Virus record (IMG/VR): IMGVR_UViG_3300033388_006651
Coordinates: 64,001 to 128,000 of that record
Source of the DNA: a virus
Strand: one strand, 5' to 3'
Length of the DNA stretch: 64,000 nt
Part shown: one piece after another, positions 1-64,000 of the stretch
Numbering within the stretch: position 1 is the first letter of the stretch
Layout: every line of letters begins with the position of its first letter
The notes under the pieces: generated by a model
Database searches by the model: none
The model's input: only the letters and a program-made list of their open reading frames with translations
Told to the model about the DNA's origin: nothing
Program-made: the position numbers and the translations under genes

Positions 1-12
1 GCCCGTTGGAGA

Positions 13-330
13 ATGCGAAAAGCCGAACAGGCCGGTGAGGTAACCCAAAATTACAAGGATGCAATGCTGGAAGCTCTCGACCATTGTTGCCCGGTTTGCG
101 GAATCCGTTTTCACATGGGCCCCGAGCGCGTTCCAGAACAGTTGACCTGGGATCACGTTGTACCTCTCAGTGAGGATGGCTGCGATGATGACGCTAACCT
201 GCTTCCCCTCTGCCGACGATGCAATTGTACGAAAGGCGAACGTGGGTTTGAAATATGGCTCCAGCGTCCTATCCGCTGCATCGCAGATTTGCGGGAACCC
301 TGGCTAAGGGAAGAGATGTTTGGTGGATGA
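13..330 (+). CDS. HNH endonuclease
   Basis: CPVC...WDHVVPLSEDG.D...NLLPLCRRCN..K HNH/Zn motif. Confidence 0.85.
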   Translation: MRKAEQAGEVTQNYKDAMLEALDHCCPVCGIRFHMGPERVPEQLTWDHVVPLSEDGCDDDANLLPLCRRCNCTKGERGFEIWLQRPIRCIADLREPWLREEMFGG

Positions 331-348
331 CATGATGAAGTACTTTAG

Positions 349-422
349 TGAGCCCAGAAGGATTTGAACCTTCGACCGTCGGATTAAAAGTCCGTTGCTC
401 TACCAGACTGAGCTATGGGCCC
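349..422 (-). tRNA. tRNA-Lys(UUU)
   Basis: Reverse complement GGGCCCA-TAGCTCAG..ACGGA CTTTTAA TCCGA..GGTTCAAATCC..TGGGCTC-A. Confidence 0.95.
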
Positions 423-450
423 AAAGAAAAGGTGAAATGAAAAAATCGGC

Positions 451-840
451 TTGGGGTATGCTGAGAATATGAGGTCGTTCTTCCGAAAATTGCTGACGAG
501 GATTGGGTTTTTGTCCGAGCCTCTGCCCCGGCCCAAAATCTCCTTTAACCTCAGTAGACAAGAGCGGTTGGATTTCCTTTCAGAGCATGGAGGGCGAACC
601 GAGAAGAGTCTTACCGCGCTTATGAATACCCACGGCCCGCATGAAGCCTTAGCCTGCTTGACGGGATCGGAGTTGTTCGGGGTCCAGCAAAGTCGGGTGG
701 GGGTGCCGTCGAAACTCTTTACCCTCGTCTGCTTGGGAATCACAAACCAGAATGGGGAAATGACTAGCTTTGGGCTAACTTTCGCCTATGCCTTGCAGGA
801 GCACCCCATCCAAGCCGTGCTTGAAGGCTCTATCATCTGA
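451..840 (+). CDS. hypothetical protein
   Basis: 129-aa ORF between tRNA and HNH gene; start may be the ATG at 469. Confidence 0.55.
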   Translation: MGYAENMRSFFRKLLTRIGFLSEPLPRPKISFNLSRQERLDFLSEHGGRTEKSLTALMNTHGPHEALACLTGSELFGVQQSRVGVPSKLFTLVCLGITNQNGEMTSFGLTFAYALQEHPIQAVLEGSII

Positions 841-841
841 G

Positions 842-1279
842 CTATGAGCCGAATTCAAGTTTCTTGTACCAGCCAAGCGTTCTGGCCGTTTTTTTCCGGT
901 GACAGTTTGCGCACCGGATCTCACATTTGAGGATTTCTGCTGCTACGCGTTTCCAGGATGCGTCTCGGATCATTTTGGACACGTTGCCTTTTTTCTTGCC
1001 CCGGACATGATCAAAGTCCAAAACAATTGGATCATCTTCACCGCAGTCCACACAGGGATGTGCTTCCAGATACTCCAAAGAACGCCTGTAGTTTTCCCGT
1101 TTCAGATTCAGAGCGGATTGCCGTACCGCAGCGCGTGTTTTGGGGCTCTTTCGGTAATGCTTTTTAGATGCCTCACTTGCACAGGCTTTGCATAGAGACT
1201 GAAGGCCGTCTCGTTTTTGTGCGTTTTTGTAGAACTCTGCACGTTTCTTTTCACTTTTGCATTTAGGGCAGGTCTTCAT
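842..1279 (-). CDS. HNH endonuclease with N-terminal Zn ribbon, within the tRNA-Lys cluster
   Basis: CPKC...CKAC, then CVDCG....LDFDHVRG.K...C.IRCANCH phage HNH pattern. Confidence 0.85.
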   Translation of the reverse strand: MKTCPKCKSEKKRAEFYKNAQKRDGLQSLCKACASEASKKHYRKSPKTRAAVRQSALNLKRENYRRSLEYLEAHPCVDCGEDDPIVLDFDHVRGKKKGNVSKMIRDASWKRVAAEILKCEIRCANCHRKKTARTLGWYKKLEFGS

Positions 1280-1295
1280 TTCTCCATCTTAGCGG

Positions 1296-1368
1296 TGAGC
1301 CACCCGGGAGTCGAACCCGGCTTGACGGGGTAAAAACCCGTTGCAATAAACCGCTCTGCCAATGGCCC
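1296..1368 (-). tRNA. tRNA-Lys(UUU), variant
   Basis: GGGCCAT/GTGGCTC acceptor, ACGGG TTTTTAC CCCGT anticodon arm, GGTTCGACTCC T arm. Confidence 0.9.
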
Positions 1369-1371
1369 TTT

Positions 1372-1439
1372 GGGGGCCAGCAGATCACAGCCGTTGCGGG
1401 GTAAAAACCCGACGTAACAAACCACTGTACTACCGGCCC
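1372..1439 (-). tRNA. degenerate tRNA-Lys(UUU)-like RNA lacking a canonical T arm
   Basis: GGGCCGG/CTGGCCC acceptor and TTTTTAC loop as in the neighbour, but no GTTCRA. Confidence 0.55.
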
Positions 1440-1494
1440 AAGGTTGGAGCGGGAGTACGTTTGAGTGTGTCGTGATGGAGATACATGGTGTCCT

Positions 1495-1647
1495 TTAGCG
1501 GCGAACAGGCCGTGTGGAAAAGTGATGCCCGCAACTGGAGCAGAGGTAAGGTAACGGTGGCCTCCGACGCCTCCAACGTGGCTGGGTGCAGAGTGTCGTG
1601 TCAGTGCTTTCGCACTTCGGACATGGGGGTATGGGCTTGGAATCCAT
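1495..1647 (-). CDS. small Zn-ribbon protein
   Basis: MDSKPIPPCPKC...YLCSSCGH; ATG just after the tRNA 3' end. Confidence 0.55.
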   Translation of the reverse strand: MDSKPIPPCPKCESTDTTLCTQPRWRRRRPPLPYLCSSCGHHFSTRPVRR

Positions 1648-1657
1648 CGTTTTGTAG

Positions 1658-1730
1658 TGAGCCAGGGTGGAATTGAACCACCGCATCCGGGTTAAGAATC
1701 CGACGCTCTAACCAACTGAGCTACTGGCCC
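1658..1730 (-). tRNA. tRNA-Lys(CUU)
   Basis: GGGCCAG acceptor, TTCTTAA loop, GGTTCAATTCC T arm. Confidence 0.9.
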
Positions 1731-1819
1731 TAAATGGCAGCAGGTTCACGGCACGACGCAACGCCGACGTGTCTGCTACCCGTGATCGGCATCGGTCTTT
1801 CGTACCGTGCCGATCACGT

Positions 1820-1896
1820 TGGTGAGCGGGGAGGGATTTGAACCCTCGACCCAGTGATTAAGAGTCACTTGCACAACCAGACTGTGCTTCCCGCCC
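1820..1896 (-). tRNA. tRNA-Lys(CUU), CCA encoded
   Basis: GGGCGGG/CCCGCTC-ACCA, AGTGA CTCTTAA TCACT. Confidence 0.95.
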
Positions 1897-1949
1897 GGAG
1901 ATGATTCGCTACTACGCCCGTAAAGGACGGAGCGATCCATCCCCACGGG

Positions 1950-1982
1950 CTACAGCTTGGATTTCAGTTTCATGCAGAACAT
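1950..1982 (-). promoter_or_regulatory. Lys-rich leader ORF MFCMKLKSKL* followed by a long hairpin
   Basis: ATG TTC TGC ATG AAA CTG AAA TCC AAG CTG TAG between promoter and tRNA-Lys cluster. Confidence 0.65.
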
Positions 1983-1992
1983 GATGTGTTCC

Positions 1993-2021
1993 GTTCTAGG
2001 GGAGCAAGACGGCGAAGTCAA
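1993..2021 (-). promoter_or_regulatory. sigma70-like promoter of the tRNA-Lys cluster
   Basis: TTGACT-N17-TAGAAC. Confidence 0.65.
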
Positions 2022-2126
2022 GCACCTCATTCAATTTTTCCTGGGGATCACCGAACGCCTCCCCAGGTGCCCGAACATCATTGAGAAAAGCAACGGTTCC
2101 CAACACGGCTGCGTAAAAAGAAGGCC

Positions 2127-2927
2127 ATGGAAACTCTTGCAGCGATCCCCATCATCCCCGACAACGCAGCCGGGTACTCCACCATCGCCAACGCCAAGAA
2201 CGCTCTGGACAAGGCTCAGATGCCAGATGGCTCTGTCAGTCTGTTCCTCCTCGTGCACCATTTTCTGGAGGGGATGCCCGAGGCTATCGCAGGTACTCGC
2301 GCTCTTCCGGGCACGCGTGGCCCAAACTCCACAGAGTCACCCCTCTTCGACAAGATTTTCCATGTCCCTCTCCCCTGGAAAGGTGGGGATGTAGACCTCC
2401 CCGAAGAAAGAAACCCCGTTGCTTTACTCAAGGCGCTGGATCGGTCCGGCAACCTGACGGCCCCGTACAAGACGGACATCGTGGTCTACGATCATGCGGA
2501 TCGCGGCACCCTCAAGATCACCCAGTGGCACGCTGATGACCCTCGTGGTGAACACCCCCACAATCATCCTTGGGCGGACGAGGAGCACACGAGTTTCGTC
2601 AGCTACATTGTTCGTGGCGGCTACACCGAGACGATCACCGACAACAACGGGGAGACCACGAGTCGTGATTACCGAGCTGGGGACCTCAACATCGCCAAGT
2701 ACACGGACTTTCACGCGGTCAACAACATTCTGCCCGGCACCTTGACCATCCTCATGTGTGCCCCCCGAGCAGTGGTCAAAGAAAAGGGAACGGAGTGGGG
2801 CTACCTGCTGTTTGAGGAGGGTCGTTCCGAACGGGTGGGCATGAACGATCCCCGGGTGAAAGATGAGACGTTCTTGCAGCGCGCGGCCGTGCAAAACGCG
2901 TCGCTGCGTTTCATCTACAAGAAGTAG
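2127..2927 (+). CDS. cupin-fold protein
   Basis: HPHNHPW...GGYTE...FHAV metal-binding cupin pattern. Confidence 0.65.
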   Translation: METLAAIPIIPDNAAGYSTIANAKNALDKAQMPDGSVSLFLLVHHFLEGMPEAIAGTRALPGTRGPNSTESPLFDKIFHVPLPWKGGDVDLPEERNPVALLKALDRSGNLTAPYKTDIVVYDHADRGTLKITQWHADDPRGEHPHNHPWADEEHTSFVSYIVRGGYTETITDNNGETTSRDYRAGDLNIAKYTDFHAVNNILPGTLTILMCAPRAVVKEKGTEWGYLLFEEGRSERVGMNDPRVKDETFLQRAAVQNASLRFIYKK

Positions 2928-2936
2928 CGCAACCGG

Positions 2937-3308
2937 TCACGCGTACTCAAGACCCCGAGCGTAAAGCCGCGCTCGACCGCCGACGATCTTGCCGACAAGT
3001 TCGTCGGCCCCGACCACGGGACGTTCTCCGCTGACCGTGACGAAGTGATCGAAACGGTATGGGTCATAGGTGATACGACGCCAGCCCCGAGTGGAGGGGG
3101 CCGTCTTCGGAGCCCGGTCTTCACCCCGAACCCCGGCGTGGACATTTTTGCGTTTCTCTCGGATGACACGCTGACGCCCCGACTCGCTCACGGAGAACTT
3201 CACGTTCTCCAGGTGAACGAAGTCGGCATGGCGTTGGACACGGGTGCCTCGACGCACCGAGTAGCGGTCCTTGTGGAGGTTCCAGTAGACGTAAACGCGT
3301 CCAGGCAC
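2937..3308 (-). CDS. phage hypothetical protein (YWNLH...RKNVHAG family)
   Basis: Clear paralogue at 18200-18574. Confidence 0.7.
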   Translation of the reverse strand: MPGRVYVYWNLHKDRYSVRRGTRVQRHADFVHLENVKFSVSESGRQRVIREKRKNVHAGVRGEDRAPKTAPSTRGWRRITYDPYRFDHFVTVSGERPVVGADELVGKIVGGRARLYARGLEYA

Positions 3309-3311
3309 CTC

Positions 3312-3665
3312 CTACTCTACCGGCTGAATCAGGGACGCGTAGGAGAGCAGTTCGCAGTAGATCTGTTCGCAGAACAGGAACAGCTCCAGGTGGTCTTCAC
3401 CCCTCTCCGGGCGCCAGTCTCGGGCGAACGTGAGGTAGTACGCTTGGCGAGCGCGCTCGAACACTTGTAGGTAGTCGAGGAAGGTTCTGTAGGAGGTGAC
3501 TTGCCCCTGGCGCTCCAAGGTCGCCTCCCGCAGCTCCTTGGCGGCTCTGTATTTGCGATTCGCCCGAGCGGGGTCCCCTCTGAACTCGGTGGCTACGTGC
3601 ACGGGGGTGAACTCACCCACCGTGATCACGCTGTCCCAGTCGCTGTCTTCGTTTTCGTCGCTCAT
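3312..3665 (-). CDS. hypothetical protein
   Basis: ATG ORF in a minus-strand run. Confidence 0.6.
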   Translation of the reverse strand: MSDENEDSDWDSVITVGEFTPVHVATEFRGDPARANRKYRAAKELREATLERQGQVTSYRTFLDYLQVFERARQAYYLTFARDWRPERGEDHLELFLFCEQIYCELLSYASLIQPVE

Positions 3666-3715
3666 ACCCCCTAGACGGATGGGCCTCAGAAAACTCCCCT
3701 CTTTCCTCAGATTTT

Positions 3716-3991
3716 TTAGAGGAGCCCCAGTTCCCGAAGCTGCTCACGAAAAGACCACTCGGAAAGTACCTCCTGACGTGACCGCGGCTCTGACCATTTC
3801 CAGGATTTGACCGCACGCCCGTTAAAACGACGAGGGTTCCCACAACCTGAACAGCTACACCACGCCAAGTTGTCGGCGTACTGAGCAGCGACCCGAGTCA
3901 ACTCAGGCTCCTCCACTCCCCAGCGTTCATTCATCCGGTACGCACGGGCCACCATGCGTTGACGGTGATGACGACGAAGCGCCCTAGACAT
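3716..3991 (-). CDS. small basic CGNPRR-motif protein, paralogue 1
   Basis: MSRALRRHH...CSCSGCGNPRR; start reassigned to ATG 3991. Confidence 0.7.
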   Translation of the reverse strand: MSRALRRHHRQRMVARAYRMNERWGVEEPELTRVAAQYADNLAWCSCSGCGNPRRFNGRAVKSWKWSEPRSRQEVLSEWSFREQLRELGLL

Positions 3992-4292
3992 CGACCCATC
4001 CCCGAAGCTCATCAAGCTCCTCTTGAAGCTCAGCTTCCGCCTGTTGCTCAGGAATGGTGAGCGGTGAGTACCAACCCCCACGACGGGGGTTCCCGCAACC
4101 GTGGTAGAGTTTTGAGCAGACCTTGAGGTGGTCGTGGTACTTGACGGCCCGAGAGTCGGCCAGGGTGTGATCCGGGCAGGTGAGAGGGTCGTTCCAGTCT
4201 TGGTCGTAGGAGCTATGCCAACGACGGGTGACGGTACGGGCTTTTGCGATCATGCGATCGCGATGATGACGGCGGAGTGCTCGTTGGGACAT
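3984..4292 (-). CDS. small basic CGNPRR-motif protein, paralogue 2
   Basis: MSQRALRRHH...CSKLYHGCGNPRR. Confidence 0.7.
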   Translation of the reverse strand: MSQRALRRHHRDRMIAKARTVTRRWHSSYDQDWNDPLTCPDHTLADSRAVKYHDHLKVCSKLYHGCGNPRRGGWYSPLTIPEQQAEAELQEELDELRGWVDV

Positions 4293-4347
4293 GCAGGGCT
4301 TTCGGCCCCAGCCCGGTCCTGAGAAGCACTATGCAGCTCAAGCCGGG

Positions 4348-4563
4348 CTAAGGCGTGATCTGCTTGTCCGGCGGATCGTCCATCTCCAACGCGAGACCCA
4401 CGAGCGTCTTTTTTCCATCGCGCTCAGCCATGCTGTTCATAAACTGGTCCCAAGGGACCGCACGCTTCGGAGGCGCTCCGACGAAGATGTACATCTCATG
4501 GCGTTCGGTGCCCGAGAGCATTTCGTCGAGCTCGGCGATGCCGGTTTTGAGTTCCTCAGCCAT
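4348..4563 (-). CDS. hypothetical protein resembling a RecA/DnaB N-terminal fragment
   Basis: LKTGIAELDEMLSG..YIFVG, but no intact P-loop. Confidence 0.45.
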   Translation of the reverse strand: MAEELKTGIAELDEMLSGTERHEMYIFVGAPPKRAVPWDQFMNSMAERDGKKTLVGLALEMDDPPDKQITP

Positions 4564-4596
4564 TCGTGAAAAGACTGCCCGACTATTACACTCGTG

Positions 4597-5604
4597 TCAA
4601 GAAGGGCAGAACGTGACGGTGTAGTTCACCAGGCCATTGGTTTTGCGGCAGTTGAAGGTCGCGGCTTTGTCATCGAACATCCAGGCGTACACCTGGGGAC
4701 AGCTCGCTTTGACGTTGGCGATGTAGCTCTGGCTCGTCGCATCCCAGGCCCGAGCTTTGTTGCTGTCCCAGGGGTTGCAGGTCTGGCCCTCCGGGTTGGG
4801 AGGGGTGCTGTAGGGAGAGCACCCGTAGGCGCACTTGGCGTCCCCACAAACGATCGGTTTCGACATCGAGCACGAGCAGCACAGCTTCGTCTGAGTGCTC
4901 GCAGGGTCCCCGCTGTTGACCGCGTTCTGGCACGGGCTCCAGCAGCTATCCCCTCCGGCGCTCAGACCACTGGGGCACGTCGGGGTCGAGGTGCAGCCCG
5001 ACACCGTGCACCACGGAGCCTGGAGACCAGGATCGGGTACGGGGTTGAAGGTCCCAGCAACGGCCACGATGGCGACAGGCTCGCTCCACCCGTCCACGAA
5101 GCTCACGTCGTAGGTGTCGTACGGACCCAGTCCTCCCATGGCATCGAAGGTGAACTCGGCGATCCCCACGGGAGCTTTCCCCGAGTAGGCGCACTCGAGC
5201 CCGAAGGTCTTGTTGTCCGAGGTGAGGCACGATCCGCTGGTGCAGCACGGCGTGAAGCCGTCGCACAGGTTCTGGTTGTTGAAGGTGCAACCGGTACGGG
5301 GCCAGATGCGACCGCTCCATCCCACGTCCACTTGGAGGGTCGTGGTGTCGGTGCCAGATCCGGCCGCTCCCATCTCCCAGCCACCGTTGTTGAGCCCGCT
5401 GAACCCGCTGTTGCCGACCGAGCCGACCCACACAGAGCTGGTGCACTTGTTGACGAAGTTCACCGTGTGCGTGGTCGGCGGGGTCCCCATGTCCAGTTTG
5501 GCCACTTCCGTGGGGGGATCAACGGCTGCTTCGCCGTCGGATCCTTTACAGGCAACCAGGGCCAGAGAGAACGCACCGAGGGACCAGAGTTTGCGAGCCA
5601 TCAC
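4597..5604 (-). CDS. thaumatin-like (PR-5 family) lipoprotein
   Basis: FVNKC..VWVG, GRIWPRTGC, EFTF, YDVSFVDG, CWSPC, CPQVYAWMFDD; LVAC lipobox. Confidence 0.9.
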   Translation of the reverse strand: MMARKLWSLGAFSLALVACKGSDGEAAVDPPTEVAKLDMGTPPTTHTVNFVNKCTSSVWVGSVGNSGFSGLNNGGWEMGAAGSGTDTTTLQVDVGWSGRIWPRTGCTFNNQNLCDGFTPCCTSGSCLTSDNKTFGLECAYSGKAPVGIAEFTFDAMGGLGPYDTYDVSFVDGWSEPVAIVAVAGTFNPVPDPGLQAPWCTVSGCTSTPTCPSGLSAGGDSCWSPCQNAVNSGDPASTQTKLCCSCSMSKPIVCGDAKCAYGCSPYSTPPNPEGQTCNPWDSNKARAWDATSQSYIANVKASCPQVYAWMFDDKAATFNCRKTNGLVNYTVTFCPS

Positions 5605-5638
5605 TCAAGGAGGTCCTCATAGGGGTAAAAATGATGAC

Positions 5639-6844
5639 ATGCTCGTCCTGTTCCCGTCTGACCCTTTTGAGACCTACAAGCCCGAGCCGGACTACGTCCA
5701 GGAGATCGAGATCGCAAAAGAGTGCGGCCACGAGGTTGCCTTCATCCATTGGGAAGCCCTGGTGAACGATGACGACGCTGCCGCGGCCATCAGGAAGGTT
5801 CCTGTTTTCGAGGATTCCACCCCTGCCATCTACCGGGGTTGGATGCTGACCTCCGAGCAGTACGAGAAGCTCTACGCAGAGCTCCAGATCCATGACGTTG
5901 ATCTGTTGACCACTCCCGACGCCTACCGTAAGGCCCATGAGTTCCCTGGGTGGTACTTGGAGATCCCGAAAGCGACTCCGGCGTCGGCGATCATCCAGAA
6001 GCATGAGATCAGCATGGAGAGGCTGCTCAGCAGGGCCAAGGAGATGCTCGAACAGTACGAGCACGGCATCATCATCAAGGACTACGTGAAAAGTCGGAAG
6101 CACGAGTGGGAGGAGGCGTGCTTCATCCCCGATATGTCCAAAGCTGAGGTGGTGATCGCCAACTTCCTCGAGCGCCAGGGTGACGCTCTCCAAGGCGGCG
6201 TTGTGCTCCGGGAGTTCGTGCCGCTCAAGTCGATCGGTAAGCACCCTGACTCGGGGATGCCAATGGGCGAGGAGTTCCGCATCTTCTGGATGAACGGTCG
6301 AGTGGCCGCCGCTGCGGAGTACTGGCCTTCCGAGTTCTACATCGGTGAGGAGCGTGAAGATGAGAACGCAGGTGACGGGAGCACGTACCGTGTGCCTCAT
6401 GCCCTGAGCACTCTCCCCGATCCACAGTCGCTTCTCGAACTCCTCGAAAACATCGACAACCCGTTCGTCTCGATGGACCTTGCGCGTGCCGAGGATGGTG
6501 AGTGGTTCGTCATGGAGATCGGCGACGGTCAGGTCTCTGGGCTCCCGCGCCCCAAGCTCGATGCCCGGCTCATTTACAGCCGGCTCGATCGGTTGCTCGG
6601 GCCTCCTGGGCTTGCCTCGGACGCGACACCGATGACCCAGGCACAGTTCGCCGGTATGACGTGCCACGCCGAAGGCTGCGACCACACCGGCCACGACACC
6701 GAGATGTACCTGCACCCCAAGTGCCACGTCGGTTCTCCGACCTGGGCGATTTACGAGGACGGCGTCATCAACGTGAAGTGTGCCGAGTGCAAGACGCTCG
6801 TGGTCAGAATCGCGGTTGACCCCGGTACGGTCGTCGAAGATTAG
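5639..6844 (+). CDS. ATP-grasp protein (R2K-like) with C-terminal Cys/His domain
   Basis: IYRGWML, IIKDYVKSRKHEW.EACFI, EFRIF, MDLA..EIGDGQVSG; start reassigned to ATG 5639. Confidence 0.75.
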   Translation: MLVLFPSDPFETYKPEPDYVQEIEIAKECGHEVAFIHWEALVNDDDAAAAIRKVPVFEDSTPAIYRGWMLTSEQYEKLYAELQIHDVDLLTTPDAYRKAHEFPGWYLEIPKATPASAIIQKHEISMERLLSRAKEMLEQYEHGIIIKDYVKSRKHEWEEACFIPDMSKAEVVIANFLERQGDALQGGVVLREFVPLKSIGKHPDSGMPMGEEFRIFWMNGRVAAAAEYWPSEFYIGEEREDENAGDGSTYRVPHALSTLPDPQSLLELLENIDNPFVSMDLARAEDGEWFVMEIGDGQVSGLPRPKLDARLIYSRLDRLLGPPGLASDATPMTQAQFAGMTCHAEGCDHTGHDTEMYLHPKCHVGSPTWAIYEDGVINVKCAECKTLVVRIAVDPGTVVED

Positions 6845-7050
6845 AGGGCGTGGTCTCGAATGGCCTTGGTCAGCCGGCGCACTTTATTGGTGAAAATAGA
6901 GTAGAACCGGGGGTCCACTTCGTGCAGGAGATGGAGGAGAGATTCGATCTCGGCCTCGGCATCTTCCTGGTCCACGATGTTCTTGGCGACGGCACGGGTG
7001 CAGTCGGGCTGAGAGGTGAGCCAGTGGTTGATGCGTTCTTCGTAAGTCAC
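6841..7050 (-). CDS. hypothetical protein
   Basis: 69-aa helical ORF. Confidence 0.5.
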   Translation of the reverse strand: MTYEERINHWLTSQPDCTRAVAKNIVDQEDAEAEIESLLHLLHEVDPRFYSIFTNKVRRLTKAIRDHAL

Positions 7051-7119
7051 GATCTAGGTGTATCGCAGGGTCTTGATCCGCCTCGGATCAAGCGCCGTCG
7101 AGAAAGTTGAAGAATTCGT

Positions 7120-7148
7120 TTGACTCGGCGTCTTAGTCCGCGTACACA
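7120..7148 (+). promoter_or_regulatory. sigma70-like promoter of the main tRNA operon
   Basis: TTGACT-N17-TACACA. Confidence 0.65.
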
Positions 7149-7195
7149 GAAATGGTCGCCGTCCCTTGGCAGGAACGCGACTCAAAGTCCCCGCC

Positions 7196-7288
7196 ATGAA
7201 ACACTCCACGACATACACAGCTACGACAACGACTACGGTCGTCGTGGCCGTCGTATTGCCCATTATGGGCGATATGACCTCGTGTTGA
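7196..7288 (+). promoter_or_regulatory. Thr/Val-rich leader peptide MKHSTTYTATTTTTVVVAVVLPIMGDMTSC*
   Basis: 9 Thr and 5 Val in 30 codons; followed by hairpin TTCCCGGCG/CGCCGGGAA. Confidence 0.75.
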
Positions 7289-7380
7289 GCATTTCCCGGC
7301 GTTGACCAAAACATCAAACGGCGCCGGGAACCCCCAAAGGGTTTGCTTCGCACGTTCAAAGGCCACGCTGGCTCCCATTC

Positions 7381-7456
7381 GCCGGTGTAGCTCAATTGGT
7401 AGAGCACTGGTTTTGTAAACCAGGGGTTGCGGGTTCGAGTCCCATTACCGGCTCCA
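7381..7456 (+). tRNA. tRNA-Thr(UGU)
   Basis: CTGGT TTTGTAA ACCAG; CCA end. Confidence 0.95.
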
Positions 7457-7487
7457 AGTATTTCTCTTCACCCAAGGAACAGACAAC

Positions 7488-7562
7488 GCCTTTGTAGCTC
7501 AGTGGTAGAGCAGCTCATTCGTAACGAGCAGGTCGTGGGTTCGATTCCCACCTTGGGCTCCA
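7488..7562 (+). tRNA. tRNA-Thr(CGU)
   Basis: TTCGTAA loop; CCA end. Confidence 0.92.
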
Positions 7563-7564
7563 AG

Positions 7565-7603
7565 CACCAACACCAACACCAACACCAACACCAACACCAT
7601 CAC
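7565..7603 (+). repeat. (CACCAA)n hexamer tandem repeat between tRNA-Thr genes
   Basis: caccaa x5 followed by caccatcac. Confidence 0.9.
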
Positions 7604-7611
7604 CGACATAA

Positions 7612-7686
7612 GCCCTTGTAGCTCAGTGGAAGAGCGCTTCCTTGGTAAGGAAGAAGTCACGAGTTCGATTCTCGTCTTGGGCTCCA
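7612..7686 (+). tRNA. tRNA-Thr(GGU)
   Basis: CTTCC TTGGTAA GGAAG; CCA end. Confidence 0.93.
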
Positions 7687-7837
7687 GGAACGCAGGACCC
7701 TCGTTCGAAGGTCACAAGCAAAAGGTAAAGACATCTGTTTTTCACACAGAAGACTGCGAGTTCGATTCTCGCCTTCCCCGCCATTTATGGGGAAGTGGTC
7801 ATAAGACGCACTCACCCCGCACACTCTCCTGCGTTCC
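7687..7837 (+). ncRNA. CACAAGC-module RNA carrying a circularly permuted tRNA-Glu(UUC)
   Basis: Outer stem GGAACGCAGGA/TCCTGCGTTCC; tRNA 3' part (7724-7783, ends GCCA) precedes the 5' part GGGGAAG-TG-GTC (7789-7804). Confidence 0.8.
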
Positions 7838-7854
7838 TTAATTTTCACCCTAAT

Positions 7855-7937
7855 CCCAGCGCCTCGTAGAGCGAGGCACACGACAGCAGCTTCGCTTCGA
7901 GGCGAAAATGGCAGGCGACCGGACGGCCTGTGGGATC
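7855..7937 (+). ncRNA. putative multibranch structured RNA
   Basis: ATCCCA/TGGGAT closing stem around three hairpins. Confidence 0.4.
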
Positions 7938-7998
7938 AAACAACCGATTTTTCTCAACCCCAACTTCAACCCCCAACGAACAGAAAGGACCGAGCACG

Positions 7999-8136
7999 AT
8001 GAACATCGAAAACGATGACTGCGATGATGTAGATGATACCTACGGAGCAGTGGCGCAGTTGGTAGCGCACTCGGTTGTCAGCCGAAAGGTCGCCGGTTCA
8101 AGTCCGGTCTGTTCCGCCAAGGGGGTGTTGGTCTAG
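7999..8136 (+). promoter_or_regulatory. Asp-rich leader ORF MNIENDDCDDVDDTY... reading through tRNA-Asp
   Basis: GAAAGGA RBS; 6 Asp in 8 codons directly before tRNA-Asp; stop inside the second tRNA-Asp. Confidence 0.75.
8044..8119 (+). tRNA. tRNA-Asp(GUC)
   Basis: TTGTCAG loop; GCCA end. Confidence 0.92.
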
Positions 8137-8198
8137 TTGGTTATGACGCTTCCCTGTCACGGAAGAAATCGCGGGTTCAAGTCCCGCACATCCCGCCA
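8122..8198 (+). tRNA. tRNA-Asp(GUC)
   Basis: CTTCC CTGTCAC GGAAG; GCCA end. Confidence 0.95.
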
Positions 8199-8204
8199 TT
8201 TTTT

Positions 8205-8279
8205 AGTCCTGTAGCTCAGTGGAAGAGCATTCCCGTCACATGGGAGAGGCCATCGGTTCGACCCCGATTGGGACTACCA
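8205..8279 (+). tRNA. tRNA-Val(CAC)
   Basis: TTCCC GTCACAT GGGAG; ACCA end. Confidence 0.88.
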
Positions 8280-8288
8280 AGAAAACAT

Positions 8289-8363
8289 AGCTCCGTAGCT
8301 CAGTGGCAGAGCAACACCTCGACATGGTGAAGGTCGTCGGTTCGATCCCGACTGGGGCTACCA
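8289..8363 (+). tRNA. tRNA-Val(GAC)
   Basis: ACACC TCGACAT GGTGA (C33); ACCA end. Confidence 0.88.
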
Positions 8364-8422
8364 ACACAACAAGTTACTAAGACACAAGGCCCTCCGTTCC
8401 ATTTTGTGCTACGCTCAGAAGA

Positions 8423-9097
8423 GTGAAGCCGGACAAACAAAAAGAGGCGCGTAGACTGCGTAAGCAGGGCCTTTCTTTGAGTGAGATCGTTACCAAAATT
8501 GGATGCGCAAAAAGTTCGGTTAGCCGCTGGACCCGGGATATCCCTCTCACTAAGACTCAAGTCAAAAACCTTCGACGAAAGGAAGATCAAGGACGACTTA
8601 AAGGCCGTATTGCAGCCGCTACCCATCCCAACTCTCCGAAACAGGTGTGGGCTAAAAAACGAGATGAAGCACGTCAAAAAGGGCACGAAGAGATTTCCCG
8701 GATCGATGACATCTCTCTCAAAATACTCATCGCGGCACTGTACTGGGGGGAAGGGTCAAAGGGTCGTAACAGTTTTTCCATAGCGAACACGGACCCTGCA
8801 ATGGTCCGCCTTATTGCCGCCTTTCTTCGAAAACATTGTCAAGTTCCTGAAGAGCGCCTTCGTTTTCGCGTCTACATTCATCCTCATTTGAGTCTCCGAA
8901 AAGCTCGTATTTACTGGGCTAAAATTGCAGGAACCTCCCCTAAAAATATCGCATCCACCACCGCTGTAAGCTCAGCTAGCCAAGGAAAGAAGGACTCGTG
9001 CCCTTACGGCACTTTTCAAATCACGTACTGTGACACCCTGTTTCGGTCTCGCATAGAAGGCTGGATGGATGCCTTGAAAGAACAGATACCGGGTTAG
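8423..9097 (+). CDS. HTH plus LAGLIDADG-like endonuclease inserted in the tRNA-Val cluster
   Basis: N-terminal HTH (GLSLSEI..KSSVSRW), ALYWGEG..F.IANTDP motif; more AT-rich codons; stop lies inside tRNA-Val(UAC). Confidence 0.7.
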   Translation: MKPDKQKEARRLRKQGLSLSEIVTKIGCAKSSVSRWTRDIPLTKTQVKNLRRKEDQGRLKGRIAAATHPNSPKQVWAKKRDEARQKGHEEISRIDDISLKILIAALYWGEGSKGRNSFSIANTDPAMVRLIAAFLRKHCQVPEERLRFRVYIHPHLSLRKARIYWAKIAGTSPKNIASTTAVSSASQGKKDSCPYGTFQITYCDTLFRSRIEGWMDALKEQIPG

Positions 9098-9161
9098 CTC
9101 AGTGGTAGAGCGCTGCCCTTACAAGACGGATGCAAGAGTTCAATTCTCTTACCCGGTACCA
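9088..9161 (+). tRNA. tRNA-Val(UAC)
   Basis: CTTACAA loop; ACCGGGT/ACCCGGT-ACCA. Confidence 0.9.
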
Positions 9162-9201
9162 GACCTCAAACCTCAACCTCTAACCACGAAAGGAACCGAC
9201 C

Positions 9202-9264
9202 ATGGAAAAAGAAGACAGCGACATTAGCGACATTATCTACTCGGCCCGTGGTCCAGTCTGGTAA
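9202..9264 (+). promoter_or_regulatory. Ile-containing leader ORF MEKEDSDISDIIYSARGPVW* reading into tRNA-Ile
   Basis: GAAAGGA RBS; ATT, ATT, ATC codons just before tRNA-Ile(GAU); stop in the D-loop. Confidence 0.65.
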
Positions 9265-9316
9265 TGGATGTCGCTCTGATAAGGCGAAGACGGAGGTTCA
9301 AATCCTCCCGGGCCGA
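9242..9316 (+). tRNA. tRNA-Ile(GAU)
   Basis: TCGCT CTGATAA GGCGA; CGGCCCG/CGGGCCG-A. Confidence 0.9.
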
Positions 9317-9326
9317 CCGACTACAT

Positions 9327-9403
9327 GGACGTGTAGCTCAGTTGGTTAGAGCGCAGCCCTGATAAGGCTGAAGTCGAAAGTTCAAATCTTTCTACGTCCA
9401 CCA
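9327..9403 (+). tRNA. tRNA-Ile(GAU)
   Basis: CAGCC CTGATAA GGCTG; ACCA end. Confidence 0.95.
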
Positions 9404-9424
9404 AGAGATTTCCAAAACACATAT

Positions 9425-9499
9425 AGCGGGATGGCGCAGTCAGGTAGCGCGCTGGGCTCATAACCCAGAGGTCGTCGGTTCAAATCCAACTCTCCGCTA
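9425..9499 (+). tRNA. tRNA-Met(CAU), initiator-like
   Basis: CTGGG CTCATAA CCCAG with three G-C pairs; small acceptor-stem irregularity. Confidence 0.88.
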
Positions 9500-9505
9500 C
9501 TAAGG

Positions 9506-9663
9506 GCAGTAGAAGTCTGCTTGCGAAATATCTCCCTTCACCGGGAAGAGACGCTAGCGAACAAAACTTCATCCTCGCAACGGAGTTGAGGGGAGAGCAG
9601 TAGGAGATCTGCTTGCGACAATAGGCCCCGTAACTGGGTATCGAAGATAGCGAACAAAACTCC
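9506..9663 (+). ncRNA. tandem pair of a structured RNA motif (GCAGTAG..TCTGCTTGCGA-hairpin-TAGCGAACAAAACT)
   Basis: Two copies, 9506-9570 and 9597-9663, with conserved flanks and different central hairpins. Confidence 0.65.
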
Positions 9664-9672
9664 AACACTTGA

Positions 9673-9750
9673 CGCGGGTTGGGGAAGTCCGGCCATCCCG
9701 GTGGGCTCATAATCCACAGACCCTCGGTTCAAATCCGAGACCCGCTACCA
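9673..9750 (+). tRNA. tRNA-fMet(CAU)
   Basis: C1-U72 mismatch, CTCATAA loop, ACCA end. Confidence 0.92.
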
Positions 9751-9809
9751 AATCCAGTTCGACAGTGTGCGCCCGTGCGAGCCGAACCGAGTGTAGAAAC
9801 GGGCCTCAT

Positions 9810-9887
9810 GCCAGAATAGCTCAGTTGGTTAAGAGCGCTCCCCTCATAAGGGAGAGGTCATCGGTTCAAATCCGATTTCTGGTACCA
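9810..9887 (+). tRNA. tRNA-Met(CAU), elongator or Ile2 type
   Basis: CTCCC CTCATAA GGGAG; ACCA end. Confidence 0.9.
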
Positions 9888-9904
9888 CAAGAAACCAAGA
9901 AGCC

Positions 9905-10018
9905 ATGAACATCCACCTGAAACAGTTGCCCATCGGCACGGCCAGTCGCATCTCGTTGTTTGCGGCCGGACAGGTGTGTTCTGCCTATCTCCCCAATCTG
10001 GAGACAGGTAGCGGATAA
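9905..10018 (+). promoter_or_regulatory. 37-aa leader peptide of a putative attenuator
   Basis: MNIHLKQLPIGTASRISLFAAGQVCSAYLPNLETGSG* just before alternative terminator/antiterminator pairings. Confidence 0.55.
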
Positions 10019-10041
10019 CCCTCAGCTCGATCATGGCGCCT

Positions 10042-10077
10042 AAAAGCCCGTCGAGCTCCCTGCTCGCCGGGCTTTTT
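10042..10077 (+). terminator. intrinsic terminator (attenuator)
   Basis: AAAAGCCCG-TCGAGC..GCTCG-CCGGGCTTTTT; AGCTCGA at 10024 can sequester the 5' arm. Confidence 0.75.
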
Positions 10078-10245
10078 CGTGCTCGGGCCAAGGATCAACG
10101 GCCCTCTCGAGCCCTTTTTCGCCAAACCCTCCCTGGGCCCTCCTTTTCGGACATTTTCACGAACTTTTCACGAACCAAACCAACCACGGGGTACAAGGGA
10201 CGAGCCCGAGTGCTCTGCTTTTCACGAATCAGGACAGACAAGCCA

Positions 10246-12114
10246 ATGGACAACAAAGAAACACTCGGACCCGCAGAGACCATCATCCAGTCACTGCTGG
10301 CCTACTCAGATCACATCTACCACGGCCGCCCCGGCGTCGTGGTGCCCGACGCGCGATCCACGACCGGAGTGCGATGGGACCCCGTCACCCACAAGGTCGG
10401 AGAGGACGGCGTCAAGACCGTTCTTCGCCTCACGCGAAACGGCAAGAAGACCATTCGTACCGAGATCGGCACGATGAACGGCGACAATCGTGTGAAGAAC
10501 GCGGGTGCCGATGTCGGCCTGTACCGCAAGAGCGGCCTCTTCCCAGAGGTTGCCCTGTGGTTCTACAAGCAGATCGCTGAGGTGTGGACGCTCGACAACG
10601 AATTCGCTGCTCGGTGGGCGTCGTACGCCTTCCGTCAGGAGCACCGTGACCTCAAGGTCATGCTCGCTGCGTTCATGCTCGTTCAGTCGCGTAAGGGCGA
10701 CCCCGTCATGGACGGGGGTGAGCGTCTGTTCGACGACGAGGACTACCGTGACGTGGGCGAGGCCATGGTCCTTCTCCTTGAGAAGGGCAACGACCTCAAC
10801 CCGAAGCTCCTGCTTCGGATCTACGATGTCCTGAACCTGCCCGAGATCGCAAAGATCAACCACGAGCTCGGCTTCGGCAAGTCCGCCAAGCGTCCGTTCC
10901 TCGGTCGTTGGCCCAAGGCGATCGACAAGTACCTTCGGTACCGCGAGGAGAACCCGAAGCTGCTCGAAGGGCTCGTCAACAAGGCTGCTTTCGGCAACAC
11001 CGTCAAGACTCTGGCTCGGCGTATCGGCTACAAGCCAACGTCCGACAAGTTCTTCGCTACCCTACGCTGGAAGCAGAAGCAGGCTGAAGACGGGCGTCGT
11101 GAGATGGCCATCGGTAAAGCCGTGAGGGCTGCTGAGTCGTGGGATCACCTCGACGAAGCCGGTGTTTGCGAGCTCATCGAGAAGAACAAGCCTGGCTGGA
11201 AGCGGATCGTGGGTCTCCTTCCTGCGAAGATCGGGGTCACCCGTGCGGTGATGGCTGCGACCATCGAGTCGGGCGGTCTCTCGGACAAGGATCTCATCAT
11301 CCTCACTCCAACGATCGAGGATCTTGGTCTGTTCAAGGTCCAGGAGATCAAGGCGCGTCATGCTGCGGCTCTCGCCAAGGCAAGCGACATGCGTGCGGCT
11401 AACATCGCCCGCAACGTTCGGTCCAAGGATCTCAAGGAGGAGATGGAGACCGGTGCCGACAAGGCAGCTCAGAAGGCTGCTGAGGAGGTCATCAAGAACC
11501 TGCGCCTCTACGTCGTCATCGACCGTTCGGCGTCGATGCAGGGAGCACTGGAGAAGGCGAAGCCACTGATCGCCAAGCTCATTCAGGCAATCCCAGCCGA
11601 GCGTCTGCACGTTTCGACGTTCAACACGATCGGTAAGGTGATCACCTTCAAGCACCACTCGACCGCTGGGGTCGAGGCAGCTTTCCGGGGCGTCAACGCC
11701 GGAGGGGGCACGGTGCACGCAGAAGGTGTTCGGGTTCTGGCTCAGTTCCCGCCTGCGGCAGACGAGGACTCCCTGATGATCTTCATCGGGGACGAGGGCG
11801 AGCGTCGGCACTTTGCCGAAGCTGTGGAGGCATCTGGTCTCCGTCCCCTGGCCTTCGGGCTCCTCGCCACGGTGGGTCCTCGTTGGGGTCGCGGTCAGGC
11901 GATTCGGGACACGGCTGCTCGACTGGACATCCCGTGCTTCGAGATCGATGACCGCACCTTTGATGGCGACCCGTACGCCATCCCGCGTACGATCAGGAAC
12001 CTGATCGCGGCTACCCCTGTGGGGGTGAACACCGGTCGTCGCGTCGTCCCGCGCGTGACGCTGGTGGGTCAGATCCTGGAGACCGAGATTCTCCAGAAGC
12101 CCAACTGGGCATAG
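10246..12114 (+). CDS. Ro60/TROVE-like protein with C-terminal vWA domain
   Basis: Long basic helical N-terminal region plus VIDRSASM MIDAS, GGGT, FIGDEG; the Ro60 relationship is inferred from architecture and ncRNA context; start reassigned to 10246. Confidence 0.6.
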   Translation: MDNKETLGPAETIIQSLLAYSDHIYHGRPGVVVPDARSTTGVRWDPVTHKVGEDGVKTVLRLTRNGKKTIRTEIGTMNGDNRVKNAGADVGLYRKSGLFPEVALWFYKQIAEVWTLDNEFAARWASYAFRQEHRDLKVMLAAFMLVQSRKGDPVMDGGERLFDDEDYRDVGEAMVLLLEKGNDLNPKLLLRIYDVLNLPEIAKINHELGFGKSAKRPFLGRWPKAIDKYLRYREENPKLLEGLVNKAAFGNTVKTLARRIGYKPTSDKFFATLRWKQKQAEDGRREMAIGKAVRAAESWDHLDEAGVCELIEKNKPGWKRIVGLLPAKIGVTRAVMAATIESGGLSDKDLIILTPTIEDLGLFKVQEIKARHAAALAKASDMRAANIARNVRSKDLKEEMETGADKAAQKAAEEVIKNLRLYVVIDRSASMQGALEKAKPLIAKLIQAIPAERLHVSTFNTIGKVITFKHHSTAGVEAAFRGVNAGGGTVHAEGVRVLAQFPPAADEDSLMIFIGDEGERRHFAEAVEASGLRPLAFGLLATVGPRWGRGQAIRDTAARLDIPCFEIDDRTFDGDPYAIPRTIRNLIAATPVGVNTGRRVVPRVTLVGQILETEILQKPNWA

Positions 12115-12125
12115 GAGTAAACCTC

Positions 12126-13058
12126 ATGGGATGGAGAGACCTAATCACAACCAAGGAGGAGACCACCACTCTTCCGTGGACCGGAGGACGGTCTCTCCAC
12201 TCCGGGTCCCGAACCTTCAAGCTCGGGGCCCGGCCTCGGGACTTTGGCTGGTACACCTTCGACCTCGAAGGCAACAAGGCCAAGGACCCGAAGCCCGCTG
12301 ACCCAGTTCCTGAGATTCTCAAGAGCTCCGTCAAGGGCTATCTGGTCGGGGACCGTCTGGTCCCCGATGACACCCGGATCGATCCCGACCCGGCCAAGAT
12401 CATCAACTACTCGGAGAAGGTCTACCTCCTTCCCGAAGAACTCGACCGGTTCTCGCGTGTGCGAGCCGGCCGCATTTACCCCGAGGGGCCTCTCATTTTT
12501 CTTGAGCAGGAATTCCCCCTCGGCCCCGAGGACGAAGTCATGGAAGCATTCTTCGACAACAAGATCAGCACCTTCGGTATCCGAAGCGTCGCGCCCGCAC
12601 TCGATGCGGCTTTCCGTATGGAGGTCTACCAGCGTCAGCAGGCAGAGTTCCGTCGGCAAGAACTGATCCGGCTTCGTGCCGAGGAGGAGGCACGTCTTGC
12701 CAAGGAGGAGCGCCGCAAGGAGATGATCGAGAAGCTCGGGGATGGCGCTGGCCGTCGTGCGATGGCCCAGGAAAACTTCGGTGAAGCCGCTCGGGCTGCC
12801 CTCATGGTCGGTGGTGCTCAGTACCTCGACCACCGAAAGGGAGGGCGTAAAGGTGAATGGGTCGTCAAGTATCGCGTCGATGGGCAACGCCTTGAGTGCG
12901 TGTGCGACACCAACCTCCAGATCATCGACGCAGGCGTTTGCCTTGTCGATCACGGAACCAACGAAAAGGGCGACACCTACTTCACCCTCGAATCACTGCC
13001 TGCGGTCATCCGTCAGGCCATCCGCGAGCACAAGCTCGTCGTATGGAGACACATCTAA
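12126..13058 (+). CDS. hypothetical protein of the vWA-JAB-Ubl-E1 operon
   Basis: AGGAG RBS; coiled-coil middle; ECVCD..DAGVCL C-terminal region. Confidence 0.75.
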   Translation: MGWRDLITTKEETTTLPWTGGRSLHSGSRTFKLGARPRDFGWYTFDLEGNKAKDPKPADPVPEILKSSVKGYLVGDRLVPDDTRIDPDPAKIINYSEKVYLLPEELDRFSRVRAGRIYPEGPLIFLEQEFPLGPEDEVMEAFFDNKISTFGIRSVAPALDAAFRMEVYQRQQAEFRRQELIRLRAEEEARLAKEERRKEMIEKLGDGAGRRAMAQENFGEAARAALMVGGAQYLDHRKGGRKGEWVVKYRVDGQRLECVCDTNLQIIDAGVCLVDHGTNEKGDTYFTLESLPAVIRQAIREHKLVVWRHI

Positions 13059-13633
13059 TGGAATTCAAAGACATCAACATCAAGGCCGTCGGCACCGAGG
13101 TTCTCCTCGTGGGCGGCGTCTGGGCTGGCCAGGGTCAGACCTTCGTGTGCCTGTATCCGCAAGAGGAGCAGGAAGGGGACGTTCACGTCCTCGACATGAC
13201 CCGCGAGGATTGGGCCGCACTGCTTCGGCAGTCGGACCTGATGGAGACGGAAGTTCTGGCGAAGGCCGAGGACGGAAAACTCTACAAGGCCATCGCTCGC
13301 AAGAGCCAACGCAACATCGACCAGGGCACTTCCTGGAACGTGTTCCGACGGGACGGGTACGCCTGCCGCTACTGCGGCAACGACAAGATCCCCCTTACCG
13401 TGGACCACCTCGTGCTCTGGGAAGAGGGCGGTCCTTCTCTCGAGGAGAACCTCCTGTCCGCTTGTCGCAAGTGCAACAAGGTGCGTGGCAACACGCAGTA
13501 CGCGGACTGGCTCAAGCACCCCTTCTACCTGGGGAAGTCCAAGAACCTGACGCCCGAGGTCCGAGCCGCCAATGAGGCGATCCTCGGGACTCTCGACGCC
13601 ATCCCACGGCACACCAAGAAGAGGAAGCGATAG
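13058..13633 (+). CDS. HNH endonuclease
   Basis: VFRRDGYACRYCG...TVDHL...GG....NLLSAC.KCN; start at ATG 13058. Confidence 0.85.
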   Translation: MEFKDINIKAVGTEVLLVGGVWAGQGQTFVCLYPQEEQEGDVHVLDMTREDWAALLRQSDLMETEVLAKAEDGKLYKAIARKSQRNIDQGTSWNVFRRDGYACRYCGNDKIPLTVDHLVLWEEGGPSLEENLLSACRKCNKVRGNTQYADWLKHPFYLGKSKNLTPEVRAANEAILGTLDAIPRHTKKRKR

Positions 13634-13635
13634 TC

Positions 13636-14007
13636 ATGATCGAAACAGGTCTAGTCGTAACTGACGCTGGTCCCGTCTACTGGCACCTGCCGCGAGGCAG
13701 GACCGGTGGCAGCCTTCCCGACAGCCGCTCGCTGTGGGACGTGCTGTGGGAACTCCGTAGGGAACCGTTCCTGGGAGTCGCCCACAGCCATCCGGGCTCG
13801 GGAATTCCCGGGCCGTCCATGACGGACATCACTACCTTCTCCGGGGTCGAGCTCGGGCTTGGCCGTCGGCTCACCTGGTGGATCACCAGCTCATCACACA
13901 TGATCGGCCTGAACTACGCAGGACCGACCAAGTACAACTACAACTCTTTCCCCGTGAAGGAGCCCTACTGGGCTGCGCAACTGCGGGAGTTCTCGAAAGG
14001 ACAATGA
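13636..14007 (+). CDS. JAB/MPN+ metalloprotease
   Basis: N-terminal E (ETG) and HSHPGSGIPGPSMTD JAMM motif. Confidence 0.85.
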   Translation: MIETGLVVTDAGPVYWHLPRGRTGGSLPDSRSLWDVLWELRREPFLGVAHSHPGSGIPGPSMTDITTFSGVELGLGRRLTWWITSSSHMIGLNYAGPTKYNYNSFPVKEPYWAAQLREFSKGQ

Positions 14008-14267
14008 ACATGGAAAACAACGAAGCACGCGTCAACATCACCTACGGGGGGAACAACGGGGATCTCCCTGACCCCGTCCTGTTCGACTCCACTGATGGCG
14101 ACATCAAGGGGTGGATCACGGAAGCTGTCGCAGGGGGTTCCGTCCCCGGTATCCCGGCGGACGGCAACGTGGATTTCACGGATTTCGTCGTGGATCGCTT
14201 CTCGGCTAACGCTGAGCGCGACTACAATTTAATTCAGATAAGACCTAAAACTCCATTCGGGTGTTGA
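14004..14267 (+). CDS. ubiquitin-like (beta-grasp) protein
   Basis: About 87 aa with a beta-beta-alpha-beta-beta pattern ending IRPKTPFG-C, between JAB and E1. Confidence 0.65.
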   Translation: MNMENNEARVNITYGGNNGDLPDPVLFDSTDGDIKGWITEAVAGGSVPGIPADGNVDFTDFVVDRFSANAERDYNLIQIRPKTPFGC

Positions 14268-14280
14268 CCGAAGACACCGT

Positions 14281-15243
14281 TTGGTCTACGATCAAACGGT
14301 GCCAGAAGATCTCGACCTGGATGCTCTCGTGAGCCGGTACGAGGAGGGGGCGAGTGCCGCTTCTCTCGGCCGGGATTTCGGGGTCAGCACCTGGACGGTT
14401 CTGAACCGTCTCAGGGGTGCTGGGATCCGTATTCGTTCCAACAAGGAGCAGAACGAGAAACGGCTCGATCTGGATGAGGTGCAACAGCGGCGTCTCGTTG
14501 AGATCGTAGACGGGCTCCTCCTTGGAGATGGGTCCATTGATCCCAAAGGGAGTTTGCGCATCGAACAGACTCAGGACCATTTGGGTTGGTTCGATTCGAT
14601 CCAACAAGCCCTTGGGAGTGTCGGGGCGGTTTCGCGACGCACCCCTGTCGCACCTCGCGTCCGTTTCATTAAGGATCATGAGGCGCACGGCAAAGGAGGC
14701 GCCGTCTTTTACACGCCCTGCTACGTTGAGCTCCAAGAGCAGCGGCAGCGGTGGTATCCGAAAGGAAAGAAGCGCGTCCCCGAGGATGTGCTCCTCACGC
14801 CTCTAAGCATTGCCTACTGGTTCTGTGGGGATGGTTCCTATGACAAGCCGGGATCGCTCGTGTTCTACACCAACTCTTTTTTCAAGAAGGAGACAGAGCG
14901 TTTGGCTCGGGGCCTTACCAAGCTCGGTGTTCGGGCCCGGTGTCGTCCTGTGGGACAACACCGATACCGCGAATGGAAAATCCACATCCTTCGGCGTGAC
15001 GATGCCCTGCGGCTTCGTGAACTGATGGGGGATCATGTGCCGGAGTGTTTCCAGTACAAGTTCGTATACGTCCGAGCGGCCATTCCACCAGGTTCTACGA
15101 CCGCTAAGCTGACTTTCACGCAGGCCCAGGAAATCCGGGAGCGTACAAAGAACGGGGAAACCCAGACGGCGCTGGCCAAGGAATTCGGGGTCTCCCAAAC
15201 CGCGATCCGCCAGATCGTTCGCGGGAAAGTCCACAAGCCATGA
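14281..15243 (+). CDS. free-standing LAGLIDADG homing endonuclease with HTH domains
   Basis: GLLLGDGS and AYWFCGDGS motifs; WYPKGKK.VP. Confidence 0.85.
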   Translation: MVYDQTVPEDLDLDALVSRYEEGASAASLGRDFGVSTWTVLNRLRGAGIRIRSNKEQNEKRLDLDEVQQRRLVEIVDGLLLGDGSIDPKGSLRIEQTQDHLGWFDSIQQALGSVGAVSRRTPVAPRVRFIKDHEAHGKGGAVFYTPCYVELQEQRQRWYPKGKKRVPEDVLLTPLSIAYWFCGDGSYDKPGSLVFYTNSFFKKETERLARGLTKLGVRARCRPVGQHRYREWKIHILRRDDALRLRELMGDHVPECFQYKFVYVRAAIPPGSTTAKLTFTQAQEIRERTKNGETQTALAKEFGVSQTAIRQIVRGKVHKP

Positions 15244-15464
15244 AACCCAAACACGAGAAAACTCTTGAGGTAGCAAAGCGCTGCCTGGAGTACCCGGAGA
15301 CAGAGCTGAGCCGTTTGGAGATCAAGAACCTCTTACTCTGTTACAGAGATGCAATAGAGAGCCGCTACGAGACTTGGGAGATCGCTGAGGCTTGGGACAC
15401 GGATAGTCCGATGGGCACGTTGAGGCGGTTGGGACAGAACCGAGAAAAGGAAATGGGAACGTGA
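15240..15464 (+). CDS. hypothetical protein
   Basis: ATGA-coupled 74-aa ORF. Confidence 0.5.
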   Translation: MKPKHEKTLEVAKRCLEYPETELSRLEIKNLLLCYRDAIESRYETWEIAEAWDTDSPMGTLRRLGQNREKEMGT

Positions 15465-15729
15465 AAATTACGATCATGAAAATTACGATCATCGATTGCA
15501 GGGACACTCGTGTGTCTAAGGAGCAGAACTCGTGATCGGGAAATACATTCTGGCCGGCAATACCTCCCACCTGTGGGGGTGCGAAATACATGTCTGCTCT
15601 CTTTGTGGGCAACATCAAGACTCGGCCGAAGAAACATGTCCTGAAGGGCGCCGCATGATGGGTTTTCGAATTTCGACTGGGGATGCCAAAAGCATCAAGG
15701 AGATACCAACATGAAAATTACGATCATCG
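15461..15729 (+). repeat. direct repeats of the ThiF gene start (TGAAAATTACGATCA) x3
   Basis: Copies at 15462, 15477 and 15712. Confidence 0.85.
15532..15714 (+). CDS. small Cys-rich hypothetical protein
   Basis: HVCSLCG...TCP; coupled to the ThiF start. Confidence 0.45.
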   Translation: MIGKYILAGNTSHLWGCEIHVCSLCGQHQDSAEETCPEGRRMMGFRISTGDAKSIKEIPT

Positions 15730-16280
15730 GAGTCGGAGCACTGGGCTCACACCTCGTGCAAGCTCTTCGGAACGAGAAGGTGACCCTCAAGGTCATCGAC
15801 TTCGACCGCGTCGAGATGAAGAACGTCGCTTCTCAGTTTCACTTCAAGAACGGAGTGGGCAAAAAGAAGGTCGATGCTCTCAAGCAGGCGATGCAATTCT
15901 GCTACGGCCGGAAGATCGAGATCGTGGGCAACAAGCTCACGGCGGACAACGTTGACCAGCTCCTGGGCGACGCTGACCTGCTCGTGGACTGCCTGGACAA
16001 CGGAGAAGCCCGGACGCTCGTCCAGGGCTTCGCTCGAGCCAATGGGGTGCCGTGCGTGCACGGAGCTCTTGCGGCCGATGGTGGCTTCGGTAGGGCCGTA
16101 TGGACTTCCGGTTTTGTTATTGACAGCGAGACATTGGGTGCGGCAACATGTGAAGACGGTGCCTTCCTCCCGTTCATCCAGCTCGTTGCCACACGCCTCG
16201 CGTACGTCGTCCAGCGATTCCTCCAAACTGGGGAGAAGCACAACTTCAACATCTTCCCCGGCGGCGTCACTAAATTCTAG
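15711..16280 (+). CDS. ThiF/MoeB/E1-like adenylyltransferase
   Basis: IIGVGALG, IDFDRVEMKN..SQ, GKKKV, VDCLDN..AR; candidate catalytic Cys in ATCED. Confidence 0.9.
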   Translation: MKITIIGVGALGSHLVQALRNEKVTLKVIDFDRVEMKNVASQFHFKNGVGKKKVDALKQAMQFCYGRKIEIVGNKLTADNVDQLLGDADLLVDCLDNGEARTLVQGFARANGVPCVHGALAADGGFGRAVWTSGFVIDSETLGAATCEDGAFLPFIQLVATRLAYVVQRFLQTGEKHNFNIFPGGVTKF

Positions 16281-16284
16281 GGCC

Positions 16285-17265
16285 GTGTGTCGAGGGACCC
16301 GGCGCACTGCTCACCTCGACATTGACGCGCTCGTGCGGGGTTACGAAACCGGCGACAGTGCCCAGACGCTGGCGAAGAAATTCAACACTGGACGTTCCAC
16401 CGTACTCACCCGGTTACGGGAAGCCGGGGTGCGAATTCGGCGTCCTTCTGAATGGGAAGAGAAACATCTGGTTCTCCTCCCCCAACACGAGGAACCTTTC
16501 ATCGAGCTCCTTGATGGCCTCATGCTCGGAGACGGCACTCTCCCTCGTGACGGGGGGCTTCGCATTGAACAGAGCCATGTGCGTCACGGGTGGTTGAAAG
16601 ACATCCAACAGGAGCTGCGGGGTTTTGGGGTGAAGAGTACGATGGACGAAGTTATACGGCCCGAAAGGGCCCGCAAAGACGGACGAATCCTTTCGGCCTA
16701 TAGGGGGTTTCTTTTGCGCACTCCTGCTTACGTTGAACTTCGCTCACAACGACAGCGATGGTATCCAGGTGATGTAAAACGCATTCCTGACGATGTGCGT
16801 ATCACCAAAAAATCTGTTGCGGCCTGGGTAAGTGGGGACGGCACAGGAGGTAAGAAGGGCACGCTGGTTCTTTGCACCGATGATTTCACCGAAGAAGGAG
16901 TCGGTCTGCTGATTGACCGACTCAAAGAGGTTTTTAATGTTAAGGCTCGACGCGTTTCAGGTGAACGACCTCGAGTCGGCCTTTACCGGAAAAATGATGT
17001 GCTCCGACTTCGTGAGGTCCTTCTCCCACACATGTCGAAATGCTGTCGGTACAAGTTCCAACACGCCCGTGGCGCCCAAAGGAAAGGGAAACTCCCCGAG
17101 GCGTCCGTGCAGGCTATTCGTGGAAAGTACGACGAGGGGGTCACGTTGAGCGTGATCGCAAAGGAGCATGGGCTGAGTCGGTCAGCCGTCAACAACATTG
17201 GTCTGCGGAAAGTGTACAAGTGGGTGGCTGAGACGGCCGTTCCAGCCACCGTCGAAGAAAGTTGA
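16285..17265 (+). CDS. free-standing LAGLIDADG homing endonuclease, paralogue of 14281
   Basis: GLMLGDGT, AAWVSGDG, YVELRSQRQRWYP shared with the paralogue; start uncertain. Confidence 0.85.
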   Translation: MCRGTRRTAHLDIDALVRGYETGDSAQTLAKKFNTGRSTVLTRLREAGVRIRRPSEWEEKHLVLLPQHEEPFIELLDGLMLGDGTLPRDGGLRIEQSHVRHGWLKDIQQELRGFGVKSTMDEVIRPERARKDGRILSAYRGFLLRTPAYVELRSQRQRWYPGDVKRIPDDVRITKKSVAAWVSGDGTGGKKGTLVLCTDDFTEEGVGLLIDRLKEVFNVKARRVSGERPRVGLYRKNDVLRLREVLLPHMSKCCRYKFQHARGAQRKGKLPEASVQAIRGKYDEGVTLSVIAKEHGLSRSAVNNIGLRKVYKWVAETAVPATVEES

Positions 17266-17275
17266 AAAAAAGTGG

Positions 17276-17304
17276 TTGACTTCCCTCAGCCCCCGATCCA
17301 ATCT
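17276..17304 (+). promoter_or_regulatory. sigma70-like promoter of the ncRNA array
   Basis: TTGACT-N17-CAATCT. Confidence 0.55.
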
Positions 17305-17317
17305 GTTCGTCCAGGCT

Positions 17318-17401
17318 GTTTCCCACGCGCAGGTCTCACAAGCACAACCCCGGTCCGAAGTGACCGGGACACTGAAGCCTCCCAGACCGCGCCCTCGAAA
17401 C
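17318..17401 (+). ncRNA. CACAAGC-module RNA with a simple hairpin payload
   Basis: GTTTC/GAAAC P1, GGTCT/AGACC P2, CACAAGCA. Confidence 0.6.
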
Positions 17402-17414
17402 TACCTACAACTAA

Positions 17415-17547
17415 GCCGGATATGACCCGTGGTGGGTCACCAACCTTCCAAGTTGGCTAACAATCCGACACCTGCACTCACCCCTTCACAGGGGTACTCG
17501 GCAAAATGTCTACAAGCATCTGCCTGGTTCGACTCCAGGATCCGGCT
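17415..17547 (+). tRNA. tRNA-Gly(UCC) with a ~60-nt module insertion in the variable loop
   Basis: GCCGGAT/ATCCGGC-U, CCAAC CTTCCAA GTTGG, CCTGG TTCGACT CCAGG. Confidence 0.75.
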
Positions 17548-17552
17548 CTAAA

Positions 17553-17678
17553 GAAGCAACCACTGCCCGTAAGGCTCACAAGCAAAGTAGCTCAGTGTAG
17601 AGCGTCTGTCCTGAAAACAGAAGGTCGCGGTTTCATCACCGTCCTTGCAACAAACCAGCTTTTCCACTCGGTCGCTTC
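17553..17678 (+). ncRNA. CACAAGC-module RNA with a degenerate tRNA-like payload (CCTGAAA loop)
   Basis: GAAGCAACC/GGTCGCTTC P1, GGCT/AGCT P2, TAGCTCAG..AGAGC D arm. Confidence 0.72.
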
Positions 17679-17716
17679 TTAACTTTTTCACTCAGCAGCA
17701 GTACACAACATAACAT

Positions 17717-17848
17717 GGAGGACATGACCCCGATGGGGGGTCGCCCGACGGTAAATCGGTAAAACCGACACCACCACTCGCTTCTTCACGGAAGCACTCG
17801 GCGAATGTCTACAAGCAACTCTTGGTTCGAATCCAGGGTCCTCCACCA
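17717..17848 (+). tRNA. tRNA-Tyr(GUA)-like with a ~60-nt module insertion in the variable loop
   Basis: GGAGGAC/GTCCTCC-ACCA, CGGTAAA loop (G33), GGTTCGAATCC. Confidence 0.72.
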
Positions 17849-17978
17849 GAAGCAACCACCACGCCTAGACTCACAAGCGAAAGTAGCTCACTCGGTAGAG
17901 CGCGTCCCTGATAAGGATGAGGAGCTGGTTCGATCCCGGCCCTTTGCAACAAAACAGTCTTTCGACTCGGTCGCTTCT
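17848..17978 (+). ncRNA. CACAAGC-module RNA with a tRNA-Ile(GAU)-like payload
   Basis: Same P1 as 17553, AGACT/AGTCT P2, CGTCC CTGATAA GGATG. Confidence 0.75.
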
Positions 17979-17986
17979 AACTTTTC

Positions 17987-18134
17987 GATCAACGCACCAG
18001 ATCAATCTCACAAGCAAATTGTTGGTTCGATTCCAACCTTCCCCACCTATGGGGAAGTGGGCAAATGGTAAAGCCACCGGTATATTAAACCGGCGTTTCA
18101 AAACGCAACTCCAGGTTTTTCACTCGCGTTGATC
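17987..18134 (+). ncRNA. CACAAGC-module RNA with a circularly permuted tRNA-like payload
   Basis: GATCAACGC/GCGTTGATC P1; order is T arm, CTTCCCC-loop-GGGGAAG, D arm, anticodon arm. Confidence 0.78.
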
Positions 18135-18146
18135 AACTAACCCCGT

Positions 18147-18190
18147 CCCCGGGCGCTGCTCCTCAAAGAGCCGCCCGGGGATTTCTTTTT
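18147..18190 (+). terminator. intrinsic terminator closing the ncRNA array
   Basis: CCCCGGGCG...CGCCCGGGG followed by ATTTCTTTTT. Confidence 0.75.
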
Positions 18191-18199
18191 AAGAACGAC

Positions 18200-18574
18200 T
18201 CATTCGTCCCGGAAGACGAGGCCCTTCGCGTAGACGTGGGCGGTCCCGAATTTCACGAACATGCGCACCAGGTCGGCTCGGACCACAGGGCGCTCGCCGT
18301 GGGCCGTGACGAAGCTGTCGTGCTCTCCAACCTCGTAGATCACGCGCACCCAGTCGCCATCGATCTCGAGATCTTGGAACAGGACCTCACCACGGATGCC
18401 CGCATGGACATTCCGACGACCTTTCTCGAGCATCCGCGCCCGCTCCTTCTGATCTATCTCAAACTCGGCATCCTGGAGGGTGAGACTCATTTTGTGGCGG
18501 CTCACCCGTCCCGTCAGGCGGCACCGCACGGTGAACCGTTTGTCATGCAGGTTCCAATAGACAAACTCTTTCAC
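18200..18574 (-). CDS. phage hypothetical protein, paralogue of 2937-3308
   Basis: VYWNLH...RRNVHAGIRG...GERPVV.AD. Confidence 0.7.
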   Translation of the reverse strand: MKEFVYWNLHDKRFTVRCRLTGRVSRHKMSLTLQDAEFEIDQKERARMLEKGRRNVHAGIRGEVLFQDLEIDGDWVRVIYEVGEHDSFVTAHGERPVVRADLVRMFVKFGTAHVYAKGLVFRDE

Positions 18575-18610
18575 GATCTCTCCTATTTAGGGGTTCGGTA
18601 TAGTCTCAAA

Positions 18611-19294
18611 ATGAAGACGATTCTGCGCGACCGGAACGAAGAGTTGGTTGAAGCCTGGAAGGGCTGGTTCAAGGATGAGCCAGTGCTCCCCGATAGCGAG
18701 ATCGTCATCGAGCAGGGTGACATCTTCGATGGGCCCGGCGACTGCATTGTGAGCCCGGCCAACAGCTTTGGCATCATGAACGGCGGCATCGATCAGGCGT
18801 ACACAGATCGTTTCGGCATCATCGTACAGGAGCGTATCCAGAAGATCCTCCGTGACAAGTATTGGGGCGAGCTCCCCGTTGGCTGTGCCGTCATCGTGCC
18901 CACCGACGACCCCGAGTTCCCTTGGTGTGCCAGTGCTCCGACCATGCGTGTGCCCGAATCCGTCAGCAACACGCTCAATGCCTACCACGCGTTTCGAGCA
19001 GTCCGGTTGGCGGTCGAGCGTCACAACAAGGACCCGCGTGCCGCCGAGCACCCGAACTGGACCATCAAAAGCATTTTGTGTCCCGGTCTCGGAACCGCCA
19101 CCGGCAAACTCGACTACGACCTGTGTGCTCGTCAAATGCTGTGTGCCTACCGGGCGCCGGACTGGCCCGGTGACTGCTCCGAGAATTTCACGACGCCCTG
19201 GGCGATGGGACGGTTCATGCGGGGAGAGGCCGACATGGCCGGGGTCTCAACGATTCACCAGACGCCCCAGTTTAAGGTCATTCAGGCGGATTAG
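18611..19294 (+). CDS. macro domain (ADP-ribose processing) protein
   Basis: GDIF..IVSPANSFGIMNGGID, APTMRVP, PGLGT.TG; start at ATG 18611. Confidence 0.88.
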   Translation: MKTILRDRNEELVEAWKGWFKDEPVLPDSEIVIEQGDIFDGPGDCIVSPANSFGIMNGGIDQAYTDRFGIIVQERIQKILRDKYWGELPVGCAVIVPTDDPEFPWCASAPTMRVPESVSNTLNAYHAFRAVRLAVERHNKDPRAAEHPNWTIKSILCPGLGTATGKLDYDLCARQMLCAYRAPDWPGDCSENFTTPWAMGRFMRGEADMAGVSTIHQTPQFKVIQAD

Positions 19295-19318
19295 CTACTG
19301 GCGCATCTCCGGGGGTTG

Positions 19319-19344
19319 TGTAAATTCTTCCTCTTCCCCGTGCA
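19319..19344 (+). promoter_or_regulatory. TGTAAA-N14-CGTGYA promoter-like motif
   Basis: Four copies with identical spacing (19319, 23054, 29565, and 59728-59753 on the minus strand). Confidence 0.6.
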
Positions 19345-19350
19345 TGTGTT

Positions 19351-19923
19351 ATGGCCGCCCAATTCGACAAGCTGCTGGTGCTGGACTTGGATGAGACTCT
19401 CATCCACACCACCGGTTTTGGGTTCCCTGGAGACCCTCCGGAGAACACCGCGGACTTTTTCGTGGACGACGGATTCTTCGCCGTCCACAAGCGCCCCGGA
19501 GTGGGGGCGTTCCTGGCCTGGTGCCTGGAGAATTTCCGAGGGGTGGGCGTCTGGACTGCGGGGACTCGGGGCTATGCTCTGGAGATCCTCCCGCACCTGT
19601 GCGACCCCAACGATTTCATGTTCGTCTGGGGCCGAGAGCGTTGTGGGTCCCGGCGCGACATGGAGGCCCAGGAGACGCACTGGGTGAAGGACATCGCCAA
19701 GCTACACAACCTCGGCTTCTCCAAATCCCAAATTTTGTGTGTGGATGACATCCCGCAGAATTTCGCGCGTAGCTATGGGAACTATATCCAAGTGCGGCCG
19801 TTCCAGGGGGACCGCTCCGACAACGAGCTTGAGTACCTGCGTCGCTACCTCGAGACACTCGGCTCGGTGCCCAACGTGCGTACCATCGAGAAGCGAGGAT
19901 GGCGCCCTACGAGTCCGGCATGA
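19351..19923 (+). CDS. HAD phosphatase of the FCP1/NIF family
   Basis: LVLDLDETLIH, KRPG..FL, WTAG...YA, KD, VDD. Confidence 0.9.
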   Translation: MAAQFDKLLVLDLDETLIHTTGFGFPGDPPENTADFFVDDGFFAVHKRPGVGAFLAWCLENFRGVGVWTAGTRGYALEILPHLCDPNDFMFVWGRERCGSRRDMEAQETHWVKDIAKLHNLGFSKSQILCVDDIPQNFARSYGNYIQVRPFQGDRSDNELEYLRRYLETLGSVPNVRTIEKRGWRPTSPA

Positions 19924-21523
19924 TCGTGATCAGGGTTCCGTCGAACTTCCGAAGGTCGAACCCTGTGATCGTCTCGTTGTAGGTGGCCAGCACGTTTTTG
20001 AGGTACTGGATGGCGACCTTTTCACCAAGCAGGATGCCCTCGTCACCGTCGCTGCGGTAGTGGACGCCGGCCATGTTGCGGGCCGTGGAGAGGTTGCTGG
20101 CGAGTTTTCCGAGTTCGGAGCTGACCGTGATCACATCGACCACGGCAGGGGTGGTGATGGCGGCAGCATCAAGCTCGGCCATCGTCTCGTCTCCGGTGAT
20201 GGATTCCACGATTTTGAAGGTCCCGCTGTCCAGGTCCTTCATCAGGGTGTCGCCGTCGAAGAACGCCTTGAGGAGCGTCGCACAGGCCCCAGAAAGGACG
20301 GCATGGCCTGCCGGGTAACTCGGGTGCGTAGGACTACCCTCCGGGTACATGAGCGGCAGGAGGTACGTGGCGCTTCCGTTGAGGGTGTTGGCTGCCAGCA
20401 TGTTGGCTGTGGTCGTTGCACCCAAGACGGAGGCATCCAACAAGTAGTCCTGGGCATCGTCGAGGGTGAAGTGGACGCGACCGGCGTAGACCTCTGGACG
20501 TAGACGCATGTGGGCCACCCACTTCTGCCGCCACGCTGCTTTGAGTGCCAGCTCTGAGACGTGAAAAACGCGGTCGAGAATCTCGCCGGCTCCGAGAGTG
20601 ACGAAGCCGTCCTCGTTTGCCAGGACGGGGATGTTCGGGTCCAGGGGCGCACCGTTCTGGAGCAGGATCTGCGCTGCGTTGAAGAACGCCAGGCCAGGAG
20701 GGTCGTTGTGAACGTAGCTTCCGAGTACTCGAGGAGAGAACGCGCGTTTGCGGGTGCCCGTCAGGTTGGCGCCGTTTGGCGTGATGCCATTTTGGATGTC
20801 GAGCCACCCTGCGGTGGTGATCGATGGAGCCGCATCGCTCTCGGTTTCGATCTCCTGGGCGACGGCGATGTTCCCCATGTTGAAATCGTGCAGGAGAAAT
20901 TGGCTGACGTACGGTCCCACCGTTTCGTCGTACCCAGTTCCACGAAAGAGCGTCCCGCGCGTGACGACGCCACCGTCTTTGGGCCCCATGAACGATCCAG
21001 CCAGGGCGTTTAGATCGGTGAGGAGGGAGGTGACGACGGGTTCTTGAGATGTGGTGCCGTTCTGGATTGCGTTGAACGATTCGTCACGAAGGAGGGCCAT
21101 GCCGTAGACCTCGATCATCTCGCCACCGGCCTCGGTAGAGGTCATGGACGGGGCTGCTGGCATCGAGACCGAGTAGGCATCTGCGCCGCTGAGGCTGAAC
21201 GCCAGAGCGGCCTGGGGATTCGTCAATTTACGAACCGCACCGGTGGCACGCACGATGCGATCGAAGTAGCTCTGGTCCCCGCTGCGGAGGGCCACCTCCA
21301 TATTCACGAAGTTCTGATCGGTGACTTCGCCGTAGCTGTTGTGCGGCAGTGTTTTCGAGTAGAGCGCCGTGCGGTAGAGAGTGCCGGCGCGATCGATGAC
21401 GAGGGCCCGATCGTTGTTGAGCGGTTGGACGACATCTGCCTCTGACCGTTGGAAATTTGCCCGGTCGATACGGAAGTCGTATGGGAGCCCGGTGGGGTCG
21501 GAGGGATCTTGGCGCTTCGGCAT
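19907..21523 (-). CDS. vanadium-dependent haloperoxidase
   Basis: QKW..H.RLRPE, SPTHPSYPAGHA, RNMAGVHYRSD vanadate-binding motifs. Confidence 0.9.
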   Translation of the reverse strand: MPKRQDPSDPTGLPYDFRIDRANFQRSEADVVQPLNNDRALVIDRAGTLYRTALYSKTLPHNSYGEVTDQNFVNMEVALRSGDQSYFDRIVRATGAVRKLTNPQAALAFSLSGADAYSVSMPAAPSMTSTEAGGEMIEVYGMALLRDESFNAIQNGTTSQEPVVTSLLTDLNALAGSFMGPKDGGVVTRGTLFRGTGYDETVGPYVSQFLLHDFNMGNIAVAQEIETESDAAPSITTAGWLDIQNGITPNGANLTGTRKRAFSPRVLGSYVHNDPPGLAFFNAAQILLQNGAPLDPNIPVLANEDGFVTLGAGEILDRVFHVSELALKAAWRQKWVAHMRLRPEVYAGRVHFTLDDAQDYLLDASVLGATTTANMLAANTLNGSATYLLPLMYPEGSPTHPSYPAGHAVLSGACATLLKAFFDGDTLMKDLDSGTFKIVESITGDETMAELDAAAITTPAVVDVITVSSELGKLASNLSTARNMAGVHYRSDGDEGILLGEKVAIQYLKNVLATYNETITGFDLRKFDGTLITIMPDS

Positions 21524-21574
21524 CTCACTTGAGTCCCGGCTATAGGAGGGTCAGTGGTTTTCTGAACAAAACCC

Positions 21575-21602
21575 TTGACTCTGCGTCTGAGGCGAGTACA
21601 TT
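21575..21602 (+). promoter_or_regulatory. sigma70-like promoter of the His/Phe tRNA cluster
   Basis: TTGACT-N16-TACATT. Confidence 0.6.
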
Positions 21603-21680
21603 CGGTTTCAAGGTAACTCTCATGTTGACGCAAGCACATACCCAGCTCCCCGATGCGGGAGCCGACTACAACACCATCAT

Positions 21681-21757
21681 GGTGTCCGTAGCTCAGTTGG
21701 TAGAGCGTTCGCTTGTGACGCGAGAGGCCGCGGGTTCAAACCCCGTCGGACACCCCA
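21681..21757 (+). tRNA. tRNA-His(GUG)
   Basis: G-1/C73, TTCGC TTGTGAC GCGAG, CCA end. Confidence 0.95.
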
Positions 21758-21842
21758 AAAACCGCACTTCCGTGCAGTTTAGCTAGCCGAGGCTTCCCTT
21801 CGTCTTTGGGACGAAGTGGAGCTTCGGCACGCCGCATTTTAT

Positions 21843-21917
21843 GCCGCGGAAGCTGACTTGGTACGCAAGCGCTGGACTGAAAATCCGGAGGTGACAGTTC
21901 GATTCTGTCCCGCGGCA
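21843..21917 (+). tRNA. tRNA-Phe(GAA)
   Basis: GCCGCGG/CCGCGGC-A, CTGGA CTGAAAA TCCGG. Confidence 0.92.
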
Positions 21918-21939
21918 CAACCTAGAAGGAAACAAGACA

Positions 21940-22134
21940 ATGTCACTCATGTTCACTAATTACGATCGCCACACCATGTGCACGCATGCTGGCCTCCTTG
22001 GTCAAAAGGCCAAGGACGGAACCCAGACGTGTGTTCGTTGCGGCAAGACGGTTCTCCCTGCAGATGTGGAGCGCTTTACGAGGCCGGCTGGACGCAAGTC
22101 CGGTCGGCAGACTCAAGGCACTACCCCTTTGTAG
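21940..22134 (+). CDS. small Zn-ribbon-like protein ending inside tRNA-Phe
   Basis: GAAGGA RBS; CTH...CVRC. Confidence 0.5.
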   Translation: MSLMFTNYDRHTMCTHAGLLGQKAKDGTQTCVRCGKTVLPADVERFTRPAGRKSGRQTQGTTPL

Positions 22135-22201
22135 CTGAGATAGATTCAAGCGCGCGGTTGAAGCCCGCGAGACTCGGGTGCGAGCACCGACTGAGGGACC
22201 A
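22125..22201 (+). tRNA. atypical tRNA-Phe(GAA)
   Basis: CGCGG TTGAAGC CCGCG; ACCA end; non-canonical T loop GTGCGAG. Confidence 0.7.
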
Positions 22202-22219
22202 CAACGGTAGGATAGCAAC

Positions 22220-22735
22220 ATGATTCTCTGCACAGACGTGGACTACAACGACGACGGAACAGCCGTCGCCGCAGGCGTGACTCTCGAGAACTGGTCGGAC
22301 GACCACGCGCTCGAGGAGCTCGTGGTGCACGTCGATGCCGTCGAACCTTACGTGCCCGGTCAGTTCTACAAGCGAGAACTTCCGTGCATCCAAGCCATCA
22401 TGGCGAAGCTGACTGGTGTCAGCCTCGTCATCGTGGACGGGTACACGTGGCTCTCGCCAGGACGCCCAGGTTTGGGAGCCCACCTGTGGGGTGATCTTGG
22501 GGGCTCGATCCCAGTGGTCGGTGTCGCCAAGGCGTACTTCAAAGATACGACGGCCACCGAAGTGTTCCGAGGTACCAGCAAGCGCCCGCTGTATGTGTCA
22601 GCCCAAGGGATGGACGACAGCGACGCGAGCATCCTGGTGCGCAACATGGCCGGGCGCAATCGGTTCCCGGAGATGCTCAAGCGCGTGGATCACCTGTGCC
22701 GGGGCCATGTTCTCCCGAAAGCGACGGCGTCATGA
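22220..22735 (+). CDS. nfi: endonuclease V
   Basis: DVDY, PYVPGQFYKRELP, VDGY, G.HL, VGVAK. Confidence 0.88.
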   Translation: MILCTDVDYNDDGTAVAAGVTLENWSDDHALEELVVHVDAVEPYVPGQFYKRELPCIQAIMAKLTGVSLVIVDGYTWLSPGRPGLGAHLWGDLGGSIPVVGVAKAYFKDTTATEVFRGTSKRPLYVSAQGMDDSDASILVRNMAGRNRFPEMLKRVDHLCRGHVLPKATAS

Positions 22736-22941
22736 TCTCGGGATTCGGCGGGTTCGGCGGTGCCGCGCCTGCAGCCACCCTCGTCACGGGGGATCACTGT
22801 GGTGCCGTGAGCACCGCATAGAGGTTTTCTGGAACTACAAGCGTGGAAGCCTCTCCTGGGAGGATTTCGTGCAGTACTACGGAGTTGACCCGGAAAGAGG
22901 CTCGATCGTTTGTCGGGAACCCGGGTATAAGGACTGACCAC

Positions 22942-23044
22942 GCCCAAGTAGCTCAGTGCAAGTCTGCGGTCACACGTTTCTTGCTTGGTAGAGCGGTCGG
23001 CTTAAACTCCGATGCGTCGAAGGTTCAAATCCTCTCCTTGGGCA
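22942..23044 (+). tRNA. tRNA-like RNA with a D-loop hairpin insertion and 8-nt CUUAAACU anticodon loop
   Basis: GCCCAAG/CTTGGGC-A, GCTC/GAGC D stem interrupted by GCAAG..CTTGC, GGTTCAAATCC. Confidence 0.65.
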
Positions 23045-23087
23045 CCGAAATTATGTAAATTCTTCCCCCGCTCCGTGTACCTCTCAG

Positions 23088-23312
23088 ATGATTAAGATCG
23101 ACCATACACAGCCGAATGCTGAGAAACTGGTAGGGCGTCTCGCGAACTGGAAGTTCAAGTCAGCCCTCCAGCACCTGGAGGGTCAATCGGACGAAGTCGT
23201 GGAGACGGTGAAGACACTCTCCACCATGTTCAGCAACTCGGGATGGTTTGAGGGCAACATGGGGCATCTAGTTAGTGTGGTCGTTCAGACCCTCGTGGAG
23301 TCCCACGAATGA
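23088..23312 (+). CDS. hypothetical protein
   Basis: 74-aa ORF just after the TGTAAA motif. Confidence 0.6.
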   Translation: MIKIDHTQPNAEKLVGRLANWKFKSALQHLEGQSDEVVETVKTLSTMFSNSGWFEGNMGHLVSVVVQTLVESHE

Positions 23313-23321
23313 GACAACATC

Positions 23322-24167
23322 ATGGAGAAATTAACTGTAGCAGGCGTGACCCTCGAAGGGTTCGCGCAAGGAGGGTGGCAGACTTCGATCTACTGCCCCG
23401 AAGTGAGAGCGGTTTTTGACGCGGGCTACGCCTTGCGTGCAAACGTAGAGAACTACTTCATCACGCACAGCCATCCCGACCACATCATGGCGCTCCCCTA
23501 CATTGTGGGGCGCCGGGCGGTGTCGGCTGAGCGCAAGAAGATGATCATCCACGTCCCCGAGCAGATTCGGGAACTGACCGCTACGGTGATCCTCGGAAGC
23601 TGTCGCCTCTTCGGCGATCGGTGTCCCGAGGACTTCGTCGAAATCGTCGGGGTCAAGCCCGGCGACTCGATCACGCTCAGCAAGCAGCACAGCGTCCAGG
23701 TGCTGCCTACGGTTCACCGTGGGCCCACCGTGGGTTACGTGGTCATGCAGCACACCCAGAAGCTCAAGCCCGAGTACGAGGGCATTGAGGGGCGTGAGCT
23801 GGGCCGTCTCCGTGGGGAGGGGGTCGAGATCACCGCAGCCCGTGTGTCGCCGATGCTGGCGATCCCTGGTGACACCCAGATCGAGTTCCTGCTCAACAAC
23901 GAGCTGGCTCGAAAGGCCAAGGTCCTCGTTCACGAGGTCACGGTCTGGGACGAGGGGTTCAACAACGTCGAAGGCTGCCGTCGCTACGGCCACACGCACA
24001 TCGCGGAGATGGTCGAGCACGCGCACAAGTTCGAGGGAGAGGCTCTCGTGCTTTGCCACCGCTCTATGCGGTGGACCCGGAAAGAGATCGAGGCGATCGC
24101 TCGTCGTCGGTTCCCAGAAGAGGTGCTCAAGAAGCTCCACTTCTTCGACGGTGGCGATCGCCTGTGA
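23322..24167 (+). CDS. RNase Z-like metallo-beta-lactamase (tRNA 3' processing)
   Basis: FDAG, ITHSHPDH, H.GP..GY, KLKPEY..L.G arm, GDT, HE.T, GHTH, LCH.S.R. Confidence 0.82.
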   Translation: MEKLTVAGVTLEGFAQGGWQTSIYCPEVRAVFDAGYALRANVENYFITHSHPDHIMALPYIVGRRAVSAERKKMIIHVPEQIRELTATVILGSCRLFGDRCPEDFVEIVGVKPGDSITLSKQHSVQVLPTVHRGPTVGYVVMQHTQKLKPEYEGIEGRELGRLRGEGVEITAARVSPMLAIPGDTQIEFLLNNELARKAKVLVHEVTVWDEGFNNVEGCRRYGHTHIAEMVEHAHKFEGEALVLCHRSMRWTRKEIEAIARRRFPEEVLKKLHFFDGGDRL

Positions 24168-24279
24168 TACCTTGGCGATGATGGCAGGCGCGCTCTGGTT
24201 CCTGTCCATCGCCCCTCTCCCTGACCAAGCTGCGTATCCCTGGCCCGGGGAACGCTAGCCGGGAGAGGGGCCAGGGCGC

Positions 24280-24813
24280 TTACGGGTTGAATTTACCGCC
24301 GGGGAAATCGTAGATCGTCACCGGGATTCCGTGAGTCACGAAATGCTCGTCGATGAGCACTTCGATCCGAGCCCAGGAGCCGCCTGCGAGCCAGCAGCCC
24401 AGCCTGGGCATGTGAATTGAAACATTGCGTTCAGGGTTCTTGAGAGCGTACGCAGCCAGGTATTTGAATCCCTGGCTGATGGCCTTGTAGCGGATGGGGG
24501 GCTCACCGCCTTTGGCGGTACGGATGCCCTGTTGTCCGATGATGTTGGCGACCGCGATGTTCTCTTCAACAGGGACGAGCTGCATCGCCCCGAGGGGAAG
24601 TTTGTTGTCCCATTTCGATGCCCATAGCCGGTACATCTCTTCGGGGCGAGCCCATTGCTTGGAGAGCGACATTACGAATCCGGCGCCCCATGCCCCGATA
24701 CTGTTTGAACAATGTGCGATGATCTTGAGACCGTCACCCTCTGGCGCAGTGGCGTCGCCCTCGACATACATGACGAGGGGGGAGGGGGTCTGCTTTTTCG
24801 CGGCTGCCATCAC
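24280..24813 (-). CDS. macro domain protein (Poa1/TARG1-like)
   Basis: YVEGDAT, IAHCSN..G.WGAGF, HMPRLGC.LAGGSW. Confidence 0.85.
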   Translation of the reverse strand: MMAAAKKQTPSPLVMYVEGDATAPEGDGLKIIAHCSNSIGAWGAGFVMSLSKQWARPEEMYRLWASKWDNKLPLGAMQLVPVEENIAVANIIGQQGIRTAKGGEPPIRYKAISQGFKYLAAYALKNPERNVSIHMPRLGCWLAGGSWARIEVLIDEHFVTHGIPVTIYDFPGGKFNP

Positions 24814-24825
24814 CCATTATACGCG

Positions 24826-25818
24826 TCAGCTCAGGGCGAGTTCCCGTTTCTGGGCGTTCTCCGGGATGGAGGCCATTGCACGAAGATCGGCCATTGATCC
24901 CCGGAAGTAGTTGGCGTCCATCTCACCGCTCGTACCGGGCGGTCTTCCGTCTGGACGAGGCTCGTTGTTGGCGTGCTGGTGGATCACCCAGTCCCAGCCG
25001 GGGATCTCCCCAGTGGGTTCCTCGTAGATCCCTTTGTAGCCAGAGACGATCCACAGCGGGCACTGCGACAGCGACATCGTCTTGGCCAGCCTGTATTTCC
25101 AGAAGTTCGGCCCGGTGTAAACGATGGGCCAGACCCCAAGTTCGTCCTTGATGTACTGGATGAACGCCTCACAGAAGACGACCACGTCGTTGGCTTTCAC
25201 GCCGGCCTTGGTCGCGCGATCGTCCCACTCGATGTCCAACACGGGCGGCAGCATCCCGGGCAGGATCTCTCGGCCGTAGTGATCCAGGAACCATTCGGCT
25301 TCGTTGCGGCCATCCTCGGCGAACCCTTTTTCGCCGTCGCTGTTCTTGAGGGAGACTCGAGCGAAGTGGTAGGCGCTCCAGATCTTGCCGGCCGCGATCG
25401 CCTTCTCCTTGTTCTCAGCGAAACGGGGATCGGCGTAGCCTTCGCCTTTCTTGTCCTTGCCGCCTTCCGTGGCCTTGAGGATGACGAAGGGGAAATCGAC
25501 CATCCTTTCGTGATCGACGGGCCCTTGATGTTTGGCGACATCGTAACCAAGCACGTCGTCGCGCTCGGTGAAGGCCGTCTCCCAGAGTTTGTGCGCTAGA
25601 CGGAGGACCTCTGGCTCAGGGGCTTTGGGTTCTGGGAGTTCGGCGCCCTCGTTCGTCCACTTCGTGTTCTCAATGTGGAGTTCCTCGGTGGGTTTCCCTT
25701 TGGGAGCACCGTCCCGTGGAGGGTTCGAGAAGAACCCCAGGATACGCGCAATGAGGTCCGCGAAAGAGAACACGGGGACTTTGTCACCGTGCATCTGGTC
25801 CCTGATTTCAACTTCCAC
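24826..25818 (-). CDS. GH25 muramidase (lysin)
   Basis: GYDVAKHQG, KATEG, AYHFA, PPVLDIE, IVYTG, W..HQ, MDAN. Confidence 0.88.
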   Translation of the reverse strand: MEVEIRDQMHGDKVPVFSFADLIARILGFFSNPPRDGAPKGKPTEELHIENTKWTNEGAELPEPKAPEPEVLRLAHKLWETAFTERDDVLGYDVAKHQGPVDHERMVDFPFVILKATEGGKDKKGEGYADPRFAENKEKAIAAGKIWSAYHFARVSLKNSDGEKGFAEDGRNEAEWFLDHYGREILPGMLPPVLDIEWDDRATKAGVKANDVVVFCEAFIQYIKDELGVWPIVYTGPNFWKYRLAKTMSLSQCPLWIVSGYKGIYEEPTGEIPGWDWVIHQHANNEPRPDGRPPGTSGEMDANYFRGSMADLRAMASIPENAQKRELALS

Positions 25819-25859
25819 ATAAAGGGGCCATCGATAGGGAGGCTATCGCGACCCCCTCG

Positions 25860-26897
25860 GTGATGGCTGAGATGATCCAGGGACTCGATGTAGCTCACCA
25901 CCAGGGCAACGTAGATTTCGCGGAAGTCGCCGGTGATGGTTTCCGCTTCTGTGTGTGCAAGGCGACGGAGGGGGCCGACTACGAGGACCCGAAGTTTCGT
26001 GAAAACATGCGGAAGATCGCGGAGCTGCGTGTGGTCGATCCGTCCTTTTTCGGGGGCGCGTACCACTTCGCTCGACCGGACAACCGCACCGGCCGTGCTG
26101 GCGGTGAAACCGAAGGTCGCTGGTTCTCCCAGATTCTCAACGAGGTGTCGGCCGAGTACGGGTTCTCCATCGAGCATGATTTTCTCGAACCCGCACTCGA
26201 CTTCGAGAAGTACAGCGACTCAAGCGGCACCGACAACATCCCGTGGATCGAAGGGTTCCTCGATGTCCTCAAGAGTGAGACGGGTCGCGACGGGATGATC
26301 TACACGGGACCGAACGTGTGGATGTATGAGGTCAGCAACACGACCCAGTTCAACGACTACCCACTCTGGGAAGTCACTTACAGTTCGCAGGGATCGAACC
26401 CCGATGCCCAACCTCCCCGGATGCCGAAGAACGAACCCGACGAGCCGTACTGGGAGTGGACGTTCTGGCAGTGGAGCGGTGGAGGAGACTATGCCTACTA
26501 CCACCGACAGTTCGGGGACATCGCCGGCATCCCCAGCGGCATCGCGGATGTGAACCGTCTCAACGGAGGTGAAGAGCGGTTGCTGGAGCTCGCCAACGCT
26601 GGCCATTTGCCACCTCCCCCGGTGAACGTGACGTGGCCTCGACCTCCTGAGCAGATCGATCTGAACGATTTGCGTGGTGCGTACTCCGAGTACGTGTCCC
26701 GCGTGCAGGGTCTCCTGCTGGCGCACAAGTACGGACCCAGCGGACTCACCGGTTCCAACGGTTTGCCCGACGGGTTGATGGGCAACAAGACCGAGACCTA
26801 TCTCGAGGACTTCAAAGCGAAGCGTGCCCTGCCAGCCGATACGGTCGTGGACTGGGACACCTGGTGGGCCCTGGCCTACGACAACCTGCGGGCTTAG
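25860..26897 (+). CDS. GH25 muramidase with C-terminal peptidoglycan-binding domain
   Basis: GLDVAHHQG, KATEG, GAYHFARP, LDFE, WQWS; V.RVQ.LL...DG.MG.KT. Confidence 0.9.
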   Translation: MMAEMIQGLDVAHHQGNVDFAEVAGDGFRFCVCKATEGADYEDPKFRENMRKIAELRVVDPSFFGGAYHFARPDNRTGRAGGETEGRWFSQILNEVSAEYGFSIEHDFLEPALDFEKYSDSSGTDNIPWIEGFLDVLKSETGRDGMIYTGPNVWMYEVSNTTQFNDYPLWEVTYSSQGSNPDAQPPRMPKNEPDEPYWEWTFWQWSGGGDYAYYHRQFGDIAGIPSGIADVNRLNGGEERLLELANAGHLPPPPVNVTWPRPPEQIDLNDLRGAYSEYVSRVQGLLLAHKYGPSGLTGSNGLPDGLMGNKTETYLEDFKAKRALPADTVVDWDTWWALAYDNLRA

Positions 26898-27319
26898 GCG
26901 CCCATCGCTTCACGGACGGCCGCGAGGGCATCCGTGTACGACTTCGTCGTGCCACGTTGCCGCATCTTGGGGTCGGCGGTGTAGTGCCAGGTCGAACCGT
27001 CCCACGCGATGTTCTGACCATGGCGCACGGCGACGGTGCCATCGGTGATCATTTCGCCGTAGACCGTGACGGTCTTGAGGCAGCGGCAGGCGGCTTCCTG
27101 GATCTGGTCTTCGTCGAGTACATCGAGCACTTCACCGAGCTTGGTGTAAACGCGCATCAGTCCTTGGATGGCGTCGTAGTGCGTCAGGTGGAGGGCGTCT
27201 TTGAACGTCAGTCCGGTGATGGCCATCCAGGGTCGGAGTACATCGATGATGGGGACGTTGGTGTCCTCGCGGAGGTTGCCGATTTCGACGATGGCGTCTT
27301 TGAGCGTGATTTGTGACAT
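26894..27319 (-). CDS. hypothetical protein
   Basis: AGGA RBS; 141-aa ORF. Confidence 0.65.
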   Translation of the reverse strand: MSQITLKDAIVEIGNLREDTNVPIIDVLRPWMAITGLTFKDALHLTHYDAIQGLMRVYTKLGEVLDVLDEDQIQEAACRCLKTVTVYGEMITDGTVAVRHGQNIAWDGSTWHYTADPKMRQRGTTKSYTDALAAVREAMGA

Positions 27320-27568
27320 GTGGTTTTGTGTCCTGTGTGGGTGAGGTCGAACCCCAAAGCCATGTTACCCACCGAAAAGTGCAGTCAAGTTGCTTTCGCC
27401 TGCATTTCGGGGCTCTCAGGGGCCCTCAGACGCCTCAAGAACCCCGAGGGCGCGTAGGAGGTCCCCGAGGCCCCGCCAACGCCCTCCGGGCCCCTGGTGG
27501 CGACCCTACGGCCGGGGTCTGGGCCTACCGCGCACCGGTAGTCGTCCTATCAGGAGCCCTTTCGTGAG

Positions 27569-28309
27569 ATGCGCATGAAGACTTCGACCTCGCCGGGTGG
27601 CCGCGAAGTGGGTTCTCCGAGTTTCACGAAACGGGAGACGAGCCCCATGGTGTCTGGTTCGATCAGCACGGCGCTTTCGGCCCGGATCATTCGGCTCGCA
27701 CATTCGCGCCCGGAACTGCGCGATGCGCTCCAGCCGCTGCTCTACGTGATCGCGGCCAAGCAGGACTCGGCCAGTTCGGAGCTCCGGCGGAAAGAGCAGA
27801 GGGAGTTCTCCGAACTCTTGAGCTTCGGTCCTCGGTTCGGCGTCATTTCGGCTCACGACGGGAAAGACAGCACCCAGAACCGGATCCGTCGAGCGAAGCT
27901 CATCACGGACCTTTCTCGACTGGGCTACCGGAAAGTGTCACCGATGCGAGGAAACTGGGAGCTGCTCCCGGAAGACTCGTTGATGATCCAGAACATCCGC
28001 CCGCAGGACCTGTTCCAGCTTGGCCGCAAGTACGGCCAGGAGTTTGTGGTGTTCTCTGACGAGCCTGGTCTCGTTGGTTTCTACTACCTGACCGGCGACC
28101 CGAAGACGCGCATCATCGTGGACCCCAAGGGTGACACGACGTTCCGTTCGTTGACGGACATGACGCCTTACTCTCGAGCCCGTGGTCTCGATGTGGAGTT
28201 CGGTTTGCTGTGGTCCCAGGAGTTTCCGTGGGACGGCGGTGATCATCTCGATCGTCGTCGCGTCCGTACCGAGCTCAAGAACCAGGGCCTCCAGAACGTG
28301 ACGCCGTAA
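27569..28309 (+). CDS. hypothetical protein, possibly virion-associated
   Basis: Preceded by the CCTAT motif; RLAHSRPELR..L.PLL segment. Confidence 0.65.
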   Translation: MRMKTSTSPGGREVGSPSFTKRETSPMVSGSISTALSARIIRLAHSRPELRDALQPLLYVIAAKQDSASSELRRKEQREFSELLSFGPRFGVISAHDGKDSTQNRIRRAKLITDLSRLGYRKVSPMRGNWELLPEDSLMIQNIRPQDLFQLGRKYGQEFVVFSDEPGLVGFYYLTGDPKTRIIVDPKGDTTFRSLTDMTPYSRARGLDVEFGLLWSQEFPWDGGDHLDRRRVRTELKNQGLQNVTP

Positions 28310-28472
28310 CCGGTTCGTCAAGTTCTTTGGCGATCAGCTCTTCGAGCTTGTCGAGATCGATCTGGTGAACGTGCAAAGGCACTTGCGAGGAAAGCCATTC
28401 TCGCTTTCGCCAGAAATCCACGATTGCCTTCGCTCGGGAGCGAGGGTTAGAGACAAGGGCGGCGGCAGCCAT
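28275..28472 (-). CDS. hypothetical protein
   Basis: 65-aa ATG ORF. Confidence 0.45.
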   Translation of the reverse strand: MAAAALVSNPRSRAKAIVDFWRKREWLSSQVPLHVHQIDLDKLEELIAKELDEPVTASRSGGPGS

Positions 28473-28747
28473 GGCTCAACCGTACCGATGAGAAGGGGGC
28501 GCGACGGCCGCGAAAAAGTCCAAAGTCTACGAAAACGGGGACTTTGGGAAATTTGTCGGAGCGGCGTCGGGAGATCTCTTACTCCTGTGGATCGGGCACA
28601 GCCTGTTCGTGAAGTTCTGCGACCCGGCTACTGCGCGCCGCTTCTTTGGCTTTGGCCTTGGCGTCTTTTGCCTTCGCCCCATTTTTGCGGGTGATTACGG
28701 GTGGTTCGCTAGCCATCATTCAGGGGAAGCTGATAGGCCCGTTATCG

Positions 28748-29525
28748 TCAGAGTTTCCCTTTTCGGGATCGAGCGACTTCCATCATCGGACTCACGTCCA
28801 CCCACCCGGGCCAGGTGATGATGTCCACGCTCACGAACTCTTTCCACCGTTCGTGCTTGGTGAGATCGTTCCACACCGTCCGGCGCCACGCCCACTTCTG
28901 TGTGCTCACCTCATCGGGCTTGTCGGTGTTGTTCCAGTAGGCGAAGTCCTCGAGCCGTTTGTCGTCGGCCATGAAGTCGAGGAGCCCGCCGAGGTGGCAC
29001 CGACGATCGCAGTAGGGGATGAGGTAGTACTTGCTTCGGTAGACCCGCATGGTGATCGAGGCATCGAGGGCCCACAGGTCCCAGGTGTGTTCGGCCAAGG
29101 TTTTCCCGTACTCCTTGTGCATCCACGAGTCGATATCGAAGGCCCCGGGTTTGTCTCCTTCGACGTGGGTGCGCTTCGACGCTTTGAGTATCTCTTCATC
29201 GCTCACGGCCATCAGATCTTCGAGGCGTTTGAGCTCGGGAGGACAGTGCTCGATGATCCACTCTCGGTAGAGGCTGACCCATTTGGTGGGCACGTCGGTG
29301 TCGGGGTGGTGCTCCTTGAGCCATGCGGCGAAGAGGCGGTTTTCTTCTTCGACCTTGAGCCATGCGTCGCTTGAGCGGCCGTCGAGAATGTCGTGGAAGG
29401 TCTTGGAAGGTCTTGGCGAGGCGCTCTTTGGCAGCGTCCTGACCCTGCCGTTTGAGATCCCAGAGCAGCTCGTAGGGATCAACCCCCTTGGCGACCCGAT
29501 ATGCCTCGTAGATCTTGATACTCAC
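28748..29525 (-). pseudogene. hypothetical protein frameshifted by a 10-bp tandem duplication
   Basis: VSIKIYEAY..KERLAKTF joins HDILDGRSS if one TGGAAGGTCT copy (29394-29413) is removed. Confidence 0.7.
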
Positions 29526-29688
29526 ACCCCTTGTACGCTTTCGTGAAAAGTTGGGATCCGTTTGTGTAAAAAGTTCGCCCCCTCCGTGCACAGGGTGAGA
29601 CCAAGATGGCCACCACGTATCCGCGAATCGCGCACATCCTTTGGAGTCCGGGTGAGTCACATGATCCCCAGGTCTTTTTGGAGCACCT

Positions 29689-30465
29689 ATGAACCGCATC
29701 ACCAACGGCACCGACCTCATGAACCTTCTGGAGAGCATCAAGATGGTCGGCACCCGCTTGGCCGAGTGGGACTTCCGATGGGCGATGCAGGAACTCAAGA
29801 CCGGCGATGTTGACGGCTGGCTCGTGCAGTGTTCGTTCGAGCGCCCGGATGTCAACGGAGAGTTTACCGAGCAGGGGCTCGGCTATGGCCGCGAGTGGTT
29901 CATCGCCAACGGGGCGCCGGACACCGGCGTGGTGTTCACGGCCTGGGAGGCGATGAAATTCATCGTCTTCCATGAGCTCCACGAGGCGTTTACTGTGGTG
30001 ATCGATGGGAAGCGCGTGCGCCTCCTGGACCCCCACAAAGAGCTGACCGACTTGGCTGTTGGGAGCCGTTATGTCGGGGGGGAGATCGAAGGACGGTTTC
30101 CGGCAAAGATCGAAGGACAGTTTCTGGCAGCCCGTGAAGACAAACCGTTCTCTCCTGAGAACTGGGTCCTCAAGTCCGAAGACAAGAAAGAGACCTCTTG
30201 GAGTCTCTGTGGCTCCAGCGACGGCGGCTTCCTCATGATCTTCGGGCTGAACCGCGAGGCCGGGGACTGGCTCCTCAACCTCGACGGCCCACAGCCCAAA
30301 GGCCCGTGGCGGATCGAAGGCAACATGGGCAACTACCTGTTGATCGGAACCGACGACGAGAAACTTGGTTGGGGTGTTCAGCCGGATCTCGCCCGCTGGA
30401 TGGTCCGCCACAAGCTGGCCACGAGCACGGACTCTTACCTGACCCGAGAAAAAACTACATCATGA
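29689..30465 (+). CDS. hypothetical protein
   Basis: GGAG RBS; HELHEAF segment. Confidence 0.7.
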   Translation: MNRITNGTDLMNLLESIKMVGTRLAEWDFRWAMQELKTGDVDGWLVQCSFERPDVNGEFTEQGLGYGREWFIANGAPDTGVVFTAWEAMKFIVFHELHEAFTVVIDGKRVRLLDPHKELTDLAVGSRYVGGEIEGRFPAKIEGQFLAAREDKPFSPENWVLKSEDKKETSWSLCGSSDGGFLMIFGLNREAGDWLLNLDGPQPKGPWRIEGNMGNYLLIGTDDEKLGWGVQPDLARWMVRHKLATSTDSYLTREKTTS

Positions 30466-30647
30466 AGATCAAATACATAGATTTTGAAGGCGTCGAGCGC
30501 GAGGTGGAAGCGAAAGTATCCGTGGACCTCGAGAGCGGCCACATCAACAGCAAACTCGACTGGGAAGAGCAGAAGCTGGTCCTTCGCGTCGGCGGCAGTG
30601 TCATTGGACGCAAGAGCCTCTGCTACCGGGAAGTAGAACGAAAATGA
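30462..30647 (+). CDS. hypothetical protein
   Basis: ATGA-coupled on both sides (MKIKYIDFEG...). Confidence 0.6.
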   Translation: MKIKYIDFEGVEREVEAKVSVDLESGHINSKLDWEEQKLVLRVGGSVIGRKSLCYREVERK

Positions 30648-31723
30648 GTGATCGAAAACGAGAAGCCATCGCCGCCCTAGCCCTCGAACATTCCCGCGAG
30701 ATGCAGGAACTCACCGGGGACAGCAAGACCGAAGCCAGGGCTGCGTTCCTCGAACTCTACACCTGGACTCCCGAGTGGATGGACAACGAGCCCCTAGCGA
30801 AGCGTTTGAAAAAGGCGTACCACGCCAACGGAGCTGAGAAAGGCGAACTGCCGCCGTTCCTTTGCAACCTCGCGGTGTTCGAGATGCTCGGCAAGGATCA
30901 GTCGCGGACGTTCGGTGCCATGCTGCGGATTCTCGCTGAGGCCATCGGTATTACCAGCGACGACATGCGCAAGGCCATGCGTGACAGTGACCGGAGCGAA
31001 GAGGAAGTCGCGGAGAGGGAGATCACCAAAGAGACCCCTCTGTCCGCCGAGGATTTTGACGCCATCGAGTTGACCCTCCGGAAAGATGGCAGTTACCTAT
31101 TCGACGGTAACGACGGCCGACAGAAGATGCAGCGCGTCTTCCGAGCCCTCAACGCGACGCGAGCCATCTATGATGCTCCGCACGATCCAGACTGGGAGTA
31201 TTTCAGTGTCAAGCCCAAGGACCTGCGCATCGGTGACGAGATCGTTCGCCGTGGCCAGTGGAACCAAGTGCTCGGATTCTTCCTGCACGAGGAGGACAAG
31301 CGTTGGACCGACAAGGGCATGACCTTCTCGGAGGTCCCTGTGGGGTCCGAGGAACTCGACTGGAATGATGAGCCCAAGGAGTACTTCGTGAAGACCGCAT
31401 GGGGCAGCGACTCCGGCGAGAATTTCAAGGGCCAAGAGAAAATTGCTATCCGTCGCCGCAAAAGTGTGGGGGCCCCTCCGGCTAAGTCAGAAGCACCCAA
31501 AAAGACGCGGGCCAAGAAGTACCATGAGAAGCGTGGGCCAAACGGAAGACCGGAGGCCACCAAGAAGAAGACCACCAAGAAGAAGACCACCAAGAAGAAG
31601 ACCACCAAGAAGAAGGGCGCCAGTAAGAAGACCACCAAGAAGAAGGGCGCCCGTAAGAAGAAAAGCGCCCGCAAGAAGACCTCCAAAAAGAAGGCCACCA
31701 AGAACCGAAGGAGCGCAGCATGA
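30644..31723 (+). CDS. hypothetical protein with a Lys-rich histone-like tail
   Basis: (KKKTT)n C-terminus encoded by 15-nt repeats. Confidence 0.75.
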   Translation: MSDRKREAIAALALEHSREMQELTGDSKTEARAAFLELYTWTPEWMDNEPLAKRLKKAYHANGAEKGELPPFLCNLAVFEMLGKDQSRTFGAMLRILAEAIGITSDDMRKAMRDSDRSEEEVAEREITKETPLSAEDFDAIELTLRKDGSYLFDGNDGRQKMQRVFRALNATRAIYDAPHDPDWEYFSVKPKDLRIGDEIVRRGQWNQVLGFFLHEEDKRWTDKGMTFSEVPVGSEELDWNDEPKEYFVKTAWGSDSGENFKGQEKIAIRRRKSVGAPPAKSEAPKKTRAKKYHEKRGPNGRPEATKKKTTKKKTTKKKTTKKKGASKKTTKKKGARKKKSARKKTSKKKATKNRRSAA

Positions 31724-32100
31724 ACGAGAGCATCAAAGTTGAAGACCACACCAAGCACCCCCCCATCCTTGACGTTCGTCTGGATGGGGAGAAGACGGTT
31801 GTCATCGTCGATGTGCAGCAGATGTTCCGGAACATTTTTCCGGACGGCAGCACGAACGGGGACCCTGGTGTCTGGGGCGTCATCCTGGCGGACACGGTGC
31901 GGCACCTTGCACGAGCGCACCGTCAGGCTCTGGTGCGGCTTTCGGAGGGCGGCGGTGGCCCGATACCCCCTCCCGAGGAAGCCATCCTCGACCGGATCAT
32001 GCAGATCCTGGTGGACGAGATGTCAAGCGAAGATCTCCCCAAGATCGAGTCCCACACCGTCGTCACCGGAGACGGGCCCAAGGGCCCCAAGGTGAGTTGA
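31720..32100 (+). CDS. DUF5076-like protein
   Basis: WGVILADTVRHLARA motif. Confidence 0.6.
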   Translation: MNESIKVEDHTKHPPILDVRLDGEKTVVIVDVQQMFRNIFPDGSTNGDPGVWGVILADTVRHLARAHRQALVRLSEGGGGPIPPPEEAILDRIMQILVDEMSSEDLPKIESHTVVTGDGPKGPKVS

Positions 32101-32558
32101 TGCCAGGCAAGCACGTCAAAGTCTCGGTCCCCATCCACATCGGAGGGACCCGCAACGAGAATCTGTTTGCGCTTCCCACCGACAAGCCGGATCATTTCAA
32201 GATCAACTCGATCCCATTCCACGCCTACGGCCTCAACGATGGGGACATCGTCCGCTGCGACAGTTCGCGCAAGGTTTTGGAGGTCGTCGAGGCCAGTGGG
32301 TTCCGGACGTTCCGTGTCGTGTTCGCACCTGGAACCGACATGGAGGCCATGAACGCGGTGGCCAAGCGTTTTCATGAACTCGAGGCCGGTTTGAACCTCG
32401 GATACCCTGGGTTCATGTCCCTCGACATCGGCCCCGACAAGGACCACGAGGCCCTGGTCGCGTACCTGGACGAGCTTGAGGGCCAGGAGAGGATTCAGTA
32501 CGAGAGTGCAGAGCAACGGGCCGAAGGGAGTTTCAGTGACCCAGAGCAGGAAGGGTAG
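32097..32558 (+). CDS. DUF4265-like protein
   Basis: ENLFA...NSIPF.AYGL..GDIV...SG.RT.RV. Confidence 0.65.
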   Translation: MMPGKHVKVSVPIHIGGTRNENLFALPTDKPDHFKINSIPFHAYGLNDGDIVRCDSSRKVLEVVEASGFRTFRVVFAPGTDMEAMNAVAKRFHELEAGLNLGYPGFMSLDIGPDKDHEALVAYLDELEGQERIQYESAEQRAEGSFSDPEQEG

Positions 32559-32566
32559 AGTGCCCC

Positions 32567-32773
32567 ATGTCCCGGGAGCCCGTGGAGGTCGAAGTCCTGG
32601 ACAAGGACGGGACTCCTGCGATTCCGGAGAAACGGGTCACGGGGCCTCTAAGCCCGATCATCAACACGCTTGCGGCCGTGTTCGCTGTCCTGACCGCTCT
32701 CATGATTTTACTCATCGCCCTCGCAGCCACTTTGGCGAAGCAGGACGATGAGTCACCGCCGGACCCGGAATAG
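32567..32773 (+). CDS. small single-pass membrane protein
   Basis: One long hydrophobic segment. Confidence 0.55.
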   Translation: MSREPVEVEVLDKDGTPAIPEKRVTGPLSPIINTLAAVFAVLTALMILLIALAATLAKQDDESPPDPE

Positions 32774-32811
32774 GTCCACGATTTTCACGGTACACCCCCC
32801 TGGAGGACTAC

Positions 32812-33570
32812 ATGGAACTAGGAAACATCCACGATCACGAACAACATCACCAATCTTTTCACCCAGACGCCAACTCTCGTCCCGCTCCTGATCCCAGTGC
32901 TGGCATCGGTGCCTTCATGGGCACCGTCTATGCCTGGATGACCGCTGGCCTCGCGCTGTCGGCCGGCACCGCCTACTGGCTCAGCACGCAACCCGAACTC
33001 CTGGTGAGCCTCTTTTCCGGCGTCATGGGTTGGGTGCTCCTGCTCACCCCGTTCGTCCTGATTTTCGTGCTCGGGTTCCGTATCGAGAAGGCGTCTCTTG
33101 TCGAGAACGGGTTCTGGTATCTGCTGATGACCGGCATCATGGGAACCTGGCTGACCGGCATCGCCGTGCAAGCCGGTGAGGACCCGGCCTTCGCCACCTC
33201 GGTGTTTCAGACGCTTGGAGTGACCGTTGCCATGTTCGGTGGCATGTCGCTGACTGGATGGATCACCCGCAAGGACCTGTCCGCGATGGGCAGTTTCTTC
33301 GCCGCAGCCCTGTGGGGTCTGATCGCCATGATGCTCATGAACAGTTTCATGTTCCAGAGCCAAGCGATGGGCCTGGGTATTTCCGCCATTGCCATCGTGA
33401 TTTTCGCGGGCCTCACCGCCTACGACACGCAGAAGATCAAGGAGTACTACTACTCCCACGGTGCCCATCACGGGCTCGCCATCTGGGGTGCGCTGACGCT
33501 GTACCTCGACTTCGTCAACCTCTTCATCCACCTGCTCCGGTTCTTCGGCGCTGGCGGCAGCGACGACTAG
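32812..33570 (+). CDS. Bax inhibitor-1/YccA family membrane protein
   Basis: FM..VY.WM..GL, TRKDLS.MG, AYDTQKIK, GALTLYLDF.NLF..LL. Confidence 0.92.
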   Translation: MELGNIHDHEQHHQSFHPDANSRPAPDPSAGIGAFMGTVYAWMTAGLALSAGTAYWLSTQPELLVSLFSGVMGWVLLLTPFVLIFVLGFRIEKASLVENGFWYLLMTGIMGTWLTGIAVQAGEDPAFATSVFQTLGVTVAMFGGMSLTGWITRKDLSAMGSFFAAALWGLIAMMLMNSFMFQSQAMGLGISAIAIVIFAGLTAYDTQKIKEYYYSHGAHHGLAIWGALTLYLDFVNLFIHLLRFFGAGGSDD

Positions 33571-33615
33571 GAGTGCGGGTGAAATAACCTGGGCTCGCTC
33601 GGGTTAGGAACTACG

Positions 33616-33879
33616 ATGGAACAAACGAACACAGACACGTCCTGGACTCCGTTCTACTACGAGAGCAACCAGTACTTCGGTTGGATCGAAAGCCCCACCG
33701 ACTGGGAAAAGGTCAAGACGGCCTACTCGCAGCGGGGCGGAATCCTGACCACGGACGAGTTGCTCGACAAATCCCACGTGGCGCCCGGTGCACCGCACAT
33801 CAAGTACGGGCTGCGCAGTGAGTGTGACGGGGACAAGACGCTACGAGAGTTTTTCACTGAGCAGGGCATGGCGCCCTGA
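33616..33879 (+). CDS. hypothetical protein
   Basis: AGGA RBS; 87-aa ORF. Confidence 0.55.
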   Translation: MEQTNTDTSWTPFYYESNQYFGWIESPTDWEKVKTAYSQRGGILTTDELLDKSHVAPGAPHIKYGLRSECDGDKTLREFFTEQGMAP

Positions 33880-33995
33880 TCAGGGATCAGTTGGCCTAGA
33901 CGGGGATTTGTCCTCCATCGGCCCTGTCTAAGCTCCCAGAGGGCACCAGAACGGTTCTGGTGCCCTCTCTTTTTGGTGAGGGGTACAAAGAGAGC

Positions 33996-34313
33996 ATGAC
34001 GCCAACGATCTCCCAGGTGGTTGTGATGGCGCTGGCCATCGGCACCGTGTCCATGACCATCACGAAGGCCAGTTTCTTCGAGTGGTTCCGTAACTGGCTC
34101 GAGGATCACACCGACTTCCTGGCGGACCTGTTCTCGTGCCCCTACTGCATGAGTCACTGGGTCGCCCTGGGAGTCATGTTCCTGTACCAGCCGCTCATCC
34201 TCGACACGGGGAATAAGTGGCCCGATCTAATGATGTCCTGGTTTGCGCTGGTCGCCTTGGGTTCGCTGGTCGCCGGAGCGATTTCCCGGATTTTCGGAGG
34301 CGTTCACGAGTAA
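33996..34313 (+). CDS. DUF1360-like membrane protein
   Basis: FEWFR...LFSCPYCMSHW; three hydrophobic segments. Confidence 0.7.
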   Translation: MTPTISQVVVMALAIGTVSMTITKASFFEWFRNWLEDHTDFLADLFSCPYCMSHWVALGVMFLYQPLILDTGNKWPDLMMSWFALVALGSLVAGAISRIFGGVHE

Positions 34314-34485
34314 GGGTCTTGCGCTTCCCTCGGGGAGTGCCCAGCTCCATTTGACAAGTTACGTTGTTGCGCCCACTATGACATTGACGATCAGCCAAAG
34401 ACCAAGTCGGTCACCGGATCTGATAGCCGAGGCATGTCGCCTCTTCGTCTTGCCCAGCTTTTGCTGGAAAGGAGAAGAAGAAGCG

Positions 34486-35259
34486 ATGTCCCAAAAATAC
34501 TACGTCTACGTCTATCTGGATCCCCGGCACTATCCTCCTGAGCCCGTCTACGTTGGTAAAGGTCATGGGAAGCGGGCATGGGCCCATCTGTCCTGGACCC
34601 ATAACGCGTGGCTGCGTCGGAAACTTCAGCGTATTCGCCGTGCAGGTTTGGAACCTGTCGTCGAGATTCTCCAAAAGGGGCTCACTGCTGGAGAAGCGAA
34701 TGAACAGGAACGGCTGCTCATTGCACAGCATGGAAGAGCCGACCAAGGAAAGGGCACCCTCTGCAATTTCACTGACGGAGGGGAGGGCACGCCCGGCCGG
34801 GTCCCGACCCCTGAGACCCGAGCACTTTGGTCGCAACAACGCTCCCGACCTCAGACCCCTGCGCAGTATGCAGCCAACTGTGCCAGGACTCAGACGGCGC
34901 AGTCTCGATCTCGTATTTCGGAAGCGACGAAAGGTCACCAGTGGCATACGCCAGGGCAGATCGAAGCTATCCAACGATCAAATGCTACGCGAAAGGTAAG
35001 TGAAGAGACACGTACGAAGATGAGCGTGACGCGAAAAGCCAAAGGTCTGTCGGGGTCTCGACAGGAGAAGATGCGAACCGCCAAAAAACGCGCTCAGGAA
35101 TCACGCACCCCCGAAGAACAAGCCGCTATCGTAGAGAAGACTGCCAGTAAAAATCGTGGCAAAAAACGTTCGGAAGAGACTAAACGCAAGCTGAAAGAGG
35201 CATGGGCGAGAAGACGGGAAAAATGGGGTCCTTCCGGGCAACCCCCGAGGGAACAGTGA
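34486..35259 (+). CDS. GIY-YIG homing endonuclease with NUMOD3-like repeats
   Basis: YYVYVY..YVGKG..R, N.TDGGEG, SEETR.KMS repeats. Confidence 0.85.
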   Translation: MSQKYYVYVYLDPRHYPPEPVYVGKGHGKRAWAHLSWTHNAWLRRKLQRIRRAGLEPVVEILQKGLTAGEANEQERLLIAQHGRADQGKGTLCNFTDGGEGTPGRVPTPETRALWSQQRSRPQTPAQYAANCARTQTAQSRSRISEATKGHQWHTPGQIEAIQRSNATRKVSEETRTKMSVTRKAKGLSGSRQEKMRTAKKRAQESRTPEEQAAIVEKTASKNRGKKRSEETKRKLKEAWARRREKWGPSGQPPREQ

Positions 35260-35768
35260 CTTGGAGATGGCCACTCTGGGGCGCTCCGCCCCGGCTCCCT
35301 GATGAGCCGGGACAGTTCGGCGCCGTGCGCAAGCACGACATCCACACGGGAGTCGACCTCTACACCTATCCCGGCTCCTGTGTCCTCGCGGTCGAGGATG
35401 GTGTGGTGGTCGCCATCGAGGATTTCACCGGTGCCGTGGCGGGATCACCTTGGTGGGCCGATACCCAGGCAATCCTCGTTGAGGGGAAATCGGGCGTAGT
35501 GTGCTACGGGGAGCTGATAGCGCCCAGAAGGCTCGCTGTGGGGGACCGGATTCAGGCGGATGGATTCCTCGGGTGCGTAAAAACAGTGCTGCGGCAGGAC
35601 AAGGGCCGACCCATGACCATGCTCCACTTTGAACTGTACACGCACGGGACGCGTGAGACCGTCTGGTGGCGCCTGGGAGAGCCCCGCCCTGCCAATCTCT
35701 TGGACCCCACCGAGCAGCTTACCGAAGCTCTGGAGACCACACAGGCGCTCACGGAGGTGCGTCCATGA
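35256..35768 (+). CDS. M23 family peptidase
   Basis: HTGVDL, V.AVEDG.V, LHFE. Confidence 0.8.
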   Translation: MTWRWPLWGAPPRLPDEPGQFGAVRKHDIHTGVDLYTYPGSCVLAVEDGVVVAIEDFTGAVAGSPWWADTQAILVEGKSGVVCYGELIAPRRLAVGDRIQADGFLGCVKTVLRQDKGRPMTMLHFELYTHGTRETVWWRLGEPRPANLLDPTEQLTEALETTQALTEVRP

Positions 35769-36139
35769 AGTGTCAGCGATCCGGCCAGTGCTGCATCACG
35801 ATGGCCGTCGTCGTCCCGGTATGGACGCAAGATGGTGTCCGTGCACGCTACAAGCCCGGAGATATGCCGTGCCCTCACCTGTCCTACGAAGGTCCGATAG
35901 CTTCATGCGCCGTGCGTGACAAACCCGAGTACATCGGCTCCCCGTGCTGGACCTACGGGAACTCTGATGTGGATCCCGACTTCGTATCCAAACGTGGCCG
36001 ACCGTGCCCCGTGGGCAAACTGATCCAAAACCGAGGGGGTGTCCCCCTCGTGTTTCCTGACCGGCTCAAGCGTCGCGTTGTCGATGTCATGCTGGAGGAC
36101 CTGGGGCCGTGGCCTGAAGAAAATGAGCGTCCCTCATGA
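35765..36139 (+). CDS. Cys-cluster (YkgJ-like) protein
   Basis: CQRSGQCC...CPHL...CAV...C. Confidence 0.65.
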   Translation: MKCQRSGQCCITMAVVVPVWTQDGVRARYKPGDMPCPHLSYEGPIASCAVRDKPEYIGSPCWTYGNSDVDPDFVSKRGRPCPVGKLIQNRGGVPLVFPDRLKRRVVDVMLEDLGPWPEENERPS

Positions 36140-36239
36140 TCTCGCCGCCCATTTGCCAGTTCTGCTACAGCGCGGGACTCCTCGATTGGCGCCGGGACCA
36201 GGAAATGCCATGTCCCAAAGGTCGCCTCAAGGGGGCCGC

Positions 36240-36698
36240 GTGTTGACCACCCTCTACTGCGATGCTTCGTTCTGTCCTGACAAGAAAGTGGGAGGCTGGG
36301 CCATCTGGCTCCGGAGCGAGCACGGACGCATCGTCGAGGACGGCCCGACGCCAGAGTATTGCCAGAATTCCTACGAGGCTGAGCTGGCTGCGATTTACGC
36401 GGGCATCTACCGGACCTCAAGACGCTGGCCGATGACGGCCGCGATCCTGGTGCGCTCAGACTGCCAGACCGCACTCGATCTCATGGAGAACCGTTACGAA
36501 GCTCGGTCGGGCGGTGGGCGCCGTTTGGCGACCAAGATCCAGGAGCTCAAAGCTCGTCACGACCTCCGACTCATCCCTCGATGGGTCAAGGGGCATCAGC
36601 GCGGGTCCAAGACGGATGCGTGGCTCAACAACAAGGTGGACGAGCTGGCCCGCAAAGTCATGGAAGCCGAGCGCCTGAAAGCAGGAACAACACAATGA
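36240..36698 (+). CDS. RNase H (type 1)
   Basis: YCDAS, AEL.AI, SDCQ, WVKGH, N.KVDELA; start uncertain. Confidence 0.85.
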   Translation: MLTTLYCDASFCPDKKVGGWAIWLRSEHGRIVEDGPTPEYCQNSYEAELAAIYAGIYRTSRRWPMTAAILVRSDCQTALDLMENRYEARSGGGRRLATKIQELKARHDLRLIPRWVKGHQRGSKTDAWLNNKVDELARKVMEAERLKAGTTQ

Positions 36699-37138
36699 TG
36701 GACCTCTGTTACTTCTGTTCTAACACCGGGTTCGTCGACTGGGCCGAGGCCCAAAAGGAGCCGTGCCGTAACGGGTGCGAGCCTCCGGTACCGATGACCT
36801 CCAAACAGCGAACGGCTTACCTGCGCCGTCTCGAGCTGAGCGGAGTACGGGCCCGCAGGAAAGGGTCCCAGGACCACACACGGCAGTTCACGAAGATGCT
36901 GTTTTGCGGTGCAGGAGACCAGACGCGATACGACGTTGCGTGTCTTCACGAGCGTATCGAGAACGCTCTCAACCATCTCAGTGGGCGGCAGCAGGGTCCG
37001 CACTGGCAGCAGCAACCGAGCCAGGAAATGCTCGACCGCGAGAAACAGCTCAACGACGAAGCCGAACTTGTGTGCGAGCAAGTGGCCAGGGACGTTGCCA
37101 TGGCCCTCACGGGCAAGAGCATTACCTTCGTGGAATAA
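36695..37138 (+). CDS. hypothetical protein
   Basis: ATGA-coupled; N-terminal CYFC..G..C..C. Confidence 0.6.
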   Translation: MMDLCYFCSNTGFVDWAEAQKEPCRNGCEPPVPMTSKQRTAYLRRLELSGVRARRKGSQDHTRQFTKMLFCGAGDQTRYDVACLHERIENALNHLSGRQQGPHWQQQPSQEMLDREKQLNDEAELVCEQVARDVAMALTGKSITFVE

Positions 37139-37177
37139 CCTCACGCTGACCTAGGTAACGAGAGGGAAGGAGAAAAT

Positions 37178-37519
37178 ATGGCATACGGAGATGAAGGAGC
37201 CGTTTGGCTCAAGATCATGGTGTTCGGAGCGCTCGCTATGGGTGCGTTAGTTCTTGGAGCGGGCAACTGCGAGGCCGACGGGACCGCCAACACGCACGTC
37301 AAGGAGATGCTTCACAAGAAGGGCTACACCGACGTGAAGATCACCCACTCGGAGAACCACTGGGGTGCGCCGATCGGATGGGCGTGCGGTGAGAACGACT
37401 ACCACTTGGTCGAGTTCAAGGCGACGAACGTGGCCGGCAACGAAGAGGAAGGCTTCGTGTGTTGTGGCCGGATGGAACCCATCATCGGGTACTCCAAGGG
37501 CTGCACGATCAGGAACTGA
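37178..37519 (+). CDS. membrane-anchored Cys-containing hypothetical protein
   Basis: AAGGAG RBS; N-terminal TM segment; GFVCCG..KGCTIR. Confidence 0.7.
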   Translation: MAYGDEGAVWLKIMVFGALAMGALVLGAGNCEADGTANTHVKEMLHKKGYTDVKITHSENHWGAPIGWACGENDYHLVEFKATNVAGNEEEGFVCCGRMEPIIGYSKGCTIRN

Positions 37520-37842
37520 TGCGGTTCGTCAAGAACGGTACGCACCTCATCGCAGTGGATCGCATCGAGTGGGCGAACTACGACCGCATCGAGGAGCTCA
37601 TTCTGATCGTTGGGTTCCAGGATCAGACGATCCAGATCACGGGCATCGATGCGCTCGAATCGGCGATGGCTTTGCGCCCGTCCATTCTCGAAAGCAAGCG
37701 CCTGGACTGGCCGAAGTTCATGTGGGCCGTGCACAACCTGATCGGTCATCCGGTGATGCAGATCCTCGCGTTGTTCAAGTTTTACGATGCGGCTTTTTGG
37801 GTTCACGATGTGACGGTCCCGAAGCCGAGCGGCGCCAAGTAG
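37519..37842 (+). CDS. hypothetical protein
   Basis: W.VHNLIGHP...W.HD.TVP. Confidence 0.65.
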   Translation: MRFVKNGTHLIAVDRIEWANYDRIEELILIVGFQDQTIQITGIDALESAMALRPSILESKRLDWPKFMWAVHNLIGHPVMQILALFKFYDAAFWVHDVTVPKPSGAK

Positions 37843-37890
37843 TTCCACGAAAGGGATCGCAAGGGTAGCTAGCCTATAGCTCTCCCTCTT

Positions 37891-38109
37891 ATGGAGGACC
37901 TCCTCATGGCAGTACGATCCACAACATCTCAGCACCAGCCCATCCCACCCAACTACACGACGAATGCCAACGCGTTCCACAACATTGGCCGCTACAAGGC
38001 CATCAACAGCGATCCCGCGACCCGTCGTCCCGTCGGCGCCAACATGAGCACCGCTCCGACGACCGCGAACAAGACGCAGTACTTTTACGTGCCCGGTTTG
38101 AACGGCTAG
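37891..38109 (+). CDS. small hypothetical protein
   Basis: Follows the CCTAT motif; start may be ATG 37906. Confidence 0.55.
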   Translation: MEDLLMAVRSTTSQHQPIPPNYTTNANAFHNIGRYKAINSDPATRRPVGANMSTAPTTANKTQYFYVPGLNG

Positions 38110-38172
38110 GGGAGTTAAAACCTCCGTTCGTAGGCGGTCCCTCGCGCGTATAGTCAGTGCGAGGGACTTTTT

Positions 38173-38787
38173 TTGTCCGTAGGACTCTCAAAAACTGTTG
38201 AAACCGGGTTTCTAAGGGACTTTCACTTCTCCACTTTGGCGGACGTGGTCCTGACCGAAGTGTTTGGGGAGCTTCCCCAACCAGGCTGGGTGAAATTCGA
38301 GATCGTGAACCACCTGGACATACCCCGGGACGCGTTTCTTTTCACGATCGTTGTCCACATCACCCCACATAGCCGCTCTGTTGTGGTCGATGGCCGCGTG
38401 ATCCAGTCCCGGTTCAACCGGAACAAACATTTCAAGTTCGAGTTCCCGCTCCCACGCAGTGTCGTCGAGCAGTTCCGCAGCGAAGTGCCCAAGCTCTTCG
38501 TCAAATGGATGAAGGAGACGCTGCTCAAGAACGCGTACCGCATCTACGAGTTCGACCCACGCATCGGGTTCACCTGGGAGGGCGGTGACGGGCTCCCTGC
38601 GTGCCCTCTATTCGATCCTCCCGAGGATTTCTCAAGGACGGGCCTTTCCATGGAGGGGAAGGATGGATCGTTTCTGGAGCCTTCCTGCGCCTTCTGCGGG
38701 GAAGACCATACCGACGACGAGGCACCGGTCTGGGGCGGCGCCAACATGATGTGGCTGCACCGGGGATGTTGGAGGACGCCTTCGTGA
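38173..38787 (+). CDS. hypothetical protein with C-terminal Zn-binding motif
   Basis: CAFCG...WLHRGCW; start uncertain. Confidence 0.55.
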   Translation: MSVGLSKTVETGFLRDFHFSTLADVVLTEVFGELPQPGWVKFEIVNHLDIPRDAFLFTIVVHITPHSRSVVVDGRVIQSRFNRNKHFKFEFPLPRSVVEQFRSEVPKLFVKWMKETLLKNAYRIYEFDPRIGFTWEGGDGLPACPLFDPPEDFSRTGLSMEGKDGSFLEPSCAFCGEDHTDDEAPVWGGANMMWLHRGCWRTPS

Positions 38788-39275
38788 AAAGGGATGTCCT
38801 GGAACATGACCGCGTAGAAGCCTGGAAGGTCAACTCTCCCAGGCAATGGTGGGCATTTGTACAACTAGACGAAGGGGACACGCTGCACGACCGCGTGCTG
38901 GCTGCGGTTCTCGGGGGTCGTGGCGACGACGAAGCCATCGACGAATTGATCCGTTTTGCGGAAGCACTGGAAGCCCATCGCCGAGCGTCCAAGGCGGGTA
39001 CGGTGAAGGCTCCTCCGGCGGTGGGGGAGCGGCGTTCGTTTGCCATCACCGTCAGCAGGATGACGCGCATGGTTAATCCTGCTGGCCCTTTCTTTCGTGT
39101 GGATTTCGTTTGCTCTGACGGGTGGGGCGGTCATTTCGACACAACCAGTCCTGATGTCGTTGAGACGATTTCGAGGTTGAGAAATCGTGCAAAACCGCTA
39201 ACCATCGTCGGCGAAATTTCCCGGCGTCCCTACGAGTTCTACGTCGAGCTCCAAAACAGCGTCAGAATCGTGTGA
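38784..39275 (+). CDS. hypothetical protein, possible OB fold
   Basis: GTGA-coupled; beta-rich C-terminal half. Confidence 0.55.
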   Translation: MKRDVLEHDRVEAWKVNSPRQWWAFVQLDEGDTLHDRVLAAVLGGRGDDEAIDELIRFAEALEAHRRASKAGTVKAPPAVGERRSFAITVSRMTRMVNPAGPFFRVDFVCSDGWGGHFDTTSPDVVETISRLRNRAKPLTIVGEISRRPYEFYVELQNSVRIV

Positions 39276-39282
39276 GGAACAA

Positions 39283-40119
39283 ATGCCCAAGGCCAAGCCC
39301 TACTCAGGTCCAGTAGAAAAAAGCGTCGCACGACAACTCCTGAACAGCACAGGACACTCGGTCGAGATCAACGGGCAGCCTCTGTTGTTGGGGGACGCTC
39401 TGTTGGCCGCGGCCGAGCAGCTCGAAGAACTGGTTGCCGAAGCGAACTCGCAGCTCGAAGACAACGAGTTCGCCAAGATCATCGCAGAGCATTTGGCCAT
39501 CGAGCTGAACCGACGCGGCGGGGCCGAGATCGCGGTCACCGACAGCGGCACCGTTCAGCTCTACGTCAACTACAAGAATCATCCTCGAAGTCGGAAGCCG
39601 CAACGCAAACGCAAGTTGCCGTTGATGGAGGAGCTCAAGGTTCGAGCCGAAGAGCTTGGGGTGGGGATTCCCTCGGAGCTGGGCATCAAGCGCTCCCAGA
39701 TCGTTGCGTGGCTAGATCAGGTGGAGAAGGGTGAGACCCCGGTTATCAAGAAGGCCAAGCCCAAGAAGACCAAGCCGAAGAAGGCGATAGTTCAGACCGC
39801 CGACGATCCACCAGAGGCGGACGACGGCCCCATGTCCGCGGGCCCTGACGAGACCAAGGTGTCGCGTCCGTTGGACGATGTGGTCCCTCCTCCGAAGAAG
39901 CGGGGGATCGTGAAAACATCGGAGCCGGCTCCAGGTCCGGTCGTTGTGGGCGCCGAAGCGGTGGCAGATTCTCCGGCCCCGAGCCCGAAGGAGATCAAAA
40001 CCCCGAAATCCGGGGCCGATGGTGCTTCTAAGGCCAAAGGACGGAACATGCGGCAGCTTGTTGAGGACAGCAAGGACGTGAGCATCGCGGACCTTTTGGC
40101 CTCCGATCCGCCTAAATAG
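39283..40119 (+). CDS. hypothetical protein
   Basis: GAGG RBS; low-complexity C-terminus. Confidence 0.7.
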   Translation: MPKAKPYSGPVEKSVARQLLNSTGHSVEINGQPLLLGDALLAAAEQLEELVAEANSQLEDNEFAKIIAEHLAIELNRRGGAEIAVTDSGTVQLYVNYKNHPRSRKPQRKRKLPLMEELKVRAEELGVGIPSELGIKRSQIVAWLDQVEKGETPVIKKAKPKKTKPKKAIVQTADDPPEADDGPMSAGPDETKVSRPLDDVVPPPKKRGIVKTSEPAPGPVVVGAEAVADSPAPSPKEIKTPKSGADGASKAKGRNMRQLVEDSKDVSIADLLASDPPK

Positions 40120-40151
40120 CGCGAATCCTCCTATGGACTTCTACTCTGTAG

Positions 40152-40598
40152 ATGTCCCTGAATCATTGTCGGGTCTGCGCACAATGTACGCAGCATCCAT
40201 GCACCTGCATTTCCAACTTCTGGATTCTCCCGGAGTCGGGAAAGAACACCCTCAAAGGGTGTGAGTGCGACCCCGAGAATCCGATTCGGCTCCAGGACTG
40301 TTTCGTGATGCACGCGATCCAGCACTCGCAGAAGGCTCGAAACGATTTTTGCGATCTCTACCCCTCCTTGTTCCCCTGCGAGAAGGAACGTTTCGATCTC
40401 CTGTTCGGCGACAATCAGTACATCTCGCAGCTCGTGGTTGATCAGACGACTGATCAAGACACGTTCCAGCGACGGATGAACAACATCCCCGTCCATACGG
40501 CCGGGCGCGATGGTGGTCTGCGGCTTCCCGTGGGGTCTGTGACGGTGAACTTGCCGCCCCATTTGCAGCCGACCCGACAACCAACAAAATGTGGCTGA
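40152..40598 (+). CDS. Cys-rich hypothetical protein
   Basis: Follows the CCTAT motif; CRVC..C..CTC. Confidence 0.6.
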   Translation: MSLNHCRVCAQCTQHPCTCISNFWILPESGKNTLKGCECDPENPIRLQDCFVMHAIQHSQKARNDFCDLYPSLFPCEKERFDLLFGDNQYISQLVVDQTTDQDTFQRRMNNIPVHTAGRDGGLRLPVGSVTVNLPPHLQPTRQPTKCG

Positions 40599-40600
40599 GC

Positions 40601-40966
40601 ATGGCTGAAAACTCTGGAAGCAACCCAACTCTCGACAAGCTCGTCGAACCTGCTGATCACCATCACGAAAAAGCGTGGTGGCAGTCCAAGAAGTTCATCG
40701 CCTTCCTGCTTTGTGAGCTTGGGTTTTTCCTCCTGATGGGAGCAATGCTTTACCTACAGGAGATGGATAAGCTCGGGGAAAACATCGCGTTCATGGTCCT
40801 CGCCGTCACGGCTGGCTTTGGCATGGTGGGATATTGCCTTGGCCAGAGTTATATCGATCGCTACATTCGCGTGGCTGCGATCATGGTTGGAAAACCGATG
40901 GGCGGCGAAGAGGAGCCGGCAAAAATTCCTGAGCTGGATGAGGAGAAGGATGGGCCGACTGATTGA
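40601..40966 (+). CDS. two-TM membrane protein (holin-like size)
   Basis: WQSKKFIAF..TM..TM..GQSYID; acidic tail. Confidence 0.6.
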   Translation: MAENSGSNPTLDKLVEPADHHHEKAWWQSKKFIAFLLCELGFFLLMGAMLYLQEMDKLGENIAFMVLAVTAGFGMVGYCLGQSYIDRYIRVAAIMVGKPMGGEEEPAKIPELDEEKDGPTD

Positions 40967-41720
40967 CCTGACCGGCCAGAAGTTCGGTTCCCGATTGGTT
41001 CTTGGACCCGCATGCACGGGTCGGTGGGGACGTAGGTGGAGGGTGCGCTGTGTTTGCGGTCGGGAGGACGATGTGTACGGGACGAATCTCCGAAACGGTA
41101 AGAGTCTACGGTGCCGCTCCTGTCGTGATCAGCCTCGGTGCAAAATTCCACTGGACCTGACCAATCCAGATTGGTGCTGGCTTCTTGGTGTATTTCACGG
41201 TGACGGGCACGCACGAATTGGAACGAAGGGCGGCGGGGAAGTGTTTTTTGCGTGCAAACCGGAACCGGACCAGGACAAACTGGTAGAGGCGATGCGACGC
41301 CTTGGGGTGTGCTCTACGGCGTCGAAGGGTGGCGTAGGAGTATATTCGGTCCACTTAGCTCGACAGCTTTTCAAGTTCAAAGTCTGCGGAGTAGACCAAG
41401 AAGCATGGATGCTGCCGGAGGCCCCTTGTCATGTGGGGGAGTGGTTGGCTGGTGGTTTTGATGCAGATGGGCACGTGAGCCTGGAAGGGACGGAGATCAC
41501 CTTCTCCCAGAAATCTCATGGAGGAATGACGCTGATTGGGCAGGCGTTGGCCGGTTTTGGCATCAAGTTCTCGACGTACCATGAGGACGCTCGCGGGACT
41601 TCTCGTGCTCGAGATCGATTACGCATTCGCGCGGCCTCCCGTGAACTTTTCCGAAACAACGTCCATCCCCGTTACCCCAGAAAACAGTCTCGCCTGACGC
41701 AGGCACTCTCTTCAAACTGA
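40950..41720 (+). CDS. LAGLIDADG homing endonuclease
   Basis: IDLTGQKFG N-terminal domain, WLLGVFHGDG, WLAGGFDADG. Confidence 0.85.
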   Translation: MGRLIDLTGQKFGSRLVLGPACTGRWGRRWRVRCVCGREDDVYGTNLRNGKSLRCRSCRDQPRCKIPLDLTNPDWCWLLGVFHGDGHARIGTKGGGEVFFACKPEPDQDKLVEAMRRLGVCSTASKGGVGVYSVHLARQLFKFKVCGVDQEAWMLPEAPCHVGEWLAGGFDADGHVSLEGTEITFSQKSHGGMTLIGQALAGFGIKFSTYHEDARGTSRARDRLRIRAASRELFRNNVHPRYPRKQSRLTQALSSN

Positions 41721-41730
41721 AAGGAATCAA

Positions 41731-42192
41731 ATGTCAAGACACGCTCCGCCGATGTATCGCAAAGTCCGCAGGAAAGTCCCGCCTCGCCCCACTCGTCCGA
41801 TCACCGGACCCGTTCCGGCTGCTGTCCCTGAGACCGTAGCGGCGCCCGAAGCACCGAAGAAGAGGGTGGCGAAGAAAACGGCCAAAAAGAAAGCCGTGGC
41901 GAAGAAGGCTCCGGCCAAGAAGAAGGCGGCCAAGAAAAAAACCGTGGCGAAGAAGGCTCCTGCCAAAAAAGCTGCTCCCAAGAAGAAGGCTGCGGCAAAG
42001 AAAGCCGCTCCCAAGAAGGCAGCCAAGAAGGCCACCAAGAAAAAGGTGAAGGCCATCAAGTGGGACGAGACGATGACCCAGAAGGCCCTCTACAAGAAGG
42101 CCAAGACTGCGGGACTCGACGTGAAGGCGCGGGACTGGAAGTCCGAGATCATCGCCGAGATCAAGAAGCACAACAAGAAAGCTGCCAAGTAA
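41731..42192 (+). CDS. histone H1-like Lys/Ala-rich protein
   Basis: KKA(P)AKK repeats and a small C-terminal helical domain. Confidence 0.75.
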   Translation: MSRHAPPMYRKVRRKVPPRPTRPITGPVPAAVPETVAAPEAPKKRVAKKTAKKKAVAKKAPAKKKAAKKKTVAKKAPAKKAAPKKKAAAKKAAPKKAAKKATKKKVKAIKWDETMTQKALYKKAKTAGLDVKARDWKSEIIAEIKKHNKKAAK

Positions 42193-42202
42193 GGAATGCG
42201 CC

Positions 42203-42577
42203 ATGCAGAAGTGGGTGAAGTACACGATTCTCGGACTCGTCGCAGCGACAACGCTGGGCGCCTGCAAAAAGGGGGTCGTTCTACGTGACCCGGAGACCTA
42301 TAAGAATGAGGTCTACCTGCTGCAGATGGCCATCGAGCAGGACACAGAACTGCTGGCCGAACACATCAATGACGGTTCGTGCTCCTGTGACGAGGACGGC
42401 GCATGGAACAATGACGTTTGTGAGGCGTCTGCGTTCAACGTCGTCGTGATGCGCAAGCGCCTGGACTGGCACATCGCGGTGATGCTGTACCTCGGGGGCA
42501 TCGAAGAAGAGAAGCCTGGCGACGAGCCTCCCGTTTCGGAAGATGAAGTCGCGGAGCTCTGTCCTGACAACGGGTAG
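42203..42577 (+). CDS. lipoprotein
   Basis: LGAC lipobox. Confidence 0.7.
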   Translation: MQKWVKYTILGLVAATTLGACKKGVVLRDPETYKNEVYLLQMAIEQDTELLAEHINDGSCSCDEDGAWNNDVCEASAFNVVVMRKRLDWHIAVMLYLGGIEEEKPGDEPPVSEDEVAELCPDNG

Positions 42578-42755
42578 CGTAGTTCATGGCCATCAAAACT
42601 GATCAGCAGTATTTCATCGACGAGGATGGTCAGCTTCTCCTCGGGGACCTGAGCTGGATAAATTGTTCTGACGATGATCCTGACCGGTCACCTGGAACTG
42701 AGGGACAGCGCTTCGTCGTGATCGAGAAAAGTCCTCTAACCGAGAAGGGATAACG

Positions 42756-43136
42756 ATGAGCTACAAGAAGAAACTCAAGAGCCTTGCGTCAAAAGTTGGC
42801 GAAGAAGGTGTCGATAAGCTGGCTGCCGTCCTCGACGACGAAGCCGCCAAAGCCGATGAGCCCTGGAAGCGCACCCTCCTGGACCTCCTGGCTGATGGCG
42901 CCCGTCGCCATGGCCCAGAGGGCTTCAAGATGGCCCAGGACGCCGCTGAGCGGTTCCTGGACGGTAGCGATGTCGATATCCGGAAGGTGACCAAGAACTT
43001 ACTGATCGCCAGCAACATGGTCGCCCAACTTCAAAAGGCAGAAATGGAGCGCAAAGAGCGGGCGCGAAAGTGGCTCCGTGCGGTTGGCGAAACTCTGGGT
43101 ACGATCCTCAAGGCGGCACTCGGGACAGTCCTGTAA
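42756..43136 (+). CDS. hypothetical helical protein
   Basis: GAAGG RBS; 126-aa ORF. Confidence 0.65.
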   Translation: MSYKKKLKSLASKVGEEGVDKLAAVLDDEAAKADEPWKRTLLDLLADGARRHGPEGFKMAQDAAERFLDGSDVDIRKVTKNLLIASNMVAQLQKAEMERKERARKWLRAVGETLGTILKAALGTVL

Positions 43137-43163
43137 TCCGCCGGGAATCCCGGACCTTGCGCT

Positions 43164-43613
43164 GTGGGAAATTTCGTCCGCAAACGAATGCGGGTCCTCA
43201 AGTACCTGCCAAAGAAACTGTTCGGCTTCGTCGTGGATGACGAGGGCCAACAGGTGTTCTTCCACATCCGTGCCTTCAAGTGGGGAGATTTCCCCACGAA
43301 CCCCCCACCGATCATCGGTGAGGAGGTCGATGTCGAGTACGACGAAGGTGGTCCCTCCAACGGGAAGGCGCCGAAGGCTCGGACCGTCTACAGGCTCTCG
43401 GAGCCCAGACCCGCCTTCGGGATCGTTGACGATTTCAACGAAAAACGTGGGTACGGGTTCATCAAATCCGAGGATGGGCGTTCCCACTATCTCCACCGTT
43501 CAGAGATGAAAGATGGCCGCCTTCCCATGCCGGGAATGGTGGTCACGTTTTTTGAGGGGTTCAAGCAAGGTCGCCCTCGAGCTTGCTACGTGAGTTTGAC
43601 GGAAGGAAGCTAG
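43164..43613 (+). CDS. tandem cold-shock domain protein
   Basis: KLFGFV..VFFHI and KRGYGFI..HYLH RNP motifs. Confidence 0.85.
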   Translation: MGNFVRKRMRVLKYLPKKLFGFVVDDEGQQVFFHIRAFKWGDFPTNPPPIIGEEVDVEYDEGGPSNGKAPKARTVYRLSEPRPAFGIVDDFNEKRGYGFIKSEDGRSHYLHRSEMKDGRLPMPGMVVTFFEGFKQGRPRACYVSLTEGS

Positions 43614-43615
43614 AG

Positions 43616-44248
43616 ATGAGCGACAAACGCAATCCATTTGGAGGCAAGAACCCGCACGGCATGTACGTGCCCATGACCGACGAGGAGATCGAAGTCCTCC
43701 ACCGGATTGCCGAGGCCGGTGAGTTCAAGGTCGTCATCAAAGGGGAGGGTCAGAAAGGTGTATCGATCGACTGGGGCTACGTCACCGGGTTCAAGATCGG
43801 CGCCTACCCAGGTCCGGGCCGATACCAGGGAGAGCCCATCGTCACGATCGGTGACAAGCGCCTCACCTTTTTCCTTCGGATGAACTTCAACGCGCCTGTT
43901 CTCCCGCAGCCCAACTGGTTCTTCGACATGGAGGTCCACGCGATGGGGCGCCTGTTTTTCTCGCAGCGGTTTCCGACGGCCAACGGAGGCAACCCGATCC
44001 AGATCTGCGCCGGCATGTTCCACGACTTCGCCCTGGACGTGGCCATCGACCAGATCGATCCTGCTCTCGTCAAAGAGGTGAAGCCCAAAACCCTCGGTCT
44101 CACCACGAGGCATGGCAACATGCGGCTCGATTCTTTCACCCAGCGTCTTTTGCATAAAACGCAGCAGGGGGAGCAGGCGGTTCGTAAAATCACGGCCGAC
44201 GAGGCCCGTAAAGCCACTGCGGACAAGAAGAAGGCAACGGGTCAGTAA
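43616..44248 (+). CDS. hypothetical protein
   Basis: 210-aa ORF from ATG 43616. Confidence 0.65.
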   Translation: MSDKRNPFGGKNPHGMYVPMTDEEIEVLHRIAEAGEFKVVIKGEGQKGVSIDWGYVTGFKIGAYPGPGRYQGEPIVTIGDKRLTFFLRMNFNAPVLPQPNWFFDMEVHAMGRLFFSQRFPTANGGNPIQICAGMFHDFALDVAIDQIDPALVKEVKPKTLGLTTRHGNMRLDSFTQRLLHKTQQGEQAVRKITADEARKATADKKKATGQ

Positions 44249-44421
44249 CGGTCCTATAGGGGCCCCTCTGCTAGAAGGATGCTCCTCCCCAACGGCAAAA
44301 AGCCCAAGGTCATCGTGAGCCAAGGGCGCAAGAACTCCCGGATCGTGGTCTCTCCCAGAGATCCACGAAACCGGTACAAATTGCACACCACGATGCCAGC
44401 CCCAGGAGGAGTGGGGAGTAT

Positions 44422-45219
44422 ATGTCTGACCATCGGGGGATGTTGATCCTGAAAAGGCACTTTGTCCGCAAGGCGATGGGTCTCGAGCTTGAGCTTGAGA
44501 TCACGTCCGAGGAACTTGGGCAGCTCTGGAGCGCTCACCAGGAGCTGCACATCACCCAGCTCGTGATGGGTGCGGACCAGAAGGACAAGCCCCAAGAGGC
44601 TGACATGGAGGTCGATGGCGAGTCCATGGACACCGACTGGGACGAGCCGGCTGATGATGCTTGGACGAGCGCCAAGAAGACCGCGGTCCGCAAGGTCGTG
44701 GCGTGTCTCATGAACGACGCGGCCAACCTGCCGCAGATCGGTCGCCGGGTTGATCGTATCGTCCGTCAGGTTGGGACTGCGGACATCTACTTCGACGATG
44801 GCTCTTTCGTTTCGGCTACGGTCAGCGATCCACAGCCTCGTACGAGTGAGGAGGCGGCCATCATCGAGTCCGTGTACGGGCATCCGGCTCCGGCCAAATC
44901 CTGCGGATGCAAGCAGGCGTGCACCCACAAACAAGCGGTGCCGGTCATCGACATGGTGGCGGCTGTTTACAAAAACCAGCTCCTGGGTGCGATGGACGTG
45001 CGCAAGCATGGAGCCCGGGACCCTCGGTTCTGGGGCTACAAAGTGGACGGCCCTTTCGAGCTTCACAAGCTCACTGACGTGCCGATGGACCTGGCTCGAG
45101 CCCTCACGGATTTCCCCACGCGGAAGGGTCGGTTGAGGGATCCCAGGCACGCCTGGAGGACGGTGCTGGAGCTCGCAGCGGGACGACCTTTCAAACGGGT
45201 ACAACGCCGCGCTTCGTGA
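44422..45219 (+). CDS. hypothetical protein
   Basis: GGAG RBS; 265-aa ORF. Confidence 0.65.
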   Translation: MSDHRGMLILKRHFVRKAMGLELELEITSEELGQLWSAHQELHITQLVMGADQKDKPQEADMEVDGESMDTDWDEPADDAWTSAKKTAVRKVVACLMNDAANLPQIGRRVDRIVRQVGTADIYFDDGSFVSATVSDPQPRTSEEAAIIESVYGHPAPAKSCGCKQACTHKQAVPVIDMVAAVYKNQLLGAMDVRKHGARDPRFWGYKVDGPFELHKLTDVPMDLARALTDFPTRKGRLRDPRHAWRTVLELAAGRPFKRVQRRAS

Positions 45220-45346
45220 AAAGAGCCTCTCGTTTTTCGAGATAGGCGCGCTTTTTTCGCTATGCGCGATTTGAGCGCATTTTGGAGGTCCACGGGTCTC
45301 GGTTTTCGGTTGATAGGCGCCCCTCTACCAGAGAGGCAATCAACCG

Positions 45347-46060
45347 GTGGCACAATTCTCGAACTTTGCAGCCCTACTGAACTTGGGGGGAGGCGGCGGT
45401 GGCGGTGGCGACCTGGCCAGCGTCCTTGTTACTGGGAACACCACTGGTGTTGACGATATCGAGTTCAGCTCGGGAACTGGGATCGTCACAACGGGCAATG
45501 CTGTTGGCCCTGGTTTCGATCTGGGCATCACCGCAGGAGACTCCACCGCAGGAGCCTTTGACGGCGGCGATCTCATCCTCAGTGGAGGGGCCGGCTCTGG
45601 CGGCAACCCCGATGGTGAAGTTCGCGTTGATGGCGATCTGACCGTCACGGGAACGCTGACCATGAGCAATCTGCTCGTCGGAACAGGGACGCCCGAAGGA
45701 GCGGTAGCCGCTCCGCCTTCGACGTTGTTTCAACGAACGGACGGCGACAGTTCCACCAACGCAAACCTCTACGTCAAAATGTTGGGCGTTGGAGTGACCG
45801 GGTGGGCGCCTTTGGTGCCCCCGGTCTTCGAGACATTCGTCGCGGTCGGCGTCACCACCTTCGTGACGAGTCGAGCCGTGTTCCCTGACGCCGCTGGGGT
45901 GGGCATGGAGAACATCGCTGTCTTTTGGAACGGCGTCTACCAAAGGCTGGGTGCGTTGGACGACTACACCATCGTGTTCGCCGGGGCCTTCGCCACCATC
46001 ACTTTCACTTCGCTGCCACCGAACGGTGACTTCATCACCATCCGGTACTTGCCGGCCTAA
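45347..46060 (+). CDS. virion fibre-associated protein
   Basis: LASVL..GNTTG, GTGTPEG.V.A..G.L motifs; C-terminal WNGVYQ..DY domain. Confidence 0.7.
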   Translation: MAQFSNFAALLNLGGGGGGGGDLASVLVTGNTTGVDDIEFSSGTGIVTTGNAVGPGFDLGITAGDSTAGAFDGGDLILSGGAGSGGNPDGEVRVDGDLTVTGTLTMSNLLVGTGTPEGAVAAPPSTLFQRTDGDSSTNANLYVKMLGVGVTGWAPLVPPVFETFVAVGVTTFVTSRAVFPDAAGVGMENIAVFWNGVYQRLGALDDYTIVFAGAFATITFTSLPPNGDFITIRYLPA

Positions 46061-46108
46061 TCCACTGGCAATCGTAGCCGCACTCGTAGCCGCTGCAAGA
46101 AACACACC

Positions 46109-49100
46109 ATGGCACTCGCACCCACGAATCTTGATCCCGATGGCCAAATCCGGAACATGCTCGTCTACGACGACGAGGTGCTCCCCGGCTCCGGACTCGA
46201 AGTCACTGGCGGTACGATCGAGGACAACCTCCACGGCATCATCTCGCAGATCAACCGCATCCTGAATGCGACGGCGGTTGGCAACGAATGGTGGGTCGAT
46301 ATCAACACGCCCTCCTCGTTCGAGAATGGTGCGAAGCGTGGTGTTCTTGATCTCAACACCGACCTGCACGACCTCCAGCGTAAGCGCATCCTCAAGAGGG
46401 TCAGTGCGATCGCTCTGGATGTTCCGGTCACGACTGCCGCGACCTCGACGCTGACGGGTACTGCCAACTTCGCGAACACCGAGACGGTTACGATCGACGC
46501 CAAGGTTTACACGTTCCAGACCGTTCTGACGGACGTAGACGGCAACGTGGCGATCGGTGTTGACCTTGCCACGAGTCTTTCGAACCTGGCGGGCGCCATC
46601 AACCTCACGGGTGTCGCTGGTACCGATTACGCCACGTTGATGACGCTCCACCCGACGGTGTTTTCGTCGGCGATCACGGCCACCACGATGGTGGTTACGG
46701 CCAAGACACAGGGTGCCGCTGCTGACTCCATCGTTACGACCGAGACAGGCGCCAACGCTTCATGGCCTGGCGGCACGCTTGGAGCGGGAACCGGTGGTGG
46801 TAGCACGACCGATTTCATCGTTCTGGCCAACAGCCAGCTTCCGTCCACGACCACCGCGGCCATTGGATCCGTGACGACCCTGGGTCTTGTTGTTGCGACG
46901 GCGGGATCTTTCGGGACTGCTGGTAGCCTCGACGAGGTCACTGGTGCCAATGCCCTGCAACCGAAGAACCTGTGGATCCTTGTGGATTCCGCTACCGGTG
47001 ATCCTCTGACCCGTACGGGCGGAGTTGCCGATGACACCCAGGTCTACGGACTTGCACAAAGTCAGAGTGCCATTGATGGCTCGACCATCACGGGTGGTTC
47101 CGGCAACGGTTTGCAGATCAGTTTGGTGGTCCGCGACGGTGCGGGTGCTGATCTCGAACTGATCACCGCTGGTGATGTTCCAAGCTCGGTGACGATCGAC
47201 TACGCATACGTGCGTCGTGACGCTTTCGAGGACTGCCCGGAAGAGGCATGGCTCGGTGGTGGGTTCGTCGATTCCGGTGTGTCCACCGCAACTCGTCAGG
47301 CGGCCTACGACAACCAGGGTGTTGGGGTCGTTACGACGGGTACGAACGCAACTCTCGACGTGGGTCTTGGGTTCATTTGGGAGATCGGCGATGGGGCCAG
47401 TGCGCCCGTGTTCACGGTCACCGAAGACTCGGGTGGTAGCGCGACTTCCGTAGTCATTGGAACTGCGGCGGACACGTACACGAACAATGCGCTCGATGTT
47501 GATTTCACGCAGGGTATCCAGGTCGATACCGACGCCACGATCAATCTCGGCATCACGGCGAACCAGATCGATTTCACGGCTGCCGGTAAGGTGACGGGAA
47601 CCGGCACGATGCTGTTCACGGCCGACTCGGCCAACGTCACGGTGAGCACGACGACAGGCGGCAACGTGCTCCTGAGTTCGGCGGCAGCTATTGATGCGCA
47701 AGCTGTCGGAGCGGTCACGATCGACTCTTCCGGTGGTGCGATCGGTATCGGTACGGACGCGGACACCGGAGCCGTCAATGTCGGCACCGCAGGGGCCCGT
47801 GCGGTCACGGTTGGCAGCGTCACAGCAGGCACAACGCTTCTACTCAACTCCGGTTCGGCCGGTGTTGATCTCAGTGCCCCTTCAAATCTTGGCGAACTAT
47901 TCACGCTGACCAACACGGATGGCACCAACGGCCACGCTGTTGAGATGTTCGTCAACGACGTGACCACGAACCCCGACACAGTGGGTGTTGCGGCTCCTGT
48001 TGGTTCTGTCATGTGGAAGGACTCTTCCGGTGGCGGCGTTGGTGTGGGTGAAGCGTGGCTCAAAACTGGCCCGAACGACGACGATTGGGAGCAAATCCAA
48101 ACAGGCGCTGACACCTCCAACTCGCTCCAGCAAGCTTACGTGGCTGGCAACACCATTACGGTGGACTCGACCGAAGGTGCTCTGGAGTTCATCGGCACGG
48201 TTGATGATGCGACTACGGTTCTGACTCTTACTGGTGGAAACCACACGGGTGCGACCGCTGGAAACATCCTTAACATCAGCAATGATGCCTCGGCGCTTGG
48301 CGATGCTGTCTTCATCAATAACCTTGGTGGCGGTTCCGCTATCGAGGTTCAGGATGGCGGCGTCGCGGTTATGGACATCGCAAGCACAGGTGCCGTTACG
48401 TTCACCCCGACTTCGGGAACGGATTTCACGGTTACGACGGCGGTTGCAGGCAATGTGGACATCAACGCGGGTACGGCGGTTACGATTGATGCAACGCTTG
48501 GTGGGATTTCTCTCGATGCAACGGGTGCTTCGAACTTCACGACCACTTCGGGCAGTTTGACCCTCAGCACAGCGGATTCGACGGCTGGGCAGAACGTGGT
48601 CGTCTCCGCGGGTGATTCCTCGGTGGCAGCGACAGTCGGTGGTGCTATTTCGGTCACGGCCGGTGACGGCGCAACAACCGCAGCGGGCGGCGCTCTTGAC
48701 TTGGATGCAGGTGCAGGTGGTGCAACCGGAACTGGTGGTGCTGTCACTTTTGACTCTGGTGCTGGTGGTGCAACATCCGGTGCTGGTGGTGCAATGACCT
48801 TCACCGCGGGTGCTGCGGCCACTTCGGGTGCCGGTGGTGTTTTCACCGCCACAGCAGGAGCCGGTGCTGGGAACGGCAGCGGCGGTGATATGGCCCTCGC
48901 TGCCGGCACGAACGGTGGAACTTTCCCAGGAATTGCGGGCATTGCAACCCTTACAGGTGGTGTCGGTGTAGCAGCCAGCGGAGGCGACGCGCGGTTGACA
49001 GGCGGTTCTGCGACAGTGGGCTCGGGTGGTCGTGCGCAGGTTACGGGAGGTGCTGGGGGTACTACTAACGGCGACGGAGGTGATGTTCTTGTCACAGGTG

Positions 49101-50902
49101 GTGCCGGTGGTGTGACCAACGGCCAAGGTGGCGACATCATTATTGCCAGTGGTGTCGGGGCAGGTTCTGGTGGTGACGGCACCATCGACATCGGTATCAC
49201 GGGTACTCCTCAGATCACGATCGGTGGCGCCACGATGGCGGACGGAATCAGTTTCGTTAGCGGGAGTGGCGAAGTGGACGCTTTCCTGTCTTACGACAAC
49301 TCGGCAGGCACCCTTGGCGATGCCGCCTCAATTTACATTGGCGATTCGGATCCCACGGCTGCCACTTGGGGTGCGAATAACGCTTCGGAAAGCTCTCTGT
49401 TCCACCGTGGAACGGCAACGGCCGGTGAGCTTTGGCTGAAAACGGGGGCCGCGGCAACGGCGTGGACTCGGATCGCAACGACTGCCGATACCGGCTCCAC
49501 ATTGGAAGCTGCATGGACAGCCGCAACGGGTGCGGGTGCGACTCTGGGCACTTCTGGGTTCACGGGTCGAATCACCGACACGGACATTTATCTCATCGAG
49601 ACGCTGACCACGAATGACCGGTTGCTGTCTTTGGCGGCGGTTGCAGGTGCAGATGTGGTGGGCATCGGAAACTCCATCGGGGCCTCCGTTCTTGACCTGG
49701 ACTCGGGTACAGGCGGCACGGCCATCGACTCGACGGGTTCAATCGACATCACCAGTTCTCTTGCTGGGGTTTCGATTGATGCGACGGGGGGTGGTAACTT
49801 CACCACCGTTGGTGGCGACCTGACTCTGAGCACAGGGAACACAGGTGTCGCTGCTGACGTTGTGGTCTCTGCGGGCGATTCGTCCACGGCAACCACGATT
49901 GGTGGTGGGGTCTCAGTCACAACAGGAGACGGCAACACCACAGGCGCAGGCGGTGTCCTTGCACTCACAGGTGGCCTTGGTGGAGCAACTGACGCCAGCG
50001 CTGGCGGTGCCATCAACATCACGAGTGGCTCCAGCGCAGCGGCCAACGGAAACAGCGGTGCCATCAACATCGAAGCTGGTGCCGAAACAGGCACGGGTTC
50101 CGAAGGTGCCATCAGCATCGGTGCAGTGAACGCAGGTGCGATGCTCATCGGCATCAACGGTGGCGGGGTGCGAATCGCAGATTCTTTGAGCCTTGGTTCC
50201 ACGGCGGGCATAAGCGCTACCGCGGACACCACCATCACGTTGACCACTTCGGACATCGCGGATGCTTCGGGCAGCGACATTTCGGTCAATGCGGCCACCT
50301 CTTCTGGTGCGGGCAACGACGGTGCTTCCATCCGACTCCTTCCTGGTGATGGTGGAACCACGGGTGCTCACGGTTCCGTGGATATCGACGGTGCTTTCGA
50401 TGCGGACGAAGCCTTCCTTACGCTGACGGGTAGCGGTGCTTCGGGCAACTCTGATCTCTATGCTGGTTCGACACTGCCTGCTCACACGGCGGCTGCCGGC
50501 TCGTTATACTTCCGCAACGTCGGGTCGGGCCTCACCGGAGGCTCTGTCTACGTTCAGGTTGATGCTTCTACGGCGGGTGAGGGTTCGGATTGGGAGCAAC
50601 TCGCGAGCAGTGGTGCTGCCCTCACCCGTCAGCACTTCCAAACGACGATGTTTGCGGACGTGTCGGCGGGCAGCCCCATCAACACCGCGGCCATCAACGG
50701 AACGATGCCGTCCAAGCCGGCTTCGGGTTTCACGTTCAACGACGACACGGACATGTACCTCAACGGGATCATCCTCTTCAACGGGACGGAGGTTGAGGAC
50801 GGTACGGGTGATGACATCGATGTGACCGCCATCACGGGTCCCACGTTCCGCGTCGATGACGTGATCACCATCATCTACTACACGAACTCCACTGCCGGGT
50901 AA
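46109..50902 (+). CDS. giant Gly/Thr/Ala-rich tail-fibre-like protein (1597 aa)
   Basis: Repeated GG.I.I.AG units, LQ.AY modules, no signal peptide. Confidence 0.75.
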   Translation: MALAPTNLDPDGQIRNMLVYDDEVLPGSGLEVTGGTIEDNLHGIISQINRILNATAVGNEWWVDINTPSSFENGAKRGVLDLNTDLHDLQRKRILKRVSAIALDVPVTTAATSTLTGTANFANTETVTIDAKVYTFQTVLTDVDGNVAIGVDLATSLSNLAGAINLTGVAGTDYATLMTLHPTVFSSAITATTMVVTAKTQGAAADSIVTTETGANASWPGGTLGAGTGGGSTTDFIVLANSQLPSTTTAAIGSVTTLGLVVATAGSFGTAGSLDEVTGANALQPKNLWILVDSATGDPLTRTGGVADDTQVYGLAQSQSAIDGSTITGGSGNGLQISLVVRDGAGADLELITAGDVPSSVTIDYAYVRRDAFEDCPEEAWLGGGFVDSGVSTATRQAAYDNQGVGVVTTGTNATLDVGLGFIWEIGDGASAPVFTVTEDSGGSATSVVIGTAADTYTNNALDVDFTQGIQVDTDATINLGITANQIDFTAAGKVTGTGTMLFTADSANVTVSTTTGGNVLLSSAAAIDAQAVGAVTIDSSGGAIGIGTDADTGAVNVGTAGARAVTVGSVTAGTTLLLNSGSAGVDLSAPSNLGELFTLTNTDGTNGHAVEMFVNDVTTNPDTVGVAAPVGSVMWKDSSGGGVGVGEAWLKTGPNDDDWEQIQTGADTSNSLQQAYVAGNTITVDSTEGALEFIGTVDDATTVLTLTGGNHTGATAGNILNISNDASALGDAVFINNLGGGSAIEVQDGGVAVMDIASTGAVTFTPTSGTDFTVTTAVAGNVDINAGTAVTIDATLGGISLDATGASNFTTTSGSLTLSTADSTAGQNVVVSAGDSSVAATVGGAISVTAGDGATTAAGGALDLDAGAGGATGTGGAVTFDSGAGGATSGAGGAMTFTAGAAATSGAGGVFTATAGAGAGNGSGGDMALAAGTNGGTFPGIAGIATLTGGVGVAASGGDARLTGGSATVGSGGRAQVTGGAGGTTNGDGGDVLVTGGAGGVTNGQGGDIIIASGVGAGSGGDGTIDIGITGTPQITIGGATMADGISFVSGSGEVDAFLSYDNSAGTLGDAASIYIGDSDPTAATWGANNASESSLFHRGTATAGELWLKTGAAATAWTRIATTADTGSTLEAAWTAATGAGATLGTSGFTGRITDTDIYLIETLTTNDRLLSLAAVAGADVVGIGNSIGASVLDLDSGTGGTAIDSTGSIDITSSLAGVSIDATGGGNFTTVGGDLTLSTGNTGVAADVVVSAGDSSTATTIGGGVSVTTGDGNTTGAGGVLALTGGLGGATDASAGGAINITSGSSAAANGNSGAINIEAGAETGTGSEGAISIGAVNAGAMLIGINGGGVRIADSLSLGSTAGISATADTTITLTTSDIADASGSDISVNAATSSGAGNDGASIRLLPGDGGTTGAHGSVDIDGAFDADEAFLTLTGSGASGNSDLYAGSTLPAHTAAAGSLYFRNVGSGLTGGSVYVQVDASTAGEGSDWEQLASSGAALTRQHFQTTMFADVSAGSPINTAAINGTMPSKPASGFTFNDDTDMYLNGIILFNGTEVEDGTGDDIDVTAITGPTFRVDDVITIIYYTNSTAG

Positions 50903-50975
50903 CCGGTGAACTAGGGGCCCCCGGTCAGTGACCGGGGGTTTTCAGGGCTGTGCAAAACAAATGGGAGAAAACAAA

Positions 50976-51539
50976 ATGCCGGACGGAAACCGACTTCGAG
51001 AGCAAGTCGATGACATGACCATGCGGGCCGAAGTGAGCGCTGCCGTGGCCAAGGATCATCAAAAGATCACAATCGATCGCCAAAACCTAGCGAATCGAGA
51101 GCTCCAAAAACTGCGTCTTTTGGCGGGGGTTTTTGCGATGGGGGAACAGGTCCTTCGGCAAAAGCAGAAGAGTCTTCTCGAAGGCGACGAAACGCCCAAC
51201 GAAATCGCACTCGGTGGGCTCGAGGACGCGATCGTCAACGTGCTGGGACTTGCCAAGCAGGCCGACCGCCACATTTCACATAACGAAGGGGCTGTGGCTG
51301 CACTTCAAGCCATGGAAGAGACCTTTCGACAAAAGGCCCAGGACGCAACGTCCAGAGCCCGTGGGATGGGCGTGGTGGGGAAACGAGCCATCGGGGTCGC
51401 GGAGTCCCGGAACCCTCCCCAAACCGCTCAGGGAGCGCCTCAGAGCCTTGACCAGACACCCCTGGCCTCTTCGGCTCAGGGGGTCAGTCCCCTGTCGGGT
51501 TTTTTCGACGCGACGCCCACCGTCCGCACGTCGGACTGA
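50976..51539 (+). CDS. coiled-coil hypothetical protein
   Basis: GGAG RBS; helical. Confidence 0.6.
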   Translation: MPDGNRLREQVDDMTMRAEVSAAVAKDHQKITIDRQNLANRELQKLRLLAGVFAMGEQVLRQKQKSLLEGDETPNEIALGGLEDAIVNVLGLAKQADRHISHNEGAVAALQAMEETFRQKAQDATSRARGMGVVGKRAIGVAESRNPPQTAQGAPQSLDQTPLASSAQGVSPLSGFFDATPTVRTSD

Positions 51540-51619
51540 TTCCGCGAAAGAGCCTATGAGCCGCCCCTAAGCAGGGGTGGCCTCTAGGCGGTCACCCCGC
51601 GAACGGAGCCTAAGTAACC

Positions 51620-54600
51620 ATGGCAAACCCTCCCGCCAATCGACGCCCAGGTGTAGACGCCGACATTTTTCAAGGAACGTGGCTCCGCGGATTCGACGTG
51701 CCGGCGGGCAACAACGATCCCGCTGCGAATCCTTGCGATCTGATCATCTCGAACGGCAAAAGTCAGATCGACGAGACCGTCTCCGATCTGTACATCTGGA
51801 ACAGGACGCTAGATCGGGAACAGCCCATGTTCATCTTCGCGGTGGGGAACGACTTTACGTCCCTCGTTGCAAAGTTTGGCGTTTACGCGGGAGTTCTGCC
51901 TGATCCTAACGGGATCCTCACGGATGAGATCGGGTCGCTTTACCTTTCCAACAATCCGGCTGCTCTTTGGCAGAACCAAAACGGCGGCGACACTTGGGAA
52001 AAGATCTCCGACGACCTCGGTGGGGAGAGCCTCCAGGAGACGTTGGCCATCGGCAACGTCACCGGCGGTTTCAACCTCCAAGTCACCAACGGTGACTTCA
52101 TCATTGGTGTAGAGAACAGCACCGGTGGTACTGGCGCTGATGTCCAGGTCTTTGGTGGTCCCGCTACTGGGATAACTGGAGACGGTGGCCAAGCCGTCAT
52201 CGTCGGAGGCACTTCGGTTGGCGGCAACACGGGTGCTGTTGGGGTGTTCTCTCGAGACACCACCAACGCTGGAGTTTCAGGCAACGTTAATGTCCGTACC
52301 GGTACTTCCCTGTTGGGTGGCAACAGCGGTAGCATCGACATGCGGACTGGCAACACGGGAGCTCCTGGAATTCTCGGCGTCAGCGGTGTTTTCGGGTTCA
52401 TCGGTGGTGATTCGCTCACGACAGGTGCGCTTGGAGTAGGTGGCCAGCTCTTTGCTCGAGGTGGTAGCGCAACCGAGGACGGTCAGGGCGGCAACATGCT
52501 GCTCTACGCTGGCCATGCGGTTACCGTACCGCCAGCTCCGTTCATTCCGGTCAACGCTGCGGGACAGGGCGGCAACGTCCTTCTCCAGAGTGGCAACTCG
52601 TCCGGCACTCGGGCCGGTGGCCTTGTTGTTCTGACGGGTGGCACGGGAGGGTCGAGCGGAGGAGTCGGTGGCACCATCATTCTCGACCCCGGTGCGGGAG
52701 GTGGTGGCGCCGGTGACGGTGAGGTCGTCGCCACAAAAGTTCTGCGTGCCGACAACATCAAGCGCGGGGATTCGGATCCCAACTCAGTCGTCTCCGGCAA
52801 CGAAGGTGATGTCTACCAGCGCACGCAGGGTGGGATTGGTCAGGTGTGGGTCAACACCAACGGTTCGATCACGGGTTGGAAACAGCTCGCGTTCGCTGGT
52901 GATCTGGTTGAAGCCCTCCAGCAAATGCAGAACGGCTATGTGTCGCCGTCCATGATGGGGTTCGGAGGCACAGACGAAGAACTCTACAGTGACGTAGGAC
53001 TCTACAAGGGCCTTCGCACTGACGAAAGTCTGGGAGGCACGGTCGATGGCTCTTTCGTTGACAGTGGTCCTGTTCTCCGTTTTGCGGTCTCTGAATCAAT
53101 TGGCGCTCTAAACCAACGTGCCGGTTTGGACATGATCACATCCGGGGTCATGGGACCTGGTGTGCGTCTTGAAAATCGGTTCTTCGCTACCTTTGCGTTC
53201 AATACCCGTTCCCTGGACTCGAACACTTGCCGGTTTTTCCTTGGATTGACCGGCAACACGTTGGCGGCCCAACTGGGCACGGATCTACCTGGCGGTGATT
53301 ACATCGGGTTCATGCGCAGCAACTTGAACGCCAACTGGTTGGTGGTTCATCGTGGCGGAGGTGCCGCGAATTTTGCCAACACGGGCATCGCAAAAACCAC
53401 GACGGACGTTGATACGGACGTTTACTATTTCATCGTTGACGCCACGGATGGTTTAACTCCGCTCGTTCGGTTCTTCATTCTTGATCCGGACCTGAACGTC
53501 ATCAGTAGCATCACGGTCAATTCGGATCTTCCTGATGTCACGGCGACTGAGTTGTGGCCCGCAGTGGGTGTTCAAAACGTCAATGGTGCGGGTGGCGGAA
53601 CCTCTTTCCTCAAAATGTCCCATGCGGGCATCACCACCAAAGCGGCGACTGTTGCCCAAGGTGGGGGAACTGGCACCGGTGGCCTCACGCTTGGTCAAGT
53701 TCTCCTCAACGGGAACCAAACCGACGCCATACTCATCGAGGTCAACCAAGGTAGCGGCCTGTTGGGCGTCGTGGACGACAACGCTGGAGACGGTGCCGAT
53801 GTCCTTGTCTTCGGTGGTGCGACGACCCTGGTCGGCAACGACACTGGCGGCGTCATTGTTGCGTCCGGTAGTGCTTTCGGAGGCGGGGCCGAAGGGGCCG
53901 GAGCCACGACGGGCGCTCTCGTTCTGACATCCGGATTCCAGCTTGTTGTCACGACTCTTGGCGACACCGGCATCGTCGATATTCAGAGCGGTGACCATGC
54001 CGGCACTGATGGCACGACGGGTGACTTTTTTCTTCGTACCGGTGGTTTCACCAACGGCGCTGCGGGTACTCGGGTTCAGGGCGACATTCTGATCGCCGCT
54101 GGATCGTTCATTCCGAACACGGCAACGACCACCGGTGAGATCATCATCAAGGGTGGTAGCTCGAGCCTCACGGGCGTGGATGGTGGCGATGTCACCATCA
54201 TGTCGGGTGAGAACAATTCGGCGATCGGCGACACGGGTGACATCGACATCGAGACCTTCGATGCGAACCTGGATGGTGACTCCGGTGTCCTGGAGTTGGC
54301 CACTGGTACGGGCGGCTCGAACGCTGGTGACTCGGGTTTCCTTACACTCGCAACTGGGGCCGCGATTGCCGGCAGTTCTGGCGCCATCGGATTCGGTACG
54401 GGTGCTGCGGGTAACGGCGCAGCCGGCGGCATCCTGATGCTTATCGGTGACAGCACCGTGGGGAATGGTAGCGCAATCGCTCTGTTCTCCGGCACCACCA
54501 CGGACGCGGCTGGTTTTGGTGGAGACATCGAATTTACTCCGGGCACCGGTCCTCTTGGGGACGGTGCGGTCATCATCAACGGCAAGTTGACGGTCACGGG

Positions 54601-57600
54601 TGCGATCGATCCGACCGCGCTTCTCCTGGACGGACAGGCCGTCATCCCGCCAGAAGTCGTACCCACTGCTTCGCAGGGAACCCTGTGGGTCGATAACACC
54701 GGGGCCACCGGTCAACTGATTTACACGAACTCGGACGGCGACAACAACATCAGCACCGGCGGCGGCGTGACCACCCTCGATGCTCTGACCGATGTGACGG
54801 TTACGGGGCCGGCTGCTGGCGAAGTCCTCATGTTGGATGGGGCGCTCCAGTGGGTGAACGCGGCTGGGGCCGGTGGTTCTCCGCTCGCTACTATTTTGGC
54901 AATCGGCAACACGACGGGAGCCATTCCCATCGTGATCGAAGATTCGCTGGGAGCTCGTCTCACTTCGGACGGTGATTTGGTACTGGACCCGTCGGTGACA
55001 CCCGGTGATGCGGTCGTCATCGATGGTCTTCGTTGGCCCGAGGCTGATGGCGCTGGGGGCTTCGTGCTCACGACCAATGGCATCGGGCAGCTCAGTTTCC
55101 AGGCCCCTGGTGGGTCGAGTGGTCTTTCGTTCGCTGAGTCCTTCACCCGTATGCAGTGGGGCTCCATCCAGCCTTCTCTGGGTGTCGTGAACTCGACGGG
55201 CATTTTTGCTCCGGCCTTTGAGATCGGCTCTGTACTGACCACCAGCGATACGGTTGAGGGCGTACGTCGGAACTTCTCGACGGCTGCGATTGCGGCGGAT
55301 GAAGCTGGTGTGCAGGGTGTCGGTAGTGGCATCACGATCGGCTCGCTCCCATTCGTCACCATCAAGTTCGATGGTGTGACACCTGATACGGGGGTCCGCT
55401 TTTTCGCGGGTTTGACGAACGACCTGACTCCGCTGAACACACCTACGGTTCAGTTGAATAGTGCGTTGCCGGCTCGGCGTTACATCGGTGTTCAGATTTA
55501 CACGGACGTTCCCCAGACAACGCTTCAGTTCGTCACGGATGACTCCACGGGAGCGCCGCTGACCTTCAACACGACGATCTCCCCAGCCGGCTTGGTTGGG
55601 TTGACGTTGACCATTGATGGCACGACGGCTGGCCAAGTCACGTTGACCTTGTACGACAGCACGGGGGCTCAGCTTTCCACGACTACGTTCGCTGCGAATC
55701 TGCCAACAGCCACGGCGGCACTTTACCCGTTCTGTGCTGCGCACACGATCGACGGAATCGTCAAATCGTCGGCGATGTATGTGATGCAGGGGGTGACTCG
55801 AGCCGACCTGCTTAACGCGGCCGGCGGAGGCGGTGGAAACCAAGATCTCACGTCTGTCCTTGGCTTCGGAGCCAATACTGGCGGCATCCCGATTCAGGGA
55901 GACGACAACGCTGGCGGTGGTGGCGGAGGTCTCGACCTCATCGCCGGCAGTTCCACGGGCGGTGGCGGCAGCGGTGGCGATGTCACTGTGCTGGGTGGTT
56001 CTCCTGATCCGGCTGGCAACGGCAGCGGTGGGAGTACGTTCTTCACGGCGGCTGACGGTGCGGGTACTGGCATCGGTGGTGAGCTCATTTTCAATGCTGG
56101 TGAGGGCGGCGTTCTAGGAGGCAACGGTGGTAACATCGCCTTCACTCCGGGTGCTGGTCCCGGTGCGGCATCGGCAGATGGCGGCTCCTTCTTCGTCTTC
56201 GGAGCGCCTGGTGGTGGCACCGGTGGTGACGGTGGTCGGGTGGGAATCGTGGCCGGCGATGCTCTTGCGGGTAACTTCGACGGAGGCCCTATCGAGTTCT
56301 CGGCCGGTGACGCTTCTGGCACCGGTATCGGTGGTGAATTCATCTTCAATGCTGGTGACGGCGGCGCCGGTGGTGGTGATGGTGGTTCCCTCACCCTCAC
56401 GGCGGGTGCCGGATTGGGCGGCGGCTCCGATGGTGTCATTACGCTTGATGGGGAAGTCTTCATCACCGGCAAGTTGAACGTCACTGGGATGATCGATCCG
56501 CCTGGGCTCCTTATGTCGAGCTCGGGAGTCATCCCGTTCACGCCTGTTGGTACCGAGGGCGGCATCTGGGTCAACAACGCAGGTGAGCTGATTTTCTCGA
56601 ACCTCGGCGGCGACCTGAACCTGTCCACGGCCATCGGCGGTGGCATGACGTTCCTGGACGCCCTCCTGACGGCCCAGTACGGTTTCCTGGGACCGGGCAA
56701 CACCTTCGGGGGACCACAGAGCTACGGAGTCTTCGGAAGCTCTGTGAACACCGCTGTGAGCCCTGGACCGCCTCCCGCTTCGGCGACGATCGGCCAGGAC
56801 AGCGATGGGCCGTTCCTCAACCTGGCGGTGGCCGCCGATGCTGGTGGATCCGAGGTGTTCCTCGGGACGCTCGATCTGCAAATCCAGCGGGATTCGCAGT
56901 TCAAGGCTCGGTTCAAGTTCCAAGTCACGTCGCCTGCACACACGGACGAGCGCATCTTTATCGGTTACACCGACGATGCGACATCCACGACCCCGAGCCC
57001 GCAGCTTGCATTGGATCACCCGGTTCCGGGCCTCCAGTACATGGCTCTTGCTCAGAGTCTTGCCGGGTTCAACCTCGAGTTCGTGGCCCAAGGCTCCGGT
57101 GGTGCGATGGGGGCGGTGTTCGCCATCCCGACCGACGCACTGGTCCACTACTTCGAGATCGATGCCAGCGCTGCTAGCGGAGATGTGACGTTCAGGGTGT
57201 ACGCGGCTGATGGGGTTACCATCGAAGCCGCCCACACGGAGCTGGCGTCATTCCTGCTTCCTGATCTGTCTCTTCCCACACGTCCGTTCATCGGCATCAC
57301 CAACAGCACGACGACCACGACGCCACGTTCGCTCGATTTCTACGATGCGACCGTCGTCACTCGGGCCGACGTTGTGGATGCGGTCACGGGTGGTGGTTCC
57401 GGCGGAACCTCAACGCTCAGCGCAGTGCTCGCATCCGGCAACACGACGGGTGCCAATGGCATCGAGTTCTCGTTGTTGAACACGGGGATTACGACTGAGA
57501 CCAACGCGGGCGGCAACGGCCAAGACCTTCTCATCGCAGCCGGTGACGCCGGTGCTGCCACGAGTTCGGGCGGTGTTCTCGAACTTCGTGGTGGTTTGGA

Positions 57601-58918
57601 CACGGGCGCACCGGGTAAGCCGGGTTCTGTTTCGATTAAGGCAGATTCCACGGCCAGTTCTGGTGGGACCGGGGCTGTCGACCTGCTTGGTGGCAACATT
57701 GCCAGTGCAGGCGGCGCCCTACTTACTGTAGCTTCGGGAGATCCGAGCGGTCCTCGAGGCGGTGGTATTGCCCTCCAAGCCGGCTCGGGCACCGGGGTCA
57801 ACGTCCCGGGCGGCACTATTTCCCTGAACGCAGGTCAGAGTCAAGGCACCGAAGCCGGCGGGGATGTCTCCTTGAGTGCGGCCACCGGCGGTGTGGGTGC
57901 AGGCACCGGCGACGGTGGACGTGTCGTGTTGGCCAGCGGTATCGCAGCCGGTACCGGGGGCACGGGCAACATCGACCTGGTTGTCGGAAGTGGAACGGTA
58001 CCGCCGGTTCAGTTAGGCAACCTGAACTTCATCTCGCAGCCCGAGGGCGGCGACGATCTCACCTCGAGCGTCTTCACGATCTCCGGGGCGAGTTCGGCAT
58101 CGGGTGGTGGTTATTTCATGCGAGCAGGTCGTGCCGATGTCGGCAGTACCGGCGACGGTGGTGACATCAGGCTGCTGACCCAAGATGGGGATGCGGGCGG
58201 AGACCCGGGCGCGATCCATCTTCTTGCGGACGGCGCTACTCCGGCGGTAGTCGGGGGTGGCGACATCCAAGCGGTTGCCAAGTTTACGGCCACTACTGGT
58301 GAAGGCGGTAAGCTGCGTTTGACTGCGGCTGCGGGCGGTGGGGTTGGTTCAGCTTTCCTCAGTGGTGGCGATGCCGATGCGGCGTCGGCCCTCCCTGGGG
58401 GCAGCGCGTCGGTATTGGGTGGCGCTGGTGACACTACAGGACCCGGTGCGCCAGTCCTCCTCATGGGTGGGACAGGAGGCGCAACCGGAGACGGTGGCAA
58501 CGCGAGAGTGGCTGGCGGCACTGCTACTGGTGGTGCCAATGTCGGTGGTGATGTTATCCTCTCCCCGGGCGCAGGTCCTGGTGGGTCCGGTGTGGTGGAC
58601 GTGGACGGTCCGATCAATCCGGCTGGCGCAGGGCTCCAGTTCAGCTTCGGAGGTTCCGTTGGCGTCTCCGCCGTTCCAGGAATCATTGACCCGACTCTGT
58701 TGGTTGCCGGGGCACCACCGATCTCGTTCGTGGTGCCATTCAACGCAGCGTTCCTGGCCGCACCCCAAAACGTGCAGGTCACGTTGGCCCTGTTCGTTCC
58801 TGGGCCGTTGGCATCGATCTCCTACGCCATCACGTCGATCACAGCTACGGATTTCACGATCGTGTTCGATGGCGCTCCGCCCGCGGGATTCGGGTTTACC
58901 TGGGACGCGAAGCTGTAG
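51620..58918 (+). CDS. giant tail-fibre-like protein (2432 aa) with three internal beta-sandwich repeats
   Basis: L..VL..GN.TG modules, Gly-rich shafts, R.F.G.T lectin-like repeats, C-terminal VPF..AF...P..V.VT (H-lectin-like). Confidence 0.78.
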   Translation: MANPPANRRPGVDADIFQGTWLRGFDVPAGNNDPAANPCDLIISNGKSQIDETVSDLYIWNRTLDREQPMFIFAVGNDFTSLVAKFGVYAGVLPDPNGILTDEIGSLYLSNNPAALWQNQNGGDTWEKISDDLGGESLQETLAIGNVTGGFNLQVTNGDFIIGVENSTGGTGADVQVFGGPATGITGDGGQAVIVGGTSVGGNTGAVGVFSRDTTNAGVSGNVNVRTGTSLLGGNSGSIDMRTGNTGAPGILGVSGVFGFIGGDSLTTGALGVGGQLFARGGSATEDGQGGNMLLYAGHAVTVPPAPFIPVNAAGQGGNVLLQSGNSSGTRAGGLVVLTGGTGGSSGGVGGTIILDPGAGGGGAGDGEVVATKVLRADNIKRGDSDPNSVVSGNEGDVYQRTQGGIGQVWVNTNGSITGWKQLAFAGDLVEALQQMQNGYVSPSMMGFGGTDEELYSDVGLYKGLRTDESLGGTVDGSFVDSGPVLRFAVSESIGALNQRAGLDMITSGVMGPGVRLENRFFATFAFNTRSLDSNTCRFFLGLTGNTLAAQLGTDLPGGDYIGFMRSNLNANWLVVHRGGGAANFANTGIAKTTTDVDTDVYYFIVDATDGLTPLVRFFILDPDLNVISSITVNSDLPDVTATELWPAVGVQNVNGAGGGTSFLKMSHAGITTKAATVAQGGGTGTGGLTLGQVLLNGNQTDAILIEVNQGSGLLGVVDDNAGDGADVLVFGGATTLVGNDTGGVIVASGSAFGGGAEGAGATTGALVLTSGFQLVVTTLGDTGIVDIQSGDHAGTDGTTGDFFLRTGGFTNGAAGTRVQGDILIAAGSFIPNTATTTGEIIIKGGSSSLTGVDGGDVTIMSGENNSAIGDTGDIDIETFDANLDGDSGVLELATGTGGSNAGDSGFLTLATGAAIAGSSGAIGFGTGAAGNGAAGGILMLIGDSTVGNGSAIALFSGTTTDAAGFGGDIEFTPGTGPLGDGAVIINGKLTVTGAIDPTALLLDGQAVIPPEVVPTASQGTLWVDNTGATGQLIYTNSDGDNNISTGGGVTTLDALTDVTVTGPAAGEVLMLDGALQWVNAAGAGGSPLATILAIGNTTGAIPIVIEDSLGARLTSDGDLVLDPSVTPGDAVVIDGLRWPEADGAGGFVLTTNGIGQLSFQAPGGSSGLSFAESFTRMQWGSIQPSLGVVNSTGIFAPAFEIGSVLTTSDTVEGVRRNFSTAAIAADEAGVQGVGSGITIGSLPFVTIKFDGVTPDTGVRFFAGLTNDLTPLNTPTVQLNSALPARRYIGVQIYTDVPQTTLQFVTDDSTGAPLTFNTTISPAGLVGLTLTIDGTTAGQVTLTLYDSTGAQLSTTTFAANLPTATAALYPFCAAHTIDGIVKSSAMYVMQGVTRADLLNAAGGGGGNQDLTSVLGFGANTGGIPIQGDDNAGGGGGGLDLIAGSSTGGGGSGGDVTVLGGSPDPAGNGSGGSTFFTAADGAGTGIGGELIFNAGEGGVLGGNGGNIAFTPGAGPGAASADGGSFFVFGAPGGGTGGDGGRVGIVAGDALAGNFDGGPIEFSAGDASGTGIGGEFIFNAGDGGAGGGDGGSLTLTAGAGLGGGSDGVITLDGEVFITGKLNVTGMIDPPGLLMSSSGVIPFTPVGTEGGIWVNNAGELIFSNLGGDLNLSTAIGGGMTFLDALLTAQYGFLGPGNTFGGPQSYGVFGSSVNTAVSPGPPPASATIGQDSDGPFLNLAVAADAGGSEVFLGTLDLQIQRDSQFKARFKFQVTSPAHTDERIFIGYTDDATSTTPSPQLALDHPVPGLQYMALAQSLAGFNLEFVAQGSGGAMGAVFAIPTDALVHYFEIDASAASGDVTFRVYAADGVTIEAAHTELASFLLPDLSLPTRPFIGITNSTTTTTPRSLDFYDATVVTRADVVDAVTGGGSGGTSTLSAVLASGNTTGANGIEFSLLNTGITTETNAGGNGQDLLIAAGDAGAATSSGGVLELRGGLDTGAPGKPGSVSIKADSTASSGGTGAVDLLGGNIASAGGALLTVASGDPSGPRGGGIALQAGSGTGVNVPGGTISLNAGQSQGTEAGGDVSLSAATGGVGAGTGDGGRVVLASGIAAGTGGTGNIDLVVGSGTVPPVQLGNLNFISQPEGGDDLTSSVFTISGASSASGGGYFMRAGRADVGSTGDGGDIRLLTQDGDAGGDPGAIHLLADGATPAVVGGGDIQAVAKFTATTGEGGKLRLTAAAGGGVGSAFLSGGDADAASALPGGSASVLGGAGDTTGPGAPVLLMGGTGGATGDGGNARVAGGTATGGANVGGDVILSPGAGPGGSGVVDVDGPINPAGAGLQFSFGGSVGVSAVPGIIDPTLLVAGAPPISFVVPFNAAFLAAPQNVQVTLALFVPGPLASISYAITSITATDFTIVFDGAPPAGFGFTWDAKL

Positions 58919-58958
58919 CGGCGTAGGAATCTAGACGCAGAAAAGCCCGTGGAGCTGG

Positions 58959-58975
58959 AGCCCTACGGGCTTTTC
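58959..58975. terminator. 3' arm of a bidirectional terminator (AAAAGCCCGTGG...CTACGGGCTTTT)
   Basis: Inverted repeat 58941-58974 between convergent genes. Confidence 0.7.
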
Positions 58976-58983
58976 GCTGTGGT

Positions 58984-59706
58984 TTAGTCCTTTTTCACGC
59001 ACACCTTGATTGATCCGGTCCAAGTATCGCACTTCATTGTTCCATCGAGGCAATCATCGTCGGTTTCACAGAAACGAGTGCAGCAGAAGTCATCCCAGGA
59101 TTCGCTCGGCCACTGGTTATCGGCTGCGGGGTCAATCTCGCACCAGTCCATGGCAAAGAGGTCCGACTCGACGCAGGCCAAATGGAGGCAGCCCGTGTAG
59201 GTCGTGTTGAACCCGCCGCCACTCCACTGATCGCAACCGCTCTTGTGCGAAGTGCCGTCCCCTTCGCTGTCGCGAAGGGGGAGGCAGTACATGCCCGTGA
59301 CCTCTTGTTGACCCGGTCCAGGTGAGACGAAGCCGAGGACACAGGTGTGGGGAACGATTTGGCTGTCAGGGTTGTAGAGAACCATCGGACCATCGGCGCA
59401 TTGGCCGATGCCCTCGTGCATCTCAATTGGGTTGCAAGGGTAGTAGGGCGCGATGGGTTCCTGGGCCGTGCCGGTTTCACCATCGCCGTCGCCGTCGCCG
59501 TCGCCATCGCCCGTGGAACCATCATCAGTTTCACCTTCGGCATCGCCCGTTTCGGATCCATCGGTGCCTTCGGCCGTGCCTGCTTCTGAGGCGTCGGATC
59601 CTGTCAAGGTGCCGTCTGTGGCTCCCTCGAGGTTAGGGGAGAACTCTGTGGCGCAAGCAGTCAGGAGGCTCGCGGCCAGCAACATCGTGAAAAAAGTTCG
59701 GTTCAT
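58984..59706 (-). CDS. Cys-rich lipoprotein with GDGDGD repeat
   Basis: LTAC lipobox, TGDGDGDGDGDG linker, CCTRFC..C. Confidence 0.8.
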   Translation of the reverse strand: MNRTFFTMLLAASLLTACATEFSPNLEGATDGTLTGSDASEAGTAEGTDGSETGDAEGETDDGSTGDGDGDGDGDGETGTAQEPIAPYYPCNPIEMHEGIGQCADGPMVLYNPDSQIVPHTCVLGFVSPGPGQQEVTGMYCLPLRDSEGDGTSHKSGCDQWSGGGFNTTYTGCLHLACVESDLFAMDWCEIDPAADNQWPSESWDDFCCTRFCETDDDCLDGTMKCDTWTGSIKVCVKKD

Positions 59707-60128
59707 CGGGAAACTACCTCCACAACATACACGGAGCCCCGGAAGATTTTACATCAAACTCTTGATCCGCCTGGGATAACGCTTCGCAAAAAGCCCTCGG
59801 AGCCCTACTAGGGGCCCCCTATAGGGGAAAACATGTTTTTGGCGCTAGGAACGCATTGCGATCCCGCGAAAGGAGCCTTCTGGAGCCCTTGGGCGGAGTG
59901 CGCAGCGAATTCTCCTATGGGCGCCCCTCAGATGAGAAGGCCGGATGAACACCACACCCAGCATTTTTTCGTCGATCTCGTTGGCGCGCAAAGCGGCCTT
60001 TTCCTTTTCCACGAATGCGTGGAGTTCGAGGGGCGTGGCCGAAACGTGCGTCCTGGTTTCGCAAACTTCGCGTCAACGCACGCGGTTTTAATCCCTCTAT
60101 GGGCCTCCCTTCATAGGAACGCACGTAG

Positions 60129-63100
60129 ATGTCTACTCCTTTTGCAACCCGAGGGACCGGGGATCTCATCATCAGAGACGGGGACACCGTCTCTGGTGAC
60201 AGTGCTACGGGTGGCGCAGGCGGCAACGTCACCGTGGAGGGTGGCAACGCCACCGCAGCATCAGCCACCGATGGCGGCGATGTTATTTTGCAACCCGGTC
60301 TCGAGGACGGCGCTGGATCGATTGGTGAAGTTTCGGTCACGAACCGAACCGGCACCGAAGACGACCCGATCATCGCGTTCAGTTCGGCTTCGGGAAATTC
60401 ACATACGATCCGTTGGCGCGTCGGCACCATCGAGCCGAACTCCGACCTCGTGCCGGCTTCGGCCGGTGGCGATCTTTACGTTCGCAGCGATGGCACGATG
60501 TGGATCGCGACGACTTCGGGAACGGGAAACTGGTCCCAGGTCGGGAGCGGTGGAGGCACCACTCGGATTGCGCAGTCGGGTGTCATCACTGAGGCGCTTC
60601 AGTTTTTCGTTGATTTCAACAATCAGAGTTCTTGGACGCCCAACCAACTAACGACGTGGACCGATACCATCGCGGCTGTAGCAGGCACAGCCTCAAATAC
60701 TTCGATTGTAGACGGCCATCTGAATTTCAATGGCACCACCTCTTTAGTGAACTTTGGGGTTCTCCCGACCGCTTTGGTGGACCTCTTCGCGGGAGGAGGA
60801 ACTCTCGCTGCGTGGGTTCGTCCTGAATCTGCGGGTGAAAGTTCCATTGGGCGTATTTTTGACACCACCGATGGGAGTAACTCAGACGGGTACTATTTTC
60901 GCGTCAACAGTTTATCTGGCGGGATGATCGGGCTGCGTCTCGATATGGCCTTTAGCACGGGGTCTGTTCAGTGGGATACCACCAACCGAGATTTGACGAT
61001 CGACGAGTGGAACCACGTGGTCGTGGTGTTCGACTCAGACGCGGCGAACACCACTCCTCCGGTGTTCTATGTGAACGGTGTCCTGGTTACGTCTGGTGCG
61101 GCGACTACAGCGGGAACATTAGATACGGATTCCGGTCGTCAACTGATCCTCGGCAATCGTTCGACCGGAGTGGCGACTTTCGATGGGGACATCGAAATCG
61201 CCATGATGTACGACGGTATCAAATCGGCGGAAGAGGTTTCGGATATCTATAAGACTCAATCACCTCGATTTTTCGGGGGGTGGGGGCCGGATCTTGTAAT
61301 CAGTAACACTTCCGACGGGACCGATGTCGTTATGACCGACGGCGACACCTTCCGGGGCGTTGATGCCACGTCAGGGTCAGCTTTCGATCTAGCTATTCGG
61401 GGCGGTACCACGACCGACACTGCTGTCAGTGTCGATGGCGGCGACCTTCTCCTCACGGGTGGCTCCACGGGCAGTACGAGTTTTGTTGGTAGCGCGAACG
61501 GTGGGCACGTCCGTATCACTGGTGGTGGAACCGCGGGTACAGGGTCGGCGTCGGGCGGTGGCGTTTTCATCACGGGTGCGACGCCGACAAGTGGATCCGG
61601 AACCGGTGGTTCGGTCACGATCGCTTCCGGTGACGGGGCGACCGGTGGTGGAAACGCGAATGCCGGTGATGTGTCCATCACCACGGGTGATGGAGCGAAC
61701 GCCTCGGCCAGTGGCGGAAGTTTCTCAGTAATCTTGGGAGCGTCGGCGCCAGGCAGTGGTGCAGCCGGCAGCATCACCATGACGGCCGGCGCCAACCCGG
61801 GCACCACGCTGGGTACCCCGGGTGGTGATGTCACCATCACATCGGGTACTTCACTTGGCCGTACAGGAAGCGTCTTCATCCGGAGCGGGGACAACCTCGA
61901 CACCGCTGTTCCCGGGTTAACCAACACAATCGGCAATATCACGATCGAGACGGGAACCGTCACTGGTGGTTCCGAGGATTTCACTGGTGGTTCGATTTCG
62001 ATTACGTCGCAGGGAGACACCAGCGGCGGCGCCGATAGCGTAATCGGTGGCAGCGTTTCCATTTCTGCGGGCAACACAGGGTTCTCCAACCAAAACGGCG
62101 GTGACATCAGTCTCACGGCTGGCGACACCAACGGGTCCAACCAACGGTTCGGTGGCAACATCAGCCTGACGGCTGGCAACCAACTTCTCGGGGGTGCTTC
62201 GTCTACTTCTGAAGGTGGCTCCATTGTGATGACGCCCGGTACGTCTGCGGCCGGCACCGCTGGGCGTGCCAAGATCGCCGGCACCGGCACCTTGGAGATG
62301 ATCGAACGCACCACCGCGCTCGATTTCATCGCCGGGTCTGGATACTTCTGGGTTCGGGATGACGGACCCAACGTCCCGATGTTCACCGATGATGCGGGCA
62401 TGGACTGGCAGCTTGCGGGTTCGGGAACAGGTCTTCAAAGCGCATACGAATCTGACAACAGCATTATCACAGACGCGGGAAACGGAAATTTCGATGTCAG
62501 TGGCACGGAGGCCATTAGCCTCGACGCTTCTGCTGCCTCGAATTTCACGGTCGCAGGTGCGAACCTAGTTCTTGCCACTACGACATCAGGAACCATTGAT
62601 ATCGACGGCGCGTCAAACGTCACGATTGACAGTATATTTGGCGGCATCGCCCTCGCCTGTACCGGGGCCGGAAGTTTCACAACTTCAACTGGTGATTTGA
62701 CCCTCAGCACCTCCAACGCAACGACGGCCGCGGATATCTTCGTTACAGCAGGCAACTCTTCAGGTGCCGCGACGGCAGGTGGTGCCCTTACGCTAGATGC
62801 GGGTGATGGCAACACGGCCGGAGCAGGCGGTGCCCTCACCGGAACGGCCGGAGCAGGTGGCACAACAGGTACAGGCGGTGCTGTCAGTTTTACAGGAGGC
62901 GACGGTGGCCTGGCTGGCGGTTCGATCAACCTCACATCGGGTGAGAGCACCGACGTAAACAACACGAGTGGTGACATTCGCCTTACCGCGGCGAAGGGGG
63001 TTGGTATTGCAGGAGCGATTCTCCTTACCACGGAAAGCGATGATCTCACCTCAGCCCCGGTGACGATCGATACCCAAAGTGGTTTTGCAGACCAGGGTGA

Positions 63101-63491
63101 AAACAAACGGACGTTTGGACGTTCGGAAGCGATTGCGCTTTCAACGAGCAACCAAGCAGTCGTCGCTCTTGGAGCGATTAGTTCCAACGGCGATCAGATG
63201 CGCATTGAGGTCAAATTGACCGCGGTGGATACCCTCGTTCCTACGAACGTGATCTCGTATCGTTTTGATGGGGATTTTTACCGCGACACCGGCACCGTCA
63301 CCGCGATCACACCCCACACAGACACAAACGTGTTGGTTGGGGTGGCTGCGTTCACGGATAATCTCAGTTTCAGCATAGGCATCAGCGGAGGCACCCTCCA
63401 GTTGGAGTTGACTAACGACGACGGGTCCAACGCGTACACTCTCAAGATTTCGGCAACTTTCATCACCCAGCTCGGCGGTGCCTCCTCGTAG
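60129..63491 (+). CDS. tail-fibre-like protein with LamG/concanavalin-like domain
   Basis: FNGT..V, T..AWV.P, W.HVVVV, FYVNG, L.LGN, FDG.I; Gly-rich shaft. Confidence 0.78.
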   Translation: MSTPFATRGTGDLIIRDGDTVSGDSATGGAGGNVTVEGGNATAASATDGGDVILQPGLEDGAGSIGEVSVTNRTGTEDDPIIAFSSASGNSHTIRWRVGTIEPNSDLVPASAGGDLYVRSDGTMWIATTSGTGNWSQVGSGGGTTRIAQSGVITEALQFFVDFNNQSSWTPNQLTTWTDTIAAVAGTASNTSIVDGHLNFNGTTSLVNFGVLPTALVDLFAGGGTLAAWVRPESAGESSIGRIFDTTDGSNSDGYYFRVNSLSGGMIGLRLDMAFSTGSVQWDTTNRDLTIDEWNHVVVVFDSDAANTTPPVFYVNGVLVTSGAATTAGTLDTDSGRQLILGNRSTGVATFDGDIEIAMMYDGIKSAEEVSDIYKTQSPRFFGGWGPDLVISNTSDGTDVVMTDGDTFRGVDATSGSAFDLAIRGGTTTDTAVSVDGGDLLLTGGSTGSTSFVGSANGGHVRITGGGTAGTGSASGGGVFITGATPTSGSGTGGSVTIASGDGATGGGNANAGDVSITTGDGANASASGGSFSVILGASAPGSGAAGSITMTAGANPGTTLGTPGGDVTITSGTSLGRTGSVFIRSGDNLDTAVPGLTNTIGNITIETGTVTGGSEDFTGGSISITSQGDTSGGADSVIGGSVSISAGNTGFSNQNGGDISLTAGDTNGSNQRFGGNISLTAGNQLLGGASSTSEGGSIVMTPGTSAAGTAGRAKIAGTGTLEMIERTTALDFIAGSGYFWVRDDGPNVPMFTDDAGMDWQLAGSGTGLQSAYESDNSIITDAGNGNFDVSGTEAISLDASAASNFTVAGANLVLATTTSGTIDIDGASNVTIDSIFGGIALACTGAGSFTTSTGDLTLSTSNATTAADIFVTAGNSSGAATAGGALTLDAGDGNTAGAGGALTGTAGAGGTTGTGGAVSFTGGDGGLAGGSINLTSGESTDVNNTSGDIRLTAAKGVGIAGAILLTTESDDLTSAPVTIDTQSGFADQGENKRTFGRSEAIALSTSNQAVVALGAISSNGDQMRIEVKLTAVDTLVPTNVISYRFDGDFYRDTGTVTAITPHTDTNVLVGVAAFTDNLSFSIGISGGTLQLELTNDDGSNAYTLKISATFITQLGGASS

Positions 63492-63499
63492 GTGTAGCT

Positions 63500-63832
63500 A
63501 TGGTTGTCATCAAACAAAATGGAATTCCAGGGGGAGCTATAAAGTTCACGTCCGTTAAGATCGCGGCCTACGACATTTTGGCTGACGAACACATCCAGTA
63601 CGACCCGACTGCGGGGGGCTTCACTTTGAAGTTGCCCCCTACGGCGGCAACGAACACCCAGGTTGGTTTCAAAAACTGCTCCACAAGCACTAACAGCGTC
63701 ACCATCGACGGGAACGGGCACAACGTCGAAAACCCTTCAACTCCGGGAGCGACGGTCGCATCTTTTGTGACAACGACTGCGGGTCTATCAATCATTTGCC
63801 AGTTCAACGGAACCGAATGGTGGATCATTTAG
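63500..63832 (+). CDS. small fibre-module protein
   Basis: FTL.LP..., VTIDGNG, FNGTEW. Confidence 0.65.
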   Translation: MVVIKQNGIPGGAIKFTSVKIAAYDILADEHIQYDPTAGGFTLKLPPTAATNTQVGFKNCSTSTNSVTIDGNGHNVENPSTPGATVASFVTTTAGLSIICQFNGTEWWII

Positions 63833-63837
63833 GAGAA

Positions 63838-64000
63838 ATGTTTTGACCTACATCCCCGCCACCCCTGTATTTGCGTGCTGTCCTTTTGGAGCCAAAAGTG
63901 ACGACACGGGAAAGTTTCTACTCGCCAATGGCAGAGCAACCGATGCGGATACTGCCTCCAAAGCGAAAACCCAACAGCCGATCGGGCTCACCGGGACGCT
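63838..64000 (+). CDS. hypothetical protein, truncated by window end
   Basis: AGGAG RBS then ATG; open to the end of the window. Confidence 0.55.

Follow-up and report, generated by a model that had tools for sequence, protein, structure and literature searches.

A conserved leader with lysine codons and two mutually exclusive predicted RNA folds ahead of the tRNA-Lys cluster of a huge phage

The tRNA-Lys cluster and its leader region

The window, i.e., the whole 64,000-nucleotide stretch of DNA that was analysed, comprises bases 64001-128000 of a 146.8-kb IMG/VR virus record with a CheckV completeness of 28%; the record is therefore a fragment of a huge phage. The window holds all 20 tRNA genes of the record, and these genes are sorted by amino acid. 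The tRNA-Lys cluster consists of four genes on the minus strand, namely two tRNA-Lys(CUU) genes (1896-1820 and 1730-1657) and two tRNA-Lys(UUU) genes (1368-1294 and 422-348); the first gene, in which the CCA end is encoded, was called by ARAGORN and scored 62 bits with the Rfam tRNA model. The first-pass annotation had proposed that both lysine isoacceptors are present in the cluster and that the leader precedes tRNA genes rather than biosynthetic genes. Both proposals hold: two CUU and two UUU genes were found, and what ARAGORN and Rfam place downstream of the leader is these four tRNA-Lys genes, not biosynthetic or aminoacyl-tRNA synthetase genes.

The cluster is interrupted, also on the minus strand, by a 50-aa zinc-ribbon frame (1647-1495) and a 145-aa frame without a Pfam match (1279-842). 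In place of these two frames, two related phages (L090, 1600-2020, plus strand; L020, upstream of 5184, minus strand) carry a protein frame of ~140 codons inside the Lys cluster, which stops at a TAG whose G is nucleotide 1 of a tRNA-Lys(UUU) and which encodes LKRK ~24 codons ahead of that stop. A tRNA-Lys(UUU)-like sequence on the minus strand of the window (1372-1440) has an acceptor 5' strand, a D-arm and a TTTTTAC anticodon loop without a proper T-arm, and lies 3 nt ahead of the real tRNA-Lys(UUU) at 1368-1294; it was called neither by ARAGORN nor by Rfam and may be a decayed duplicate. The spacer between both tRNA-Lys(CUU) genes (1731-1819, minus strand) contains two stable hairpins, one of them with a 10-bp stem (GTGATCGGCA/TGCCGATCAC), and structured spacers therefore occur beyond the leader as well. 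Between the Lys and Thr tRNA clusters, a thaumatin-family protein (Pfam PF00314, E 1.4e-31) with a lipoprotein-like signal, LALVAC, is encoded on the minus strand (4597-5604), and it is adjoined by an R2K-type ATP-grasp gene (5639-6841; PF14243).

The leader occupies a 230-nt intergenic gap between the minus-strand tRNA-Lys cluster and a divergent plus-strand gene of 266 aa, which starts at 2127 and is without a Pfam match. On the minus strand, the gap contains the promoter-like sequence TTGACT-N17-TAGAAC (1993-2021; TTGACT 2021-2016, TAGAAC 1998-1993), followed after 10 nt by the mini-frame MFCMKLKSKL* (1950-1982; ATG 1982-1980, TAG 1952-1950). Three of the ten codons specify Lys and are placed at every second position (1956-1970), with AAA (1970-1968), AAA (1964-1962) and AAG (1958-1956) at positions -6, -4 and -2 from the stop. 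A hairpin of 15 pairs with one bulge (hairpin H, 1916-1950), derived from folding and covariation, begins on the G of the TAG, and a spacer of 19 nt (1915-1897) separates it from the first tRNA-Lys(CUU). The promoter, the frame with its AAA, AAA and AAG codons, a ~15-bp hairpin starting on the stop-codon G, and the tRNA-Lys were all found on the minus strand where the first-pass annotation had put them.

A scan for consensus promoters did not return TTGACT-N17-TAGAAC, the second hexamer of which ends in C, not T. A search of the 64-kb window for TTGAC-N18-TANAA found no match besides the one in the leader, indicating that the other tRNA clusters use different promoters. An A/T-rich block (GAAAAATTGAAT, 2029-2040, minus strand) lies 7 nt upstream of the -35 hexamer, and relatives have an AAATTGAA-like or T-rich block at the equivalent place; by its sequence, the block in the window is a possible UP element. 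The window frame stays open further upstream, across the promoter, and the conserved start is the ATG at 1982. When the 230-nt intergenic region was shuffled with dinucleotides preserved, 26 of 5000 shuffles (0.5%) gave a frame of at most 15 codons with at least three Lys codons; this statistic from a single locus is, taken alone, no more than suggestive.

Conservation of the leader among related phages

The vWA protein encoded near the locus (10033-12111) shares 50-76% identity with hundreds of metagenomic proteins, and a vWA alignment (A1, 23 proteins) was used to fetch 64 huge-phage loci, the closest relatives showing 65-72% identity in the best segment of this protein. In these closest relatives, four IMG/VR phages (L020, L016, L017 and the 618-kb phage L090) that were reached via the vWA protein or tRNA similarity, the leader was found ahead of the first tRNA-Lys(CUU) of the Lys cluster. 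Single-protein queries with the 266-aa divergent gene and the ATP-grasp gene returned no loci, and tRNA bodies were the only matches in phage GenBank (blastn, distant mode). The phages retrieved with a generic tRNA-Lys(CUU) pattern were unrelated, had mixed tRNA arrays and lacked the leader, and hairpin- and spacer-based patterns in IMG/VR gave no phages beyond those already known.

Metagenome and genome collections were then searched with a pattern that is blind to the Lys codons, consisting of TAGCC, GGGC and the first 16 nt of the tRNA in this order, separated by gaps. This pattern produced 45 matches, of which 23 were on phage contigs with a tRNA-Lys(CUU) next and 22 were at ordinary bacterial tRNA loci. 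All 23 tRNA-Lys(CUU) matches, and none of the 22 bacterial loci, have a short frame whose last seven codons include two or more Lys codons. The pattern matches and the viral contigs amount to 17 distinct leader sequences encoding 13 distinct peptides; because the metagenome pattern required TAG, the identity of the stop codon is independently observed in five phages only. Furthermore, a covariance model of the leader, applied to 1.27 Mb of related phage DNA, identified one copy per phage and none elsewhere, and the copies always stood ahead of the first tRNA-Lys(CUU) of the Lys cluster. All copies share one ancestor and represent ~11 lineages by our own grouping of the 17 leaders; this is conservation, not repeated invention.

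Two observations concern the contigs themselves. Compared with the window (1885-2031), L127 and L145 have near-identical leaders with the same peptide, placed on two different tRNA-Lys(CUU) bodies (GGGCGGGAAGCA... and GGGCCGGTAGCT...), and leader and tRNA therefore recombine as separate modules. A Lys leader encoding MFCMKRKTKL lies on a 72-kb contig (L159, JBDHAB010000014.1) that was binned in a Gemmatimonadota MAG; the binning of phage contigs is unreliable, so this is a hint only, either of a Gemmatimonadota host or of a mis-binned phage contig.

The mini-frames comprise 9-12 residues with two or three Lys codons, and their lengths of 30, 33, 36 or 39 nt differ by whole codons only. The start codon is ATG in the distinct leaders, with GTG once. 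Position -2 from the stop is AAG in all 13 peptides, while position -4 is Lys in 12 and position -6 in 11 of the 13, and the conservation of Lys codons in orthologous leaders, which had been put forward in the first-pass annotation as a check, is thereby borne out. The codons between the Lys positions vary freely (L, R or P at -5; S, T, H, L or R at -3). Synonymous changes are seen among close variants at F2 (TTC/TTT), P6 (CCC/CCT/CCG), K7 (AAA/AAG) and L10 (CTG/CTT/CTC), and a population variant from another marine-type sample has one synonymous change (TCC to TCA) as well as two single-base deletions, both of which lie outside the frame. Among the sequencing runs listed as containing this DNA, none is catalogued as RNA. 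The N-terminal half of the peptide differs by subgroup (MFCM, MTVVA, MGFS, MSL, VTVR, MSGIR), which disfavours a conserved micropeptide. Arg codons are also frequent in the mini-frames, and a basic nascent peptide could be the selected feature.

The promoter-like sequence is retained along with the frame. In 16 of the 17 distinct leader sequences, TTGAC-N17-TA[GCA]AA[CAG] stands 8-10 nt ahead of the start codon, and in the remaining one a weak promoter-like site lies 11 nt ahead of it. The -35 hexamer is conserved, as is the spacing of 17 nt; the -10 hexamer, TA[GCA]AA[CAG], is non-canonical and lacks the final T. No conserved Shine-Dalgarno sequence was found ahead of the mini-frame start in the 17 distinct leaders, and this, combined with the closeness of the start codon to the -10 hexamer, suggests that the RNA is leaderless or nearly so and that translation of the mini-frame would be leaderless. 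Among the phage's own genes, an SD-like 4-mer lies upstream of 30 of 65 frames, a crude count with first-ATG starts that is too rough to judge the leader. Taken together, the fixed distance of the start codon from the promoter, the whole-codon length differences, the synonymous changes, and the fixed Lys codons with free neighbours indicate a selected reading frame. Judged from sequence comparison, the leader is a real and conserved element that is specific to tRNA-Lys and under selection.

Two mutually exclusive predicted folds between the stop codon and the tRNA

The 94 nt from 1990 to 1897, which include the hairpin, fold with a predicted dG of -33 kcal/mol and a z of -3.2 against shuffles, and hairpin H has a z between -3.6 and -6.3 in 15 variants. 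Unconstrained folding from the TAG to the tRNA gives H in most variants and another structure of equal energy in three. A constraint that kept 13 nt unpaired, counted from the T of the TAG, as a ribosome would, produced a second fold (Alt, 1897-1944, minus strand) in 16 of the 17 variants; the remaining variant, L017, is without a good Alt fold. In Alt, GGGGATGG (1944-1937) pairs with TCATCTCC (1904-1897) and TCGCT (1935-1931) pairs with AGCGA (1910-1906). The G-rich 5' arm and the loop of H are thus paired with the spacer, so that pairing covers the 5' leader of the pre-tRNA as far as tRNA position -1, and a small inner hairpin is formed by the 3' arm of H alone. The RNAalifold consensus is Alt plus four pairs, in which the G of the TAG and the CCC after it (1950-1947) are joined to tRNA nt 1-4 (1896-1893); these four pairs are invariant, and covariation is uninformative on them.

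The two folds are close in energy. In the stretch of the window from the TAG to the tRNA, H has a dG of -24.7 and Alt of -23.6; across the 15 aligned variants, the dG spans -22 to -27.5 kcal/mol for H and -18 to -28 kcal/mol for Alt, and the gap is never larger than 4.5 kcal/mol. Covariation was scored for each fold in alignment A4. For H, 85% of cells are paired and the score is 0.291 (shuffled mean 0.190, reached by 0/500 shuffles; best slid control 0.175), with 4 pairs and 10 cells changed on both sides. For Alt, 81.5% of cells are paired and the score is 0.328 (shuffled mean 0.215, reached by 0/500 shuffles; best slid control 0.126), with 10 pairs and 31 cells changed on both sides. H and Alt are each more stable than shuffles, and in no variant did any of 200 shuffles match both states. 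Because the G-rich strand is common to both, H and Alt are mutually exclusive, and covariation in both of two such folds is the hallmark of a regulatory RNA switch. The hairpin is, accordingly, one state of a bistable RNA, and this is what is new here.

Other pairings and comparisons added little to this picture. Pairing of the 3' half of the frame with tRNA nt 5-30, a candidate from the MFE folds, was rejected, being mostly within the range of shuffles (z +1.0 to -2.9) and not conserved; the mini-frame region belongs to neither conserved fold. The MFE of the leader with the whole tRNA, compared with shuffled leaders, was uninformative, since the acceptor stem is often missing with shuffled leaders too. 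An Rfam search of positions 1-10000 (E<=1) returned tRNAs only, with no leader family and no T-box.

The sequence that follows the H stem is GTAGTAGC. In none of the 17 variants is H or Alt followed by a U-run; T-runs occur in three of them only, and there no closer than 11 nt downstream. A terminator scan (a GC-rich stem-loop, then at least 5 U in 8 within 0-2 nt) likewise found nothing at 1916-1950 on the minus strand. Neither H nor Alt is therefore an intrinsic terminator. Moreover, Alt needs the spacer, which is transcribed after H, and so it cannot act as an antiterminator of H; no upstream partner was found for the 5' arm of H. The first-pass annotation had described the layout as attenuator-like. 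The layout stands as a conserved unit, now with two exclusive covarying folds, but a terminating role of the hairpin does not stand, and the attenuator reading captures the general idea but not the mechanism: what lies here is a two-state RNA on a pre-tRNA, without a terminator.

A proposed ribosome-read switch on tRNA-Lys maturation, its alternatives and its relation to known systems

With a terminator absent and a competitor fold that uses the downstream spacer, the switch points to pre-tRNA folding or processing, not to transcription attenuation. In the reading that we prefer, to which a probability of roughly 0.5 is given, a ribosome-read leader heads the tRNA-Lys operon of the phage and would tune the maturation of new tRNA-Lys to the supply of Lys-tRNA. 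Transcription would probably start at the ATG or 1-4 nt before it, so that a leaderless frame of 10 codons opens the RNA. In state H, the local hairpin would keep the 19 nt of the pre-tRNA leader unpaired and would not hinder folding of the tRNA; in state Alt, a long helix would bury the RNase P site and the 5' acceptor strand of the tRNA. The footprint of a ribosome reaches ~12-15 nt downstream of the P site, with a toeprint at +15/16. If Lys-tRNA is scarce, a ribosome would wait at -6, -4 or -2, short of the G-rich strand, H would form once the 3' arm is transcribed, and tRNA-Lys would mature. If Lys-tRNA is plentiful, a ribosome at the stop would cover the G-rich strand while the 3' arm emerges, and the 3' arm would fold on itself; after release of the ribosome, the G-rich strand would capture the pre-tRNA leader and the 5' end of the tRNA, and less tRNA would mature. 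The net logic would be that scarce Lys-tRNA raises the output of tRNA-Lys and plentiful Lys-tRNA lowers it, as in trpL without the terminator. That the frame is translated, where transcription starts, in which direction the output responds and that processing is the step affected are all inferred. Because H and Alt share the 5' strand, a ribosome cannot favour one of them thermodynamically and the choice must be kinetic; a weak point of the kinetic model is that it would demand a tight coupling of a leaderless ribosome to RNA polymerase. The switch is physically linked to the first tRNA of the cluster only.

Several other explanations were weighed against this ribosome-read switch. One is classical transcription attenuation, with a terminator hairpin ahead of the tRNAs and stalling on the Lys codons that blocks the hairpin and lets transcription read through into the cluster. 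A frame of cognate codons that directly abuts a stable GC-rich hairpin is indeed laid out like trpL or hisL; however, the U-run is missing from all 17 variants, the competitor fold is made of later-transcribed sequence and cannot pre-empt termination, the 5' arm has no upstream partner that could be found, and a ribosome stalled at -6 or -4 would leave the hairpin intact, which gives the wrong sign. We consider this explanation improbable. The hairpin might also work in a feed-forward manner, pausing RNA polymerase or blocking processing until a ribosome at the stop codon melts it, so that tRNA-Lys is made while translation runs well, a response opposite in sign to that of the preferred reading. 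A ribosome with the TAG in its A site would cover approximately the first 9-12 nt of the 5' arm (by established footprint geometry), and pause hairpins that are released by a leading ribosome are known in the trp and his leaders, but such a device leaves the fixed Lys codons and the cognate frames of each tRNA family unexplained and gives the covarying Alt fold no role; it is judged to be quite unlikely.

Translation might also be beside the point. The leader could be an untranslated, bistable RNA for the folding or processing of the pre-tRNA (e.g., an RNase P, RNase III or RNase E site, or a stabiliser), with the frame as a by-product, and this would agree with the good support for both folds, the lack of a conserved Shine-Dalgarno sequence and the structured spacers between later tRNAs of the cluster. 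The whole-codon length changes, the start codon at a fixed distance from the promoter, the synonymous-type changes at four codons, the fixed Lys codons with free neighbours, and the position of the frame region outside both conserved folds all stand against it, and we hold it to be unlikely. At the other extreme, the product of the frame could matter in itself, as a functional micropeptide with a hydrophobic start and a Lys/Arg-rich end or as a nascent peptide that acts on the ribosome, unrelated to the supply of tRNA-Lys. All 13 peptides do have a hydrophobic N-terminus and a basic C-terminal half; however, the N-terminal half is not conserved across subgroups, position -5 accepts L, R and P, and the element is always joined to tRNA-Lys(CUU) and the RNA switch, which makes this explanation very improbable.

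The ribosome-read switch on tRNA-Lys may have counterparts at other tRNA families. Mini-frames rich in Thr, Asp, Ile or His were found ahead of the corresponding tRNAs in the same five phages, and several of these frames continue into the body of the tRNA. The frames of these other families were chosen by a script that took the frame richest in the cognate residue, and the choice is hence biased; despite this bias, the runs of 6-8 Asp and 7-9 Thr are far beyond chance. A mini-frame with an HHH run reads into tRNA-His in three relatives (L019, L016 and L017), and in the copy before tRNA-His in the window (21480-21681, plus strand) the His run is lost (MLTQAHTQLPDAG...). The spacer between tRNA-Thr(CGT) and tRNA-Thr(GGT) is taken up by a CACCAG repeat (7563-7611, plus strand), which reads HQHQHQ in one of its frames and does not match the amino acid of the tRNAs beside it. 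A broader proposal, which we put forward tentatively and with some doubt, is that these phages control their own supply of tRNAs by a feedback specific to each amino acid, with a translated mini-frame of cognate codons at the head of every family (Lys, Thr, Asp, Ile, His); for Lys, the dwell time on AAA and AAG would decide between release of the pre-tRNA 5' end to RNase P and its capture.

It has long been asked why tRNA genes are found in phages and how they are controlled. If the preferred reading is true, a Lys-specific demand sensor on a four-gene tRNA-Lys cluster would bear on phage counter-defence. tRNA-Lys is a recurrent target of bacterial anticodon nucleases. Under the broader proposal, the phage could replace tRNA-Lys destroyed by a host nuclease such as PrrC or PARIS AriB (PMC11464382). 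The current answers for phage tRNAs in the literature include codon compensation and escape from tRNA-cutting host defences (PMC10264068, PMC11464382), and full-text literature searches returned no paper on leader frames ahead of tRNA genes and no regulatory device for phage tRNA genes. A ribosome-read switch of this kind would extend textbook ribosome-sensed attenuation from amino-acid operons to the tRNAs themselves, in a compact module of ~125 nt, and its output would be new, namely sequestration of the pre-tRNA 5' end, so that attenuation acts on tRNA maturation and not on transcription.

Parts of the proposed switch resemble known systems to different degrees. T-box riboswitches are also RNA leaders that sense one tRNA species and switch between two folds; however, they recognise the tRNA without a ribosome, by direct contacts of a specifier loop and the T-box sequence, whereas the phage leader has no Rfam T-box match and is far too short. 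The leaderless regulatory frames of Actinobacteria (the mycobacterial polycysteine sORFs and the whiB7 uORF attenuator) likewise start at or near the 5' end of the transcript, lack a Shine-Dalgarno sequence and use cognate codons as a sensor, but they control protein-coding genes. In translational attenuation of the ermC, cat and cmlA type, a stalled leader ribosome remodels a downstream stem-loop after transcription and without a terminator, as is proposed here; the stall there is caused by drug binding and a ribosome-binding site is unmasked, whereas in the phage leader slow decoding of Lys codons is presumed to be the trigger, and masking would affect the tRNA 5' end with the RNase P site.

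A further comparison is with the attenuators of amino-acid operons and pheST in E. coli (trpL, hisL, thrL, pheL, leuL and pheM). These share with the phage leader a short frame in which codons for a single amino acid are over-represented, a stop codon set against a strand with two possible partners, such that the position of the ribosome can select the fold, and a feedback logic on the supply of charged tRNA. The phage leader differs in that it is without a U-run terminator and without a conserved Shine-Dalgarno sequence, is probably leaderless, and has just two or three regulatory codons, at every second position. It also precedes tRNA genes, and its second fold would sequester the 5' leader and acceptor strand of the pre-tRNA in place of stopping RNA polymerase.

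Follow-up and report, generated by a model that had tools for sequence, protein, structure and literature searches.

Short ORFs rich in cognate codons precede the tRNA genes of a phage and its relatives and may sense ribosome speed

Results

The DNA analysed here (the window) is a 64,000-nucleotide stretch of a viral genome, positions 64,001 to 128,000 of IMG/VR record IMGVR_UViG_3300033388_006651, in which tRNA genes are preceded by short ORFs rich in the matching codons. A first-pass annotation had proposed such leaders for Lys, Thr/Val, Asp and Ile, and all four ORFs were found where it had placed them. The Lys unit lies on the minus strand and has a sigma70-like promoter (TTGACT-17-TAGAAC, 1993..2021) whose spacing is the same in seven relatives. 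The ATG of the Lys leader (1950..1982) stands about 10 nt past the -10 box, in a near-leaderless position. This ORF has 10 codons, three of which are Lys codons (AAA, AAA and AAG), and a second ATG at 1973; it lies 53 nt upstream of tRNA-Lys(CTT) (1820..1896), the first gene predicted to be gated. A second tRNA-Lys(CTT) copy follows at 1657..1730. A further mini-ORF (1430..1486), with homologues in L001, L144 and L255, contains a single Lys codon, AAA, in a conserved Leu-Lys-Arg motif and reads into a degenerate tRNA-Lys(TTT)-like gene (1373..1439). The unit continues with a tRNA-Lys(TTT) with a variant anticodon loop (1294..1368) and, past an inserted 145-aa ORF, another tRNA-Lys(TTT) (348..422). 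Of the five tRNA-Lys genes originally counted, four were recovered by ARAGORN and Rfam, while both programs missed the degenerate one, which has no canonical T-loop.

The RNA that joins the Lys leader to its tRNA (1893..1950, minus strand) comprises two mutually exclusive helices with a common strand immediately past the leader stop codon; one helix is local and the other pairs with tRNA nucleotides -14..+4. Among the seven sequences used for covariation counts, both helices covary, being 87% and 91% paired, with two-sided changes in five and six pairs, respectively.

On the plus strand, a Thr-Asp-Val-Ile-Met tRNA operon is headed by a sigma70-like promoter (TTGACT-17-TACACA, 7120..7148), which is conserved upstream of the Thr leaders of relatives. 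The master leader (7196..7288) has 30 codons, including nine for Thr and five for Val together with Ile, Met and Asp codons, and thereby represents each of the operon's five amino acids. It is located 92 nt upstream of tRNA-Thr(TGT), the first of three tRNA-Thr genes (TGT, CGT and GGT; 7381..7686; ARAGORN and Rfam). The three tRNA-Val genes (CAC, GAC and TAC; 8205..9161) had also been assigned to this leader; they are present, but 0.9-1.8 kb downstream and after the Asp genes, with a 224-aa HTH-containing ORF inserted among them at 8423-9097. Among 18 distinct homologues of the master leader, start and stop are fixed and indels are triplet-only, whereas the flanks carry free indels. A conserved RNA structure without a U tract extends from the leader to tRNA-Thr (7247..7388) and consists of an intra-leader hairpin, a helix over the stop codon, an inner hairpin, an outer helix formed from the Val codons, and a competing hairpin that includes nucleotides 1-8 of tRNA-Thr. 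The Thr helices are 86.5% paired and show 25 two-sided changes (0/500 shuffles).

The leaders follow two designs. In class A, represented by the Lys and master leaders, a promoter-proximal leader is followed by covarying helices; in class B, represented by the Asp, Ile and His leaders, the ORF is led by a Shine-Dalgarno (SD) sequence and reads into the tRNA. The Asp leader (7999..8136, plus strand, ATG at 7999; 15 distinct homologues) is preceded by the SD GAAAGGA (7983..7989), which stands behind an unstructured, C-rich and G-poor linker. It has six Asp codons within 14 codons, and the last of them ends 6 nt before tRNA +1; homologues have runs of five to eight Asp and a strong SD. The Ile leader (9202..9264, plus strand, SD at 9188-9194; 11 distinct homologues) has three Ile codons within 12 and precedes two tRNA-Ile(GAT) and three tRNA-Met(CAT) genes (9242..9887; ARAGORN and Rfam). 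Both leaders had been described as abutting their tRNA pairs. They do adjoin them, but the ORFs go further: the Asp ORF spans the first tRNA-Asp entirely and stops inside the second, and the Ile ORF stops within the D-loop of tRNA-Ile. The two tRNA-Asp(GTC) genes (8044..8198) differ in their anticodon loops, the first having the variant TTGTCAG and the second the canonical CTGTCAC. This arrangement is conserved, as the leader-proximal copy is non-canonical in 17/17 cases and the second canonical in 12/12; tRNA-Ile loops are mostly canonical. A His leader (21622..21757, plus strand) reads into tRNA-His(GTG). It retains one in-frame His codon, whereas in relatives a run of His codons stops 6-7 nt short of the tRNA. 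Since L167 shares this single-His form, an artefact of assembly in the window was rejected.

In 29 of 30 class B leaders (Asp 15/15, Ile 10/11 and His 4/4), which form three homologous families and thus represent about three independent events, a gap of 4-7 nt separates the end of the last cognate codon from tRNA +1, compared with 0.2-0.4 per leader after shuffling. The stop codons of these ORFs lie at positions that range from +21 to past +170. The mRNA entry channel of the ribosome lies at about +13, so that with the last cognate codon in the A site, tRNA +1 would presumably lie just outside the channel. A tRNA +1 that borders the predicted stalled ribosome on its 3' side would also suit a shield on RNA stability, in which the ribosome blocks RNase J-type decay in the 5'-to-3' direction or causes the RNA to be cut 5' of itself, protecting or releasing the downstream tRNA. 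In mycobacteria, RNA cleavage on the 5' side of ribosomes that an anticodon nuclease has stalled has been documented (PMC13096801). A shield leaves the alternative helices of class A unexplained, and we consider it improbable.

The association of leaders with cognate tRNAs was evaluated by scoring every ATG/GTG ORF located no more than 250 nt from any tRNA unit and permuting the amino-acid labels. In the window, cognate enrichment had p=6.5e-4, and the cognate amino acid ranked first of 20 for exactly the Lys, Thr/Val, Asp and Ile units. Testing relatives against shuffled pairings had been suggested in the first-pass annotation, and enrichment exceeded permutation in six of seven clade data sets, which are mutually non-independent: besides the window, the related giant phages G002 and G006 (p<1e-4 each), G001 (p=1.5e-4), G007 (p=5.5e-4) and L161 (p=0.0014). 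No significant enrichment was seen for the Leu/Pro/Tyr units of L164 (p=0.48). Of the two controls, G003 gave p=0.048, and the distant relative Rctr197k, the nearest GenBank phage record via its VWA protein and derived from an enrichment culture, showed no significant cognate enrichment (p=0.13).

The leaders are conserved in about 20 related contigs, and relatives carry additional ones for His, Gln, Glu, Pro/Arg, Leu, Ile2 and Trp/Cys. The amino acids of multivalent leaders list the operon behind them. The match extends to the codon level in two genomes each, with TTA and TTG before Leu(TAA) and Leu(CAA), and ATA before an Ile2-like tRNA(CAT); TTA, TTG and ATA make up 1%, 16% and 2% of their codon families here. 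It is conceivable that the ORFs are not regulators but small proteins, decoys occupying ribosomes or synthetases, or chance or vestigial ORFs. Many tRNA units lack a leader or, as with Phe, Val-TAC and Met, a cognate run, the L164 set shows no significant enrichment, and the His run was lost in the window's sub-lineage. Against this, what is preserved over more than 10 amino-acid specificities, despite drift of the peptide sequences, is the cognate amino acid together with rare cognate codons, the SD, the spacing and the helices, and we attach little credence to a non-regulatory role. The conserved start, frame and stop, together with an SD or a near-leaderless position, suggest that the leaders are translated. 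Because of the conservation, codon-level matching and geometry, the coupling of a codon-matched, putatively translated leader to the output of the matching tRNA appears well supported.

With regard to the type of switch, thrL, ilvL/ivbL, hisL and pheM of enterobacteria are leader-peptide transcription attenuators that control protein genes through an intrinsic terminator. The phage leaders resemble them in having short ORFs with cognate-codon runs, multivalent leaders and alternative helices over the stop codon. They differ in that their targets are tRNA genes rather than biosynthetic or synthetase genes, they have neither a U tract nor an Rfam leader family match, and class B ORFs enter the regulated RNA. 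A terminator scan for a GC hairpin with a U tract between leader and tRNA found none after any leader, and in 15 of 18 Thr leaders no 8-nt window contains more than four T. Since this element is missing, the leaders are not thrL-type attenuators; of the initial reading, the coupling to tRNA was retained and the switchable terminator of the thrL/hisL type was not. The phage does possess intrinsic-terminator-like elements, as sequence inspection identified a GC hairpin with a long loop and a U tract after the operon (10044..10078, plus strand). Rfam searches for leaders, including T-boxes, returned only tRNAs and sub-threshold chance matches across the whole window and in 7000-23200 at E<=1. T-box control of tRNA genes has cases in Clostridia.

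Mutually exclusive helices overlapping the leader end are present in the Lys and Thr leaders, that is, in class A only. For the Glu leaders of two relatives, the folding model left the tRNA 5' strand free with the ribosome stalled at the first Glu codon (0.00-0.07) and buried it with the ribosome at the stop codon (0.74-0.98). When ribosome positions were masked in equilibrium folding, the sign was clean for Glu only, and not for Lys, Thr, Gln, Pro or Tyr. An anti-acceptor hairpin in every leader was rejected as a general rule, since it rose above shuffled sequences for just a subset of the Thr leaders.

Discussion

We give about an even chance to the explanation that the leaders are ribosome-speed sensors which set the supply of the matching phage tRNAs with no intrinsic terminator, each tRNA probably being made only while ribosomes are stalled on its codons. 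The leader would be translated on the tRNA precursor by a host ribosome. With plentiful cognate aminoacyl-tRNA, the ribosome would continue, entering and unwinding the tRNA sequence in class B, or disrupting the helix that covers or follows the stop codon in class A, which would allow the competing helix to bury the tRNA 5' end. After such read-through, the precursor would stay unmatured and be degraded or shortened by Rho. With scarce cognate tRNA, the ribosome would stall on the cognate run just before the tRNA in class B or upstream of the switch in class A, and the tRNA could then fold and be released by host RNase P and other nucleases. In this way, each tRNA species would be under negative feedback. 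Because the Val, Ile, Met and Asp codons of the master leader imply operon-wide control, a switch acting only by local folding on the first tRNA would be insufficient.

The main rival is Rho-dependent attenuation of the tnaC/speFL kind, which we regard as rather unlikely. A stalled ribosome would hide or block C-rich rut sites, allowing host RNA polymerase to transcribe the tRNAs, and a ribosome that has finished would let Rho terminate; the sign would be the same as for the speed sensor, but transcription would be the controlled step. Leaders and linkers are unstructured, C-rich (0.33-0.45) and G-poor (0.04-0.14), a composition that fits a rut site without being specific to it, A/C-rich spacers being common in tRNA operons anyway. 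None of five genomes from the clade or related to it was found to encode a phage RNA polymerase, the multivalent leaders imply an output that spans the operon, and precedents exist (PMC12360218). Nevertheless, Rho has no need for a 4-7 nt spacing, for reading into the tRNA or for a helix gripping tRNA nucleotides -14..+4. Rho attenuation and speed sensing may coexist, most likely at class A master leaders.

For class B, the speed-sensor reading can be taken further, tentatively and with somewhat less than even confidence: it could be a natural ribosome-gated maturation switch that frees a variant, nuclease-resistant tRNA only after an anticodon nuclease has depleted the native one. A ribosome crossing the tRNA gene would keep the tRNA unfolded, whereas a stall on the cognate codons, half a ribosome width upstream, would permit maturation, and every tRNA would meter its own production. 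Sequence cannot separate a host anticodon nuclease, amino-acid starvation and plain tRNA exhaustion as the trigger, and the sole hint of a nuclease is that the tRNA-Asp next to the leader has a variant anticodon loop. Phage replacement tRNAs with altered anticodon loops have been proposed to counter host anticodon nucleases, with no control of their expression proposed (PMC10264068).

The first-pass annotation knew of no cognate leaders controlling phage tRNA arrays, and a search of the literature available without subscription likewise found neither leader-gated tRNA genes nor a published case of such control. The closest systems each share some features. In tnaC, speFL and cruR (PMC12360218), the position of a ribosome on an upstream ORF, C-rich tracts and the absence of an intrinsic terminator are similar, but these systems sense ligands by nascent-peptide arrest or have mRNA targets, and none gates a tRNA by cognate runs. 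The mycobacterial polycysteine sORF attenuators (10.1101/834739) are near-leaderless homopolymer sORFs with a terminator-free switch and a ribosome-directed regulon of many units, and ribosomes stall on them when the anticodon nuclease VapC4 cuts tRNA (PMC13096801); in contrast, they act on the ribosome-binding site of a protein gene downstream, and they are chromosomal and respond to one amino acid. In synthetic RNase P riboswitches, maturation of the tRNA in vivo is prevented when a hairpin sequesters the 5' leader (PMC8925977), although these are engineered and ligand-driven, without ribosome input. The Anabaena trn L-array likewise holds spare tRNA genes induced under translational stress, and the paper describing it does not mention leaders or attenuation (PMC8421152).

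The reason why phages carry tRNAs has been unsettled for more than 50 years (PMC10264068). The leaders spell out, by codon, which decoding failures the phage would monitor, which makes this question testable. If class B works as proposed, translation across a tRNA gene would be an undescribed natural control of tRNA maturation and would provide a compact, portable sensor for the loss of any chosen tRNA, which could detect anticodon-nuclease defences.

The carrier is a clade of giant phages whose hosts are probably myxobacteria. A blastn search of the operon against cultured phages matched tRNA bodies only, and a loose DNA pattern (Asp run plus tRNA-Asp) gave mostly chance matches; the pattern of SD plus Asp run found one further clade member, L226. 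As a separate observation, RtcB and PTH2 are absent from the window's record, which is 28% complete, and both are present in G006.

Leader peptides and their conservation

The four leader ORFs that the first-pass annotation had placed before cognate tRNA clusters, for Lys (1950-1982, (-)), Thr/Val (7196-7288, (+)), Asp (7999-8136) and Ile (9202-9264), were all found in the sequence. Against the codon usage of the long ORFs of the same genome, raw binomial values for the leader residues were 9e-5 for Thr, 2e-4 for Asp, 0.007 for Lys, 0.02 for Ile and 0.046 for Val. To exclude picking bias, all ATG/GTG ORFs ≤250 nt from every tRNA unit were scored and the amino-acid labels were permuted. The cognate enrichment over shuffled pairings predicted by the annotation was above chance in the window (p=6.5e-4), where the cognate residue ranked 1/20 for these four units only, and in the related giant-phage genomes G002 and G006 (p<1e-4 each); the values were 0.048 in G003, 0.13 in the distant relative Rctr197k and 0.48 in the fragment L164. 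The Thr leader of the window contains all five amino acids of its own operon.

These leaders are real and conserved. A search for a motif that closes the Thr leader turned up 5 viral and 26 metagenomic contigs and 1 from a genome bin; all of these carry the same tRNA operon except two short or chance matches. Start, frame and stop are all kept in the 18 distinct Thr leaders, and gaps within the ORF are exclusively triplets, whereas those in the flanks are free. We also recovered 15 Asp, 11 Ile, 4 His and 7 Lys leaders. Each Asp leader contains 5-8 Asp and is preceded by a GAAAGGA-type SD; no SD precedes the Thr leader. The His leader of the window (21622-21757) has lost its His run, as has that of the relative L167. 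Two near-complete relatives have extra leaders for Gln, Glu, Pro/Arg, Trp/Cys, Leu and an Ile2-like tRNA(CAT), plus one in which Ala, Ser, Gly and Arg abound and Cys and Trp also occur, ahead of an Arg-Ser-Gly-Ala-Trp-Cys tRNA block. Since the match extends to the codon level, with TTA and TTG ahead of Leu(TAA) and Leu(CAA) and ATA ahead of the CAT tRNA (two genomes in each case), the sensed entity is suggested to include tRNA species and not amino acids alone. Wobble codons are preferred in the leaders: ATT (23/29), GAT (65/98) and CAT (10/15), compared with 17%, 34% and 29% genome-wide.

All Thr-leader transcripts carry at their 5' end an invariant small stem-loop motif, CCCTTGGCAGG (7157-7175, (+)), possibly a protein-binding or initiation element. 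Immediately 5' of tRNA-Thr(GGT) lie six ACCAAC-type repeats (7563-7611, (+)), one frame of which reads as Thr (ACC) codons without a start; the repeat is not conserved in the relatives.

RNA structure and mechanism

Class A units (Lys and Thr and, in relatives, Gln, Glu and others) run from a promoter through the leader, its stop and a structured spacer to the tRNA. For Lys, the strand just 3' of the stop can fold into a local hairpin (87% paired, 5 two-sided pairs) or join a long helix that extends to tRNA nt -14 to +4 (91% paired, 6 two-sided pairs); both covary, and the two are mutually exclusive. The Thr unit has four covarying helices (86.5% paired, 25 two-sided changes), a result equalled in 0/500 shuffles, and pairing falls to 35-48% when the helices are slid. 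Its outer helix starts from the Val codons and shares bases with a hairpin that takes in tRNA nt 1-8; this hairpin is 85% paired with no excess covariation. Only in part of the Thr set do leaders pair with the 5' strand of the tRNA more than shuffled sequences do. The RNA switch is thus conserved in class A. In masked-ribosome folding, the Glu leaders from two genomes clearly showed the sign expected of the switch, and the Lys and Thr leaders did not.

Class B comprises Asp, Ile, His and a second Lys mini-ORF. These ORFs start at a ribosome-binding site inside the operon, have no stop ahead of the tRNA and continue into it, with stops that range from +21 to beyond +170. Across leader lengths of 9-20 codons, 29/30 leaders place the end of their last cognate codon 4-7 nt 5' of tRNA +1, a spacing reached in 0.2-0.4 of cases per leader on shuffling; as the three families represent just three independent events, this is suggestive and falls short of proof. 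Since a translating ribosome opens mRNA structure about +11 to +13 from its P-site codon, one waiting at the last cognate codon would, at this spacing, leave the acceptor stem just intact; a single further step would start to melt it. Directly ahead of the Asp leader, three relatives have an odd tRNA-like gene (L138:3743-3812 (-), L140:3213-3282 (-), L226:6748 (-)) with non-canonical loops and an apparent anticodon that varies (TGT, GGT, AGT).

Very probably, the leaders regulate their cognate tRNAs in one way or another. In the likeliest explanation, to which we give an even chance, ribosome position determines whether the tRNA precursor folds and matures. Stalling on cognate codons would free the tRNA; read-through would unfold it in class B and, in class A, leave its 5' end buried in a competing helix. 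In synthetic RNase P riboswitches, such burial suffices to block maturation (PMC8925977). The main alternative, Rho-dependent attenuation as in tnaC and speFL (PMC12360218), fits the C-rich linkers and the operon-wide master leaders; we regard it as a tentative explanation, and it may act together with control of folding and maturation. A role of the leaders as a decay shield is improbable, as is the absence of any regulation by them. The leaders would work like leader-peptide attenuators, but two defining features of the thrL/hisL class, the terminator and the protein-coding target, are lacking: the stretch from leader to tRNA never holds a hairpin-plus-U-tract, although one is found at 10044-10078, 3' of the operon. 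The leaders matched no Rfam family; among natural systems, the closest is the mycobacterial regulon of terminator-free polycysteine sORFs (10.1101/834739). No case of leader-gated tRNA genes was found in the openly accessible literature searched. The sensor type is known, and the output is possibly new.

The host anticodon nuclease proposed as trigger in the first-pass annotation is plausible, because such cleavage stalls ribosomes at cognate codons, Cys attenuator ORFs included (PMC13096801). In the clade, every tRNA-Asp immediately 3' of the leader (17/17) is non-canonical in its loop, and every second copy (12/12) is canonical; the former would fit an on-demand, nuclease-evading variant (compare PMC10264068). 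To such a sensor, cleavage, starvation and heavy demand would look alike, and whether the gated tRNAs serve against anticodon nucleases is about evenly balanced.

Genome, host and neighbouring genes

The source record (146,769 bp) is 28% complete according to CheckV. As the relatives, retrieved via the neighbouring VWA gene and the leader motif, are contigs of 213-619 kb, the window is part of a giant-phage genome. A myxobacterium is the probable host, judging from the EF-Tu of one relative, whose best named matches are Enhygromyxa, Nannocystaceae and other Myxococcota, and from the VWA protein, whose nearest bacterial cluster is mainly Myxococcota, although one copy is located on a contig binned to a Gemmatimonadota MAG. 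No multisubunit RNA polymerase was found in the five genomes searched (two of them clade members, 92-94% completeness), and sigma70-like promoters precede the tRNA units, which points to the host's polymerase, Rho and RNase P as the likely players.

Across the clade, tRNA operons are partly sorted by biosynthetic family: Thr-Asp-Val-Ile-Met (Lys nearby), Ser-Gly-Ala-Trp-Cys and Pro-Arg-Leu-Tyr. A 497-kb relative has EF-Tu and a ribosomal protein L7/L12-like ORF inside tRNA operons (L002:860-2035; L011 near 3800-3935), and G006 encodes two RtcB and one PTH2. Directly downstream of the Lys tRNAs lies a 218-aa gene (G000:C1:62943-63599 (-) and L256:4944-5600) whose similarity to release factor 1 is confined to the catalytic C-terminal half, with an RF-1-domain gene at the same place in G001 and G006; its product could free ribosomes stranded on cleaved leaders.

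Several Y-RNA (YrlA)-like RNAs (7687-7835 and 17330-18135, (+)) comprise a T-arm, a loop-closed acceptor stem and an outer stem in which the motifs CACAAGC and CACTC are conserved. They had no Rfam Y-RNA match in the window, are kept in relatives and flank the 622-aa VWA-domain protein (10246-12114, (+)), which has TROVE clusters among its Atlas neighbours, no PDB or NCBIfam match, and is a possible distant Ro60/TROVE relative. The ARAGORN tRNA-Ile at 17877 and an Rfam match at 17581 lie within these modules, and their anticodons vary between relatives. Between tRNA-Met genes, a motif of ~90 nt without a match in Rfam occurs as a tandem pair (9503-9665, (+)) with conserved flanks and a variable hairpin. 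A tRNA-Leu(TAA)-like gene (22939-23046, (+)), with a ~30-nt hairpin insert in its D-loop, was missed by ARAGORN and Rfam. Other genes are a Cys-rich thaumatin-like lipoprotein (4597-5604, (-)) and a vanadium-haloperoxidase-like gene (5634-6844, (+)), both assigned by eye only, an R2K ATP-grasp protein (19907-21523, (-)) and an endonuclease V-like gene (22220-22735, (+)). Mobile homing-endonuclease-like ORFs (842-1279, (-); 8423-9097, (+), with a weak HTH match only; 14281-15243, (+); 15874-17265, (+)) are inserted within the tRNA and ncRNA arrays or close to them, at sites that vary among relatives.

Follow-up and report, generated by a model that had tools for sequence, protein, structure and literature searches.

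The 64,000-nt stretch of viral DNA analysed here (the window, whose plus-strand numbering is used throughout) carries, directly before a series of tRNA genes, a short open reading frame rich in Thr codons. We interpret it as a translated leader mini-gene that would act as a ribosome-read sensor of Thr-tRNA supply, an assignment drawn from sequence comparison and RNA folding to which a probability of roughly 0.55 is given. Comparison of its homologues shows that the ORF, the Thr codons and the associated RNA structures are under selection. The same comparison indicates that the leader is specific for Thr and is not a master list of the operon, because Thr codons are universal among the homologues, Val codons are variable and structural, and Ile and Asp codons fall below background.

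Genomic context and the leader ORF

The window belongs to a 146.8-kb IMG/VR contig (~59% GC) whose CheckV completeness of 28% points to an origin from a huge phage. A marine-sediment sequencing run in which every sampled word of the contig occurs may be its source, and no RNA run was listed among the public runs that contain it. The 20 tRNAs found by ARAGORN in the contig are all inside the window. The leader occupies a 330-nt gap that has a minus-strand ORF on one side and the first tRNA gene on the other. The tRNA series starts with tRNA-Thr(UGU) (7381-7456), tRNA-Thr(CGU) (7488-7562) and tRNA-Thr(GGU) (7612-7686), all on the plus strand and detected by both ARAGORN and Rfam. Past this trio ARAGORN places two tRNAs for Asp, the Val isoacceptors CAC, GAC and UAC, two tRNAs for Ile and three for Met. 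An Rfam scan of the region at gathering level returned tRNAs only.

The leader is preceded by a sigma-70-like promoter (7120-7148) composed of a -35 element TTGACT (7120-7125), a 17-nt spacer and a -10 element TACACA (7143-7148), with an A-rich tract upstream of it. A consensus promoter scanner made no call at this site. The promoter position is conserved across all homologues as TTGAC(T/G/A)-N17-TA.... and the pattern TTGAC-N17-19-TA[CG]A has only three matches in the 146.8 kb, each 5' of a tRNA cluster: at the Thr leader, at the tRNA-His cluster (21575) and at a divergent tRNA-Lys cluster (2021, minus strand). Since this rare pattern sits directly before the leader, the latter heads what is probably one operon extending from tRNA-Thr through tRNA-Met.

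The leader ORF (7196-7288, plus strand) begins with the ATG at 7196, not at 7197, and has 30 codons followed by TGA; it is otherwise as written in an earlier note on this DNA. Nine of the 30 codons specify Thr (ACG four times, ACA three times, ACT and ACC once each) and five specify Val (GTC three times, GTG and GTA once each), a count that bears out both codon lists of that note. The Thr content is improbable against the 7.1% Thr of the phage (P = 1.7e-4), while the Val content does not differ significantly from the phage background (P = 0.09). Among the 603 short ATG-ORFs (20-60 aa) of the 146.8-kb contig this ORF is alone in reaching at least 30% Thr. Its Thr codons are grouped at codons 5, 6 and 8 and then at 10-14 (7208-7237), and these are the presumed sensing codons. 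The Shine-Dalgarno sequence is weak (GGA/GAG, ~10-14 nt 5' of the AUG). Accessibility within the leader is highest at its start, with a mean unpaired probability of 0.5-0.8 from -15 to +24 of the AUG versus 0.1-0.3 downstream, and the single-stranded segment comprises the start region and the first Thr cluster.

Other features of the region are recorded here. The spacer between tRNA-Thr(CGU) and tRNA-Thr(GGU) contains a hexanucleotide microsatellite (CCAACA eight times, 7560-7608). A 224-aa ORF of lower GC (8423-9097), coding for an N-terminal HTH (weak Pfam matches), lies between tRNA-Val(GAC) and tRNA-Val(UAC) and overlaps the latter with its 3' end; it may be a mobile insertion, given the LAGLIDADG endonuclease genes present at 14281 and 15874. 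Two direct repeat units (GCUUGCGA... / ...AGCGAACAAAAC) are found at 9501-9672 between two tRNA-Met genes. Upstream of the leader are the genes for a thaumatin-family protein (4597-5604, minus strand) and for an ATP-grasp protein (R2K clade 3, R2K_3; 5636-6844, plus strand), the second of them ~350 nt away. Synteny of these two genes with the leader was not found in relatives, and the ATP-grasp gene has no relatives in viral contigs and no blastn match in INPHARED.

Homologues and selection on the reading frame

Via a vWA/Ro-like protein encoded 3' of the array, syntenic arrays were located in further huge-phage contigs, the longest of 497 kb, and their region 5' of tRNA-Thr(UGU) aligns with the window leader, ORF included. 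Viral, metagenome and genome collections were then searched with patterns made from two conserved motifs. The patterns took in the loop motif of hairpin A and the stop region, that is the 5' strand of stem F (both described below). The search yielded 39 true homologues (29 distinct DNAs, ~25 distinct peptides) from viral and metagenome contigs; they form one related clade found by two fixed motifs, and all counts among them are of non-independent events. Another 74 pattern matches (41 metagenome or viral, 33 genome) have neither such an ORF nor a match to the structure model, and a reading of them as decayed or broken homologues was rejected in favour of chance matches. According to ARAGORN the next gene after the leader is tRNA-Thr in 27 of the 29 distinct homologues, 76-111 nt past the stop, so that a conserved mini-ORF enriched in codons of the tRNA directly downstream is found in these 27; the isoacceptor is UGU in 26 and CGU in one.

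One more copy, a near-identical Thr leader with the same Lys/Thr/Asp/Val tRNA array, is present at ~1.8-2.0 kb of a 72-kb contig (L122) binned into a Gemmatimonadota MAG. The array is phage-type and the contig is probably a phage fragment, the binning being at most a weak hint of the host. The covariance model R1 (see below) had no match in three more distant relatives, one of which is complete, and a DNA-similarity look-up of tRNA-Thr in these three was unproductive; the complete distant relative of 442 kb is without the leader element.

The ATG, the stop and the frame are retained in 39/39 homologues, with a length of 29-32 codons, and the ATG is preceded by an invariant CGCC in every one. 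The indels within the ORF fall at eight gap positions, each of them a multiple of 3, whereas in the flanks every class modulo 3 occurs (11 lengths of the 5' UTR, 17 lengths of the stop-to-tRNA distance). Stop codons interrupt frame 0 in 0/29 of the sequences, frame +1 in 29/29 and frame +2 in 5/29. Clustered codons for the sensed amino acid, as in leaders of the thrL type, are found throughout: each of the 39 ORFs has 7-10 Thr codons, mostly at codons 4-14, and Thr amounts to 25.7% of leader codons versus 7.1% in phage genes (3.6-fold). Thr occupies codon 5 in 27/27 distinct ORFs, where the third base varies (ACG, ACA or ACC). For codons 2-15 the entropy at the three codon positions is 0.69, 0.62 and 0.89, the third being the most variable; from codon 16 on no codon-position periodicity was found. 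The rare codon ACA represents 29% of leader Thr codons versus 8.9% in the long ORFs of the phage (3.3-fold enrichment), and it is read only by the UGU isoacceptor, which is the first tRNA downstream.

Mini-ORFs preceding other tRNA blocks

Like the Thr leader, mini-ORFs rich in cognate codons are located immediately before the matching tRNA blocks for Asp, Ile and Lys, and in each of these three families the cognate residue is the most enriched one. The Asp leader (7983-8043, ATG at 7999) has a GAAAGGA ribosome site and six Asp among 15 codons, and it reads into tRNA-Asp (8044) with no stop beforehand. Asp runs are conserved in the relatives L002, L003, L008, L011 and L016; in 6/6 loci, window included, the mini-ORF has a strong GAAAGGAG ribosome site and 5-8 Asp codons and enters the first tRNA-Asp. 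The Ile mini-ORF (9190-9264, ATG at 9202) overlaps the start of tRNA-Ile and is kept in relatives, the family featuring 2-4 Ile codons, a strong GAAAGGAG site and an extension into tRNA-Ile. The Lys mini-ORF (1950-2021, minus strand, at 1982) follows the promoter and has ten codons, three of them for Lys; its UAG abuts a conserved hairpin ~20 nt before tRNA-Lys(CUU), and it is also kept in relatives.

The Lys leader is laid out like the Thr leader, with a promoter, an ORF whose stop adjoins a hairpin, a spacer and the tRNA. In the Asp and Ile ORFs, by contrast, the Shine-Dalgarno sequences are strong and reading goes straight into the tRNA body, with no stop before the tRNA 5' end; the Thr leader, of greater length and with much more structure, stops short of the tRNA. 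A third sigma-70-like promoter was noted 5' of tRNA-His (21575-21681). Three consecutive His codons are found just 5' of this tRNA; they are out of frame with the only ATG in the window and in frame in L003.

RNA structure of the leader

The region 7120-7380 folds far more strongly than shuffled sequences (z = -4.09). When 15 homologues were folded singly, the same arrangement came out each time: hairpin A is followed by a start region left open, then by hairpins B and C, and last by stem F, inside which hairpins D and E lie. RNAalifold run on the raw MAFFT alignment gave a poor consensus and was replaced by hand-mapped helices and a covariance model. Note that helix D is partly mis-registered in alignment A4.

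Hairpin A (7154-7182), at the predicted 5' end of the transcript, exposes a 7-nt loop CUUGGCA (7165-7171) closed by CC/GG. Its closing pairs are 95% paired, with U-A replaced by G-C in six sequences, and its lower stem differs in sequence by clade with pairing retained. The invariance of the loop is no evidence for its function because the loop motif was part of the search pattern. The loop could pair with the start region (UGGC:GCCA) or with the stop region (7 bp, three of them G-U), through motifs that are invariant and partly fixed by the search pattern. Reading the loop as a sigma-54 promoter element is ruled out by spacing, and as part of a T-box by the tRNA 3' ends.

Hairpin B (7221-7247) has the second Thr cluster as its 5' arm and the run of Val codons as its 3' arm. 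The apical helix is 96% paired and 4/4 of its pairs are changed on both sides in some homologues. These changes (e.g. CGACC/GGUCG to CCGCC/GGCGG or CCGUC/GACGG) alter the encoded amino acids, for instance from Thr-Thr/Val-Val to Ala-Ala/Ala-Val, and therefore it is the RNA rather than the protein that is selected at hairpin B. Hairpin C (7250-7278, 13-bp stem) covers codons 19-28; 7/8 pairs of its lower helix are altered on both sides in some sequence, and in the L018 and L044 clades its arms are wholly different with the hairpin retained. In the codon-true alignment A5 the top of A together with B and C is 75.7% paired versus at most 46% with slid partners; 16 pairs have two-sided changes and 0/500 shuffles match the observed covariation.

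The ORF ends inside a three-way junction (7279-7354) that is predicted in all 15 homologues folded alone and lies 25-45 nt upstream of tRNA-Thr(UGU). Stem F (7281-7291 with 7344-7354), whose 5' strand holds the Cys and stop codons, encloses hairpin D (7293-7330, arms 7293-7301 and 7322-7330) and hairpin E (7329-7344, arms 7329-7333 and 7339-7344), and the stop codon is within stem F in every homologue folded. With the covariance model R1, 80.6% of the F/D/E cells are paired versus at most 58% for slid partners, and 0/500 shuffles reach the covariation score. Hairpin D changes from GGCG/CGCC to GGUG/CACC in one clade; stem F shows one-sided changes (U-A to U-G), to which the inclusion of its 5' strand in the search pattern contributed. 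The earlier note had already recognized the arms of D and E, which share two bases, and regarded them as competing stems; they are side-by-side branches of the junction that coexist within stem F in all relatives. The folding of alternative structures that it had proposed was carried out with ribosome-masked sequences, and these noisy folds disclosed no consistent alternative to F/D/E beyond occlusion of the stop.

The spacer that follows the junction contains the element GGCCACGCUGGC (7361-7372), a small hairpin; eight of its bases could form a duplex with the following tRNA at the 5' strand of the acceptor stem. In one subclade ~9 sequences give this duplex a z of roughly -2 or below, with variants that retain pairing, and it is absent from other clades (median z -1.3). 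Pairing of the spacer element with the acceptor strand may be part of the effector. In most relatives the 3' strand of stem F is UAGCUCAAC, nearly equal to the start of the tRNA-Thr D-arm UAGCUCAAU (7344-7354 and 7388-7396, respectively, in the window), and hence the stop-bearing 5' strand could also pair with the tRNA.

The main rival to the sensor reading is a non-coding 5' leader of the tRNA precursor that acts by structure alone. Its role would be in stabilisation, processing or antitermination of an operon that is not translated, and the ORF with its Thr codons would be a by-product of ACGAC/GUCGU hairpins. The strength of the fold fits this explanation, as do the compensatory changes in B, C and D that freely alter the encoded amino acids, the C-terminal half devoid of codon periodicity and the weak Shine-Dalgarno sequence. 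Owing to the palindromic nature of the region, a Thr/Val run is read on the minus strand as well, and the Thr richness could in part be structural, given that ACN repeats necessarily complement the GUN/NGU repeats found in hairpin B. A purely structural leader nevertheless does not account for the intact frame of all homologues with indels restricted to multiples of 3 between variable flanks, for the fixed ATG, for Thr codons that lie in an unpaired segment and vary freely at the third position, and for the parallel cognate-codon ORFs with strong Shine-Dalgarno sequences before tRNA-Asp and tRNA-Ile, and likewise the one before tRNA-Lys. We thus consider it unlikely, at about the level of one chance in a handful.

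The product of the ORF could alternatively be a functional small peptide, either a Thr/Cys-rich precursor modified by the neighbouring ATP-grasp enzyme or a nascent arrest peptide (conserved D-T-T-S/P-C before UGA) that stalls the ribosome at the stop in response to a ligand. The nearby ATP-grasp gene and the good conservation of the C-terminal residues and of the UGA speak for it. That gene, however, is without relatives beside the leader of other phages, the peptide shows no conservation as protein in its middle part, the conserved C-terminal codons coincide exactly with arms of hairpin C and stem F, and the search pattern included the stop region, which together make a peptide function improbable.

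Specificity of the leader for Thr

The earlier note had proposed a master leader whose codons enumerate the tRNAs of the whole operon. This holds for Thr, whose codons are conserved, in frame and placed at the head of the operon after the promoter, and does not extend to Val, Ile or Asp. The number of Val codons ranges from 1 to 5 per ORF among the homologues (1.4-fold over background), and they arise as the complementary arm of the Thr-codon hairpin: in the clade of the window they coincide with two hairpin arms, 3' in B and 5' in C, i.e. the complement of ACGAC, and in other clades the same arms encode Ala, Gly, Met or Trp. The P-I-M-G-D tail, in which Ile, Met and Asp had been seen as further entries of the list, is the loop and 3' arm of hairpin C; none of the three residues is enriched and Ile and Asp are below background across the leader ORFs. 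A single leader for all operon tRNAs is also at odds with the leaders that the Asp, Ile and Lys blocks possess of their own.

The premature terminator that had been suggested after the leader is not there, as 7290-7380 contains no hairpin followed by a U tract, and no conserved U tract between leader and tRNA was found in the homologue alignments. Canonical intrinsic terminators are present elsewhere in the phage (33938-33968 and 36032-36050, one of them bidirectional), and thus the phage or its host uses terminators of the hairpin-plus-U type. A multivalent attenuator in which Thr and Val (plus Ile, Met and Asp) codons gate the whole operon via a terminator/antiterminator at 7293-7345 would agree with the Val run in the subclade of the window, with the Val tRNAs of the operon and with the position of the leader as first element after the only promoter of the array, but the inconstant Val codons, the under-represented Ile and Asp, the coexistence of D and E, the missing terminator and the separate leaders of the Asp and Ile blocks render it very improbable.

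Proposed mode of action

The reading that we favour, a ribosome-read sensor of Thr-tRNA supply, would operate as follows. Host RNA polymerase would start at the sigma-70-like promoter and produce a transcript opening with hairpin A and the accessible start site. Ribosomes, the leader being presumed to be translated, would meet two to four Thr codons at codons 4-7 and usually the second cluster at codons 10-14. The three tRNA-Thr isoacceptors whose genes come next read the codons ACA, ACG and ACC that the leader employs. The C-terminal half of the ORF, which has no conserved amino acids, would serve as RNA structure (B and C) with only its frame required, the frame being kept so that ribosomes end at a stop located within the 5' strand of the F/D/E junction.

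When Thr-tRNA is scarce the ribosome would stall early, and the junction and everything 3' of it would stay folded. When it is plentiful the ribosome would proceed, melting B and C and then, at the stop, the junction. The one robust contrast in the masked folds is between a ribosome that has reached the stop, where it has to melt stem F together with the base of D, and a ribosome waiting at the early Thr codons, which does not disturb B, C or the junction. The melted junction may result in less mature tRNA by way of precursor processing, stability or transcript elongation, the last in a Rho- or pause-dependent manner, and the net effect would be a supply-matching feedback. This proposed direction is modelled on the Asp and Ile leaders, in which a ribosome that does not stall would continue into the tRNA and unfold it. 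In the models the stalled and the untranslated leader share the same downstream fold, and for that reason the effector step is guesswork.

A broader proposition, which we hold tentatively and at somewhat less than even odds, is that each tRNA block of the clade (Thr, Asp, Ile, Lys and perhaps His) has a cognate-codon mini-ORF of its own, and that these mini-ORFs together form a series of ribosomal sensors specific for single isotypes. Each would report on the decoding of its codon family, e.g. after attack by host anticodon nucleases or under starvation, and adjust maturation or synthesis of the replacement tRNAs of the phage. The Thr unit would do so without a terminator, by ribosomal melting of the stop-bearing junction.

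Relation to known leaders and significance

Sensing by leader peptides is textbook knowledge for amino-acid operons. The phage leader resembles thrL, the leader of the thr operon of E. coli and Salmonella (RF00506; cf. hisL, leuL, pheL and ilvL), in having a short ORF that begins M-K-R/H and continues with a run of Thr codons, in the location of these codons in or beside the 5' arm of a hairpin, and in its position upstream of genes that raise the supply of charged Thr-tRNA, ribosome speed being read as supply. Hairpin B of the predicted fold would fit a 1:2 element with codons in arm 1. Unlike thrL, the phage leader precedes tRNAs and not biosynthetic enzymes, lacks both a U-tract terminator hairpin and any evident 2:3 antiterminator, and has its stop buried in a three-way junction. 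The Rfam Thr_leader model gave no match even at E up to 10, and a relaxed Rfam search returned a single chance match (E = 1.3) on the opposite strand. The leader thus resembles leader-peptide attenuators in design but has neither their terminator nor a match in Rfam, and a 2:3 alternative could not be demonstrated for it.

The pheM leader of pheST and the T-box riboswitches offer a further parallel, as they place components of the tRNA supply chain under the control of the cognate tRNA. PheM uses a classical terminator and controls a synthetase, and T-boxes bind uncharged tRNA directly, without ribosomes. Assignment of the phage leader to the T-box riboswitches was rejected: there is no specifier or T-box motif and no Rfam match, and the UGGC of the hairpin A loop mismatches the UCCA ends of the phage tRNA-Thr. 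In pyrBI, in the translation attenuation of ermC/cat and in tnaC, where a single ribosome stands on a short leader ORF determines whether an RNA structure further downstream can form, much as proposed here. Those leaders sense UTP, antibiotics or tryptophan and control mRNAs, whereas the signal of the phage leader would be Thr-tRNA and its target a tRNA precursor. A full-text literature search found no paper on leader ORFs controlling tRNA genes, phage or cellular.

The leader element is compact (~260 nt) and directly testable in a reporter. If the proposed function is correct, the Thr unit would be an attenuator-like device without a terminator, which points to control at the level of precursor folding or processing. 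The tRNA arrays of these phages would then not be passive codon supplements and would be regulated isotype by isotype through decoding itself. This would bear on why huge phages carry many tRNAs and on the ways in which they might counter host defences that target tRNA.

Follow-up and report, generated by a model that had tools for sequence, protein, structure and literature searches.

The tRNA-Asp genes of an uncultured phage are preceded by a mini-ORF in which Asp codons predominate, with its own Shine-Dalgarno (SD) site and ATG start codon. The same arrangement of SD, ATG and Asp-rich mini-ORF placed against tRNA-Asp is present in 13 sequence-distinct phage loci (the window and 12 relatives from IMG/VR and JGI metagenomes), although these loci are kin by descent and locus counts therefore overstate their independence. 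The window is the whole stretch of DNA that was analysed, 64,000 nucleotides in length. From the comparison of these sequences we propose that the Asp leader is translated and gauges charged tRNA-Asp in cis, from within the precursor of the phage's own tRNA-Asp, and we put the probability of this reading at about 0.5. The broader statement, that the leader serves as a cognate-tRNA sensor tuning tRNA output, seems somewhat more probable.

The Asp leader and its tRNA-Asp pair

The window corresponds to bases 64001–128000 of a single virus record (146.8 kb, 59% G+C), which is a fragment of a giant uncultured phage, given its CheckV completeness of ~28%. All of the 20–22 tRNA genes of the record lie inside the window. 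A blastn comparison with the INPHARED phages found no close cultured relative, with matches at the tRNA level only.

All elements of the Asp module are on the plus strand. A C-rich, G-poor spacer (7944–7982; 40% C and 7% G over -60 to -16), common to the Asp module and an Ile module described below, precedes the Shine-Dalgarno site GAAAGGA (7983–7989), which is 9 nt ahead of the ATG (7999–8001) of a 15-codon mini-ORF (MNIENDDCDDVDDTY; 7999–8043) that is free of stop codons up to the tRNA. The Asp-codon block, DDCDDVDD (8014–8037), has six Asp in eight codons (5 GAT and 1 GAC). Early Asp codons are 23–42 nt upstream of the tRNA, the last two occupy nt -12 to -7, and the final one ends 6 nt ahead of tRNA +1. 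The tRNA-Asp(GUC) gene that follows (copy 1, 8044–8119; ARAGORN; Rfam 61.9 bits) has an encoded CCA and is itself followed by a second tRNA-Asp(GUC) gene of different sequence (copy 2, 8122–8198; ARAGORN; Rfam 65.4 bits), which has no leader of its own. The leader frame is open across tRNA-Asp 1 and ends at a TAG (8134–8136) in the D-arm of tRNA-Asp 2. The original prediction had noted a strong ribosome binding site (GAAAGGA), six Asp in eight codons, and a frame running through tRNA-Asp 1 to a stop in tRNA-Asp 2, and this description is exact. The tRNA-Asp has the features of a canonical elongator (cloverleaf, GUC anticodon, Rfam score above threshold), and its anticodon stem has compensatory changes among the relatives.

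The tandem tRNA-Asp(GUC) genes (8044–8198) have strongly divergent sequences and five relatives retain both of them, which suggests that they are two functionally distinct tRNA-Asp species with the same anticodon. Directly upstream of the Asp leader there is a conserved RNA-like stretch (7687–7837), also present ahead of the leader in the relative L002, that contains a partial tRNA match (7717–7772; 30.2 bits) and a weak match to permuted tmRNA.

Conserved and variable features among relatives

Relatives were collected with the VWA-domain protein encoded close downstream of the tRNA array (10033–12114) as bait, yielding 6 IMG/VR loci and 80 metagenome loci, and a pattern scan added three further loci. 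The protein encoded immediately upstream of the array (5210–6844) belongs to the R2K clade of ATP-grasp proteins (Pfam R2K_3, E 1e-32), and its use as bait found no relatives.

The 13 leaders vary in length (8–20 codons) and in their non-Asp residues, and contain between three and eight Asp codons, with the minimum in L163. The leader of L001, for example, reads MADDDDDDRL, that of L002 has a run of eight Asp, and in L178 MDSPDDDD precedes a stop. When the leaders are pooled, Asp accounts for 78 of the 153 non-Met residues (51%) and Glu for only 5 (3%), which argues for selection on Asp codons rather than on acidity. Ten loci have 6 nt, and the other three 5 nt, from the end of the last Asp codon to tRNA +1, and this codon is GAT (GAU) in 12 of the 13. 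GAT makes up 64% of leader Asp codons, compared to 28–51% in long ORFs on most of these contigs and 62% in those of L163. In the close clade the first and second positions of the Asp codons are invariant while the third positions alternate between T and C and the interspersed codons vary freely, a pattern that marks codon identity as the target of selection. Among the remaining 12 leaders, most have GAAAGGA, GAAAGGAGG or a one-base variant as the SD site, with that of L163 being degenerate, and in the ten leaders with available upstream sequence the SD ends about 5–9 nt from the ATG.

The body of the tRNA-Asp sequence differs between loci and the leader stays with it, while the upstream neighbour may be tRNA-Thr, tRNA-Met, tRNA-Arg, a tRNA-like RNA, or a protein gene. 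Among 526 distinct upstream regions of tRNAs in the family, Asp-rich SD-led mini-ORFs occur at tRNA-Asp only; three leaders counted under tRNA-Val or tRNA-Trp are tRNA-Asp leaders viewed from the next downstream tRNA. Only the first of two tRNA-Asp genes is preceded by a leader, even where an HNH-like gene splits the pair. The latter organization is seen in L212, in which an HNH-endonuclease-like ORF with a CxxC...H motif (1783–2160) is situated between the two genes, and the second tRNA-Asp is leaderless. In L133, L215 and L163 the entire inter-tRNA spacer (53–60 nt) consists of the SD and the mini-ORF, so in these phages the leader is part of a polycistronic pre-tRNA transcript and can have no promoter of its own in that spacer. 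The C-rich spacer ahead of the SD is present in the window, L002, L138 and L176, but is missing where the leader directly follows a tRNA (L133, L215, L163 and L140), the corresponding stretch being tRNA sequence. Seven family loci have a tRNA-Asp without a leader, and the leader is therefore dispensable.

The original prediction also held that the leader is translated straight through the tRNA, and as a conserved feature this does not stand. The frame is open through the entire tRNA in the window clade, L001, L002, L140 and L163, representing five of eight independent tRNA-Asp types, which is no excess over the background of 0.45 for the same phase in 536 family tRNAs and gives no sign of selection for an open frame. 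The frame closes early in the other three types: L178 has its stop 2 nt short of the tRNA, and in L176 and L212 the stop falls inside the tRNA, at positions 7–9 and 20–22, respectively. What all of the loci would share is arrival of the ribosome at the junction between leader and tRNA, not the unfolding of an entire tRNA.

We also searched for the design more widely. A scan of IMG/VR with SD-ATG-(GAY)6 gave, among the matches listed, mostly out-of-frame GATGAT repeats and N-terminal poly-Asp proteins, and the L002 contig was the only one of these with a tRNA. A strict scan combining (GAY)5 with tRNA-Asp features returned the L002 and L003 contigs, together with two chance matches that were rejected, one at a protein C-terminus before a tRNA-Thr and the other at a site within a gene. 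The leader design was found in none of the 80 bacterial and archaeal loci among the matches listed in a search with the reverse complement of DDxDD (one genome per prokaryote species), suggesting that it is absent from cells.

Models for leader action

Like an attenuator, the Asp module has an SD, a start codon and a short ORF, kept in the 13 loci, and a cluster of cognate codons. There is, however, no intrinsic terminator between the leader and the tRNA, and the 6 nt from the last Asp codon to tRNA +1 leave no space for one; a promoter and terminator scan found nothing on the plus strand, where 6800–10200 has no terminator-like site. The absence of a terminator had been correctly anticipated in the original prediction. 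Minimum free energy folds of eight leader-plus-tRNA units share no alternative pairing, and three of them keep the cloverleaf. Only tRNA is matched in Rfam at the gathering score, and likewise at E <= 1 in 7690–8130, with no match to the His, Thr, Leu, Trp or Phe leaders, and the Asp locus has no match to the T-box (specifier loop and T-box sequence, Rfam model). A conserved arrest peptide is not seen in the 13 loci either, with Asp alone being kept. The lack of a terminator, of conserved alternative pairing and of an Rfam leader match rules out identity with a classical attenuator; the Asp leader lacks the structural features of that class but has its sensing principle.

We propose that the strong SD on a polycistronic pre-tRNA transcript would load ribosomes onto the leader, where they would read a short frame in which about half of the codons specify Asp. 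The ribosome unwinds RNA at a point ~11 nt downstream of the first P-site base. When the A site holds the last Asp codon, the P site begins at -12 and the unwinding point is at about -2, so that all of the Asp codons could be read while the tRNA stays folded, and by this helicase position the fixed 6-nt spacing would let decoding of the last Asp codon coincide exactly with arrival of the ribosome front at the 5' end of the tRNA. A ribosome on any Asp codon would thus remain just outside the tRNA, and the next translocations would carry it onto the site of RNase P cleavage and the 5' side of the acceptor stem. Fast decoding of Asp would give a steady arrival of ribosomes at the junction, hindering acceptor-stem formation and 5' cleavage and reducing the amount of mature tRNA-Asp, whereas when charged tRNA-Asp is scarce ribosomes would pause at the early Asp codons, and the tRNA could fold and be cut free. 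The outcome would be tRNA-Asp homeostasis without a terminator. Occlusion of the junction is a tentative choice of mechanism, which we think less likely than not.

A feedback switch of this general kind was part of the original prediction, in which abundant Asp-tRNA lets ribosomes run over and unfold the pre-tRNA. The conserved, translation-shaped leader of cognate codons without a terminator fits a ribosome gauge of Asp-tRNA, but unfolding by read-through of the whole tRNA does not fit L178, L176 and L212, in which the frame stops early. Action at the junction is preferred here because read-through is not conserved and arrival at the junction would be common to all loci. Against a gauge, acidic runs near the N-terminus can by themselves abort translation (intrinsic ribosome destabilization, IRD; PMC12340396), which could stop ribosomes from reaching the junction, and the leader is missing from seven family loci and has just three Asp in L163.

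A paused ribosome could instead act on transcription or on survival of the transcript, by blocking Rho or by shielding the precursor from nucleases, such that scarcity of Asp-tRNA raises the production of tRNA-Asp. The reasoning is that of junction occlusion, with a different step under control. Runs of cognate codons suit any stalling sensor, and the C-rich, G-poor spacer of the window, L002, L138 and L176 resembles a Rho loading site; however, this spacer is missing from the four loci in which the leader directly follows a tRNA, the plus strand has no terminator-like site, and the fixed 5–6 nt spacing to tRNA +1 is left unexplained. We regard this explanation as rather improbable.

Abortive translation by an acidic nascent chain (IRD) is less probable still. 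The poly-Asp N-terminus would destabilize the ribosome and cause drop-off of peptidyl-tRNA-Asp, and the leader would sense Mg2+ or the state of the ribosome, or would tie up tRNA-Asp, much as the lambda bar minigenes tie up tRNA-Ile. The leader has an acidic run, as do the Ile leaders, and a frame acting in this way requires no stop codon; consecutive acidic residues near the N-terminus are described as a known IRD trigger where PMC12340396 cites Chadani 2017. IRD works with Glu too, yet the near-exclusion of Glu from the leaders points to codon identity rather than charge, the leaders rich in Lys or Thr within these arrays are non-acidic, and the link to the cognate tRNA is not explained.

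There is a similarly small chance that the leader is a translated spacer without any sensing role, either a ribosome landing pad that sets the order in which adjacent tRNAs are processed or a GAY repeat that is selectively neutral and is carried along with tRNA-Asp. The absence of the leader from some relatives would be consistent with this, but 13 diverged sequences, in several array contexts, retain the SD, the ATG, the reading frame, the Asp identity and the spacing while the spacer otherwise changes, and a paralog is re-specified to Ile codons ahead of tRNA-Ile. Finally, a chance ORF or a gene miscalled over tRNA genes is extremely improbable, for although tRNA-overlapping ORFs are common artefacts (most SD-plus-ATG frames beside other family tRNAs are such), the random-pattern matches in the 80 bacterial and archaeal loci among the matches listed never coincide with a tRNA, and the retention of the design in 12 relatives already contradicts it. 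The Asp leader is not a product of chance, since nine-codon segments with at least six Asp occur only twice in all six frames of the 146.8 kb record, one of them being the leader itself, and the comparative data are the decisive evidence.

Related leaders and known systems

Leaders are also present before other tRNAs. An Ile module (9202–9242, plus strand), consisting of an SD and a mini-ORF with three Ile codons that abuts tRNA-Ile, aligns with the Asp module with a score of 49 (shuffled sequences give 15.8 +/- 6.5), and codon by codon the xDD xDD of the Asp module corresponds to xDI xDI. By this alignment the Ile leader is a paralogous copy of the Asp module, re-specified to the tRNA that follows it, and Ile leaders are found in seven relatives. 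A Thr-rich leader of 30 codons with its own stop (7196–7288, plus strand) lies ~90 nt ahead of a tRNA-Thr trio and is conserved in L001 and L002. Lys-rich SD-led mini-ORFs (3–4 Lys in 8–13 codons) abut tRNA-Lys(UUU) in four relatives (L168 at about 110–140, L170 at about 2360–2395, L180 at about 1630–1674, and L198 at about 870–905); our screen found no abutting Lys mini-ORF at the tRNA-Lys genes of the window (348–1896, minus strand). The family as a whole has 28 homo-rich mini-ORF events, and in 15 of them the codons are cognate to the following tRNA.

The spacer between tRNA-Thr(CGU) and tRNA-Thr(GGU) is filled by a (CACCAA)n hexamer repeat (7563–7606) that is rich in Thr codons when read in two of its three frames, as TN or PT repeats, with no SD or ATG seen. 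Just ahead of the tRNA-His at 21682 there are three His codons (21640–21690) in a frame without an ATG, and the conserved MLT.AHT start is in a different frame. The corresponding leader of L002 (14870–14924), ahead of its tRNA-His, is intact, with 16 codons that include HHH, and the copy in the window may be frameshifted.

Among known systems the closest in principle are the leader-peptide attenuators (E. coli hisL, thrL, pheL, ilvL and trpL, and pheM of pheST), which likewise place a cluster of codons cognate to what they regulate in a short ORF with an SD, and in which the speed of the ribosome on these codons is a measure of charged tRNA supply. The cognate-codon leaders known so far act on operons for amino acids and, in one case, on a synthetase operon. 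The Asp leader differs in having no terminator, no antiterminator pairing and (unlike L178) no stop before its target, in the 6 nt that separate the last sensing codon from the target, in a target that is a tRNA gene rather than a biosynthetic or synthetase gene, and in lacking an Rfam leader match. In ermCL, tnaC and mgtL the position of the leader ribosome sets access to adjacent RNA, with mgtL also using codon and acidic or proline features. The Asp leader resembles these, all of which act without an intrinsic terminator, in that the ribosome on a leader ORF would govern access to an adjacent RNA site. They depend, however, on particular arrest peptides or on the sensing of small molecules, and what they expose is an SD or a Rho site, whereas the peptide of the Asp leader is free except for Asp and the adjacent site is the tRNA 5' end. 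T-box riboswitches also sense the status of a specific tRNA and control a gene of the same amino-acid system, but bind the uncharged tRNA directly via a specifier codon with no need for a ribosome. The bar minigenes of phage lambda are alike in being phage-borne mini-ORFs that have an SD and, when translated, interact with the pool of a single tRNA species; they differ in that they are 2-codon ORFs with a stop, are unlinked to a tRNA gene, and act by peptidyl-tRNA drop-off. In the literature searched we found no leader ORFs controlling tRNA genes, and no description of feedback on individual tRNA genes by their own charged product.

If the gauge operates as proposed, the sensing principle of attenuators would have been re-used on tRNA itself without a terminator, implying a new control point at which the ribosome and RNase P compete for one RNA. 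This would explain how huge phages with dozens of tRNAs match their tRNA output to demand or to the loss of host tRNAs, and would offer a very small, codon-programmable part for synthetic control at the tRNA level. A wider view, which we consider unlikely but conceivable, is that cognate-codon mini-ORFs form a class of modular, re-programmable giant-phage sensors, in which loss of a given host tRNA (through anticodon nucleases of host defence or the phage's own shut-off) would trigger maturation of the phage counterpart of that tRNA, acting directly where ribosome and RNase P meet on a bifunctional mRNA/pre-tRNA and without a terminator or protein factor. The change from xDD to xDI would then be a reset of specificity by codon swap alone.

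Several protein-coding genes near the array are of additional interest. A 224-aa ORF (8423–9097) is inserted between tRNA-Val genes, with its stop codon falling within the 5' end of the tRNA-Val(UAC) at 9088. It has a weak HTH_23 match and a LAGLIDADG-like motif that was spotted by eye, and it probably encodes a homing endonuclease. A clear LAGLIDADG_2 gene is located further downstream (15874–17265). Just ahead of the window there is a gene with an RF-1 (GGQ) domain (G000:C1:63006–63329, minus strand; 220-aa open frame), and a phage release or rescue factor beside non-stop mini-ORFs could have a role in clearing ribosomes off cut leaders.
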